Below the pieces are notes generated by a model. That model did no database searches, was not told the DNA's origin, and was given only the letters and a program-made list of their open reading frames with translations. From Paraphysomonas bandaiensis (taxonomy: Eukaryota; Protista; Chrysophyceae), in assembly GCA_965644295.1 (NCBI GenBank), contig CBFFRP010000335.1:1-64000 (forward strand): DNA of 64,000 nucleotides, given 5' to 3'. The translations under genes and the position numbers were made by a program. This document shows, piece after piece, positions 1-64,000 of this stretch. Position 1 is the stretch's first letter. Each line of letters opens with the position of its first letter.

Positions 1-2
1 CA

Positions 3-3000
3 GTTGATTTTACTGGACCATTTTCACCTCCAGCAATAGTCACAGGAAACACCGTAGTCTTTGGAGCTACCGATGCAGCTTCAAGATACAGTTGGACATT
101 CTATGGAAAACACAGAACCGAGGATTTTGTCATTGAGTGCATTCAGAAAATTGTGGATTATCTGCATTCGAAAGGCAAACGGCTAATACACTATCATGCT
201 GATGGTGGCCGTGAGCTAGTATCACATCGTGTACTGAACTTGCTGAGAAAATTAGGATCAACCTGGACCTTCAACGCTCCGTACACGCCAGAAGACAACC
301 CCATACAAGAACGACCATGGCGCACGACCAAGGAAAGAACGCTTGCATCCATTTGCAACTCGGGCCTACCACCCAACTTCTGGGAACAGGCTATGTCCAC
401 CGTCACGCATATGAAAAATCGCCTGCCATGCGCCACTGCAAAGGGATTCATTTCACCGTATCAGTTCATCCACGACGAGGCCCCCGATTTATCTTACGCC
501 AGGATTTGGGGCTGCAAATGCCATACATTCATAGACAAGTCTCAGAGAAGAAACGATTGGTCTCCACATAGCCATATTGGGTACTTCATGGGATACCGAG
601 AAGATGGACCAGGGTACGTCATATATGTACCTTCACTCAAGGACTTCGTAATCTCAAGTCACGTCTTTTTCAATGAGTGCATCCCCGACGTCAAGGAAAA
701 CTACTACGCTGAAATCGAATCATCACTGAGAGAAGAAAATTCAGAGAATCGAACAACCGAGAGCTTCCAATACCTCGTTGGAATGACCCACACAGATCCA
801 CAGGATGGCCTCCAATACATCACGACAAGAATCACAGTCATCAAAGGCCACGTGGCTGCTTACAGAGGATTGGCCCCACGAGAAAATGAAGGGCGAGTCA
901 TCGAGTTAAATGACCCAATACACGCTGCGGACATCGAAAGATACACCGCCGAGCACTTCAGTTATCAGAACGCGGTATCACCCCCGCAAGAGGAACCAGG
1001 ATGCCCCGTGGAAGGAACAGCTCCAGGGAGGAGCAGTTCAACCGACAGCCGTCATGACGCCACACGGGGCGGGAGTCACAGCCATTTGAGAGGACCCTAC
1101 TCAAATGAAAAGGAGGCAAGGCCTCGCCGCACAGCAGAAGCTCAGCGGAATACAGTGCCGAAGGAGGCACGGGGTGACAACAAGCGTGATCACCCTGCTC
1201 GTAAGGTCAAACGAGCTATCAAGACTGTGAATTCCCAGGGTGACAGGAGCCGGCAAAGCCCGGATGGCACAATTACGGGTGTAAGGACACCCCACCGACA
1301 CAAGGTGAGCCGTTGCGTAAAGAAAAGTCTCCACAGCAAGAGGCAGACCAGGAAAAGGGTAATCATGAATGTACACAAATTCGGTGATAATATATACCAC
1401 TGTGATGTTGATAAAAGATATTTGTACAACCACAAAACACCTGATAAACATGATAGTTACAGAACATTATACATGAATGATGTTGACATCATTATGCATG
1501 CAAATGACGCATGTAGCAATGATGTACCTAACACACCTAACAATGTTGGCGAGGCACTATCAGGCAGGTACAAGGAACAATGGCTGAAAGCCATCAACAA
1601 AGAAATCAAGTCTCTAGAGAGCAAAGGCTGTTGGAGGATAACGACACCACCAGCAAATTCCAACATTATAAGGGGAAAATTCGTGTTTAGGGTAAAGGTC
1701 AAGCGAGATGAGGTTACCTTCAAGGCGAGGTTAGTGGCTCAAGGTTTCTCCCAGGTCGAGGGTAAAGACTACAACGAAACCTACAGCCCAGTCGCAAAGG
1801 CCACATCAATGAGAACAGTCATAGCACTAGCAACTATACTTGGGTTGGAGCTTCACCAGGTAGATTTCTCCACTGCTTACATCAATGCAGACCTCCAAGA
1901 GGAAATTTACATGTATCCACCCGCTGGTCTCAATGTTCCAAACGGTAAAGTCCTCAGACTTCTAAAGAGTATATACGGACTCAAACAGTCCGGGTTAAAT
2001 TGGTATAAATGTTGTACTAATTATTTGTTAGACTGTGGTTTTACCAGATTAGTGTCCGACCCGTGCATATTCACGAAATCAATCAATGGTCGACCCATAA
2101 TTCTGGCAGTTTACGTCGATGACATCATTATCGCCGGTAAAAGTAGGACTGACATCATCCAAATCAAGAATTCGTTAGCTGAAAAATTCGACATTCATGA
2201 TCTCGGCCTCCTAGATTACTACCTCGGCATATTCGTCAAACAGGATATACAGAATCGAACTACGACACTAAATCAATCTCAATACATACGGAACCTACTC
2301 CACAGATTCAACATGGAAGATTGCAAGCCACGTAGTCACCCCATGACAACAAATTTTCATATAGACATTCTCGAAAAGAAACAACTATCTCAAGAAAATC
2401 AAGAATTTGTCCAAAATTTTCCTTACAAGGAGCTCATAGGTTCACTTATGTATATTGCTGTGTGCACTAGACCTGATATTGCATATGCTGTAAACACCCT
2501 TGCTCGTTTCAGTACTAATCCAAATCTAACTACATGCAAAGCCGCATTAAACATACTCAGGTACCTCAAAGGCACTATCGATCAAGGTCTACAGTACTCC
2601 GGGAAGTCTGTTACTTTAACTGGATTCGCTGACAGTGATTGGGCACGCTGTAACTTAACTCGCAGGTCGACCACAGCGTTTTGCTTCTTTATTGGAAATT
2701 GTCTCATTTCCTGGCAATCACGACTCCAGACCACTGTAGCTCTATCCTCTACAGAAGCGGAGTACATGGCACTATCAACAGCATGTCAAGAAGCTATTTG
2801 GCTACGGTCACTACTCTCGGAATTGGGCTTCCACATGCCATACTCAACAACCATATGGTGTGACAACAAAGGTGCAATTCAACTATGCCTAAACCCCGTA
2901 CACCACCGACGAACAAAACATATTGCCATCAGATATCACTTCATAAGAGAACAAGTCGCATCGCACTCTATTATTGTTGATTACATGCCTACAAACGAGA

Positions 3001-3167
3001 TGCTGGCCGACATTCTAACTAAACCCCTCACATCAAACACGTTCCACAGATTGCGGGATTCACTAATGGGGGGGGGAGGTATCAACATACCTGCTAGCAA
3101 TAAAAGAACAAAAGTATCTATCCCACCGGCAGAGAACTCAACCAAGAGACCACGATGGATGACTTAG
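3..3167 (+). CDS. pol: copia Pol polyprotein (integrase, reverse transcriptase, RNase H), open from the window edge
   Basis: Frame is open from nt 3 (VDFTGPF...). Integrase D..D(35)E: VD / HADGGRE / IQER. FMGY..GPGY motif; RT KARLVAQGF, LLKSIYGLKQS, YVDD; RNase H DSDWA, STEAEY, CDN, RTKHI, ADILTK. No stops. Confidence 0.97.
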   Translation, partial: VDFTGPFSPPAIVTGNTVVFGATDAASRYSWTFYGKHRTEDFVIECIQKIVDYLHSKGKRLIHYHADGGRELVSHRVLNLLRKLGSTWTFNAPYTPEDNPIQERPWRTTKERTLASICNSGLPPNFWEQAMSTVTHMKNRLPCATAKGFISPYQFIHDEAPDLSYARIWGCKCHTFIDKSQRRNDWSPHSHIGYFMGYREDGPGYVIYVPSLKDFVISSHVFFNECIPDVKENYYAEIESSLREENSENRTTESFQYLVGMTHTDPQDGLQYITTRITVIKGHVAAYRGLAPRENEGRVIELNDPIHAADIERYTAEHFSYQNAVSPPQEEPGCPVEGTAPGRSSSTDSRHDATRGGSHSHLRGPYSNEKEARPRRTAEAQRNTVPKEARGDNKRDHPARKVKRAIKTVNSQGDRSRQSPDGTITGVRTPHRHKVSRCVKKSLHSKRQTRKRVIMNVHKFGDNIYHCDVDKRYLYNHKTPDKHDSYRTLYMNDVDIIMHANDACSNDVPNTPNNVGEALSGRYKEQWLKAINKEIKSLESKGCWRITTPPANSNIIRGKFVFRVKVKRDEVTFKARLVAQGFSQVEGKDYNETYSPVAKATSMRTVIALATILGLELHQVDFSTAYINADLQEEIYMYPPAGLNVPNGKVLRLLKSIYGLKQSGLNWYKCCTNYLLDCGFTRLVSDPCIFTKSINGRPIILAVYVDDIIIAGKSRTDIIQIKNSLAEKFDIHDLGLLDYYLGIFVKQDIQNRTTTLNQSQYIRNLLHRFNMEDCKPRSHPMTTNFHIDILEKKQLSQENQEFVQNFPYKELIGSLMYIAVCTRPDIAYAVNTLARFSTNPNLTTCKAALNILRYLKGTIDQGLQYSGKSVTLTGFADSDWARCNLTRRSTTAFCFFIGNCLISWQSRLQTTVALSSTEAEYMALSTACQEAIWLRSLLSELGFHMPYSTTIWCDNKGAIQLCLNPVHHRRTKHIAIRYHFIREQVASHSIIVDYMPTNEMLADILTKPLTSNTFHRLRDSLMGGGGINIPASNKRTKVSIPPAENSTKRPRWMT

Positions 3168-3332
3168 AGATCTACGGAGTTTCCCACGAGTATGCTGTAT
3201 GTTGACATCAGTGTAATCCACAATCTGTGATTGCACTCGTGGGTTTTACCCTCAGTAGAACTATCTCCAAATATATACACCTATATCCATATATCTATGT
3301 ATACGCCATATGATTATTTCATTGAGGGGGAG

Positions 3333-3540
3333 TATTAGGAGTCATTGATTCACGTATATCTCTTAACGCGTGAATACAACACACATATACAATGAAATAC
3401 CAAATAGACTGAATAATTACCAAACTATACATGATACGCGACTGTACAAGATACGCACATGTGTGTGGTGCTAACGCTCTGCTCAAACGTGTCTTGCTAT
3501 TATACTATTAGGCCTTATCGTTCAATCTTTATCTCTAATA
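3333..3540 (+). repeat. Candidate 3' LTR of the copia element (TATTAG...CTAATA termini)
   Basis: Starts immediately after the PPT and has 6-bp inverted termini. The right boundary is inferred only from the inverted terminus. Confidence 0.65.
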
Positions 3541-3592
3541 ATATCAAGTATATTCTTACTAAATATTAAGACTAACCTTAAATCTTATTTGT

Positions 3593-4660
3593 CAGGACTG
3601 CGATTAATTGAGATATATTATTCAACCTAGTCTATTTGGTTGAATTTCCTAGTCATACTATTTTCGGTGTAAAAACCTAGTCAAAGCAATGAATGACTCA
3701 ACCTAGCCAATTGTAGTATTAAACCTAGTCATGAATTGTACTCACGTATAGCTACGCATTACAGAAGCATGAGGTCATAGCAGGTGACGTAGAACCAATG
3801 CAACATACAAAAATGAAAAATTCTTTGCTGGCAGTGTCGGTTTTCTGATGCTCCTGATCACATCCTGGCTCATCCGAAGATTGTGCGGTTTGATGCCCAT
3901 GAAATGAAGATTGCTATGGAGCTACACCGGACTTGTTCATCAGAAACAGCCCAATTTTCATTCGACTATGACGACGAAGTGTGAGGCATATATCATTTGA
4001 ATTTTTGAATTTTTGAATTTATGGCTACAGTATGCTCCCCTGTTTGACTAGGTGAATACCCACTTCCACCTAGTAGACCTAGTCATTTGTAATGATAAAA
4101 ATTTAACTATTTAATGACTAGATTTTTCTACCTTTTGACTAGGTTTTTACATCAATTTTGGTGTGACTAGGAAATTCCACTAAATTGACTAGGTCGAAAA
4201 ATAGATCCCCAATTAATTTAATTGTAATTAAATTGCGTAGAATATACGAAATAAGAGCAATTTAATTGTTCGCTGGAAGGTTGTAATTAATTAGCAATTA
4301 TTTACTATTTAATATAAGAATATATTAGAATTAGAACTTGGAAAATGCTGTTGTGAAAGTTCAAAGAGGATTAAGTGACACTCTCACTCGACCTCAGAAG
4401 GTGCAGCTCAAAAGTTTTCTGTTGGACAGAACTGGTGCTGACGAGAAAAAAGAAGATGATAGTGTCGACTCACTGAGAACTTACGAGAAGACACCAAAAA
4501 CAAAAGCAACTATACGCTATACGCACGACCAAACCAACTACGTACCGCTGCTTGAATCATATTTACTCCGCTACTAACTGTGTAGAAATGCTTTTCAGTA
4601 GAGAAATAGTCAACATGAGCAATCTGCGCAAATCCATAGCACCCCATCGATTACAGAATA
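3593..4660 (+). mobile_element. Degenerate hAT transposon (CAGG..CTG terminus plus transposase C-terminal remnant)
   Basis: Terminus caggactg..aattaatt resembles those at 35497/36834. 4338-4660 translates ENAVVKVQRG.. and, after a frameshift, HIYSATNCVEMLFSRE..MSNLRKS (hAT dimerisation motif). Homologous to 54966-55230. Confidence 0.8.
3610..4209. mobile_element. MULE/Mutator-type MITE nested in the hAT terminus
   Basis: ~80-bp imperfect TIRs (3610-3686 vs 4133-4209) starting GAGAT/GGGAT, with repeated CCTAGTC subterminal motifs. 9-bp TSD cgattaatt (3601-3609) / caattaatt (4210-4218). Confidence 0.85.
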
Positions 4661-4940
4661 GTGTAGTTGCAAATCAAAGGGTGCACTAAATAATTTGCTA
4701 ATATGATGAGCACCAATATATGATATGTAATATGGTCGGTGCACTTCACTTGGTCGTTCTAAAAGTTGTCACATAAATTCAAATCATCACTCAATAGCTG
4801 TCAACATAGCAATAATGCAGTTTCATTATTCGATACTTTAGAAATATGACGGTTATGATACTTTCCAAATATGCATAATGCCGATCGAAGTTCGAGTAAA
4901 CCTGTCCATAACTATTATACTTCATAGCTGTATGCTACAG

Positions 4941-6768
4941 CTACTGTATAACACACCCACTACGCTTCGACGGTTCAGTATTTTTCTTATCTTGCTGCTC
5001 CTCATGGAGTGGTAAAGTGGCTTCGACGTCTGACACACTTAGACCTGCACAGCCTCCAGATTCTGTAGCAGAGGCAAACAGAGATGATCCCCCCGATATA
5101 AATCGCAGCGCTTCACTACTATTTGTACTGGCACTACTCACCAATGTGTTATAAAACCGCTGAAACTCATCATAATCAATACTCATATCACGGTTGACGT
5201 CCATTGCTTTGAAAGCCTCTTCAGCCGCTGTACGGGCGATTCCAGTAAAGTCTCTTCCGTCGTGAATCATACATGCAACCATCCACATGAACTCATCACT
5301 TGACAATTGTCCATCGTTGTTGATATCGAAAAGGTTAAAGTAAAGTCTGGCAGGCTCTGAATCTCCTACATTAGTATGCCTCATAGTCAAAATCGTGAGA
5401 AGAAACTCCTTTAGATCCACAACACCATCACCATTGATGTCGAACAAACCGAAGAACGACCGCACATCCGGAATATCGACCCTTGCATCTGCTACAATCT
5501 TAGAAAATATATCGTAGTCAATACCTTTTGTGTCAATGCTTAGAGTTGCGCTGTCACAATCCTTACTTTCCACAATATGAAACACACTTTTAACAAATCG
5601 TTTCTTCATTTCTACAAGCTGTTCATCCATCGAACCATATGACATGATCTGCGGAGCTTCCTGTAACAGATGCTGACTTTTCCGCTTAATATCATAGTCA
5701 AGAAAGGCATGTTGCAAAGTACCATAGCACGCTAAGTTCTTTATGCCTCTGTGATATTCTGGCGTAAAAGGTATCGACGATGGTTCTTCGGTCATCCAAG
5801 GGTGCTCAAATACTTCCTCGATAGTAATCCTTTCCGTGGGGTCAACAGTCAGCATTCTTTTCACAAGATCTAGTGCCTTACGGGGAGCCACTTGATATAG
5901 CTCCGATGTTGTGTTGAATCGACCACTTATTCCCGCCTTCACGTCATCGAATGGAGGTCGACCGACGAGCATGATATACAACACCACTCCGCTCTGCCAT
6001 ATGTCAGTCTGAAAACTATACTCCCGCCGGAGTAGGGATTCCGGTGCATGATAACCGGGCGTACCAGCTACATGTGTATCCACATACATGTCACTCTCCC
6101 CGACCCTCACCATCATTCCGAGGTCAACTATCTTTAGGTCAGATGAGGCATCTCGTGATACAAGCATTACATTATCGCATTTCAGGTCCCGATGAATCAA
6201 CCGACGACTGTGTATATCTCGTAGCGCCGTCATGTAGCTTTTAAACAACGCGACCAAATACTTTTCAGATATGTCACGCTGAGTAATAATTCGGTAGAGC
6301 AGACTGTCTCCAACTAAGGCTTCCATTACGATTACAGGATAGCGGTACTCGCGGTTGAAATGCATCTTACGCTTATAAACATCACACACTGCGAGATATA
6401 CGTCAGTTCATTCACTACACATACACTGGTACACGTACATATGCCTTCATCCGTATCATCAAATATCCCCAACATTTCAGCAACACCCGTCACACCTTCG
6501 AGAGCTTTGTTAATCCATATTTCATATTCAATATCTTCTTTAATTGGCTCGTGACGTTCATATCCAAAAAATTTCATCTGCATAGCAATCATTAAAATGC
6601 CATAGTAGCTTGAGGACACCTTTCACTCACAGCAACAGCACCTCCATCGGACTTACGATGTGCCAGAAATACAGTGCCATAGCCACCTTTACCGAGACGC
6701 CGATCTAAAGTAAAATCTGCGAAGGAGAGCTGCGGGACAGTTTTTCTATTTCGTTCAAACAAACTCAT
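4941..6768 (-). CDS. Ca2+-regulated Ser/Thr kinase with three EF-hands (CCaMK/CDPK-like) and C-terminal CaaX; 3 exons
   Basis: GKGGYGTV in exon 1; HRDLKCDN, DLG, GTPGYHAPE. EF loops DINGDGVVDLKE, DINNDGQLSSDE, DVNRDMSIDYDE. Two ~50-bp GT-AG introns. Ends CVIQ*. Confidence 0.9.
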
Positions 6769-7513
6769 CTTCGTATATCACGAAACAGAACCTGCTCACT
6801 GTGGAGTCATCATGCAGACAAAAGTGTTCGTGTTTTGCGTTTGACTGAAGCAGTATCTTAACTGTTCAGCACTTCCGTATCATTGTGTGTTCAACAATAC
6901 GTCCATAGTTCTTGTTCATACATACTCCATAGCATACAGCTGTATGCGTATGTGCCGTATGCTGGCTGTATCTTGCTCTTGTCCTCTCCTGGAACGGAAA
7001 CAAAAACATGTGATACATTTTTTTGAATATTGATAAAATACTGCTGCAGGAATATCCGGCACTAGAGTACTGTATATAGTATATAGGTAGGTCTATACAG
7101 TAGTACAAGACTACGTAACATGATAGATGGCGATGTACTGTAGAGCTACTGTATATATTCGTACAAGTGGAGCTGTAGGACCTCCATAGAGTACCAGAGC
7201 TGTGCATCCCGCCCAGAAGCACAACTAGAACCAAAGAGATCCAAACCACAAATTAATGCGATCCACAACAAGCGCAATCGGCACTGCTTAACCACCGCCA
7301 GAGGAAGCATAGCTTGGTTTGAATGGACTGCATTGTTATTTACATATAAGCTGCCCTTTTGTTGTGATACGGTTTTGCTCGCATCAGCTGCATCCTGTTG
7401 CCGTTGACTTGGACTATTTCATACTGCGCCGCTCCAATTTGCCTGTAGGTGAGTTAATTCAATAGCTGCAGTACATTGTCTGCTCCGCATAGAGCCGAAG
7501 TAGCGCATTTAAG

Positions 7514-10500
7514 ATGGACAATTACATCGTGTTGGAGCATATTGGAGAGGGGTCTTTCGGAAAAGTGTATAAGGCTCGTCGAAAAAACACAGGATTCACT
7601 GTAGCTATGAAGTTTATATCTAAACACGGCAAAAGTGATAAAGACGTTCGCAACTTAAGACAAGAAATTGGAATATTGCGAAAGTTAAATCATGACAATA
7701 TAATATTGATGTTCGATGCTTTTGAAACTGACAGAGATTTTTGTGTGGTCACAGAATATGGTCAAGGCGAATTATTTGACATACTACAGGTATGTGTGTT
7801 CGTATTTACATGGACACATGAAGTGACATGTACTTCACAAGGACGACCAAAGCCTCCCGGAAGCCACTGTACAGAAGATTGCAAAACAGTTGGTTCGTGC
7901 ATTGTACTATCTCCATTCCAACCGTATCATTCATAGAGGTACATGTGCATTCCAATCCCAATTGTGTGTTTGTGAATTAATGTGAGGTACATTTAGATAT
8001 GAAGCCACAGAATGTATTAATTGGATCAAATGGAACATTAAAATTGTGTGATTTTGGCTTTGCACGAGCAATGTCTTCGAACACTCTGGTTTTAACGTCA
8101 ATTAAAGGGACTCCGCTTTATATGTCCCCAGAATTGGTCAAGGAGCAGCCTTATGATGCCACATCAGACTTATGGTCACTGGGAGTAATTCTTTACGAGT
8201 TATACGTGGGCCAACCTCCATTCTACACAAACAGCATTTATTCCCTCATCAACCATATTGTGAAAGACCCAGTAAAATATCCTTCCAGTATTAGCCGTGA
8301 TTTCAAATCGTTTTTGTATGGACTACTGCAGAAGAATCCATCCAAGCGACTAACATGGCCGTATCTTCTTCAGCATCCTTTTGTCCAAATAGCAAGTGAC
8401 TCTGGTGCAGGCCTTGTGAGAGAGGAAGAAATTGCGAAGCGCGCATGCTACGGAGGTCTGGGTGGACCCCGTGAGCGTCTGGAAGTAATAATGCAGTCGG
8501 ACTCCAACGTCCTCTTCGGCACACAAGCCATTCCATCTACCGGTGTGAAGCGAAACGATGGAGTGACTCTACCCCATGAAGCTTCTGTGCGGCAACGGCA
8601 GGCCATGGCTAGACGCAGAGCTGAGGAACGAAGAGAACGGAAGGAGAGAGAACGCAGAGAGAAGGAGGAAAAGGCACGTGCAGCAGAGAGGGAAAGGCGT
8701 AGAGCAACCGAAGAGGCTGCAGAAAAACAAAGAGAGGTACTAAGAAGGCAAAGAGAAATGGAAGCTCAGATTGAAAGGGAGCGTGCTGAACGGAGCAGAC
8801 GAGACGCCGAAGAAGCAGAACGAGAAGCGCGAAAAGCCAAAATACTCAAAGATGAACAGTTGCAGGAAATAGAGGAGAGTAAACAAGAAGAAGTAAAAAA
8901 TGATATCGAGTCAGCTGTAGCAACAGAGATGATTCGTGAAAGACAAGTCATTGTGGAGGAGAGTATCATGGAGGATTCCACAGTTAGAGGAACTCTACTG
9001 GCGCTAGGCCGAGATGTATCATTCGCTCACTCTGTTTCAGAAGAGTTTGACCTAAATAATGCATCTGCTGATGGCCAACAGGAAGCCGGACAAGCACTTG
9101 TTGTTCCAGAGGATGCTGTGCTAGGTGGGATAGCTGTGCTTGCCGAAACGCCAATGTCTGCTGCTAGTGGGTTTTCTGATGCGTACTCAGAAGAGTTTGA
9201 AGAGGACGAATTGATGTCTCCCACAAGCTTACCACACCCTGGGACTGCTCAGCCGTTCGAAAAAGCTGTAACTAGTTATTCCCAGAAAGAAAGTATTTGC
9301 GCAAGCAGAAGCTCAAGTAGCAGTAATATTGATGACAGGGATGTGGTGGGAGCATCCATGCGAGATGGCGAAGCTGATGTGAGCGAAATGGACTCGTTTA
9401 GGGAAGCATATGGTGATTTGTCTCTGTATTGGTACACTGTACACGGCGAGTTTGGCCTTGGATCGGATTCCTCCACAGTAGTAGCTCCAACAAACGTCAT
9501 TATTAACGCCGCATCTTCGAAGGCGTTCCACGAACAGCTCAATGTCATTGTGAGCGTGACGATTGAAGGAATTGAAGGCGCTGATGGGAGGTTATCCCGT
9601 GTGCCTGAGTCCAGTGAGTTAGAGCTGCCCCTTGTACTTCGGCGATTACTAGGGATAACTCTGTTGGCTGTGCAGTGTGCTTCTTTGTCAGCTGGGACTG
9701 CTGTGCGCTTGCTTAGGGGGGCCGAGTCTAGGGTTCAAGAAGGGGGATCTTGTGACGTACAGTATCTGAAATCAGATAAAGGAATACAAAATGCTCTTAG
9801 CACCAGTGTTTTTCTCTGTCGCGTTCTCCCTTCCATGGTAGATATGTCATCGAAACTAGTTAAACTGCTGCAATACTGTTTGAATTCCTGCTCCTCAGAC
9901 GCTTATTGCGAGAAAGATTTCTCCACAGCGGTCTCTGTCTTGTCTGATATGTGTATTCTGATGGGGCATGTAGTTGCTTTGCCAAGCCATGCTCGTCTTT
10001 TTGCTGGTGTTCCGGATGCAGATTCATCTCATTCATCACCTATGAAAGAAATAACATTTCCCGTACAAGTGTCGGATCGATGGTGTCTAGTGTCCGTCCT
10101 CAGTGATATGCTTCAGTCTGTGGCAGTGGATCCTTCCAGAGCCCTACAGCGACAAAGTCTTCGCACTCTGGGCGCTGTGATTTCTTCGTCGCCGCCCGAG
10201 ATGTACAGCATGTTGTTTGCTCAACAACTCCCGTCTGTGCTTTGTGAGTGCCTGGAAATTGAAGACGATACTGTGGGCGTAACTTATGGTGGCACGACTG
10301 CGCCTGCTGTGTACAAAGAGGGGAGTGGGCCAATCGTTCTTTCACTTGCATACTGTGTTCACACACTAGCACTGTTACTTCACACTGTAAATCCGGCTTG
10401 GGGCACCATCCCTTTTGCCTTGGAATTGATATTAGCTCCGGGGTCTGTCTGCAGCGCTGGCTCACGCAATGATAGTGTGGGGGATGACAGCACAGTGTAT

Positions 10501-13500
10501 TCTGTAGATGGTGCACGTAAGGTTTCTTTGCGGCAGAGAGTATGTCGATTGGTGAGCGAAGCCTTGGTTGAAGGGTCTGCGCAACGTCTCGCCTCTGTAT
10601 TGTCCCTGCTGGAATATACATGTGGTTCCCCAGATGCACGGCGCGACGTCACATCGACCAGTGCATACGGATCTACTCCACTGGACTATACCATATTGGA
10701 CAGTGAAAAGGCTATTTTTAGATCAGCCACATTACGCATCTTGGCTCATCTCTCTGCGGTAGGTGGATGGGGAATATGTCATCACATTGTCACGAAAAAC
10801 AATTATGCTTGCATTCACTCATTGGTAGAATTCGTGAAAATGCAAAATACGGTGTGTAAAAACCGTGAACGATATAGTATCTCTGAATTCAGCAAAGTTT
10901 CGGATTCGTTCTCACATGGTTTGGCTTTAATTGCTCTAAGTAACTTGGTGCGCTGCGAATGCATCTCATATGACCTTTTGGAAGAGTGTGTTTCGGTGGC
11001 GCTTAAGACCCTACAAGGTAGCGATGATATACGTGTGATTCCCACAGCGGCCAGTCTTTTGTGCAATGTATTGGGTACTGTGCGACGGATTACAACTATA
11101 CAATCGGTAAATAAGAACATCGAGGATGTGGAGACATTTCGATCAGTGTCTGATTCTCGGAGCGGCACCACTCTTTCGTCGATTGTATTGAATCCAGAGG
11201 AATGTATAAAATTAGTTGAGGCCATTTGTATCGGTGTTGCTACTGACATGCATATTTTGTCTTCCGTACACAGTTTGTTGTCTTTTTTTCTTTCCTCGCC
11301 GTTGTCGCTGGATATATCCAGCGCATCTGAAATTCACTCTCAGGCGGAGTCATCTGGAGTATTGAGTGGTCGTAGATCAGATCCGTCTCTCTGGTTACTG
11401 GGTAATGAGTTTGGGATGCGATCTGAGGGCCTCCTTGATGGGGCTTTGGGGTTTATCGCAGGAGTTTTTAGGGCTGGCCTTGATTTTGAAGATGATACTC
11501 TGCTTTCATTTGGTAGTTCTACCAATCTTGCACAAAGCAGTCATCGTATTCGACACGCTATAGCTAGACTGATGTCATCCTCTACCTTGAGGGATATATG
11601 TGTTGCCATATGCAAACTTGTGCAGAGAACGGTAAGGTGGTGTTCTCTCTCTCTCTGATACCTGACCTTGTTCTAGGGATCTGGAGAAGTCTCTCCCGTC
11701 GGCGTACACGCAATATGTAAATGTTTAGATATGTATTTAGCGTATGATTTACGCTCCCCTTCCCCTCGAGTTGGGAGTGAGTTGTTGGAGTTTTCTTATA
11801 AGCACGGGCTACTTGGGATCGTCTCTCTCGCTTGCCTCCCCCAGGTATTTTAGTGCTAATGAAATAGTGTTTTTTTAATATTTCTGACGAAACGTATGCA
11901 GCATTTGGCTCTAGTAGAGGCGTGGTATCATGTCACCCATCCATGCCGCGGATCGCCACCTCCTGGTGCAGATTGTGGAACAGAAAGTCCGGGACTTGTG
12001 TGTTCTACTCTCGAGAGTGTTGTTAATATATATCGGTACCTTAGCTTTTGATATCTATGTTTTTTCTGATTTTTGGTTGATCAGCTCACTCCTGACATCA
12101 GTCAATATCGTATCTTCGACTAGGCAGGGTTCTGATAGTGACGTTGCTGCTGACAGCAAACACGTACAGTCATTCTATGATACCACCTACAGGTATGCAG
12201 TACGTTGTATATCTTGCTTGCAGTAGATTACATTTAGAGTCATGTAGGGCTCATATTATTAGGTGTCTTGTGGGGGCTTTAAGGTAATTTCTTTCTAAAC
12301 CTTGGACTGGAATGTTTGATTTTAGTTTGCTGCGTAGATCCTTCGGGGCTGTTTTATCAGTAAAAGTATTTGAGGACATTGTGTTTGTTTTGTCTGAACT
12401 GGTATTGACTTCGTCAAAGTTTCTACAACAGGTGGTTAATCAACTTCATATGGAATTCATCAAATAATTGTAGTGTGATATATAAAAGCAATGTTGCACG
12501 ATTTTTTTCTATGCATGACTATCCATTGTGCAGTTCTATGATTCCAAAGGTCTGGTGGTATTAGATCGACAAGACTGTTTTAGTACAGGACGCACATCTG
12601 GCCAAAAGAGCGATGATAATCACGCCAGTGCTACAGTATCTGGTCTGCAAATAGCATCACAGTTGGCCAGAAATTCAGAGAATTATTTCCCCCAACTCCT
12701 GGCGACTTTTACACCCTCCGTAATTGTGAATTTGCTGCTCACGGTAATGAGATCACTGTGTGGTTACCGTCACGTCACTGGCATTGCTTGCAGGATTCTG
12801 CTATAGTTCGAGCAAAAACATGCAATCTTGTAGGAAATATTTGCAGGTACCAGTGGCACCGTCATGCGTTCGGTTAATTTTGTGACTTGTGCGACAGACA
12901 TTCTGAAAGATTCTACCCGTCAATGCGAGCTGACGCCAGGGTTACCCATGGCGAGAATTCTATCCTTGAAAACATTATGTACCTTTGCATTGACGATGAT
13001 CCTACAACTCGAAAGTTTGCGTGTTTTGCTGGTATGTTTTATTGTCTCAACATGTAGTTCTTACATGTGTCTGTAATTATTGCATCATTGACCTGCCTAT
13101 ATTTACAGTTGGAAATGCGGCATTTCATAGCGATGCCCTGTACACGTACCTTGGACGAGGAGTACCGTTTCTATGTTCAAGCCTGAAAGACTCCGACGAG
13201 AAGACGCGAGCCAATGCTGCTGGAGCCCTCGGTAACTTTGTGAGAAATGGTGGACAGCTCTGTGATACTTTGTGTCGGGAGGAATGTCCAAAAATGCTGT
13301 TGCAAATTGCTGTATTTGATGACTCCATTTCAGCTAAGGTATGTACTCAGTGTGCACGTATGGCTTTAACAATGCCTGCATAGAGAATTGCCCTTTTCTC
13401 GATTGGAACGATGGCAGCCTATGAAACTTGCAGGTAATTCCAAGACTTATTACATTCGTCCTTAATTCAGCCGAATAATTGCACCAGACGGGCGTTACGG

Positions 13501-13671
13501 GAATGCACTCCATCGATCAGCGATATTGTGCGGTGGTACCGTAAACCCAACGAGGCACCTCACACTCTTGATGGTACAAGAAAAGTGATAATATCCACTG
13601 ATGATATTGCTTTGAAATATATTGCCAGAATACGGCAAAAATTGAAGCAGCCTCCAGACACACCATCCTGA
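7514..13671 (+). CDS. STK36: Fused/TIO-like Ser/Thr kinase with coiled coil and C-terminal ARM/HEAT repeats; multi-exon
   Basis: [17 protein letters not shown]; HRDMKPQN after splicing 7790-7841 and 7939-7996; [26 protein letters not shown]; C-terminal [22 protein letters not shown]. Stop at 13669-13671. Internal 3' exon boundaries are approximate. Confidence 0.92.
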
Positions 13672-14810
13672 TAGCTTGGGCTCAATTCATCAGTTTTGAC
13701 GTTGGGCATTATGTATATAGGTCGAATAATCTTGTCCTACGTGCACATACCAATGCAACCTAGTATGTAGAATCTCTGTAACGTGCAATTTTATGTATTA
13801 GGTATCCAGCAATAATTTATGTTGTATATGGTATAGTTATTGTCATGATATATTGTACGAGTTGTATGTTAACCTGTAACAGCGAGAGGTTTACTATAAC
13901 CTGTTGGTAACATTGATTCATTTGCAATGGACTGTACCGAAGTACTGAAAGGATATAGTTGAGGGCATAAGAAAATTAGCTAAGTGTATTGGGAGTAATT
14001 CCTAGATATGATGTAGTATTGGTGTATTTATCATTGAATATGTAAGTGTTATACATAGAATGCCTCAATGACTACTATATTTATGTGTATTGATGATATA
14101 TATTACCATCTTTCTTTGTACTAGTTTTATAGATTATTGTCAATTTTGATGCCACTAGGGGAGATGAAGCCTCACATTGGTGACTTTATATTCCCTTTCC
14201 ATGTGCATAAGTGATAGTGGATAGCAAATAGCACTTATCACTGTTGGAAATTGCTGATTTTAAGCTAGATCACAGAGAGAATTTGTCGTAAGTCTAGATA
14301 GATTTATTAATATCGTTTGCACGAAGTTGTGATAACCAACACTAACTCATTTTAATCCACGCATAATATCCTACATGTGCGAACCTCTCGTTACTGAACA
14401 TATCTTGAAAGATCAAACTATATCAGTTTCTCAATATCATCACAGCATTTGTACATCACTATATTTCACTGTATTCTCGTACATTATCTTCAAGTGACAT
14501 ACTGAATTTACTAGAATAAGATCCATATTCTAATAATCACTTTTATACTTCTTGCAACACTTAACTGTAACTGACTACTCCCTAAAAAGCTGTCATAGAC
14601 TAATGTCTAATTATCCGTAACTACCTACTTTCTCATTCCTCATATCTACTCTTTCGAGAAACAGCATCCCAATCAAAAGGACCTAGTGTTCTGCTTACAA
14701 AAATAGCTTTATAGCTATGTAGAAACCCTTCGCATTCTATTTTCTAATATCTACTTCAATCTTCAATGTCACCCCACGGAATACATACGTATACTATGTG
14801 TACTATCATA

Positions 14811-15297
14811 TATTGAAAGTTTTATTTTTAGCAATAGGCGTTAAAAACCTGCACCAACTTAGTTGCTAGATGAATGCTAGACAAACTAGTTAGACCTTTT
14901 CCTGTAACTAATCAGCACACACACTTTTTATCCTACTATTTATCCTACGGAAGCTGGTTGTGCGTCGCCGCAAGCACCAAAGTGCGACCACTTCCGCTCT
15001 GAGTTCTTAAGGTGAACATCCCGGATGCTTGACTTCAGCAGGCATCGCCCAATACCCCGGTTACCCTTCAGGTGGGCCCATTCCCGGATGCCTGTTTATT
15101 CGTCAGGGCCCAAAGACGTCTACAAGTGACACTTATTGGTGTCCCTTCTTGTGTACCACGCAAGCATTCGGCTATGAGTGGGAAGAAGAATATCTGCTGA
15201 CTATGTTTGCGGCTCAAGTTGGTTTCTCAGAGAGAATCTCTCCTGTACATAACCCCCAGAACATCACGAAAAGGTGCGAGCCCGACTTTGTTGAGGG
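14811..15297 (-). mobile_element. Family X retroposon, full-length copy
   Basis: 14-bp TSD tgtgtactatcata (14797-14810) / tgtatactatcata (15298-15311). 5' end CCCTCAAC at 15297. Homologous to the other X loci. Confidence 0.85.
15210..15297 (-). ncRNA. HDV-like ribozyme fold at the 5' end of an X copy (probably decayed)
   Basis: CCCTCAAC-AAAGT-CGGGCTCGC-ACC-TTTTCGT-GAT-GTTCTGG-GG..CAGGAGAG/CTCTCTG (P4)..ACCAAC-TTGAGCCG, folded by eye. Confidence 0.55.
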
Positions 15298-15339
15298 TGT
15301 ATACTATCATAATATTTCAAGGGTTACCATAAACAACAT

Positions 15340-15432
15340 CCCTTGAACGATGTCGGACTTGCACCTTTTCGTGATGTTCTGGGTGATAAGTACCGGAGAT
15401 ATTTCTCCGGGAAACGAAACTAACGTGAGCCG
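15340..15432 (+). ncRNA. HDV-like ribozyme fold at the 5' end of an X copy
   Basis: P1 CTTGAAC/GTTCTGG (6/7); P2 CGG(A)CTTGC/GTGAGCCG; P3-L3 ACC-TTTTCGT-GAT; P4 CCGGAGA-TATT-TCTCCGG; J4/2 ACTAAC. Confidence 0.6.
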
Positions 15433-15938
15433 CATATATAATCAGCAGATATTGTTCTGCCCACTCATGACCAGGGACACAAATAAGTGTCGCTTATGTA
15501 GATGTCTTGGGGCCCTGATGCCTTGACAAATAAACAGGTATATTGGGCTGCCTACTGAAGTCAAGCATTCGGGTTTGTTCACCTTTAGGACAGAGAGAGC
15601 GAAAGTGGTTGCACCTTGGTGCTTGTGTAGACGTCTTCGAGTCTTAACGAATAAACAGGCATCCGGGGTATTGGACTGCCTGCTGCTGAAGTCAAGCATC
15701 GGTGCTGTTCACCTTAAGGACTTGAAAATCCTGAAGTCAGCAGATGTCAGGTTATCAACAATTTGCTTGGAGTGATAGAGCGAAAGTGGTTGCACCTTTG
15801 CAATTTGCAATGCAAAAGCAATTGCGGTGAGAAGTGAGGCATAAGCACCTTTCGTAGCGTTAAATAATGGAATATCAGAGTTAAGCACTGACTCTTAAAT
15901 GCTATTGCTATATTGCTAATAATAAGACATTCACTACT
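15340..15938 (+). mobile_element. Family X retroposon, full-length copy with an internal duplication
   Basis: 5' CCCTTGAAC..., 3' ...GCTAATAATAAGACATTCACTAC. Inverted relative to 14811-15297. No convincing TSD found. Confidence 0.8.
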
Positions 15939-15989
15939 ATACATTCTAGATAGAGTAGGCTTTCAACATGATGAGACTAAAGACTAAAT

Positions 15990-16040
15990 AACAATTTAAT
16001 CTAGGGTAAGAAGTATTGTCCTTTGTCCAAATTTTAAAGA
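15990..16040. repeat. Short interspersed repeat fragment shared with 41833-41905
   Basis: tctaggg..taagaagtattgtcc..tccaaa occurs at both sites. Confidence 0.5.
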
Positions 16041-16262
16041 TCAGGCTTTATAGCCTCCTTATAGCCGTGGTTAAATAGAACTAGAAAATGACTTAGATTA
16101 GCTAACTACGATTGGCTATAGCCGAATATACACAGCTCTAATACTTTTGTAGTACGCCTAAATAACCGAAAAAACAAACGTAGTTCAATACTCAACAGAC
16201 GTTTTCCTTCGCCCAGGAGTGGGATGCAAATATTAGTGCTGTCAAAACAGTTGTTCTAGTCA

Positions 16263-17039
16263 TCACGACGTACGGCGAAGCTTTTCAAAAAAGTAATCTG
16301 CCTGCCTTTCTGGTCCCAAGACATCACAGCACACTATCATTCCAGCCTCAGCCATCTTGAGAGGGATTATGGAACCGAATTTCTCCATCATTCCCTCCCG
16401 AACCTTATGGGAAATATTGCTATCGATGGTAGTAAGAGCGCCTTCAATTCCCATAGAGTTAAGACATTCTAACAGTGTTTCAAACTTCTCAGCAAATTCT
16501 GGCCCCTTACCATGTCTGATTAGGGTTAATTTATCAATTTCAAGTATTTCCATGCGAAGAACGACATATAATCGCTTTTGAAACGCTTTCGTCACAGTGG
16601 CTCTCATTCCCATTTCTGCAATAGCTTCGGGTATTTTCGTCATAAGATTCTCAGATAGCCTATTCATTTATCAACAAATTAATGGATGTACAGAGCCCTC
16701 ATACTTATTCACGAGGGCATCGTCGGATACCAAAGAGTTCGCAGCTGAAGCGGCAGCTTTGCCAAATATTCCAACGCTATGAGCATGTGTTACCCTTCCT
16801 AGCACAAAACCCAACGACATCAACCTACCCGGCCTTCTCTTTCACTTTGTTCTTAATGGCGTCGTCTTTATTAAGGAGTTCAATGTTAACGTAGAAGTGG
16901 TGCGGCTCCACCACATCCTGGCTCTCTGCGCATTCAGACTTGCCCACTGAAGATTGGGTATCACACATTTCCTTTCAGTAAAAGAGTTAATGAGATATAC
17001 ACACTAGAAGATCACAATATATATAACACTTCGCTCCAT
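16263..17039 (-). CDS. Hypothetical protein, multi-exon
   Basis: Coding-like exons (HHFYVNIELLNK.., GIFGKAAA.., RLSENLMTKIPEAIAEMGM..) separated by ~50-bp GT-AG introns. Start may be 17039 or ~16968. Confidence 0.7.
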
Positions 17040-17074
17040 CAGCAGGTACGTATGTAGGTAGGTTCTCTCGGTAC

Positions 17075-17415
17075 GTATGTATGTATGTATGTATGTATGT
17101 ATGTATGTATGTATGTATGTATGTATGTATGTATGTATGTATGTATGTATGTATGTATGTATGTATGTATGTATGTATGTATGTATGTATGTATGTATGT
17201 ATGTATGTATGTATGTATGTATGTATGTATGTATGTATGTATGTATGTATGTATGTATGTATGTATGTATGTATGTATGTATGTATGTATGTATGTATGT
17301 ATGTATGTATGTATGTATGTATGTATGTATGTATGTATGTATGTATGTATGTATGTATGTATGTATGTATGTATGTATGTATGTATGTATGTATGTATGT
17401 ATATGTATGTATGTA
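17075..17415. repeat. (ATGT)n tetranucleotide microsatellite, ~340 bp
   Basis: Direct observation; one AT interruption near 17401. Confidence 0.99.
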
Positions 17416-17743
17416 AAGATACGTAGGAATTCCTACTCTGTAGTCTTACGTACATGTATTGTACATATCTATATGTAAGTGGGTACGATGTGTACCTGAG
17501 GATGGGTAGTGTACGTCAATTTAGGGAATACTGCAGAAATATGTTCCATCGAACCGAAGTGGGAAGATATTTCATGCACACGGATGTGATGCATGTACGG
17601 TGTATGCTGGTAGAATATCCCCCAGCGGCAGAATATCATGTCCAGATGTGTTCTGATGAAGCACTGCAATCGCAATTGTTGAAGTAGTCATTATATTATA
17701 CCACAGTCATTATTTTCACATGCTTTAAGAGTCAAAGTTGATA

Positions 17744-20700
17744 ATGGCGAAACATTTATTGTCGAATGTATTGACCAGTGTACTGGGCGAGTTTGTGGAA
17801 GACTTTAAGCCCGAGAACTTAAAGCTTGGAGTATGGAATGGCAATATAGCCTTAAGGAGAGTGAGACTGAATCGCGAAGGAATTAATAAACTAAACCTTC
17901 CAGTTGAGTTTGCAAGTGGTTTCATAGATACGTTAGAAATACACATTCCATGGACCTCTCTGGAGAGTCGTCCGGTACAGATTCTCATCAATGGAGTCTA
18001 TTTAATGGTTAAACCGCTTGACTTAACGACCATCAGCTCCGAAAAGGCAATTGAGCAGGCTCGTACTGCAAAACGAGGTGTGTTGGAAAGAGCAGAAAGA
18101 AATATTGAATTAGTTGCTCAACTAACGGAATCTGCTGGCGAGCCCCAAAAAAAATCCTCCTATTTCAAGAGCCTAACCACTAAAATTATCGATAACTTGG
18201 AAGTGGAAGTGAAAAATGTACACATTCGTTATGAAGATAATTTTTCGATCCCTGGAACAGTGTGTGCCACCGGCCTCACATTAGAATCATTTGTTATCAC
18301 CACCACTGACAAGGACTGGCAGCCTAGCTTTGTTACAAGAAAGTCCTCTGAGGTGGTACACAAGTTGTCATCAATTAATAACACGGCTATCTATTGGAAC
18401 ACGTCATGTAATTCACTTGGTGAAATGGGGGCCGATGAATGGGTAGAGTCGATGAGGCGTTACGTTGAAGCTCCGAAGTCTGAACGACCGCGAATGGAGT
18501 ATATCGTTCCTCCTGGAAACCATTTGTCTATGCGAATTACCCACAACGATTCCCCAAAAGCTACACCAAAATTGTCTGTTGCCATTGATGGTGGGTTGTC
18601 GGTAAAACTAGATAAAATGCAGTATGTGCAAGCATTTAATGCTGTCACCAGCATGAAAAACACACAAGAATGGCTTTCTTTAACTGTCCACAGACCAACT
18701 GTGTCCGCATCGAGGAATGCTAGGGAGTGGTGGCGCTATGCTTTGATACTTGTGACCAAGAATCCTAATATCATGACTGATAATGTTGGTTTATGTAACT
18801 CAATTTTCCATGTGTTCCTATTTGCATTGTATGTCGTGTCAATATTCACATAACACGTTAATTGGTCCTAATTTATATTTTATAGATGGAAGTGGCCATG
18901 TTATGCTGTCGTGAAAGGAAGCGCTACATGAATCTTCTACGCGAATCTAAAGGCAGCGACTCCAAGAAACCTTCCTCCTCACGTGAATCAGAGATAGCGA
19001 ATATCGAGGCCTTGTTGCCAACTCATACGTTGGTTGTGTTTCGCCAGCTTGTTATGACGGAACATATTCTTCAAACTGTTAAGGCAAAGGAAAATCCCGT
19101 CACTGTACCAGCAAAGGTGAAAGGCTGGCTAGAAAGTTTCTTTGATGGCAAGAAGGGAGCCAAACACAAAGATGCATCTGCTAATCCAACTTCTGAGAAT
19201 GCTGTTCCAGAGCCGCAGGATATGACACTGTCACAGATACAGGATAATATCCAAAATGTAGTAAACACAGACAAAACTGTGTCTGCGTTTACAGCTGATT
19301 TGACATTGTGTAATGTTGTTAATGTGTCGATATCATCCCATGGCGAGACCATCGCATCGATGGGTTTAAATTTATCTTTTGCAGCGGCGAAAAGAGAAGA
19401 TTCCTTTGATGCTTCTATGATAATCAGCAAATTTCTCATGACTGACGAGCTGTCTCCTAATCCAGTAGTACCTAGCATTGTTGACGTTCAACCACCTCAG
19501 GAGGGCGACGGTGCTGAAGAAGCTCTCATTCCTGAATTATTAACTGTCGAAAAACCGTTTTGTGGGTTCAGTGTCAATAGCTCGGAGGGGAAAAGTGTGG
19601 TAAAGTTTTTAGCTCTTCCACTAGAACTCTGCTTCAATAAAATATGTATTCGGAGGCTTCTTGACGTGTTTAGCGCTCCCAAGAAGGTTGTTCCTATTCG
19701 TCCAAGCATACCAAATAAGAACTATCACGATTCTTCGAATGTTTCTCGAAGAGCACTAAAACATTCCCAGCATCTTCACAGTGGTAAATCTAATGTCAGC
19801 GACGAGATTGATAGGAGTAAAGAAATTCATCACGCATACTCACAAGGAGTGGAAATATATGTTGATATCAACGGTCCTAAAGTTCTGATCCCGGAGGATT
19901 TCGGACATGATATGGGACTTCTAGTTCTAGATACTGGCCGCTTGTCTGTACGGGGCAACGTCAGTCCAAAAGGTGTAATGAATTGGGAGATTAAGGTGCG
20001 TGACATTCACTCGTGGATGCCGCGCTCTGTCGATGCGAGATTTCAGTCTGCAGATTCGTTTTTGATTCAGCCATTTGAGTTGTCAGTTAATGCTCAGAAT
20101 GAAAATAAAACAGTGGCAAATATGACTGTGGACGCATCACTCGGCCCGACTGTGAAATCTGATATAACACCCATCGTCCTGGCCAGGCTTCTACACATAT
20201 CTGAAGAGTTGTCATTTGCTTTGAAACCTCCAGATCGGGCTGGAAAAGAAGATCTCGATGAAGTGGATAAAGTGAATTATTCGTCAAATCGAAACCGTTT
20301 GAACACCAGTGGAGCGAAAAAGGTTAACAGTGCTGTGGAACCTGGAGTCCGTATCATGCTTGTGTCACTGAAAATCGGAGAGATTTCCATCTGTATGCAT
20401 TCTGATTCAACTCATTCGTTGATATTCTCCGTATCCAATATGGCCTCCTGTGTGGGCGTTCGTTCATGCGATATGGAGGCTACTGTATCTCTTGAAGGTT
20501 TGGGACTTCAACGCTCCGTGCAGAATCAGCAAAGCCACATCATAAAATCTAACGATGACAAGGACTTCTTATCAGTAATTTACACTCAAGTTAATCACAT
20601 TGACTCGCCGTTGGAGTATGAACTCTCTAAAACTATTAACGTAAATTTTGGACGTCTGGGTATTTTTGTCGACAGCCACTCGTTACTGCATATGAGGCCG

Positions 20701-23700
20701 TTTTGTGAAGTATTGATGGGAAAACAGATGGTTCAATATCAATCAGCAGATTCCAGATCGCGTAGTTTGAAATCATCTGGTGATCAGACGCTACGGTCAA
20801 ACAATGATTCTTCGAACTCAATGTCAAGAGTTTTATCACGTAAACCGTCTGAAGTGTCTACAAAAGGTGATAAGTCTGTACCGGGCGAAAAAAAGACGAA
20901 TAAAAGATCACCTGTTCCAGTTGCTTTATCTACTGCCCCTCCCGATGGCTTAAGCTTGGATTTGAAGATGAAAGGTCTCTCAGTTAGCTTTTTGAGAGCA
21001 GTTGAAGGTGCCAGCGATCATGGTTGCGAGGAATCGAATATTTCATTACCGATAGAAGTTTCAGAGGTCGTTTTGCTTGAAGATATAGCGTCTCTGCACA
21101 TTGATGGGTTTTATGTTGGATTGAAAGCATCACCGAATAAAATTAATGCTGACATAACACTTCAGTCCATCAGTGCAAAAGATATCCGCGAAAGTAGCGC
21201 GGAATTTGCTTACCGCTATATGCTTTGTCCAGTGTCATACTCCCCCGTATCTGGTGATACCGTCAGTGACCAAAATAAGAGTGACAAGGATAGTATATGC
21301 GGGCAGGATAATCCCAAGCAGTTGAGTGTTTCCTTCTGGAAAGACAATGTGGAGGACGTAACTGATATAGATGTACTTGTACGAGATATTACCGCTTTTG
21401 TTTCACTTGATGCAATGTTAGACCTCGCGTCAGTTGCTCAGTCCTGTGTTGAGTCCGCCTTATCTCTCATGGAACCGATTGCTGATGATCCCCACCTAGA
21501 TGACATGAACGCAACGAAGTGTGTGAACGAGGTGAATCAATCGGAGTGCTATGAGCGCGGTACTTCGCCTTCGCAATCGGAGATCCGCATCAACGCTCGT
21601 GTTCAAATAATTAGCCCTCAGCTCATATTTCTCGAAGATCCATTGAATAAGTTCACCAGAGCTTTAGTGTGTCGTATAACGTGCAACACAGAGTACCGTA
21701 AGGCACCGGACAGTTGTGGCAGTAGTGTTGACCACGTGCTGCTTTCAGTAGACGAAAATGAAATATTTATCGTTCCCAGCTTGATAAACTGGACTCCTAA
21801 TCAAATAATGCGCTCCACTGGACTGGAGTTGTCTGTAACTAAAACTGACGAACGACTGAAAGTTCACTTAGATGTTGATGATTACGTGACCAATATATCG
21901 TTAAGTGATATCTCCCTTGCTCAAGCAGTTTTGATGCGTGCTACATTGGTTGACAAGCCCCCTCAGGCCCAGCAGACAGACAGTGTGTCTTCTCAAGGAA
22001 AGAACGAATTAAAATCGAATAACAACTCTGGGTTGCCGAGCTCATTGAGTGTGCACGTGGACGTAAAGCATATAGCTGTATCTTTGGTAAATAATTTAGA
22101 TACTGCGATAATCCCATTGTTCAGATTAGGTATTGAGTGCATTGAGTTCGAAACTAATGGACGTATGAGTGATATAAGTGGCTCTGGTTCAGCAAGTTTT
22201 CAAGCAAAATACTATAACAGGAGCATTCATGCGTGGGAACCCATTGTTGAACAATGGACACCTTCCTTTGCAATATGTGTAAGTGAAAAGGAAATGCGAT
22301 TCAATTTGAGTGCTGATAAATCGCTGCAATGCAATATAACGAGTTCATTGCTCAGCATAGTTGCGGACACAGGCAACTTAATATCTGAGGGTTCTGTCTC
22401 TAACAACAGTCGAATAGAGTCTCGGTCTTTGGTAATCAGAAATTGTTTGGAGGTTCCTGTGTCGTTGTACGACAGTGCTACGAACTCATCTATTTTTCAG
22501 CGTGCTTTAGGTTCGAACGAAGTTGGTGTGTTAAGTTTGTCCGAAGACAATATACCTTCTGAGGATGTAGTGGCTGTGATGCCGAAGGGAGTATTTCCTG
22601 ATAACCTAGATATCTGTTTCGAACACACGAAATGGGAAAATGTTGATTGTGTGAAGTCATTGCCGTTGGGATCTATTTCAATACATATTCGCTCGTTGAG
22701 AGGAGAGAGTAGAAAAAATATGATGCTCTATTGGGACTGCAGTGAGCGAACATTTGATGGACAAAGGGTTATATCCCTTCGGTCTTCGGTCTATATTAAG
22801 AATTCGCATTCGTATGCCATTCAGTTAAAAACAGATGATGGTACTGTCTTTGGTCCTATAAATTCGGGATCTATGGGGTGCGTTCCGTTGTCGTGTGTAT
22901 CTTCAACAGAATCAGTGTTCTTACGACCCGTCAACGATTGCAGCTATAAATGGAGTGAGCCGATCAAATGTGAGCTGTCATCTAGCTGTCCACGTACAGA
23001 TAAAATAGTTACGAGCAATCCAAGTGATTCAAACAAAGCTTCATTAGCTCCAGTAGTTTTCAGTGGACGTGTCTTATGTCCTGAAGACTCGGTATGTATT
23101 GAAATCAGTCCACTCATCGTGATCATAAATACCCTTTTATCCTCATTGGAATATAAATTTTCCTATTCATTATCTCATAAACATTCACCGTCTAATGACA
23201 TTGAATATGGCCGTTTAGCTCCCGGATCCAGTGCCAAAATACGATCTGTCGTATTTCCAAGCGACAAAATAACTTTATCGTTCCATCTTGCCCCATATGG
23301 TTGGAGTGATGGACAGCTTATTGCACCGTCTTCGTCATATCAATCTCCTAAATATAACCTTAAGGTGCCGCTCAGGGGATCTCATGAAGCCCCTGATTTA
23401 TTACTACGTGTTAGTGTTGAGCGTGATCCAACAAGCAGAAACCCCACCAAGATATATATTTATAGTAAAGAGCTAGTAATTGATCGCACTGGTCTTGGCG
23501 TTGCAGTGAAAGCTTCCGGAATGGATAAAATATTTTCTCATGGGCACCATGTGCGATCGACCGGAACACGAGATACAACTATTTGTAGTGATAATTCTTC
23601 ACTGATGAAAGCTGGGAAGGTAGAAGACTGTGCATCAGCAGTCGACTTACGCGCCTTTGAAGTTCACAGTCGTCGGAAATACAATGTTTCGTCCCTCACA

Positions 23701-26700
23701 GCTGGAAGTCTAGTGCATACAGATCGTAGTATTCGATTTTCATATGTACCGAACATTCTGTTGAACGCAACTTACATATGTACTCCCGCTGATGACAGAT
23801 TGAACTCAGTCAATGGAGGAAGTGTGATGGTGTTTAAAACAGATGTGCCTGTGTTTGTTTGTCTGTTTGTGGATAAACAATTGAAGAAGTTACCCGACTG
23901 GATGTATTGTCATGACTACCGCGAGTTTTCAGTTTTGTTAACTGCTCTGGACTCATCAAAGAAACAGCTGGTAGAACACTTCTATGGAGTGTATGGCAGA
24001 ATGTACGAGGCGGGTGAAACAATATCACTTCGCACGGGCTACTCGTCCCAGTCCAAGTCGATGTACAGTGCATGTGTTGTTGCCATTGACCGCCAGTCAC
24101 AGTCACACCTAAACTTAATTCAAGATATTGACTTGCAGGGGAGACATGATGATAGCAGTGAGATGTGTTGGGTAGAGGGCTCACACGGAGTGACCTACTT
24201 CAGTACTCGTAGTAACGGAAAATTGAACATTGGTATTGATGACGGTGCAGCGTGGTGTCAATCTGATATCTCTATGGCTGCAGTTGGTGGAGAGAAAGGA
24301 ACTTTTGAAATTTTACATGAACGTAAACACTATCAACTAGCATACAAGATTTATACTCTCCCTGGCATCTTCCAGCGAACTAAGGCATTGACTGTGATGC
24401 CCCGTTATGCCGTCACCAACTTCACGGAGGAGGATATTCAGATTTCATCTTCCATCCCGAGGAGGGGGGATGGGGACATGACTGTCACACCGTTCGCATC
24501 GAAATCGTGGCATATGCCGTCCAGTGCTTCGCACGGAACCAATGTTCACTTTAAAATTGGATCTAGCGAATGGAGTTTAGGACAAGTGGATATCAATGAA
24601 ATCGGTATCACTGAACTATTGTTACCATATAAGGATGGATCTTCTAACGAACCAGCTGTAATCAATGTGGGTGTCAAACTTGCCCTTTCCAGTGACAACT
24701 GCGCAATATCCATCGTGATTTGGAAATCTCGCAGCCCAGAGGCCGCGCCGATATCTATAAGAAACAATACGTCGGAGAGTATCATTGTACGCCAGAAATA
24801 TATGACGAATGAGACGCAGCCTAAATCAAGTACTAATGGGTCGTATGATGTGCTTGTTGCTCCGAATTCTTGGGTGCCTTTTGGCTGGGCATGTCCTGAG
24901 AACGAAAGAATCGTAGTAGTCACTACCGGTACTTCCTTTTCTTCCAATGAGCATGTTGTGGACGTTAATACTCGAGAAATATCGAAAAGACAAGATTTAA
25001 TTTGTACTGATGGAAGCAAGAAAAGTGTTTTTATGTCCTATGAATTAGGCGGCTGGGTCGTGGAAGTATCTGTCGACACCAATGATGAGAATGACAGAAA
25101 TGAATTTGATGAAGCTCATCCCAAAACCTTATCTTTTGTGTTAGATATAGCTGGGCTTGGTTTGTCTCTTGTTGCCGATTCCCCTACTCGAAGGGAGCTA
25201 TTGAACTTTTATCTTCAAAAACTAGATAGCATGTATAGCATCGAAGGTACTGCGACTTCTATTTCGTTAAATATTGGGGGCTTTCAAATTGATAACTACT
25301 CTGAGTCGGTCGTTTACCCAGTATTATTTCGTCCCATTGATCAGAAAAAAGCAAGCAGCAACAACAATGAAAATAGCCACGGTGATGATTTTATCCAGTT
25401 TTCACTTGTTCAAGAGAAGTTCGTCAGCGCGTCTACCTCTCTTAACTTCACTGTAATAAAATACTTGTCTGGGAGAATTCTACCGTTTTTGATTGAAATC
25501 GATTCTGCTACAATCCAGCTGTTGTTGAGTGATTGGCTTAGTGGTGCTACACAGAGTAGTCCTATTAGCTCCGCAGAAAAGAATCCAGAGCAATGGATTG
25601 CAAAGTACAGTGAAAGGACTTTATCATGCCAAGATCGCAGGTATCTGGTTGATGGATATGAAGCCCACAATAGGGTGAGGTTGGGCAAGTTGCTGTTTGA
25701 AAACGTAGTATTGCACCCAGTTATGTTGTCAGTGACTTTCCTTCACATGGACCTGCCATCTAGTCGGGAGGACACAAAGCATAATGTGTCATCATATGCT
25801 TTGGACCTGTTATCAGAAATTGCAAATGTTCAAGGCATGCAGCTCAAATTTGGATCGTTTATAGTCAGTAATGCTGTGGATGCAAAAGGTACACCAATTT
25901 TACACCTCGTACATAACGCCGCATACGTCATTTCGCATTGTATATCCATGTATCATAGTATGTGTTATCACAAAAGGAAAAACGTAACTAATCACTTCAT
26001 TTGTATTTCAGACTCCATGGCTGATCGTGTCAAAGGAAAGTATATTCGAGATGTCGCACTGCAACTCGGTTCTGTGCTCGGAAGCCTAACTATTATTGGG
26101 TCTCCGGCAGGTCTCGTGAGAAATATAAGTGGGGGGGTTCAAGATTTCTTCTATGGTAAGCTATGTCTATGCCACACTTTAAATTAATATTAATTGTATC
26201 TTGGTATTTGAGAAATTAGTAAGTGCACCTTTGTATTCAACTTATTATTTCCATCAGAACCTGCAGCTGGCATTGTCCAGAGTCCTCAGGATTTCGTGGT
26301 GGGATTATCAAAGGGAACTACGAAGCTTGTGTCTGGAGTTGTTGGTGGAGCCCTATCATCTACTGCGGCAGTGGTGGGCAGTGTATCCACGGGCGTGTCA
26401 TACTTCAGTGGTGATTCAGACTACGTTCGAGAGCGCGCGTTGAAGAAACAACGTCAAGCGGCCTCCAAATCTGGTGCTGCCTCGGGAATAAAGGATGGTG
26501 GTAGCAATGTACTCTCTGGCATTGGTTCTGGAGTGACAGGACTGTTTACGAAGCCGATACAAGGAGCTAAAGAAGGTGGTGTTGTGGGGCTCTTCAAAGG
26601 TATCGGCCAAGGCGTCGCAGGAGCGGCAATAAAGCCAGTGCTGGGGATCACAGATGGACTAACATCCATCACACAAGGCATTTCCAATCAACTTGGTGAT

Positions 26701-27720
26701 GAAATTATGGGAAGAGGTAATATTCGTCCGCCTCGGGCCTTAGTTCTTCAATCAATAAATGATCCTGAATCTCCACTAGTACTTCCTGAACTGAGTATTC
26801 CAGCTGCTGTGGCTAATGCCTATGTGTCCACCATAAACGAAAAGAATTCAACCAATGATGTGTTTATATCGGTCATCACACCACAGACAGAGTCACAAGT
26901 AATATTTACCAGGGACTTTGTTTACGTGGTTACAATAGGGAAGTCTTTGAATGAGTGGAAAGTGCCGTGGTCCAATTTCTCCCATGTAATGCTTGTGAAT
27001 GGTACAATTCGGATATTCGTTTTGAAAAAAGATGGCGAGTTATCGTGCAAGATCATTCCTTGTAGCTCTGCAGATACGGCAAAGGAACTTTACAGTGAGT
27101 TTATGAAGCACACTGCGCGGATGCAAAGCTCTAAGAACTGCACCACTGACGAAGCGCATTTGAACTTCTATGTCTTTGGAACAAAGAACAACATGTTGGT
27201 CCCGGCGAAAGCCTTGTCTGTTGAACAATTTCGGTTCATGGCATCCGAGAAACTAGATATTCCCGAAAATATGGATGTCAACGGCATACGGGAACGGATT
27301 GATGAAGCCGCCGTGTGGATGGTCAAATCATGGTCCACTATGCACAAAGCGGACACACGGCGCTGCTGTGTCGTCGCTTTAATTAACCGTTTTTCGGAAG
27401 ATGTTAATATTCATGAAATTGGTTTGGAGTGTGGGGACGACTGCTTTGTGGTCGGTAGTTGTAAATATTACGCATCTCGCGAAAAATCGCTCTCGGGAGT
27501 CCTATCTCAGGATGGCTTCTTGGTATTATTTTCCCACGCATTACCGCCAACATTTTCATCATCCGGTTGTGTAAAATTATTGATATCGACGACATCAGGG
27601 AGTGTATCCATTGGAACTGGCTCCAGCTTCTTATCAAAATCAGAAGCCCGCCTCTCTATGCAGTTTTTGGAGAAGACTATCAAACCCTGTTGGGGCAAGT
27701 ATGTGTTGGAGTTTGTGTAG
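17744..27720 (+). CDS. VPS13: VPS13-family bridge-like lipid transfer protein, ~3200 aa, 4 exons
   Basis: Chorein-N (LGEFVEDF..LKLGVWNG..IPW..L); YYN..HAWEPIVEQW; VAB/SHR-BD repeats; QIDN; ATG2_C-like GSP.GL..G..DFFYEP and GLFTKPIQGAK.GG. Introns 18785-18885, 25889-26011, 26156-26257. Confidence 0.95.
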
Positions 27721-28469
27721 TAGTTGTATTATAGTTTTTACTGAATAAAATTCCCTCCTAAGTTATTGCGGTTTCGATTTATCAAGAGAACTATTCGACA
27801 TAATTTTGTTAATTCAATATATTTGATGCTTCTGGCATAGCGTGCAGTACTGAAAATATAGATTTTATTAGCGTAATGCAACTATACTATTAAAGGGTTA
27901 GCTAAGAGTAAGTCTTATATACTTGGTGTACGGTATGATAAAACTATTCGAAGGTGATTTAAATTGGCTTTGGAAGACATTGTGTATTACTGGGTTATGT
28001 ATAACAGGAGAGATAACAAGGTTGTGTTGCTATAGCAACACATCAATCGCCAAGCCCTATCTTGAGCAGGTACTATATTTTCTGTTATTTTGCATATTTT
28101 ATTCCTATTCCTGTTGTTGCAGTTTTGTACATTCTATATTTAAATGCTACACAGATATTGCTAGCGATAAACATCAGCACGCTACAAGTACGTACTTCGG
28201 ATTAGATTCTAGTTAAGACTCCCACTCAGTGAAAATATCAGAAATTACCACAACAAACAACTACTACTTAGCATGATATCACCGTTTGCGTATGCTGATG
28301 GTTCAGCTTCTCCGGTAGAGCTTTAGTCATCATGTCTGTTGGCACATGTGTTAGCCTGACAGTACGATCTTCCACTTGCTCTCGAATCCAACGTACATTC
28401 TTGGAGCGTTTAGGTCAACCTTCAAGACTCAAAAAGATCGTGGTTAGCAATATATATAATTTGAACTTG

Positions 28470-29764
28470 CCCTCAACAATATGTCGGACTTGCACCGTTT
28501 CGTAGTGTTCTGGGGGATATAGCTGTATTTGCCACTCTTGAGATTGCAGCGCTCCAACCGAATAGCTATGACAAAATTCTGCTGGGATTCGACGGCCCCG
28601 TCACCATCTTTCTGAACAGTATTACTTACCCTGCTCGTGCGCTTTCGTATGGTACCTCTTCTTCCGGGTCGTCGTTGAATATGTCGCCGCCACGAATGTC
28701 GACGACATTATTCTTCCCGTTGCACTTATCCTACACCATTACACACAGTTAGTACAGTGTATATAGTAACAACGCAAAACAATAATCAGAACAATACCGC
28801 ATATTATACACGAACGACTACCCCGTCACCATCTTTATGATCAGTATTACTTATCCTGCTCGTGCGCTTTCGTGGCACGTCTCTTCCTCCGGGACGTCGT
28901 TACTAATTAGTGCCCCTTGTACCACACAAGTATTGCCTATGAGTGGGCAGAACAATATCTGCTGACTATATATGCGGCTCACGTTAGTTTTCCTGGGAAA
29001 CATCTCCGGTACCACCAGAACACCACGAAGAATTGCAAGTCCGACTTGTGGTGTTCTGGTGGGAAAAAAGTACCGGAGATATTTCCCCCGGAAACTAACG
29101 TGAGCCGCATATATATTATATAGTCAGCAGATACTGTTCTGCCCACTCATAGGCAAATGCTTGTGTGGTACAAGGGACACTAAGGACACTTATTAGTGTC
29201 CCTTGTGTAGACGTCTTTGGGCCTTGACGAATAAACGGACATCCGGGGTATTGAACGTAAGTGGAGAGTATGTTTAAAATACGGCTTCTATTATTACTGG
29301 TAAACGTACCAGAAGTTCAGTTGATTATCGCTTGTATGAATAGCACTTGGTAATATATAGAGTACTATAGTATGCATGTATTATATATATAAATGTAACC
29401 GTTACAATAACCATTACATTTTCACTTCTTGGACCTGTAACTAATATAAAATTTATTGGAGAACAAGGGGCATGGGATGAAGTTGGCTGGTCGGGTCGAG
29501 AGTTGCACAGAATACACCAATGTCAAATTCCAGCAGAGTGAGTAGCTACTCCATGGGCTGCCTACTGAAGTCAAGAATCCGGGCTAGTTTACCTTAAGGA
29601 CAGAGCAAAAGTGGTTGCGCCTTGGTGCTATCGGTGACGCAGAAGGAGCTTTCGTAGCGCAAAATAGTAGGATATCAGAGTTAGCACAAGTTCGTTAAAT
29701 TATTTTTTTGCTACATTAGTTCTGTCTCTTACACGCCTATTGCTAATAATCAGAGTTTCACTAC
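28470..29764 (+). mobile_element. Family X retroposon, composite copy with cargo and an internal inversion
   Basis: Perfect 12-bp TSD taatttgaactt (28457-28468 / 29765-29776). 5' CCCTCAAC and 3' TTCACTAC ends are both present. Confidence 0.88.
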
Positions 29765-30243
29765 TAATTTGAACTTACTTTCTGTGTCTACTTTTTACTG
29801 GGATATGCGAGTTATATATTCAGTAAAACGCTGCAATGCTAGTGACCAAGGTAATGCATGAAACGCTTACCCGGATCACGGCAAGCAACGCGAAAAGTAT
29901 AATCATATATCGAATCATTAATATTTACTCAGCATTGTCATTTTTATTACAGATTTGTATGAAGTATATGGTACATCGTCCCTCACACTTTAGCTTTGAT
30001 ATTTAATCACTGCTAGAAAGTACTACATATACAACAGGAAAATGAATTAGGTGTAACTTGATGAAGCTATAATCAAAAAGCTATGTCGACATCAGGAACT
30101 ATAATGATATATATTATCATTCTTTGATTCTTTGAACATTAAGTGTTGACAAGAATAATTTATGCTCCGTGTACGTAGTGCTAATTAAAATCTTAAATAC
30201 CATCTTATCCCTCTCACACAGTTACATCTACCAACCAATTTTA

Positions 30244-31642
30244 TCAAGCACTACTGTTGTCAAATCTATATACCCTACAACAATCCAAAAATTCAGTATC
30301 ACCTCGCTGTAGTCTAGCCAACAGGGGCTTATGTTCAGACCAGGGGTTGTCCAAGACCTCACGTTCACGTGCAGGTGATTCGTAATCCACATCTGATGAT
30401 TGAACCCGGAAAAATACCATTTCTCGGGATCCGAAGGGTATGTGACCATCAGCCGTTGGAAAATTTCTATGAGTGTTAGTACCAAAGTTGTATCCTCCAC
30501 GGTGTGGCAAAAGGACATGAGCAAACACACAGTCGCCAGCTCGTAATGTGAGTTGCTGTGGATCACCAAGATCAGGTAAACGTGAACTCACTTTCAGGTG
30601 GCGACTTGTAATAAGTTCCTGCTGCTGAACACACACACTTGGGTGCAATGGAGCTGGGCTATCATTACATTCTTCTTCATGCTGTAGAGAGGAAAGAACA
30701 GAAGAAGGACTTTTCAGTAACGCATAATCGTGCCACTGGCGCACCGTATGCCCCCCCGGAAAAACAGTAAAATTCCCACAATCTTCGATTATCTGATCGT
30801 TCAATGCAATTCCTATTATCACCGACCAATGATCAGGAAATCGTGCTCCTGTAGCATTGGCCTGGCCATCTAAATGATATTCTTTTCCTGGTCTACACGA
30901 GAACGATACTTCCTTCTCTTTACTATTTAGTTTATTCTTTTTTTTCGCTTGGGAAGGCTTCATTGGTGTTCGAATGGCAATTTGTGTGTAAAATAGACCT
31001 TTCACAGGGCCTATCAAATCCGAAAGCCGACCACGAATCGAGGGAGATTCTAACAGTAATCTCAACACAGGAAAGTGCTCAATAGGCTGTTTTTGAGTAA
31101 GTATATCTGAGAAGTTAAGCATGTAGTGGCATCTCCAGTCATCTGGTCGCTTACTCTGCATGACCCACCCCTCCCAGCTCCTGTCAATGTACGCCCGACA
31201 TGATGATATCACTTCAGAATCCACCGCATGTGGTAGACAGAAGTATCCGTCACGAATGAAGCGCTCCGCCTCTGTAGGAGAGAGAGAGTGATCGCATGAG
31301 ACCTCGTCGTTAAGGAAGAATCGCACAGCTCTACTCTGTCGCTCCACATCTGCTTCGATATGCTCGATGTCACGGATATGCAGATGACCTGAGGTGTACA
31401 GGACACCCCGGGATTGGAAATTGTCCATCAGGTCCACGCAGGAGCGCTCATCCACTCCAATGCAATGGACTGTCCATTCCACCACACTGTTGTGCCATGG
31501 TGTACCTCCACACTGATGTAGGTGTACCATGGGTGTGTTGACCAGTACACCACGTTCCCTGGCCTTGCGTAGTACGAAATTATGGATACTCTCGTCACAC
31601 GCACTCTGTAGGTGAACGAAATTAGTTTTTTTGCATGAAATC
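30244..31642 (-). CDS. Phytanoyl-CoA dioxygenase (PhyH)-like 2OG-Fe(II) oxygenase, last exon; 5' exon(s) near 31770-31900 unresolved
   Basis: F.RDGY..L..AV; YHLDG (HxD); GNF.VFPGGH; GD.VF.H..LPHRGG.N; R.MVFFR. Confidence 0.8.
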
Positions 31643-32851
31643 CTAGATTATACAGTATATAAATCTATAGTTTTCAATAAAAAACCTTATTTCGGCTGAT
31701 ATTTAGTTAGTATATCGATACTATATACAGTATATAATCATGAGCTCAACACATGCATTACATATACTTACATCACTGCACATGTTTGTCTGCTGAATGT
31801 AGCGATTCCAGAATGCAGCATCGGCACCAAGCGCAAGATATCGTTGAGTAGTTTCTCGGGTATGCAGAAGTATAATTTCGTGAAAGAATATAAATAGGGT
31901 CATTTCGAAACCCTCCAGCAATCATGTACAGTTTGAAACCCCGTAACCTTGACTGTATGAAGACACTAGATGATGTACCCTTGTGTACCGCGACACCTCT
32001 GCCCTCGCGTTCCTAATACGACAATCCCGCAATCAAGTATTCTGTATTAAATAGCATGTATGATTGCAAATGATTCACATGTATCCTCAATTCGAGCTGC
32101 ATATCGAAGCGTGGGGAAGTAATGTGGGTGCGAGACTGTCTCTCGTGTAGTTGCATTCACGAAGGACGCTCAACGTGGCACATGTAAGTCCAAGTCTCAA
32201 TTAATTAGGTTATTATCAGACCCTTATCATCTAGAGAAGAGATGAATATAGTTCTTGACCACGCTTGCAATGTTTGGGTGGTTTGATGATTGACTTGGAG
32301 TAGGAAGGGAGCTAGATGAAGAGTTTCTGTGGTAGAGAAGCATACGCGAGATTAGCACTGTTGACTTTCGCCTGCAATTTTTATTTTTTGCAATGACTTT
32401 TTGTCTTGTTTTGTTGTAAATAGCATACACATGAGCTCTATATCTGCTCAATGACATAGTAAAATTGTCAGTGGTAGTTTCGATAATGAATCCTTATTTT
32501 GTGTTTGCGCGTTTAATAATTATTCTACTCAATTACTATTAATGATTAATGTTTGTAAATGTTCCGTCTTCTCAATTACAACAATTCTATGAAATCTAAA
32601 GTCTATTATCTCCAAATACGGTGTTTGCACGTAGCAGTGTAATATCTGTAGAATGAGGTGTCTAACGTAACCGTAGAAGTGCAAGAGACTATGTCAAGTA
32701 TGTTTCGATGAAAAGCATATAAGGGTAAAAATTAATAATTCGTAGTTTGGATTTTAGTAAATTAGTTGGCTTGCCATCATGTTTTCGAATAGCAATCATG
32801 CTTTCGACAGTACACATTACACCGCAGCATATTCAAAATGTAGATAGACTA

Positions 32852-34045
32852 TCAGGCATCTGCCGGAGGACCATTTACATAAGAATCGAATCTTGTTACA
32901 AGAATCTCAACATTTTGTAGGTTAAAATGAGCACTGGATCCAGGTTTCGTTCGAAGCTTGTCTGGAACTCCCACGCTCTCATCAGCAGTCATGAAGCAAA
33001 TAAAATTGTCCAATTCTGCATTGGGCCTCTCCGCAATAAGTATCATTGCGATTAAAAGTCGGCGAAAGTCTGTGCAGCGTGTAGTAGATCTGTTTTGAGA
33101 TTTACCTGCAGGTGACAACGCGCTGTATACACATGAAAGTGCTTCGCAACGTTTACCAATTTCCTTGATGGCTACAGATCGTTCCTCCTTTGTAGCAAGT
33201 CCATCGTTTGCAGCTTCAAACTTGCCACCTTGATTCATATTCAACAACATACCAACCATAGACTCACCGAACCCGTCAATATAACTCAATTCAGTGAAAA
33301 CTCCGCCACGAGGTTTTAACCAAAAGTTGAAAGCAATCATATATCCTGCAAGAATCTTTGAGTTGCGTATGTTGTCTCCAGACAAGTGAGCAGTCAGAAT
33401 TTTTGAGAGTTGGTCAAATAAGTTCACGTCAGTGGTGATGTCCTCCGCGAGTGCTACAAAGTCGATGATGGACCGGTGGGCATGAATCTTTTCACCTAAG
33501 CTGAAAGGAAGGCCAGAATTAAGAGCCATAAATATGCCCACTTCAGTGGTTCGATTAATTCTTTCGAAAGATAAAAATTTCAAGACACGCGTTCGGAAAG
33601 CAAGTTTCACTTTGTCAGTCAAATTCTCGTAATAATATGAAGTGTCTCCAATCGGGATATCAAAGTTACCATTGTAAAAAGCCACAATGGCATTTACTCG
33701 GTGCCCACCATCTATTATGTTATCGGTAGAGCCTTTTCTCGCGATTACAATTGGCACTGAGCAGACGGGTCCTCCAGTAATTAATTCCAGGATATACCCC
33801 TGCTTCTTTTCCAATGGCCATGTCGATGAATTCCTCTGGTAGATATTAGTCACCTCTACCAATCTTGTAGCACACAGGTTTGTGGTGACTGATGTGATAA
33901 TATGACAGACTTCTTTCCCCATCTCGTCGACTTTGACCTTGCGGGAATCCACAAGCTTATCCATATGATGAGCGTCAAGCTGGTTATCATCTTCCTCATC
34001 AAAGGCGTCTGAGTGGGTGCGAGAGTTTCCAACTAGAATTGACAT
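32852..34045 (-). CDS. DUF262 (GmrSD N-terminal, ParB/Srx-fold) domain protein, intronless
   Basis: YQR..W, IIDGGHR and IF..LNSG..S.GE match the DUF262 QR / DGQQR / FxxxN motifs. Confidence 0.8.
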   Translation of the reverse strand: MSILVGNSRTHSDAFDEEDDNQLDAHHMDKLVDSRKVKVDEMGKEVCHIITSVTTNLCATRLVEVTNIYQRNSSTWPLEKKQGYILELITGGPVCSVPIVIARKGSTDNIIDGGHRVNAIVAFYNGNFDIPIGDTSYYYENLTDKVKLAFRTRVLKFLSFERINRTTEVGIFMALNSGLPFSLGEKIHAHRSIIDFVALAEDITTDVNLFDQLSKILTAHLSGDNIRNSKILAGYMIAFNFWLKPRGGVFTELSYIDGFGESMVGMLLNMNQGGKFEAANDGLATKEERSVAIKEIGKRCEALSCVYSALSPAGKSQNRSTTRCTDFRRLLIAMILIAERPNAELDNFICFMTADESVGVPDKLRTKPGSSAHFNLQNVEILVTRFDSYVNGPPADA

Positions 34046-34441
34046 TGACTTGAACAGTTTATTGGTTGTATTGTAATTGCTTTAATTGTGACATTGAGGA
34101 CTCCTCGTCGACAGTGCTGCCGACTCGCTCATCCTTGTCGTGAAAGACCTAAAAACAATGTCCTCCTCCGTCCTCGAAGACATATGGACAAAAAGAGTAT
34201 GTACTATACTGTACTGTATTCTGAAGGTTATACAGCTCACCACTGGAACTGAAGAATCAGTGTTCTTTAAAGATCCATCCAATTCAAAATACCCGTTGGC
34301 ACATTTTTTGTTGCAGTGATGTGATACTGGATCGACTCATACACTACTAACGATACACACACACATTCTTCATTACTCATAGCAGTATTGTTACAGTACA
34401 CAAGAGATAATAGTGGGTGAAAGAGTGTATTCCTAATCAAA

Positions 34442-34867
34442 ATGTCGAACAGAGTATGTTGTTTTCAATTGTTTATTAATGTAGATTGATATTTGATTTT
34501 TCAGATTGAGTACTCTGAGAAATATATGGATGGGATCTACGAATACAGGCACGTCATCCTTCCAAGAGAAATGGCAAAGGGCCTTCCCAAAGGACGAACT
34601 TTGTCGGAACAGGAGTGGCGTGGATCTGGGATTCAGCAGAGCAGGGGCTGGGAGCACTATGCTGTTCACAGGTATTTGTTGACAGAATACGTGAACAGAG
34701 CGGATCTAAAGTTGTATATATGTTTATTGTGTAGGCCTGAGCCACACATTCTTCTTTTTCGCCGACCCCTGGGTACTGATCCTGTATCTGGTGAAGTTGA
34801 CCCTGAGCTCGAGCGCGAGGCAAAACAGCAGTACCAGCAGGAGCTTGCCATGAACATGCATAAGTGA
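34442..34867 (+). CDS. CKS1: Cyclin-dependent kinase regulatory subunit
   Basis: [47 protein letters not shown] after removing introns 34454-34504 and 34672-34734. Confidence 0.97.
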
Positions 34868-35192
34868 AGAAGTCGTTCTGCCAAGGGGGTCCTTCAATAC
34901 CTTGTTACGTGTTGACTAAGATCGTTGCCAGTAAATGACTTGTAGGTATTCGTGTAATTCCGCATTTCGAAGGGTCGTTTTGCTTCCTTCGATTGCAATG
35001 TAGCTACTTCACTCCGTTTGCAGTTTGCTACCCGTAAGAATTAATTCCATATGTATTTGTAATTACTTCGTATTTCATCTGTAGTTGTTAGAGCTAAGTA
35101 TTGAATTTGTACATCAAGTATGAAACTTAATTTTATCTCGCACTTGAGAGATAATAGGGTAGTCAGATGTGTCCGTTCACCTTAAGTTGTGC

Positions 35193-35313
35193 AATGGCTG
35201 CGAAACAATCTATTGTCAGCAATTGGCACTGCAATAATTGAAATTGGGGTAGCAAATTATAATTGACTGAAATCTGCACCAATTAGTAGACAATTACTTG
35301 TTACTCTGCCCTG
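35193..35313. mobile_element. Tiny degenerate hAT-derived MITE
   Basis: Both ends resemble the hAT TIR cagggctgcgtaacaattaattg in inverted orientation. No TSD seen. Confidence 0.5.
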
Positions 35314-35496
35314 AAAAAACTCAACTAATAGTAGGACTGAGTGAATTTATTGTTGATAGGAACTAAGCGAATTCAGCCACTTATAACAGATTGACTGGTG
35401 GACATATGACAAAGAGATATAAAGGAGAACTGATAGTGTTAAAAGGCGGGGAAGTGGTCCTTTAGATGGTATGTCAAGAGAAAGGTCTCCCCTCAT

Positions 35497-36834
35497 CAGG
35501 GCTGCGTAACAATTAATTGCAATTTAATTGCCAATTATTGTCTAAGTAACTGGGTACTCACTGCAAGCACGAATACCTCCAGAAGTAAATTCAACACAAC
35601 AAAAGTCCGATCCCATTAACTGTAACTCATTTATAAGATAATATCCGATTGATTTTGCTTTAAAATCAATATCGGAATTCCCATCTTCACCTTGGACTCC
35701 ACACCATAGCAACATTAGTTGCCTAACATCTCCTTTTTTGTCCGAACAGCATAAGCAGCAAAATAGTATTATCTTGCACAACTCCATCCGAAAACAACTA
35801 ATTGAAAAAATTCTCTTGTTGGTAACATATCCTTAATGATAATATCCATCTCGTCGTCCCCCAAATACTTCGCTAAGTTGAAATATTTCCTGGTTTTTTC
35901 TCTCATGACAAAAGGAAAGGGTGGAGCATCCAGAACCACTAACTTACACCAGTGATGCACATTCCCGGCATGATATATTGTAATTGTATTGTTGAGCCTG
36001 TTTAAAATCTCCATCAATAGTATTGTTGGAACGCTATCTAACAATAGTATTGCAATATATTGTTTCCTAGCCCTGAGTAATAACTAATAGCCTAATAACT
36101 ATCAAGTAGTTTTTTCGATGTTGCTTTGATAATATGTTAGAATGTTTTTGTACATACTGGCATACTGGGTGCGGCTTATGATTATACAATACCATGGAAC
36201 ATGAATACACTGTAGATGTTGCAGTGGGAAGGACGTATAGTTAAACTTTTTCTCTTGTTTATATTTGTAAAGCTTAGCCTTCCAGTTATTATTAACGTTA
36301 TGTAAATGTAAGGTACCTGTATCTCACTATTAATTTACGCTTTTAGTTAGTGCAATATTGACTGATTGATATTATAGGAGATATAGTAAGTTTATGATGT
36401 TGTAGCACTGTGAGTTAGGAACCACGTCATTCACCAACATCAACATTCTGTTCTACAAATCATATCTTTAACAGCTACTATATTTTCAGTTTCTTTGTAT
36501 ACTTGTAATAGCTACTCCTATACTGTAGTCATGTTGTATATTCTGTATTTCATTGCTACATAGAATACAGGATAACTACTAGCGATTGGCTTTACCAAAC
36601 TTCAAGTACGCACGTAGGAATTGGTTGTAGTTCAATACTCACAGTATCTACATACAAGCTTCTTTTCAGTATACTGGCATTGGTGGTGCGAAAGAGTATT
36701 GGGTGCATGTTGCATAATTGAGGCAAGCTGGAGTCAATTCTAATTGAAATTTTTACTTGCTGTCTCAATTTCAGTTAATGTAATTTCAATATTAGACTAT
36801 TAATTGAAAATAAATTAATTGATACACAGCCCTG
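35497..36834 (-). mobile_element. Internally deleted hAT transposon with transposase remnant
   Basis: 22-bp TIRs cagggctg(c/t)gta(a/t)caattaatt. Remnant HWCKLVV..PFPFV..KTRKY..LP..F.LV..GWS; ends IRACSE, like DAIRACNE at ~54970. An 8-bp TSD was not found. Confidence 0.8.
36328..36637. mobile_element. Solo LTR (310 bp, TATTAA...TCAATA) nested in the hAT
   Basis: 5-bp TSD ctcac (36323-36327 / 36638-36642). Near-identical and same length as 47244-47553. Confidence 0.85.
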
Positions 36835-37270
36835 ATGCATACTGTTATACGACTCGAAGTTATTGCTGTGCCAAGTTGCTAGACCATAGACCAATATCAG
36901 GTTTTTCATATACTGAATTTCAATCCTAAATATTCATAACAAAGTCCATATGTAAGTTAACATCGTGGACTAGTATGCGTTGCTAATAATTAGTGTACGC
37001 CATTGTTATTTTTTCTTCATGGACTCTCTGCCTCCAAATTATACTTACAAAAAAACATAAAAAACTAACGTATTCAGAAATAATACTTCCAAATCAGTGA
37101 AACAAAACAACTATTTTACGATCTACGCATCTACACTCATATAGGGCAACTTGAAATATCATTTATTGTCACAACAATTGCACAACCAATATCACATACC
37201 AGAGTTCATTATTGTGGGCCATATTTGAGAGTGTAGTGAGCTCAATATGACAGAATGCTCATAATCTCAT

Positions 37271-37885
37271 TTACACTTCTTCCTCGTACTCCTCTGAGTC
37301 ATTCACTTCTTCCTCATCTTCGTATCCCTTGTTATTCTTCGCGTGGAGATAGCACGCAATACTTCCACTTTTCGAGTAGGTATTCTTACCGCTCGGAGAA
37401 GAGTTCTGCTCGATAACATGAATTGAATCTCCCTTTATGCTAGTAATGACAGCCACGTGACCATACGTTCCGGTCTTTAAGACCACGAGATCACCAGCAA
37501 TCGGCTTACTAGTCTTCGTGACTCCACTTGGATGAGTGTTGCAAAGATCAATGGCATTAGCATGCCAAATAGGGGTGGTTCCATACTTTTTAGCAAAGAA
37601 ACGTTGTGCAAGTTCAACACATTGGTATTTGTACCCATACGTGCCGTAGCCACTGCAGCTATTGCCAGTACACTGGTTTTTACCGTTGGAAAACGCGTTG
37701 ATGTTCTTGTAGCTAGCAAGCTTCGTGCCACAGGATGGAGCGTCACCGCAAGAGGAAAGAGAATAATTTCCGAATGTTTCCGGATAAATGAAGAGGTCCT
37801 GGGAATCGACATCTCCGCGTAAATTCTGCTGAGCAGAGATAGCAATGAAGAGGCCTAAACTTGCCACCAGCGAGATGAGACGCAT
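37271..37885 (-). CDS. Secreted CHAP-domain cysteine amidase/peptidase
   Basis: N-terminal signal peptide; YQCVELAQRF (Cys), GHVAVI (His), VIEQN; acidic tail; intronless. Confidence 0.88.
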   Translation of the reverse strand: MRLISLVASLGLFIAISAQQNLRGDVDSQDLFIYPETFGNYSLSSCGDAPSCGTKLASYKNINAFSNGKNQCTGNSCSGYGTYGYKYQCVELAQRFFAKKYGTTPIWHANAIDLCNTHPSGVTKTSKPIAGDLVVLKTGTYGHVAVITSIKGDSIHVIEQNSSPSGKNTYSKSGSIACYLHAKNNKGYEDEEEVNDSEEYEEEV

Positions 37886-38500
37886 GATTCACTTGCAAAA
37901 GAAATAAACCGCTTTGAATGAGGATACTTATAACGGGATCTTGCATTGCTTCCATGTCCAGGTGTTCTCATCGCTCATCCACACAACACAACAGCGCCAC
38001 ACGCCACACGCCAATCACAGAGCAGAGAAATGCAGAGATTATTCACTTTTACATATGGTAACACTACAGTGGTATACAACGTATACCTTATACATACAAT
38101 ACTGAATACTACGTCTTCTAGAATCATACTGTAGGTGTACCCCATGGTGGAAAGAACAGGAATCTTCTCGGCATGTTCCTCAGCAGCACCAGCAGCAGCA
38201 TGGAGTACGATATGGATATGGGATCTGCGCATATACCGTATACGGTATACTGCTTTAGGGAGTAGAGGGAATGGTCGGTACAGTATGCGTGTGGTATACT
38301 GCAGTGTAGTGTGCAGTGCTGTGATTCCAAGTGAGCTCATGACAGAGAGAGGAGACGAAATATACATGTGCATGTGCATCTGTCAGTCGCTTCATGAGAA
38401 ATATTCACTGACACCCCTCATTGTGAAGCTCTTGACCCTGTATCCGTGAGTGATTTAAATTGAGCTCAGTGGTCGTTTAGTCGACTGGAGAGATACCAAC

Positions 38501-40348
38501 ATGAGCGATGAAGAGAACGATAACTATGAATATACTTATTGGTCAGAGGATGAGTATGATGAAGCGGATGAAGAGGCTCCTACCAATAAACGAAGTAAGA
38601 GCAGCTTCACAGTAGACGCTGACACGACTCGGGAGAAATATTTGGATGCTGATAGTCAAGACTTTCGCATATGGGCGACTGGATGTACGATTAAGATGTC
38701 GATCACTTCCGCTGTACGGCAACTTGTGGAACATCCATCCGGCAAACTGTCTGTACTGTGTTCGAAAGACGAGTTGTATGCAGACACTCCTATCAAGAAG
38801 ATGATGGTGTTTGTGGATGTTGCACCCTCTATGACAGTTGTCTATGAACTGAAATTTGACTCGTCCAAGGAGCTGAAGTCGTCTCCGCCTCGACTGAAGT
38901 GTCTAACCTATTGTGGGGCTGGAACATTTCTCTTCCCTAATTTACTACTGCCGAACTGCTTGGGGCAGTTCGTTGATTTTGGGAAAGTTTTCTACCGTTT
39001 ATCTGAAGAGCTCGTGAAGTACCGCGATGCGTTTGAGCCTTTTGTGTCAATCACTGAGAGTGACGTATTTTATTTGATCCAAGAGCTTGCATACTGCACT
39101 CAGTTTTCCACGAAGAGTGTCATTTCACTGGAGGACAACGGAATTATAACTGGGATGGAGCGTCAGTCTGCGCTGTCGGAGAGTAAGGGTGTTGGATACA
39201 GTTCAGGAATGGATATTATCAGTATTAAACGGGACATGTCTTATACGACTCATCTGTGTACGCTTATCCGAGGAATTTCGTCCCAATTCAGTCCGAAGGC
39301 AATCGTGGGCCCATTAGTGGAACTTGTGGAATGTATGGTTCGAGAACTTTCGGTAGAGGAAATAACCCGCAATGCAGCTTATGCCGAGGAGCTTTTCAAT
39401 CTTATATCCCTCATTCAAAGGACTTCTAGTAACGAGGAGAAGCATTCGGGGGGCTGTGGTCTAAGTGATGACACCCTTCGAAAATTAAACAGATTTAAAA
39501 CTACATTGAATGGTGAGTACGGCTTGGATGCAATTTGTATCCCAGAGTTTGTGATTGCTGAGGAGGCAGCAGCATCAGCGGCCCTCAAGGGGAGTGCTGG
39601 TGGGGAGCCTGTTGTGTTTATTGAACAATTTGCTCGGCACACGTATATACAGGGTTCGAGATGCATTTCAGCTGGAGGTTCTCTGTCTGGTAGGCTGATG
39701 CGACGAATCAATATTGAGTTAAGCACCCTTTCGTCGTCACTGCCACATTACATCAGACTTATGGTACTGGAAAGTAATCCTTGTGTCTGTAAATTTCTCA
39801 TACGTGGTCCTGAAGATACTCCCTACGAGGGGGGGTTCTTTTTATTCGATATGAAGCTACCAGACGACTATCCATCCAATCCACCCAGTGTTACCTTCCT
39901 AACCACAGGAGGGGGGTCTGTGCGTTTTAACCCTAATCTATACAATGAAGGGAAAGTTTGTTTATCTCTTCTTGGGACATGGCCGGGTGAAAAGTGGGAC
40001 TCTTCTCTATCGAACATTAACCAGGTTCTTCAATCCATCTGCTTTCTCATTCTGGTTCCTGAACCGTATTTTAATGAGCCGGGCTATCAGGCTTCACAGG
40101 GAACGCGGCTTGGTGAGGAGGAAAGTGAAAGGTATAACAGAGAAATACGGGTACACACCATTAGGTCTGCTGTTCTGGACCACCTTACATCTCCGGATGC
40201 TGAATTCGGTGATGTAATATATTCGATGCTCCGAGAGTCTTGGCCGAAAACAAAGGCGATATTTACTCGGTGGGGAGATGAGGATCCAAATTCAAAAAAC
40301 ACCATCCGCGGGCTTATCCGACAAATTGATAACCACGTGAATGCATGA
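38501..40348 (+). CDS. Ubiquitin-conjugating enzyme E2 (BIRC6/UBE2Z-like UBC domain) with N-terminal extension
   Basis: LI.GPEDTPYEGG.F.FD..LP.DYP..PP; RFNPNLYNEGKVCLSLLGTW; EPYFNEPGY. Confidence 0.92.
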   Translation: MSDEENDNYEYTYWSEDEYDEADEEAPTNKRSKSSFTVDADTTREKYLDADSQDFRIWATGCTIKMSITSAVRQLVEHPSGKLSVLCSKDELYADTPIKKMMVFVDVAPSMTVVYELKFDSSKELKSSPPRLKCLTYCGAGTFLFPNLLLPNCLGQFVDFGKVFYRLSEELVKYRDAFEPFVSITESDVFYLIQELAYCTQFSTKSVISLEDNGIITGMERQSALSESKGVGYSSGMDIISIKRDMSYTTHLCTLIRGISSQFSPKAIVGPLVELVECMVRELSVEEITRNAAYAEELFNLISLIQRTSSNEEKHSGGCGLSDDTLRKLNRFKTTLNGEYGLDAICIPEFVIAEEAAASAALKGSAGGEPVVFIEQFARHTYIQGSRCISAGGSLSGRLMRRINIELSTLSSSLPHYIRLMVLESNPCVCKFLIRGPEDTPYEGGFFLFDMKLPDDYPSNPPSVTFLTTGGGSVRFNPNLYNEGKVCLSLLGTWPGEKWDSSLSNINQVLQSICFLILVPEPYFNEPGYQASQGTRLGEEESERYNREIRVHTIRSAVLDHLTSPDAEFGDVIYSMLRESWPKTKAIFTRWGDEDPNSKNTIRGLIRQIDNHVNA

Positions 40349-40821
40349 TTGTACAGACACTTTATGGAGTGTGATAATAGGAGTTATTATATTATGGATG
40401 ATAAGAAATGTGTTGGTATATATAGTTCGATGATTTAACATGTCTTTCCATTAGCTCGGTAGCAAGTTACCAAGTATTCGGTAACGAATAACAGTTAAGT
40501 AGCTGGTCAACTTTGCGAATGTGCTAGCTAAGTATATTAAATTTTGTTTGCTTTCAACGTGAGTACACCTAGCTATGCATGCTTCCAATATCTCTTATAA
40601 TTAGAAAACCGAAGTAGAAGAGTCCTACAAACTACAAGCACTCGCCACTGAGATAACATAAAGACAAAAATTAGTAATAAGATATTATGGTATATTATCT
40701 ATATAATATATATGCTATGAACATAGTAAAATTACAGACCTAAGCTAAATAAATCATGGTGTGACCAAACCCATCTGCACTTCCAGAACTCATGTTCATG
40801 GAGATCTTCTCCCTCACATTA

Positions 40822-41022
40822 AAGAACGGAAGTGGTTGCACTTTCGTGCTTGGGGCGACGTACAAGCAGCTCTATCTAATTAGAATTTGTACTAGTTAGT
40901 AGTTACAGGTAGAAGTCTATCTAGCTTGACTAGCTTACTAGTTTTCATCTAGCTACTTATATAGTGCAGATGTGCAGATGTTTGACGTCTATTGCTAATA
41001 ATAAGTAATAAGACTTCCATAT
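40822..41022 (+). mobile_element. Family X retroposon, 5'-truncated copy
   Basis: Retains the 3' ~200 bp (cggaagtggttgcac...ctattgctaataataag..gacttcc). TSD unclear. Confidence 0.75.
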
Positions 41023-42141
41023 ATTAAGAGGGATGAAGAATTCCCATTTATTTTGGCACTAGAAATCACGACGACTTTAGTTATGATTGAATACATTTTA
41101 GTACTCGATACGTAGACATTCAACTTAAATATTCGGTTTAAATAAACTCTCTTCTCTTTTTAATTATGATATTGACAGCATCTTATGTATATGATTTCTC
41201 TATATTACACGGTTGTAGGAAAACCACAATGATGCATCAATTTTCTCAAAATCATATTATTATCAAACCAAGTTATATAATGACGTCAGAGTGCAAGTTT
41301 TCTATCAGCAAAACCAGGGCTTCGAAATAAAACTTCAAGAAACTTGCTGGAGAGTTCAAATGCTACATCTAATGCTGAATGTGATTCCGAGCAGTGACAC
41401 CCAGTAATGCTTAGGTCACGTCGTGCTTTTCAGGGTTATTTTCGTCATATCATACACACAGCATTTGAAGGGATTGGCAATTGTGCAAGACTAACTCAAA
41501 ATAATAAATCTCCAAATTTTAATGAAAGTACAACAAGTAGAAGGATACTGAGGGAATATCAACTGCGAGGCATTGAAATTTGTACAGAAGTGCGATGGTG
41601 AATGCGAAAAATTGTCGACGAAGCATGTTGTTGTCTTTTTGTCATCACATACATTTCTATTATACAACACGCTTATTAACGTATTCTAGTGTAACTGACT
41701 TATGTGGATACCATTGATTTGAAACAATACTTTGATTTTTATTTGTTTTCTTAATATAGTAATCTGGGACACCTATTTCCTCATATAGCAAGCGAACAAC
41801 AAATAGCTATAAATTCTAGATATATTAGATTTACAATTTAATGAGGGTAAGCTACAGTTTATCTAGGGGTATAAGAAGTATTGTCCCTCTCGTCCAAAAT
41901 GTAAAACTCGGTAGTTTCGCCTTCAATTCAAAATTTGGAGTAACTAGGGCTTAAATATAACTCTACATGCTTAACATTACATCTCCTCTTGAAAACTGTG
42001 TTAGTTTACTTATTAGTTAAAATAATATCGATATTGTGAGGGTTTTAAATTAGAAATGAAATTTATTTACACAACAAGAGCAGTATGACATGCAAATGAA
42101 TAACAACTTCCAATAATACAGCGGTACAACTAAACTAGGTA

Positions 42142-45100
42142 CTACGCCACATTCGGCGGAGCAACATATCTGAGCGTTGCATTTTCATGATGAAGCCAAT
42201 AATCAATTTCGTTTAAATTCAATAGCGGTATCAAACAATCCACATTGTATAAAAAATTCTTCACGGTCAGAGTTACATTAGGTAGAATAGTTCCAAGTGG
42301 CATTGGATTTCGTCTTTTCGTCACTATAACAACACCTCTGCATTTTTGCAGTTAATTTATATAAAGTATTTTGAAAAAGGAAGTCATACCCATCAAAATC
42401 TCCCATGGCAGTGTCCAATGAACTGTCTATCCGTAACTCAACAATGAGCTGTATAGAAATCACCACAATAGATGCCATTATATTGTATTTTACCTTCCAA
42501 AGATCTCCGAAATAATAAAATGGTTGCAAGCCAGTCGATTCCCTTGATTCATAAGGGTAAGATGGTCTCCCACCATGTATTAGAACCACACCAGTATCCT
42601 TTACCACTGAAATCGCTTCCCTCACGACAGCTTGCACGTCTGCAAAGTTCTTCCCCCACTCAATCGATATAAGGTCAAATTGTCTGTGCTCAAATTCCAG
42701 TAGTCCAACAGAAACAAACTCATAAATCGATGTAAAAGTATGAGTGGCATATTGCGCTTTACCACTGTTCCTGGAAGTAGTCAAATCAACGCAGTAAACT
42801 GAAACTCGGCTGGGAATATGGTCGAAGTGAGTTCTCGAGCAACCCAGCTGCAGATACGTTCCTAGTGCAAATTCATTAGCACTAAATCGTTAACTTAGAA
42901 TCCTAGGACTCACCTCCATTGTCTTCTTGGGGAACCATAAGTCGAATAAGGTATCCTATGAGTAAGGACCCTGTCGTTCTAAGGTGACACGGTGACGAGG
43001 AGTTATACGTCCGCACAACATTCGTATGAGATAGAACTCGATAAGATGCAGTGCTTCCCGTGAGAAGAGATACTGTGTCATATTTACTTGTAGAAGTCGA
43101 AGAGGGGTGCACAGAAATACAAGAACACTCTATCCACCGCATCGCAAACTCACGAGTAGGTATTTGCTTTGTCGACGTAGAGGCGATGCAAACTTGCTCA
43201 CGGTAGGACAAAAGAGCACTTCCAACAGCATCCCGTTCACGATCTTTCCAGTGAATATCACCTGTTGCCTCCGCATATCACATTGAATAAATTATTCGCA
43301 CACATTCTACTCATGTGGTACGCTAAACTAAATACTCAGTATCAACTAACCCACATGCCAACGAAAAAATGAATTTCATTATACCTAAGTTTTTCAATGC
43401 GGAAGTGAGCAGTGCCAAAGATGACGGTATAGGTTCCTCTCCTTCACGTCGCACAGATGTCTGTGTCATATCTTCACGCATATACTTCAGCCCTCTGGCC
43501 TCCAACTCCCTTCGTAGTGGAGGATCTTGAAGCAGAGCGAGAATAGCTGGGCGAAGGGATGATGTATCAACAAAAATAACGACCCCTCCAAGAAATTCCT
43601 CATCCAGGGAACTTCCCGAGCGCTGCGAAGCTAAGTTTATATAATAAAAAAAATACACCAACGCAACTGAATACAACATTTAACAATAATGATCTTGTGT
43701 TTTAACAAGCCGTTTTCGAAACAAAACCATTGTTACCTCGCTGACAACCACTTTACCTCTTCCGAGAAGAGCTTTGATCCGATGTAGATTGGCAGCAGCT
43801 CCATGAGGCTTGATATCCCCAGGCTCCTCTCCACAATAAAGCGGTATATTCTCATTAGCTTCAGCTTCAGAAATGGGCCAATCCGTGTTGGCAAGACTTA
43901 GCACAATCTAAACACCAAACACATTTCAAGAATACATATATGCAAGTATTACTGGTAAAATACTACGTACAAGATAGAAATGATCGATTTCTGAGCTGCA
44001 AACACTCGCATTCACAACGAAAACCACAAGTACAGTCTATGATACATAAAATATATTATGCTTTCACCTTTGATTGATCCACTAGATGGTCGAGCTTTTC
44101 GAAGAACGCAGAGTAGTTCAGAAGGAAATGAACTTTCAGGCTGTGTTGGTAAGCGAACTCCTGTAATTCTTGTAGTACTCGTTTTCTGTGGTCATTACAA
44201 CTACCGTAGAATAATATATCTATTGGTTTTGATTCATCAGCCATTCGTAGTATCTCATTCGAGCTATACGTGCTATTTAAAGTGTCTAAGAGAATATGAG
44301 ATGAAGTGATGGGAGGTTAAAGTAAACCACCTGCAAACGAAAATTCTGCTTGAGCTAAAGCCAAGACTCTGAGAGGAATCAAACAAGGCACCAGAATTAG
44401 CTTATGACTTAAAGTTCTCGACAACTTCTTCCTCCATTTGATTATGTTGGATGGAATAGTTTCCCAAATCATGACCGCTGAGTCGACATACCAGCGGGAA
44501 TATCTCGCTTCATCCCGCTTGCACTCATCTGTGTGAAAACCTGTAGCCATCTCCTCTGGAGATACCATAGTGGGATTCTTTTCGAATGACCACATCAAAT
44601 ATTCCCTTCCAAAAACTTTTTTTGTAGGTGACATTGCTTCAATGGCCAGAAAATCCGGTCCAGACAAGGCTGATGTCGTAAGTCTGTGAGGAATACCTGG
44701 GAGTAGACAGAAGATATACAGTAAAAATACACACCATAAGCTTACCTAGCGTGTTCAGTGCATCCGAAAGGCCTAGTAAGTTCTCCCCGAAGGTAGACAT
44801 TGTTGTCAAATCTAAATAGAGTATCAATGTCGTCTCCAGAGGCCACAGCAGTTCAGGTAACTCATGAACTCTCTCTATATTTTCCACTGGAGATGGTATG
44901 GAGTGTACAGAAGTACGTGTAGATCCCACTAGATAACCTTTAATGATGGTCTCTACCAGGTCAAGGAAAGCCTCGTAGTGCAATATATACGGTCCACTTA
45001 GGATAAGAGGAAGTGTGGGGAGAACGGAAACGTACGTCTCATACAATGAGCGAGAGCCATCGAGAGCAGCGAAAACACTATGTACACTCTTGAAATGACT

Positions 45101-45571
45101 TTTAGTTGCGTCAACAGTAACTAAAATTGCGCTGGGATAAGTGTGGAGTATGTACGATATTAATTCGATAGCATGTCGATGAATAGGATCAACTGCATGT
45201 CGAGTACTATTACTCGAAGCAACCAACTCTGCATAAAAGGCAGCCCTCAAAAAGTTTTCTTGCAGAAAATAAATCTTAGATAAACACCAATGGCCTCTAG
45301 GCTGATGGGGAGCAAGCAGCAACGCACGCAGCGCATATCGATACGCCGCAATGTAGTTCCGCTTCTCTATATACAGCTCGCATAGTCTGCAGAGGGAATC
45401 AACATTGCCGGCTGACTCTTGCAGAGTATCCCATATGACTTTTTCATCTGGAGATAGTTGTAAGTGCTCCTGAGCCGAATGGCTGCTACTAATATCACAA
45501 TACTGCGACAAACAGACCAGCAGACACCCCACGAGAGACACAGACACAGCACACCATACTGAACGCCTCAT
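42142..45571 (-). CDS. Signal-anchored TPR + glycosyltransferase-like + methyltransferase-like protein, multi-exon
   Basis: Hydrophobic N-terminus; TPR-like helices (AL.LAP..PR.HW); IDILFYGS.N..R and HRI..LL..GKVVVSE (GT-B-like); YLQLGC and FDLISI..G..LIH (Methyltransf_24-like). Exon structure approximate; could be two genes. Confidence 0.6.
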
Positions 45572-45985
45572 TGTGGGGTCCGTCAAATCATACCATAGTG
45601 TAGGCGCCTCGTAGGCTGTCTTGAGTTTGCTTGTGTTCTTGTTAACGTGCATGCATTGGCCGCATGTGACTGAGTGAGCTCGCTCGAATCATATCCGACT
45701 GACGTTCACATGCACTGCTGCTGCTGCTGCAGTCACAATAGCACTGTACAGTACACCAGTGTATCAGATATTCAGACCGAAACCCTACATATTCTGGTAT
45801 TCCTACTGCACCAAAACCCCATATTTTCCACCCTACTTTAGCACCACTTCAGCACGACTCCTCCTACAAGACGCGCACAGAGTATGCACATATGAACCTC
45901 GCACCTTAACAACACATCCACTTGACATAAGACGCGACTTATCTTTATCCTCCTCCTTGTGGTCACTGTAGGGACATAGAGAGCG

Positions 45986-46621
45986 ATGATATTTGATCCT
46001 CTCTTAGTGGTCTTTCAAATCATATCCATGCAGGTAGAGTAGCATGTGGTTCCTCCTCTCGCAACCGACTGATACTACATTCCCATGCAGTGTTTCTACT
46101 ATTTAACTATGGGAACTTGCATTGGGCTGGTACACTCTTTGTTTGGAACTGCCATAACTCTCGACCATTTCTTTACGCCGAATTACATAGACTTGGGAAC
46201 ATTCGAGGGATGGTCCGAAGCGTTCTGTATATTCATATCGTCGCTAGTAGGGTGCGTACGTACAGGGGAATCACGCCTGACTTTAATTATGGCTTCTTTG
46301 ATGTAGGGCGTGGTTGCTTATGATAATTGTGGAAAAGTCTAAGAAGTGTGTTGACTTCACATTTACACTATTCTTCATTCACACTGTTGTGTGTTCTTTC
46401 TACGAGGTATATACCACAGCTCACATTGTACTTGCTAATCACCACTATTTCAGAGTTTTCCATTGAACTGGAATTGGTGGTTGGTGCATGTTATAGCATC
46501 TGTAGTAATGGCTTCTCTTGGTGAGTATCTTTGCGCCCGGAAAGAGATGGAAGACATCCCACTGTATTCACCTGATGGACCTGTGAAGCAGCAATTGAAC
46601 GTAGACAATGCGGATTTGTAA
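45986..46621 (+). CDS. SYS1: Golgi integral membrane protein SYS1
   Basis: FDP.L...QII.MQ.FYY; IVEKSKKC.DF..T.F.IH; FP.NW.WW; LGEYLC.RKEM.DIP; three short introns. Confidence 0.93.
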
Positions 46622-47243
46622 ATAGTCTAGGGAATGTTGATATGATATATTTACAATATTTCTATGGCCAATTTTAGCTTAATAATGGTGAGAATATGCT
46701 AACGCTCTATTTATAATTTTGGTATGGGGACATTACTGTTGGCAGTGTCTGCAGCAGTACTGAGGAGTATAAAAACATCCCCATACCAGTGGGCAGTGCC
46801 TGATACACAATACTATCTACCAGAGAACCGTATATTGATATTATGCTATTACAGATTACAGAACAGTTTTTTTGTACATATTGAGGTTCCACTAAATCCT
46901 AGGTGATGAGTATATGCTATATTGTATGCAATTGAAAGGTGGATTTTATGGTATCCGAATTATAACCGTTACGTACAGTATGCTGTAGTGGTAATGGCGT
47001 TATATGAATTATATCAGTAAAACTGATATACTTTGACTGTATAAGATCGTGACAATATAAGGTTTAATGTAATTGAATGGGGGTGGACGAGACGACATAA
47101 ACGTAGTAAATAATGATAAATATTAATCACAATTGTAATACTTAGTTATTGAGTGTATTCAAAAAACTCACTTGTTTAGGTAATCATCCTAGTAGTGAAT
47201 GTCTTATTATTAGTAATAGGCGTTTGAGAGTCAGAGCTAAATA

Positions 47244-47553
47244 TATTAACATATGCTTTTTAAGAGTGCAATATTGACTGATTGATATTAAGGGAGATAT
47301 AGTAAGTTTATGATGTTGTAGCACTGTGAGCTAGGAACCACGTCATTCACCAACATCAACATTCTGTTCTACAAATCGTATCTTTAACAGCTACTATATT
47401 TTCAGTTTCTTTGTATACTTGTAATAGCTACTCCTATACTGTAGTCATGTTGTATATTCTGTATTTCATTGCTACATAGAATACAGGATAACTACTAGCG
47501 ATAGACTTTACCAAACTTCAAGTACGTACGTAGGAGTTGGTTGTAGTTCAATA
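47244..47553. mobile_element. Solo LTR (310 bp), same family as 36328-36637
   Basis: Aligns without evident gaps to 36328-36637. TATTAA...TCAATA termini. TSD aaata/aatta (4/5). Confidence 0.82.
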
Positions 47554-47954
47554 AATTAGCACAGCAATTTAAATATCTGGTGCCTAACTCTCTAACTCTG
47601 ATATCCTACTATTTAACGGTACGAGAGCTGCTTGTGCGTCACCGCAAGTACCATGATGCAGCCGCTTTCCCTTTTTCACTCAAGGCAAACGCAGTGAGCA
47701 AACAGAATGTTGATATACCTGACACGTGCTGACTTCAGGATGCTTGAGTCTTGACTTCAGTAGGCAGCCCAATACGCTGGTTTCCCTTGAGTTGAGCCCA
47801 GTCCCGTAATCCCGGATGCCCTTGAGCGTTGAGGCCCTGAGGTGAGCCCATTTTCGGATGTCTGTTTATTCGTCAGAACCCAAAGCCCAAAGCCGTCTAC
47901 ACAATGATACTAATTAGTGTCCCTTGTACCACACACGCATTCGGTCTATGTTTG

Positions 47955-48043
47955 CGGCTTACTTTAGTTTCCTGAAGCAATCTCTCCAATACTCATCCCC
48001 CAGAACACTATATGAGAAGGTACGAGTCCGAGTTTGTTGAGGG
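47955..48043 (-). ncRNA. Decayed HDV-like ribozyme fold at the 5' end of an X copy
   Basis: CCCTCAAC..CGGACTCGT-ACC-TTCTCAT..GTTCTGG-GG..TTGGAG/CTTCAG (P4)..ACTAAA-GTAAGCCG. Confidence 0.5.
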
Positions 48044-48406
48044 TAACCACCCTTTAAACTTCAAAATGTCTATTTTGGATCTAGACACTATTAATAACTT
48101 ATATATTTCTGACTGGCAATACAAATGCAGTTAATTGACCTATCCCAGCAAAGACTTGTGTGACTAAAACACTGGTTGATATTTACTTCGTATTCTAGAC
48201 TGATACTCTACCGAATTGACGCACAGTATACTAAGCATCCTTAACTTAAAATCAATATTAATAATTTCATCATTTCATTACGATATTGACAAGAAGCAAT
48301 ATACCTAAATGTCTTGCACAGAAGTAGATGATATTGTACTTTTAATCGTAACTCATAGGCTATGTGCTCTACGACTATTACTTGAATAGTATTATCACCT
48401 TCCGTT

Positions 48407-50465
48407 CTACGCATTGACACTTATTGGATTTGTCATTTCTGACTGGCGTTCAATGCTGGCAGCGGAAGGCTTATACGAGTTCTTCTTTATGTAAAGAATA
48501 GAACTCACTGCCAAAACAACGGCTACCGCAGCTGCACTTATAACCACCACAACAATACCGGTGGTGCTGTCCACAAAGCTCTTGTCATCGTCACCACCAT
48601 GGTTGTTGCTGGATGACTTGTCGTCGTCATCATCATCCGGTTCCGAGTCTACATTAAACGCTGCTTTAAATATATCTACGTTCTTATATATCGTCCAGCC
48701 GGCCAAATCTGCAAGTAGGTTGGCCCTCTCGATATTGGTGTGGGCAAGTGCGGTAGTATAGTGCGGGAAAGATGCGAATGGCCCGATCGCCTTGATACTC
48801 GCTTGGTTCTGTGGGTCATTCAAGGGGACTACCAGATCTTGCATTTCCTCACTAAGCTCACTTTCCCATGTAAAACACCGGCCAAGATATACCCAAATAA
48901 CATTTACAAGACGCCCAGGTTGTATTCCGTATTTATCGTTCCGCACTGTGGTGTGGTTAAGTGACACGACTATTCCATTTCCTGTTGCCTGCGCCGCTTG
49001 CAGTGCCTTCGCCATGGGTACCCACTCATCTGAATCGAACACTTGAGAATTCTCAAGGTCAAACGAAGTATTACTGATGACTCCAAGCCCCTCCGCAATA
49101 TGTCCAAACCATGCCGGAACTGTAAAGTCAATATAGTCCTCGGTCAAGACATCAGTAGCAGGATCCCAATGAGTGGAATTATACATAGGCACAGATGTTG
49201 TTACAAATGCAACAATAGTAGATACATTTCGTTGAAGAAGAGATATGAGGTTAGTATTAGAAACACCAGCTCCATCGGCAATAACGTAAGACTCAAACAT
49301 GTCACTTGGGTTACGGGCCGAAGGCGAAAAGTAGTTAACTAGTCCGGAGGTTTGTTGAAGAGGTACTGAGCTGCTTGCAGCCACACTACAGCCAACTGCC
49401 CAGGAAGATGAGCCGGAAGTAAGAGCTAGATCACACTCCACTGTGGAAGGCGGAATAGATAAATTCCCCGTCGTCTGGCCGACAGGCAATCCGACGGATG
49501 GGGCATTTGCACCCGAGAATGCGAACGGTTCAAGTAGCCCGCCCACTGTCACCTCACGTGTCTCTGATTCATCATCTGTTATGTAAGTCACATTATTAGA
49601 GTAAGCCACGCCAACAGAGAGCGGGGTCCATTCTATTAAGGTGTAGTTACGGTTAACAGGGGTAAATGGGAGCATATCAAATGGTCCGATAAGAGTAGTA
49701 GAGATTATAGGAAAAGGTCGAGGGTCTATATCAGCCGTATCTCCATCACCGTTTCCTCGTAACACATAGAACTCAAAGGAGCTTAAGTCCGGGTTTCGAC
49801 TCTTTATATCAGCAACACTATCCTTGTTATATGAGTACCCGACTCCTCTCTCAATGCCCGACGGAGCAAGATATATCGCCTGGATATACATTGGGATCAT
49901 GTTCGTATAAATAGAGACAGACATACCTCCACAGCGTCCGCCCAGTCTTCAAACTCCGGTCCTTGTAGAATATATGACGAATTTGTGTATGATCGCACGC
50001 AGTCAGGGTCAATTAGCTTGAGACCTTCGTAACTTATGTTGGCAGGAAACACAATCTCACCCAACATTGTCGAGTCACTCACATTACCTTTCTGGTAATA
50101 TGAATACACAGTCGCAGCCCACGATCCTCCACTACAATGTTAAATAATACGTTAATATAATGAAGACAATCGTAATATACATATCACCTAACCCCCACAA
50201 GGTATCTCACGCTATCCATGAGACCGAGTTCGTGAAATGCACCCAAGTAACCAATCGATGCTGCGAAAGCTCTGTCGCCACCTCCAGAAAGTGACAACCC
50301 CACATTCGGACGAGATTTAACTTCTGGGAGTGAATATTCAGGAAAAGGCAGCAGGTCAGTGTCGGGCCCGATGCTTTGCCAAGCCTTTACGTCATAACTG
50401 GACACAGAGACAGCGAGCAGAAGGAGGGCAGTGCAAACGAATAAATCTGCATGATACTGCCACAT
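48407..50465 (-). CDS. Lysophospholipase/cPLA2-like lipase with signal peptide and C-terminal transmembrane anchor; 3 exons
   Basis: LSLSGGGDRA..G.L..L; nucleophile elbow G.SGG.W split by an intron; ADG.G..N; TM IVVVVISAAAVAVVLAVSSILYI. Confidence 0.85.
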
Positions 50466-50557
50466 TTTGCAATAAGCACTCGAAAAGTGGTGAGTGGGAC
50501 TGTCCAGCAAGAGCACAGAGTTAGATACTATAAATATCAATGGCCGAGATCTCATTC

Positions 50558-50922
50558 CATACATACATAGCTACATACATACATACATCATACATACATA
50601 CATACATACATACATACATACATACATACATACATACATACATACATACATACATACATACATACATACATACATACATACATACATACATACATACATA
50701 CATACATACATACATACATACATACATACATACATACATACATACATACATACATACATACATACATACATACATACATACATACATACATACATACATA
50801 CATACATACATACATACATACATACATACATACATACATACATACATACATACATACCTACATACCTACATACATACATACATACATACATACATACATA
50901 CATACATACATACATACATACA

Positions 50923-50954
<32 letters not shown>

Positions 50955-51655
50955 CATACATACATACATACATACATACATACATACATACATACATACA
51001 TACATACATACATACATACATACATACATACATACATACATACATACATACATACATACATACATACATACATACATACATACATACATACATACATACA
51101 TACATACATACATACATACATACATACATACATACATACATACATACATACATACATACATACATACATACATACATACATACATACATACATACATACA
51201 TACATACATACATACATACATACATACATACATACATACATACATACATACATACATACATACATACATACATACATACATACATACATACATACATACA
51301 TACATACATACATACATACATACATACATACATACATACATACATACATACATACATACATACATACATACATACATACATACATACATACATACATACA
51401 TACATACATACATACATACATACATACATACATACATACATACATACATACATACATACATACATACATACATACATACATACATACATACATACATACA
51501 TACATACATACATACATACATACATACATACATACATACATACATACATACATACATACATACATACATACATACATACATACATACATACATACATACA
51601 TACATACATACATACATACATACATACATACATACATACATACATACATACATAC
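50558..51655. repeat. (ACAT)n tetranucleotide microsatellite, ~1.1 kb
   Basis: Direct observation; few interruptions. Confidence 0.99.
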
Positions 51656-51771
51656 ACATCTCGCTGTCTTTAACTTCGTTTCACCACAAGTGTGCTCGGC
51701 GAACGGCGAATAAGAAGCCTATTAACTATATTTCTCATTGTGTGCCAGAAGAGTGTGAGTTCTTGGCGAAA

Positions 51772-54606
51772 ATGGATAGCTCTGTTGATATGAAGATGCT
51801 GTTCGAACAGTCTCAAAAGAACTCGGACAGGGATTTAGAAATAACTCCTGAGGTCGACCTGTGAGTGGTGGCTTACATATACTCATAGATGTATCACAGG
51901 AAGCGGAAAAATTTCGGAAAGCCTTTGATGATCCAGAGTTTTGTAAGCTTATGTCTGAATATGTCTCTGAACTCCAAGATCCGGCGAACAGAGCTGTAAG
52001 TGTTATGCGTGTAATGCATAACTTAACGTTAAAACATTAACACGTAGGAGACAGAAACATATATATCCCAGCTGGAAGGAGAAAACAAAGTGCCTGAAGG
52101 AAAGGAACTTATACGGTATAATAGACAGTTGTCTGTATATTCGTACCGTTTTTTGTAGACTAATTACGTTTTAGCCCTCAAATTGGCTTCGTAGCGAAGA
52201 CGTACAAAGTTGAAAGGGACACCAAAGACAAGGTTTTCGTTAATATAGTTCACTCCGATAAGGTTGCAGCTCCGACTAAGACCACGACTGCAAAAGGGCA
52301 AAATTGGTCATTACCTTATTCATTAGGACCTCCTCATATGGAGAAAGACCACAATGGTGATTCTGTTGTAGCTTTCGATTGCTGCTTCCATCCAGATGCA
52401 ACTACTATGAGTATGGGGCACAAGCCGTTTAGAGATCTGCTGGTACAAACTGCAATATCTGGTATTGAGGAAGCGTACAAGCGTCAGAAGCAACAGGTAG
52501 TATTTATCCATCTCGTAGCGCGCAATACATGAATGATTACCAGGTGCAACTCGAGAAAAACTTTCGGGTTTTGAAAGGAGTGAAATATAAAAGTGGACAA
52601 GTCCCATCAATGTTGATTGATGTTTCAGGGAAAAGTAAGTGGAGTGACCCAGTCCGTGCCAACTCGAAAGATAGTAGTGGTGACACTCCCTCTGCATCCA
52701 CAAATCAAGGATCTGCCAAAGAAGCCGCCCAAACGACAGAAAATGTTCGATACGTTTATTTTAGTTAAATATTGTAACTTTGTTTTTTCAGAGCGCATCC
52801 GCGCTATCTAAAAGTGAGACGCCTGCAATTAAGAAGGGATTTTTGACAAAAGCGAACAAGGAGAGTTCTACCGTTCGAGCACCAAAGGTTAGTATTTATT
52901 GGGTTCGTTGTTGATTCACTTGATGTAACGCTTTGCCAAAGACCAAGTCCAATAAACGTATTGAGGAAATTTCCGATAGTGTAAACGGTACTTTATTTCA
53001 CACTGCCTTTACGTACTGAAATATGTATCTACAGGTGGCGGTGAACAAGGGAACGCTGTTTCTACTCAGCCTGTGAGTAAAGTTCCCAACTACACAGTAA
53101 CAGAAAGAGGAACTGCGAATATGGGTGATTTCCAGGGTGTTGGTTCCAGTGGAACAAAGGTCGCGAGCACCAGGTTACAAAGTATTTACTTTTATCTGTG
53201 CGTGTAATTATTGGTATTAGACCCGAAGAACTCATCTACCGCATCGACATCCCTTTGGTTACGAAATCATCCAAGGTAGAACTTGATGTTGGGCAGCGGT
53301 AAATCACTTTTTGTTTCCAGTTTTTTGTTCTCATAGTTACGTTACGATAGGGAACTGAAGTTTAAATATCTTGATATATATGATATGTGTATAAAGCTCC
53401 CATATCCTGTGTTTGATAAGCGTGGTAACGCGAAGTTCGATAAAACGAAAAAACAACTCGTTCTGAAACTCCCGGTTCAACCTCACTCCATTTCCCACCA
53501 TGATACCTCTCCACCTGGACAAGATGACTGCACTACGAACGGAACTAGCGATGTTGAAACACCACCAGGTTTGCAAAACAACGAACTCGTTTGTTGGTTT
53601 AAACTCTTTCCAGTGACCGTTGCCTCTGTGGATTGTACTTCTGGTGATATTGAGAGTCAGCCAGGTTTGCTTAGAAAAGCGCTTTCGTGTTAAAATAATA
53701 TTTTTATCGGCTGTTGCTTCTGCAGTTTCCACTTCACATAAAAAGAAAGCTGGGAGCGATAAAAGTATTCATAGCAGATGGGTAAGTAGCGTGGAAAATG
53801 ACAGCGCGAGCCGTCAACTTCGTGAGGAAGTGCGCGCTAAAGCTGAAGAAGCAAAGCAAGCCAACACGATGGAAGCGAAACCGCCTCCGCCAAAACAGGA
53901 AAGCAGTGCAACTTCAACTACTACCAGTAATATTGATGAAGATACTGGAGACTACTTACCTGCTGTGTGCTTTGTTGGAAAGAAAGAGGGATATGTTTTC
54001 AAAAGAGGAAAGAACGGTCTGGGATATTATCGTGACTGCCTTGTAAATTCTCGAACTTCTGACAAGGGCCCCACCTTAGAGACTCTTACGCTTCCAGATT
54101 CCGTAAGTGCGAATGACCCTTGTCCAGGTACTAGGAGCAACTGGAAAGAATTTACCTATCAGTTCAGACAGACCAAAGAAGTAGTTGCTATAATAGTCCA
54201 AGTGCAAAAGATCATAGAGTCCAGTGTTGATATTCGCTTCGGCAACACAACTTGTGATGTGTATTTCAAGAGTGTCGGTGAAAGTAATGAATATCGTACG
54301 GAAGATGATGTTGAATATGCCATGGGTTTTGATGTTCTAGACAAATTAGATATAAAGTCCTGCAAATATGATGTTGCCACCCAGAATATGGTTATCATTT
54401 TGCAGAAACTTGTACCTGCTCTGTGGATATCGTCAGAGGATACTGAAATTGTGGTGCAGCGCTCATACAACACTGTGAAATCGGTGTCTACAGATGAAGA
54501 AAACTCTATGAGCACTAACACTTCTAATGTTGATTCCATGCACCAAACAGCGTCGAAGCTTGCTGAGATGCAGTTTTCTGTTGATGGTCTTATGGACTTA
54601 GATTAA
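51772..54606 (+). CDS. DNAAF2: Dynein axonemal assembly factor 2 (kintoun/PF13; PIH1 + CS domains), multi-exon
   Basis: F.KAF.DPEF.KLM.EY..E..DP.NR; P..GF..KT; KVFVNI; WSLPYSL.PP; FD..FHP; LPYPV....G.AKFDK.KK.L.L.LPV. Confidence 0.9.
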
Positions 54607-54854
54607 AGTGCAGCCATGAGAGACAACTGATATCCAACTTTACTTGTCATTAATAATTTAAAGAAATCAGACGGGTTGAATATAGATCCGAAATCTTGTT
54701 TCACTTCTCTTTTATGCATATGTAATATGTAGGGCGCAATATGTTCTCTCTTTAATTCAAAACGTTTGAATCCCATTGAATGTGACTGAGACATGCCGAA
54801 TACGTATTACATATACATTAAAAATAGAAACTTCTGCTTGCTGTGTATTCTATT

Positions 54855-55235
54855 CAAGGCTGCGTAACAATTAATTGCCATTAAATTGCAATAGATTTTA
54901 ACAATTAAATTGCAATGATTAGGTATAGCTTGCGCATTATAATGCCAATTATTGACTAACTAACTTAGTTACTCATTACAAGCACGAATTGCATCTTCAA
55001 CCGTACTTGCATTCCACAGAAGTCTATTAAAGCGCAAGAACATAGATTTGCGCATATCACTCATGCTGATTTTTGCTCTACTGAAAAGCCTTTCTACACA
55101 ATTAGTGGTTGTGGAGTAAATATGCCTCAAGCACTGGTGCTTAGTTGGTTTGATAGTGCGTTGTCGCTTTTGTTCTTGATGTCGTCAGTCATCAGTGAGT
55201 TGACACCATTATCGTCTTTTTTCTGTTCTTTATCA
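54855..55235 (-). mobile_element. hAT transposon 3' end with transposase C-terminal remnant
   Basis: TIR caaggctgcgtaacaattaatt. Minus strand translates TTNCVERLFSRAKISMSDMRKSMFLRFNRLLWNA (hAT dimerisation domain). Confidence 0.85.
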
Positions 55236-56123
55236 GTTCTTTACACCTACTGGTATGAAATTAGATGTAGTTCTCTATCCTCCCATACTTTTTCGCTCGT
55301 TCACACAAAATTCAGTAAAAGTATTCCACAATAGACACCAACCAGGTGATAGTATTAAACTTTTCTTCCAATGGTAGTGATTATCAATCAATCAATCAGC
55401 AGCAGTGAACATTGTCTGCATGAGACTACAATGACATTTTGACCTCTTCCTTTTGTCACCGTTACACTGCAGTCAAAATATCATTGTAGCCTCGTAGTTT
55501 ACATGAAACGCTACTGGGATAGTTACATGTTCACCTCCATGTACATGCTGTATTCGCATCATTCCATCATAACAAAGCATAAACAGCAAGGGGAGTGCAT
55601 AACCCCCGCCCATTAACAAATACTCCTAATCGCTGTTATAAAGAAAAGTGCTTTACTGCATGACACTCAATATCTCGATACTTGTCCCTTTCACTCGCTA
55701 TCCTTAATGGTCAGTCGGTGATCGAGATGAACACCTGCAACACACGGTGCCATTGTCATAGTGGTTTCCACCTGGTGCCGAGAAGTCGTATCTGATATAT
55801 GGATATATGGATATGCATGGAGTCCTCGCTCGATCATATGATGCGCATACAGTTGTACTGTATACAGAATACACGCACAATACAGAATACGGGAGTAGTC
55901 CACAGAAAGAAGAGAGCAGACTGCACCATGTTCGCTTTGTTCCTTTGAAGTGAAGTGTGAAGGGTGCTCATACAGCAGCAGCATCACATCATCTGTACAC
56001 AGTGATCAGATAGGAATGCACGGTTAGTGTATGTGTATGTGTGTGTATGCATATGCATGCGTAGAGTATCCATAAACTATCTTGATATTCGCCTGTGTAG
56101 AAGGACAACGAACACACCGCTAT

Positions 56124-58216
56124 ATGACCCATCCATTATCAACCAACACCTTGCATTTTATATCTGGAAACCCTCAATATGAGGTTAAGAAAGGCGCGAT
56201 TGAATTCTTTGAAGATGTTGCGCTGGACCGTGCCCTTACTTGTGATCGCGGTGGAAACTCTTCTCCCTTTCCCCAGAGATCGTGTGGCTCTCCCTCTAAC
56301 ACGACTCGACTGTTGTGTATTATATCTGTGCCGTCGTTTATGATTCATCAGGTAGATGAGTAGTGTGGGTATATCTGCTGCTGTATGATGTGCTGGTATA
56401 GGAGCTTCTGATGTATTTATCGAGTGAAATGAAGAGCATCGTTTCCATGCACGTGCTTCGACACTACAGCAGTCAAGATCAATACTGCGTTATACTTCTG
56501 CTGGATTCTACTGCTGCATGCAATGTTTTATTAAATGATTATCACGGCAGGGATTTATCCTCACTTCAGCCAACGACTTGCATGATATATCCCGTTAAAA
56601 GCATTTATCTTTTGAAAGATGATTTCTCGAAGGGGTATTTCTTTATTAGAGGGTATACGAATTTTACAGACAATGAAAAGCAAGATGAGGAATATTGCTC
56701 TGTATGCTTAGAATTGATATCGCCGACTCTACCAAAATCGTTTACAACATGCTGTAATCACACGTTTCATATAACGTGTATAAGTCGTTCAGAAGGAATT
56801 CAATGTCCACTGTGTAGGTGATAATCTGTGAAAGTGTCACTAGTGATAGCGTTCATTTACTGATATAGGTTTCAACACGACTCCTACAATAACAAAACAT
56901 GTTGCACAATGTGTGGATGGTTTGGGGGGGAAAATGAAAGGGAAGCGGAAGCTGCGCATCCATTTCCTGAGGTTATGTCAAGGACAGATCCTTCCGGGAC
57001 TAGTGATCGTACCGTTGATAGTCTGACCCCCAATACATTAGATTTATGGGTTTGCCTTGTGTGTGGGTTTGTTGGATGCGGAGAAAGCAACATGAATCAC
57101 ATTAAGCATCACTATGATCTTTCATTGCACGCGTATGCTATGAATACGGAGACAAAAAGAGTTTACGACTTCGCAGGTGTTCGTTTGTGTTTTCACGGGT
57201 TGTGATGAACATGCTTTTGTTAGGAGAAGGGTATGTGCATAGACTGATATTGTACAAATCCGATAACGGCACCGATATCCCCGAAGGAGTGAATGGTAGG
57301 TTAATACTTCTATCAAAGTCAAAAGTCTAATTGGTCATGTAGAGTTTGGAAGTTATGGTGTCGGAAGCCCTGAGGGTTCCTTGAAAGTAGCCGAAGTTTA
57401 TAATCCAAGGTTTGTTTATGATGACATCTTCAGTTGTATATAAAACTATACATTGCTACAGGAGTTTGACAGCTGTTCGTCATGAATTTGCACCCCTATC
57501 CCAACACCAAGAAGACAGTGTTGTATCCCGGTAAGAATCACTTACTGTGAAAAGGCGAAGCATATGGTAATCCTGCATTGTACAGTAAATTAGAAAGTGT
57601 AGCTGAGCATTACAGTGGGGCTTTGGCGTGGCAGGTAATATTCGTGCGCTGGTCGATTACACGTGTGATACGAGTTTAGTTGGAGCAACAACGTGAGCAT
57701 TATGAATGCTTGTTGTCTCACTTGCGAAGTTACAACGTCGAAGATCGTCGCGTGACTTCAAGCGAAGAAGTAAATAAGGTTTCCTTGTTAACATGTGGAT
57801 GAGGTTTCTCATTTTACGGATATAGGAGAATAATTACTCACGCACATGGACACAAAAGGTACTTCAATTGTTAGCTAGAGAAAAAGAAAAGCTGCTTAAA
57901 CAGAGAGAAGCTGCCTTGTTGCGGTTGAGGTAGCTTTTAAATACTATATGTATGGCTATAATATTTATATTATTCAGAAATGCCGAAGAAGAGAAGAAAG
58001 TATTACTTGAATTTAACTCCAACTTACTTCTCAACAAGGACATGTGGGCCGCCAAAGCGGATCATGTGTCCAAATGCTTGCATGAGGCTGAACGGTCGTA
58101 CAGGTATTAAGTTATGTGCAATATTAACGACAAGCATTGAAATTAAAAACAGAAATTCTATTCCGCCACTGGAGAAACGAGTCAGGAGCCTCGAAGAACA
58201 GATAAGTTCATTATGA
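56124..58216 (+). CDS. BRAP: BRCA1-associated protein BRAP2/ETP1-like E3 ligase (BRAP2, RING-H2, ZnF-UBP, coiled coil), multi-exon
   Basis: SGNP; LCI.SVP; RING C..CLE..CNHTFH..C..CPLCR; LWVCLVCGFVGC..H...HY..HAY..RVYDFAG.GYVHRLI. Confidence 0.9.
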
Positions 58217-58458
58217 TAGGACATAATGTAAAATATTATGATATCAGGATAACTTCTTTAAATAAATGGGTTCGCGCTGCTTGTTTTCACTTTTGAGGTT
58301 TTGTAGTTGCATACTCTTCATGGTCATACCTAGCATAGTACGCCATTACTATAGGCCATTGAAATTATATTATGTGTCTCACGTAGCTGAAGTGCATGAT
58401 TACAGAAATATTCGCTGTGTGTTACAAACCATCACTGGTAGAATGTATATAGTCTTAT

Positions 58459-58640
58459 GAAAGTCGTATTTTTTGCAATAGGCGTCAGGAATCAGCACCA
58501 GATACTAAGTAGCTAGACGAAAACTAGTTAAGTTAGATAGACTTCTACCTGTAACTAACTAGTACAAATTCTATCCTACTATATAACGCTACGAAAGCTG
58601 CTTGTGCGTCGCCGCAAGCACAAAGGTGCAACCACTTTCA
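58459..58640 (-). mobile_element. Family X retroposon, 5'-truncated copy
   Basis: 3' ~180 bp of X; same subfamily as the 14811 and 40822 copies. Confidence 0.8.
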
Positions 58641-59368
58641 TTTTTTTAGGACTTTGTGGAGGTCCAGGATTCTGAATTAGTGAGTCGAGTGTACCGAGCC
58701 TGAGAACACATGGTTGAGGGGGTGGATTGGGACGCCGTCGTGTCTGAAGATGGCGAGGGCCGTAACTGTGTTGGGCCTGGGGCAGAGAATAGCTGGCGGA
58801 GGCTGTTTTCAGTATTTAGTGCAAGTAGTACTGATCTATCTATACTACACAACCTCCCCCATACATATTGTAGTCTTATACAAATATTTCATTCAACATA
58901 CAAATAGGTCTTTCCCGACTGTACATTCTCCGCATTACCATTTACAAACCAAGTTCTTCTCTGTTCACAGTCAGTATCAGAGCGGTACAATGAGAAGGCT
59001 GACGGATCGTTATGGTGTGCATGTCCTTATGATCATCTTCTGCCTGTTGACCGCCGCATACTGCACATCCATACGGAATGATCTAATTAAAAAATAGGGA
59101 TTTTTAACAAGAAAACTGGTCGCTATAGTGCAGGAATACCATAGATAGTACCTATTTTTCTATAGTATATTCCTCCTCAAAAACACCACTGTCTGGTTGC
59201 ACTAAAATTAATGGAGGTTATGTATGTACGTGTGTATGTATGTATAGCAGTGTATGTAGGCATGTATGCTGGTTAAGTATGCAGGTACTAACTATGATCA
59301 CTGATAGTGCGTAGAGGCATATAGTGACACTGACAGCATTCAGATCAGATCAGATCAGATAAACTATT

Positions 59369-60301
59369 ATGTTTCTGGTTCGTAATTTAGGAGTGGCCAA
59401 GCAACAGAGAGTGTCTGGTAGCGCTATCTGCAGAGGGTTTGCTAGACTCAATGCTCCGCATGAAAATTTTATTACGAATGAGTTCATTGAGGCGGCATCC
59501 GCTCGACTATTAAGAGACAAGAAGACACGTGTAACGGATGTTAATCAGTTTCTTACTCTGTTTCGGTCTGAAATGAACTCTTCCAATTACATCAATTTCT
59601 TGGAGCGGTGCGGACGGCGCAAAATTCTCCAACCGAATCACGTGTTCGCTATAGGGAACGGCTTATTGTATTGTAAAGATGAGAACCCTGTTAGTTTAAA
59701 TGAGATTGACAAATTGTTTCAGTCTCTTGGGTATATGTCAGCTAAACATCGATCCACGCGAGCGCTTTTAGTTGCCACGTCATTCAAGCTGAAAAATAGC
59801 GACAACGCTCTAACTGGTGCACATATTGGTAAATATATTAATGCACTGAGAGATATGCGAAGTGGTCATCCCGAAGTACGCGAACTGCTTGAAGTTTTAA
59901 CTGAAAAAATTGCTGGCAGCGATGATAAACTCACGGCACACGATGCTACTCTAGCACTCTCTGGGTTGCAGTGTTTAAGTAGTGAATACGCAGAAGTAAG
60001 ATCAATGGTCCGCGAGCTCTCATCTAAGCTGAGCCAAGCATGCGAAGGAAAGTTGAACAACGAACAGTTTATTACTGTCATGCTGGGAATTCGGCGTCTT
60101 AGGAACGATCATACCGAAGTTCAGAACCTTTTACAAGCATTGATGATGCGTGTTGATACTGAAGCACAGGATGTTGTAAATGCCCATCAATGTAGGGAAG
60201 CACTTTCTGTCGCAGAAAATGTTGTAGTCCACAAAAGTGATGGTACGGAGGAACTTCTTGCGCACTTGAACCGAATTCTATCGACACTCACGTCAGAGTA
60301 G
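59369..60301 (+). CDS. Putative organelle-targeted helical-repeat protein (~40-aa OPR/RAP-associated-like repeats)
   Basis: Basic N-terminus lacking acidic residues; about four repeats of L...i...L.gL..msS...EVR.Ll..L..K; intronless. Confidence 0.7.
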   Translation: MFLVRNLGVAKQQRVSGSAICRGFARLNAPHENFITNEFIEAASARLLRDKKTRVTDVNQFLTLFRSEMNSSNYINFLERCGRRKILQPNHVFAIGNGLLYCKDENPVSLNEIDKLFQSLGYMSAKHRSTRALLVATSFKLKNSDNALTGAHIGKYINALRDMRSGHPEVRELLEVLTEKIAGSDDKLTAHDATLALSGLQCLSSEYAEVRSMVRELSSKLSQACEGKLNNEQFITVMLGIRRLRNDHTEVQNLLQALMMRVDTEAQDVVNAHQCREALSVAENVVVHKSDGTEELLAHLNRILSTLTSE

Positions 60302-60795
60302 GGTGCTTAGATCTAAAAAACTATTTCCACATATCAAATTACGTTTTCTTAGTGTATACTGGTCTCAGAGTATGTATATTATATCTGTGTCATATTTCTG
60401 TTTCTTGTTAATCACTAATTTCAAGACAGTAAGGACGTTGATTTTTTATTTTGAGCTATTGTGACAATCATTTCACTATTTTATCGATTCGATTGCAGCA
60501 TCCATGTCGCAATTATTTTAATTGACTTCAGGCTATTATCGAACGATATTGATTGCAAATAGTACCAGAGCTAACCTTCATTGTATCGAACCAACATATC
60601 AAAACTAAAAGAACATTGGATAATATTAGAGTAGTGAATACCTTAATACTAGCAGTTAGCAGTAGGCGTGTAAGGGTCAGAACTAATTTAGCATCTCAAT
60701 TTAACTACTATAACTAGTTCTACGAAAGCTGCTTGTGCATCGTACATCACTACAAACACCAAGGTGCAACCATTTTCGCTCTCCTGCTCAAATCA

Positions 60796-61093
60796 TGTTG
60801 AGTTTTGCTGCTTGAGCAATTAAAAGCTGTAATTCTAAGGTATTGGAATTATGACCGTTAGTCGAAGAATACAGTGGTGGTTAACAGTATTATGAGAACA
60901 AACAATATGATAGCTACAGTAGTAATGAAACTGAATATAATATATTGATCATACAAGACAGTGACGATGTAAGATCGTACGTAGAGATTGCTCGTAGAGA
61001 TAACATGAAATTGATGTGAGAGAGAGAGATTGATTTTTAATCATTATAACAAGATTAATGAGTGAACACACGTCCAGTTAACATAACTTAGCA
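60796..61093. mobile_element. Solo LTR with canonical TG...CA termini nested in an X copy
   Basis: tgttgagttttg...cataacttagca (9/12 inverted). 5-bp TSD aatca (60791-60795 / 61094-61098). Confidence 0.75.
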
Positions 61094-61390
61094 AATCATG
61101 CAATTGTGTCATAACTTGACAGAGCAAGCAGAATGATGATATTCTTGACAATTGCTGACATCAGGATTTTTGGGTCTTTAAGGTGACTAGCCCGGATGCT
61201 TAACTTCAGCAGGCAGCCCAACCCCGGATGCCTGTTTATTTGTCAAGGACGTCTACACAAGAGACACTTATATTAGTGTCCTTGTAGCACACAAACATTC
61301 GGCTATGCATACCCAAAACAATATCTGCTGTCTATAAATGCTGTTCACGTTAGTTTTCCGAAGCAATCTCTCCAGTACTTATCCCCCAGT

Positions 61391-61620
61391 ACACCACATC
61401 TCACTATACACCACTATATACCATCTCACTATAGAACACTATACCATCTCACTATATATTCCATTATACCATCTCACTATACACCACTATATCATCTCAC
61501 TATATACTACTATACCATCTAACTATGCTAATATACCATCTCACTATACATCACTATATACCATCTCACTCTATACACCATTAAACCATCTCACTATATT
61601 ATACCACTGTACCACTACAC
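61391..61620. repeat. Minisatellite, ~10 copies of ~23-bp unit TATACCATCTCACTATACACCAC
   Basis: Direct observation of repeated CCATCTCACTAT cores. Confidence 0.92.
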
Positions 61621-62116
61621 TACGAAAAGGTGCGAGTCTTACTTTGTTGAGGGGTAACCATCCTTCAAATTTCAAAATGTCTGTTTTGGATACTAGAACC
61701 TATTAATAATTAATATTATTCTGTCTGGCAACACCACGAAAAGGTGCGAGTCCGACATTTTTGAAGGGGATCATATTAGATGCTGTATGTGCACATAATA
61801 TTTAATATTCCTATATATATTGAATACTGACCACCTCACAGCTAAGAATAATTTTGAGATACCATATTATTTAACCTCGATATTGTAGTTGAAACTATGG
61901 GATTGATCAAATCAAAAATAATTGTTTCTTCTATCACAAAGTTGAAATCTTAGTCACTCCTCGGAACAATGAAGTCATAGTAGTATGGCTAATCCTATGC
62001 AACATAGTTCAGGTGAGGCGGTGGGGCATTAAGCAAATTACTAATAGAGATATATATTCATGGACTGAAGTCTACCATATATAAGTAAGCCTTTAGGCTG
62101 TACTCTACACTATCTC

Positions 62117-62348
62117 TCCTAAAGTCAGCATATTTCAGGTTTATCTCCATTCTGCTTGCTCACTGCGTTTGCTTTGAGCGGTAGGGCGAAAGTGGTTGCA
62201 CCTTGGTGCTTGCGGCGACGTCAAAGCAGCTTTCGTAGCGTTAAATAGTAGGATATCAGAGTTTAACACTACTGGTTAGTTAAATTACGATGCTAACTTA
62301 GTTCTGACCCTTTCACGCCTACTGATAATATTAAGACATTCAGTACTA
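62117..62348 (+). mobile_element. Family X retroposon, 5'-truncated copy
   Basis: 3' ~230 bp of X. Candidate 10-bp TSD acactatctc (62107-62116) / acaccgtctc (62349-62358). Confidence 0.8.
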
Positions 62349-62740
62349 ACACCGTCTCCAGTATGTCTGAAAGAATTTCAGTGCAACGAAGGCCCTCATC
62401 AATGATGAATTCATCGATATTACGACCCTCAGGTTGAAATTTGTATTTAATCTAGAATGCGTTTTAGTTTTCTTGTCGAGGCACTTATCAGATACATGCG
62501 TAATACTGTTTTATAAAGTGTGAGGGGCTATACAACATATTCGAGAGATGGCTTTCAACAAAAATGCAGTGGCTCCCATCGTAACAGTAGAGACACAGAG
62601 TACAGATGAACCAAGACGATTGATACAATCCCTCGTTATTAAATTTCTACATAACAACCACTAAAGTACGTGAGATTGACGACAACAAATAGTAACTTCC
62701 ACAAAACATCATTTAAGTAGCACACATAGCAGACCCAACT

Positions 62741-64000
62741 CTACTTTACACCATCATACGGAGTAAGTCCATCCACATTTTCTACTGTATCATCAGCTCC
62801 GTTCTGTATGAGGTACTCTGCAATTAAGCCTTCCTTATCAAACGACATTGCAAAATGAAGAGCGGTGTTTCCATGGGCATTTTGGTGATTAATGCTTGCA
62901 CCCCTTGCACACAACATTTCAACCATTCTTCTGTTAGAGTTTTGAGCTGCGACAAGCAATAAAGTATTTCCTTTTGAGTCTTCTGTGTCAATTGGAAATC
63001 CTACAATTATATATTGTTAACAACCTGAAATGTTGAAAAATAACGACGCACCAAGATTCAAAGATTCTTCTAAACGCTTCAATCGACCATTACGAGCTTG
63101 ACTGAACACTGTGTCCAAGTCAGGAACCCCGACCATACCCCGTCTCTTCTCTGCCAATTCCTTTGATACAAGATCATTTTTCAGATTACTAAACAGTTTG
63201 CTTACAATACCTCATGCTCCACTTGCACCTTCTGGGCTACTTCTTGCTGCGTTAATGGTTTCAACTTTTCTCTTGACACTATAATTTTTCGAACGTGCAG
63301 TTTGTGTTCAACGCCCAATACTTGTACAAGATCTTCTTCTCGTAGCTCCATTAAAAACGGTCCATCGACAGTAGCTTCACGAAATGCTGCACAATATTGC
63401 CCTAATGATAGTGTCTCCATCCACTTACACACATCATCAACGCTCCACATCGCAATATTTGAAGGCAGCGGAGCTGATTTCGCATGTTTAACCTCGCGTT
63501 CGGCTTTCTCAGCAGCCTACGCATATATAACTACATACTACAGTGTATACCTCACTACTTACCGCAAGCTCTGCCTTCTTCTTTTGAATGTTTAATGATA
63601 CAAAATCATCGGCACCAATATCAAGTTTTTTCATGCTAGGGAGATTCGCCGCGGTTGCTGCCGCTGCAGCTGCAGCGGCAGCATCGGCAGATGACGCAAC
63701 TGCTGCTGATGTAGTATCTGAATTCATATCCCTCAGTTGTTTCAACATATTTAAGGAACTAAAGTAAGACAAGCTCATCGACATAAACTGAAATTTCATT
63801 AGTTCCTCCGTTTGAGAAAACATAGCTGTTGATCTCTTCTCGTGCTCTTTAGCCTTTTGAGCAGTAGCCGTTGCTGCAGCCGCAGTCGTAGCGGTTGCAG
63901 TTTCTAGCTCAATACCTTTCTCTCTCAAGTCGTCTAGCTCTTGCTTTTGTTCTAACAAAAGTTGCATCAAGTTTTTCTGGAGACGTTTAAATTCTCTATC
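62741..64000 (-). CDS. Coiled-coil + SAM + ankyrin-repeat protein; 5' part outside the window
   Basis: SAM WSVDDVCKWM..L.L.QY...F....VDG..L..L; ankyrin GNTLLLVAAQN and GNTALHFAM; short introns. Confidence 0.88.

Follow-up and report, generated by a model that had tools for sequence, protein, structure and literature searches.

The stretch at positions 15340-15432 of the Paraphysomonas bandaiensis DNA analysed here (the window, 64,000 nucleotides in all) raises the question of whether a retroposon in this organism begins with a self-cleaving RNA. An earlier note, made from the letters alone, had read the stretch as an HDV-like ribozyme heading a retroposon family, in the order P1-P2-P3-L3-P3′-P1′-P1.1-P4-J4/2-P2′. 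Sequence reading and alignment with 49 other copies identified it as the decayed head of one SINE copy, with the following parts.

15340-15432, + strand: SINE head with decayed HDV-like motif, ~93 nt
15340-15348, + strand: P1, 5′ strand
15354-15362, + strand: P2, 5′ strand
15363-15365 with 15373-15375, + strand: P3, broken (GAT)
15366-15372, + strand: L3, TTTTCGT
15376-15383, + strand: P1′
15393-15399 with 15404-15410, + strand: P4
15411-15424, + strand: J4/2, putative catalytic C at 15420
15425-15432, + strand: P2′

This copy departs from the family consensus at several points: P3′ is GAT where the consensus has GGT (15374), TG replaces the GG after P1′ (15384), GAAAC is duplicated (5 nt) in J4/2 at 15411-15420, and P1 has one extra base. 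None of the window copies, 15340-15432 included, passed a relaxed HDV descriptor. The whole element to which the decayed head belongs and the other copies in the window are as follows.

15340-15936, + strand: whole copy, an old rearranged SINE of ~600 bp (blastn and tail pattern)
14809-15297, - strand: complete SINE copy of ~510 bp, head at 15209-15297, first C at 15297
28470-28519, + strand: head fragment, initial ~50 nt only
28902-29247, no single strand: two 5′-truncated copies fused head-to-head, a near-perfect palindrome centred at ~29045-29048
47196-48043, - strand: old copy, complete head at 47954-48043, tail at 47196-47211
61122-61397, - strand: 5′-truncated copy beginning at element base ~31
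61617-61653 and 61730-61767: two head fragments of 37-38 nt

By blastn, the copy at 15340-15936 has about 78-80% identity to family consensus copies and contains an internal duplication; its tail, AATAATAAGACATTCACTA, lies at 15918-15936, and no clear TSD was found around it. The copy at 14809-15297 lies head-to-head with it, is 87.5% identical to a young copy and is bounded by an 11-bp TSD with 1 mismatch (14798-14808 and 15299-15309). Genes for a protein kinase (7999-11658) and a VPS13-like protein (17738-26187) lie on either side of the pair. The copy at 47196-48043 retains about 68-69% identity to family consensus copies. A seemingly perfect P1 at 28902-29247 (CCACCAGAACAC with GTGTTCTGGTGG) was rejected as a case of compensation, being a by-product of the inverted join.

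The site does head a repeat family, as had been claimed. Further occurrences of a 30-nt core (around 15354-15383) were found in the window where chance predicts 0 matches; a 131-nt query gave 1810 first-look candidates in the 62.5-Mb assembly, and a 23-nt head core gave 1464 genomic matches (754+710) at ≤3 mismatches, compared with 0 for the reversed control. The 19-nt 3′ tail gave 707 genomic matches at ≤1 mismatch. Alignment of 41 copies showed that similarity begins exactly at CCCTCAAC and that the upstream flanks are unrelated. In about 26 copies, TSDs of 11-15 bp adjoin the first C with zero added bases, which places the TSD-defined 5′ end at the predicted cut site, in agreement with the earlier reading. 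At the 3′ junction of full-length copies there are 0-6 extra A/T bases, and poly-A is absent. A 321-nt 5′ module is common to two families at 93-95% identity; family 1 is a SINE of ~500-515 bp and family 2 is a 1212-bp element (copies 96-99% alike) with no ORF >95 aa. The majority-rule comparison was restricted to this module, which is non-coding. Elsewhere, two heads lying 745 bp apart at G000:C408:166522-167864 (L198 and L199) have an identical 12-nt upstream flank and both carry T40A; they look locally duplicated, not separately inserted.

The final 190 nt of the ~510-bp SINE show 87% identity to the 3′ UTR of a 6.3-kb LINE, which was reached through a PF00078 profile search; a PF14529 search for it gave no match. 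This partner LINE, found at L190:289-6584 (G000:C80) and in L185 and L188, has a single long ORF of 2058 aa in which a SET domain is followed by Exo_endo_phos (APE) and RVT_1 (RT) domains. It is young, two copies being 99.6% identical and one carrying a 9-bp TSD (CCAGGCCTT). TSDs, the lack of an ORF and of poly-A, and the LINE-derived 3′ tail together support the assignment of the family as a LINE-dependent non-coding retroposon. The LINE starts with GGCTTCAACCCC and lacks the SINE head, implying that the head is a 5′ device specific to the SINE.

A tail near 106036 of the window's contig was considered as an end of the partner LINE and discarded: no RT lies upstream, and one of the local ORFs is a DNase II gene. 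This DNase II family ORF (Pfam E = 3e-55) is at G000:C335:100577-101374 (L183:4578-5375), ~36 kb past the window. A piece of ~36 nt from the 3′ module shared by SINE and LINE (SINE bases 330-365) also recurs at L187:7011-7047, L189:6095-6130 and L189:7738-7773, with 83-86% identity, downstream of the long ORFs in two further elements that carry an RT; this piece may represent a shared 3′ UTR RNA structure.

The HDV-like drawing was made on a reference head at L002:1502-1589 (~88 nt), which agrees with the 41-copy consensus and is numbered from its first C.

1-8 with 36-43: P1, CCC/GGG and AAC/GUU paired, U4:U40 and C5:C39 unpaired
14-22 with 80-87: P2, 8 bp with one bulged A and one G.U, adjoining P3
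23-25 with 33-35: P3, ACC/GGU, 3 bp
26-32: L3, UUUUCGU, 7 nt, of the form U...CG
44-45: GG after P1′
53-59 with 64-70: P4, 7 bp
71-79: J4/2, GAAACUAAC, including C75

The order given in the earlier note is present in this consensus, P1′ directly abutting P3′ as in the nested double-pseudoknot order of HDV. In J4/2, C75-U-A-A is followed by one extra C and then by P2′, and P3 is paired in 94.6% of cells among 50 distinct heads. The consensus L3 is the one from which a weak P1.1 had been anticipated: the GG after P1′ faces the UU of L3, so P1.1 would be limited to two G.U wobbles. One particular of the earlier reading had to be amended: J1/2, given there as AAATGT, is AAAGT in the consensus. The putative catalytic C is present wherever a window copy extends over it, as stated there; genome-wide it is present in 47 of the 50 distinct copies, having been lost in 3. 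The drawn topology is shared with HDV and CPEB3, as are the C followed by N-A-A, catalytic in those two, and the 3-bp P3. L3 is UCCUCGCU in HDV and UUCACGU in CPEB3, and the L3 and J4/2 motifs of the SINE head agree with both. The head differs from these two ribozymes in the 2x2 internal loop of P1, a P1.1 that would be wobble-paired and the additional base in J4/2, and it is not matched by their models RF00094 and RF00622.

How specific the motif is was judged with a descriptor. It specified P1 of 7-8 positions with ≤2 mismatches, P1′ straight after P3′ and then GG, P2 of at least 7-8 pairs with one bulge permitted and ending at P3, a 3-bp P3, L3 of 7-8 nt in the form T...CG, and C-N-R-A 0-1 nt ahead of P2′. 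The result showed that the consensus head and 27 family heads from the sampled loci (L001-L042) fit the descriptor, and that 20 Mb of Markov-random sequence contained 6 matches at the head's quality (~0.3 per Mb). Without a P4 hairpin as a further requirement, the chance of a fit at a fixed start is ~3e-7, an optimistic estimate because the descriptor was fitted after the fact. As tens of chance matches are expected genome-wide, the weight rests on the coincidence of the motif with the TSD-defined first base.

The covariance-model search for HDV-like ribozymes that had been proposed gave no support. Rfam returned no ribozyme family in the window (gathering score), in 14800-16000 (E<=10) or in the head alone, and RF00094 and RF00622 gave nothing significant across the whole genome. 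Divergent HDV-like ribozymes are known to escape these Rfam models. A metagenome scan with the pattern of L3, GG and J4/2 gave 120 loci, all of them chance matches and none head-like; one weak descriptor match was found among them. Sequencing runs with three organism codes (A, B and C) each contain about half or more of the sampled element and flank 31-mers, so near-identical copies exist in several strains or species and could serve for a comparison across species.

The substrate helix is sub-canonical. In the HDV register, P1 is predicted at -5.7 kcal/mol, compared with -13.4 for the perfect 7-bp P1 of L1Tc and -13.3 for HDV, and pairing bases 1-6 with 40-45 instead, in a shifted register of 6 bp, is stabler, at -8.7 kcal/mol, and would displace P1.1. 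The two central mismatches that the earlier note had listed as a weakness are not confined to old copies: each of the three main head variants sampled has them in its consensus, and the central pairs (U4:U40 and C5:C39) are unpaired in 48-49 of the 50 distinct copies. The consensus does not form the continuous P1 of ~7 bp from the cleavage site that serves as a criterion for HDV-like ribozymes. The nested P2+P3+P4 fold, at -24.1 kcal/mol, is near the MFE of -26.2, the MFE fold itself having the shifted P1 and an extended P3; the overall MFE is unremarkable (z = -0.95).

Such a P1 could mean that a genuine HDV-like ribozyme was the ancestor of the head, which is now dead or very slow, its P1 and P1.1 having degenerated, and is kept for another role while the 5′ end is set by other means. 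Retention of the L3 U...CG, of C-U-A-A and of P2, P3 and P4, next to a P1 and P1.1 that are sub-canonical in the three main variants, would fit such a history, and several trypanosomatid SIDER heads are inactive despite an adequate drawing (PMC4035085). However, the family was amplified recently (copies 96-99% identical) with exact 5′ ends, so something must define C1 efficiently, and the variants at P1 positions 4, 5, 39 and 40 included no ancestral copy whose P1 is perfect. We consider this history improbable. The changes A4, A40, G5 and G39, which would repair P1, were rejected as amplified lineages, being independent events in copies 74-97% identical to the consensus; one copy combines G5 with G39, which are unable to pair. 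T>A changes are in excess at positions 4 and 40, though not clearly beyond the general mutation spectrum, and the variant G43T was seen in 4 copies only.

The earlier note had looked to covariation in P1, P2 and P3, and had named its absence across many copies, together with a lack of cleavage, as a reason to give up the ribozyme. For the full pseudoknot in 50 distinct heads, 85.9% of cells are paired and the covariation score is 0.075; with shuffled partners the values are 85.9% and 0.074, and 206 of 500 shuffles reach the real score. No covariation above shuffles was thus found in these helices, which formally is the refuting outcome named there, although the power of the test is almost nil because copies are dead on arrival and active lineages are near-identical. 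A null result is expected if dead copies decay neutrally, and it counts neither for the fold nor seriously against it. Between the three main head variants sampled, P4, a peripheral helix that is dispensable, is the only one to differ (4 columns), with 0 differences in 70 core head bases versus ~10 in 233 downstream bases (P about 0.05). Variant B has an additional G-C pair atop P4, the sole master-level compensatory event seen. The changes in P4 that had earlier been taken for pairing kept through sequence change mostly consist of C>T and G>A at CpG positions in a CCGG...CCGG palindrome. Within the head the mutation rate is 10.9% for CpG sites and 4.9% for the rest (2.2x), and 79% of CpG changes are transitions; deamination on both strands therefore makes P4 changes mimic compensation, as with C-G to U-A in the 48043 copy.

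The 5′ end itself has to be explained. In tRNA-, 5S- and 7SL-derived SINEs, likewise short non-coding composites with a 5′ head and a LINE-derived 3′ tail that are mobilised in trans, complete 5′ ends are also found in most copies. The present family differs in having no Pol III-type head and a ribozyme-like one in its place. ARAGORN found no tRNA-like fold in the element, no Rfam small RNA matches it, and a T4 run lies within the head (bases 26-29), all of which make a Pol III SINE promoter unlikely.

The head could instead be a structured 5′ module. It might be a promoter or initiator inside the element, probably for Pol II, that fixes the start at C1, or it might serve the LINE machinery in binding or stability; the HDV drawing would then be a coincidence helped by two real hairpins. 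Several observations point this way. The entire 321-nt module, not the head alone, is conserved between the families (the contrast between head and downstream bases reaching a P of about 0.05 only), and CATCCGGGA and GGGCCCAC motifs recur in it; a canonical ribozyme would need a stronger P1; and covariation and Rfam matches are both absent. In addition, marine metatranscriptome runs (poly-A and cDNA) contain the element, the poly-A-selected contigs counting in favour of this explanation; in assembled contigs such as these, ends, strand, read-through and DNA carry-over are unreadable. In the same runs the depth over the unique flanks of L002 is zero. This explanation has to accept HDV-specific motifs falling at the exact first base by chance, at the ~3e-7 per position given above. 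Reverse transcription of capped RNA frequently adds a 5′ base, as in LINE-1 insertions, and the about 26 junctions show neither an added 5′ G nor any other added base, which fits an uncapped template. On balance a structured module without ribozyme activity seems unlikely, though it deserves serious weight. Within the module, L002:1690-1810 (bases ~190-310) is a G+C-rich stretch with three CATCCGGGA and two GGGCCCAC repeats, which could be protein-binding or promoter elements and in that case bear on this explanation.

A precise 5′ end on a structured head without a recognisable promoter would also be produced if a cellular nuclease, RNase P-like or another structure-specific enzyme, recognised the folded head and cut at its 5′ edge. 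ARAGORN and Rfam gave neither a tRNA-like fold nor a match, nothing specific speaks for such an enzyme, and we regard its involvement as very improbable.

We consider the chances about even that the first ~88 nt of the SINE are a non-canonical HDV-like self-cleaving ribozyme of the L1Tc type, of which 15340-15432 would be a dead example. The proposal is plausible: given its specificity and its position, the motif should not be dismissed, while the substrate helix is sub-canonical in the amplified lineages. A SINE copy would be transcribed inside a longer RNA, and its head would fold as a nested double pseudoknot (P1 1-8/36-43, P2 14-22/80-87, P3 23-25/33-35 and P4 53-59/64-70) with the putative catalytic C75 in J4/2. 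The head would then cut immediately 5′ of C1, leaving a 5′-OH RNA that starts at the first base of the element, and this RNA would be copied into new sites by the RT of the SET-APE-RT LINE, the source of the SINE's 3′ UTR and tail. Pseudoknot folding, cleavage, dependence on read-through and independence from a promoter are what we infer from sequence and its predicted folds.

Among the closest known counterparts is L1TcRz/Pr77 of the trypanosomatid elements L1Tc, NARTc, ingi/RIME and SIDER, an HDV-like ribozyme and internal promoter in the first ~77-90 nt that cuts at +1, a head position like that of the SINE; Pr77 sets the transcription start for L1Tc. Both heads start with CCCT, pair C1 with G, have GGT ahead of P1′ and CTAA in J4/2. 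Primers for the L1Tc ribozyme, whose activity is proven, show the start CCCTGGC, GGT followed by GCCAGGG, and CTAA before P2′ (PMC3185411, PMC4748587), and in L1Tc-type ribozymes, which pair C1 with G, breaking this pair cripples activity (PMC4035085). The ribozyme also occurs on non-autonomous elements in trypanosomatids, with TSDs of about 12 bp. The two systems differ in that P1 is perfect in L1Tc, that the trypanosomatid non-autonomous elements are deletion derivatives keeping the 5′ end of their LINE whereas the partner LINE of the SINE is without the head, and that the hosts are a kinetoplastid and a stramenopile; homology beyond short motifs is not recognisable.

HDV-like ribozymes of R2 and RTE elements (insects, nematodes and others) and of R2-derived SIDEs free the 5′ end from a co-transcript. 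As in the SINE, a poly-A tail is absent, and non-autonomous derivatives retain the ribozyme. These ribozymes differ from the SINE head in starting with a G in a G.U wobble and in having canonical P1 and P1.1, and R2 is site-specific in rDNA, with LINE-derived non-autonomous forms. Retrozymes and hammerhead-bearing non-autonomous retroelements likewise use a small self-cleaving RNA to process transcripts, as proposed for the SINE, and twister variants are present in non-LTR elements of Schistosoma (PMC8501958). These differ in ribozyme class, position and biology, retrozymes having circular RNA intermediates.

Ribozyme-bearing non-autonomous elements are thus already known in the literature, from trypanosomatids and R2. 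None of the papers searched links HDV-like ribozymes to stramenopiles, consistent with the earlier remark that no such system was recognised for protists of this kind. The fuller claim would be that of a promoter-less SINE with a deviant HDV-like ribozyme (2x2 loop in P1, wobble P1.1) acquired independently of its ribozyme-less LINE, the first in stramenopiles and the first SINE with a ribozyme head; we hold it tentatively, as somewhat doubtful. If the head cleaves, HDV-like 5′ processing of retroposons reaches stramenopiles, the defining head of a SINE could be a ribozyme in place of the Pol III promoter, with no inheritance from its partner LINE, and nature would offer an example of P1 irregularity tolerated by the HDV fold. 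If active, ~1,500 copies among genes could cut host read-through transcripts, an effect discussed for SIDER elements in Leishmania (PMC4035085). If the head does not cleave, it would be a caution that HDV-like drawings are easily made on structured 5′ ends.

Apart from the SINE copies, the window at 50001-52000 has a G+C content of 0.34 and a strongly negative GC skew (-0.41), with overlapping ORFs of 263-456 aa on both strands, suggesting a low-complexity or repeat-rich coding region.
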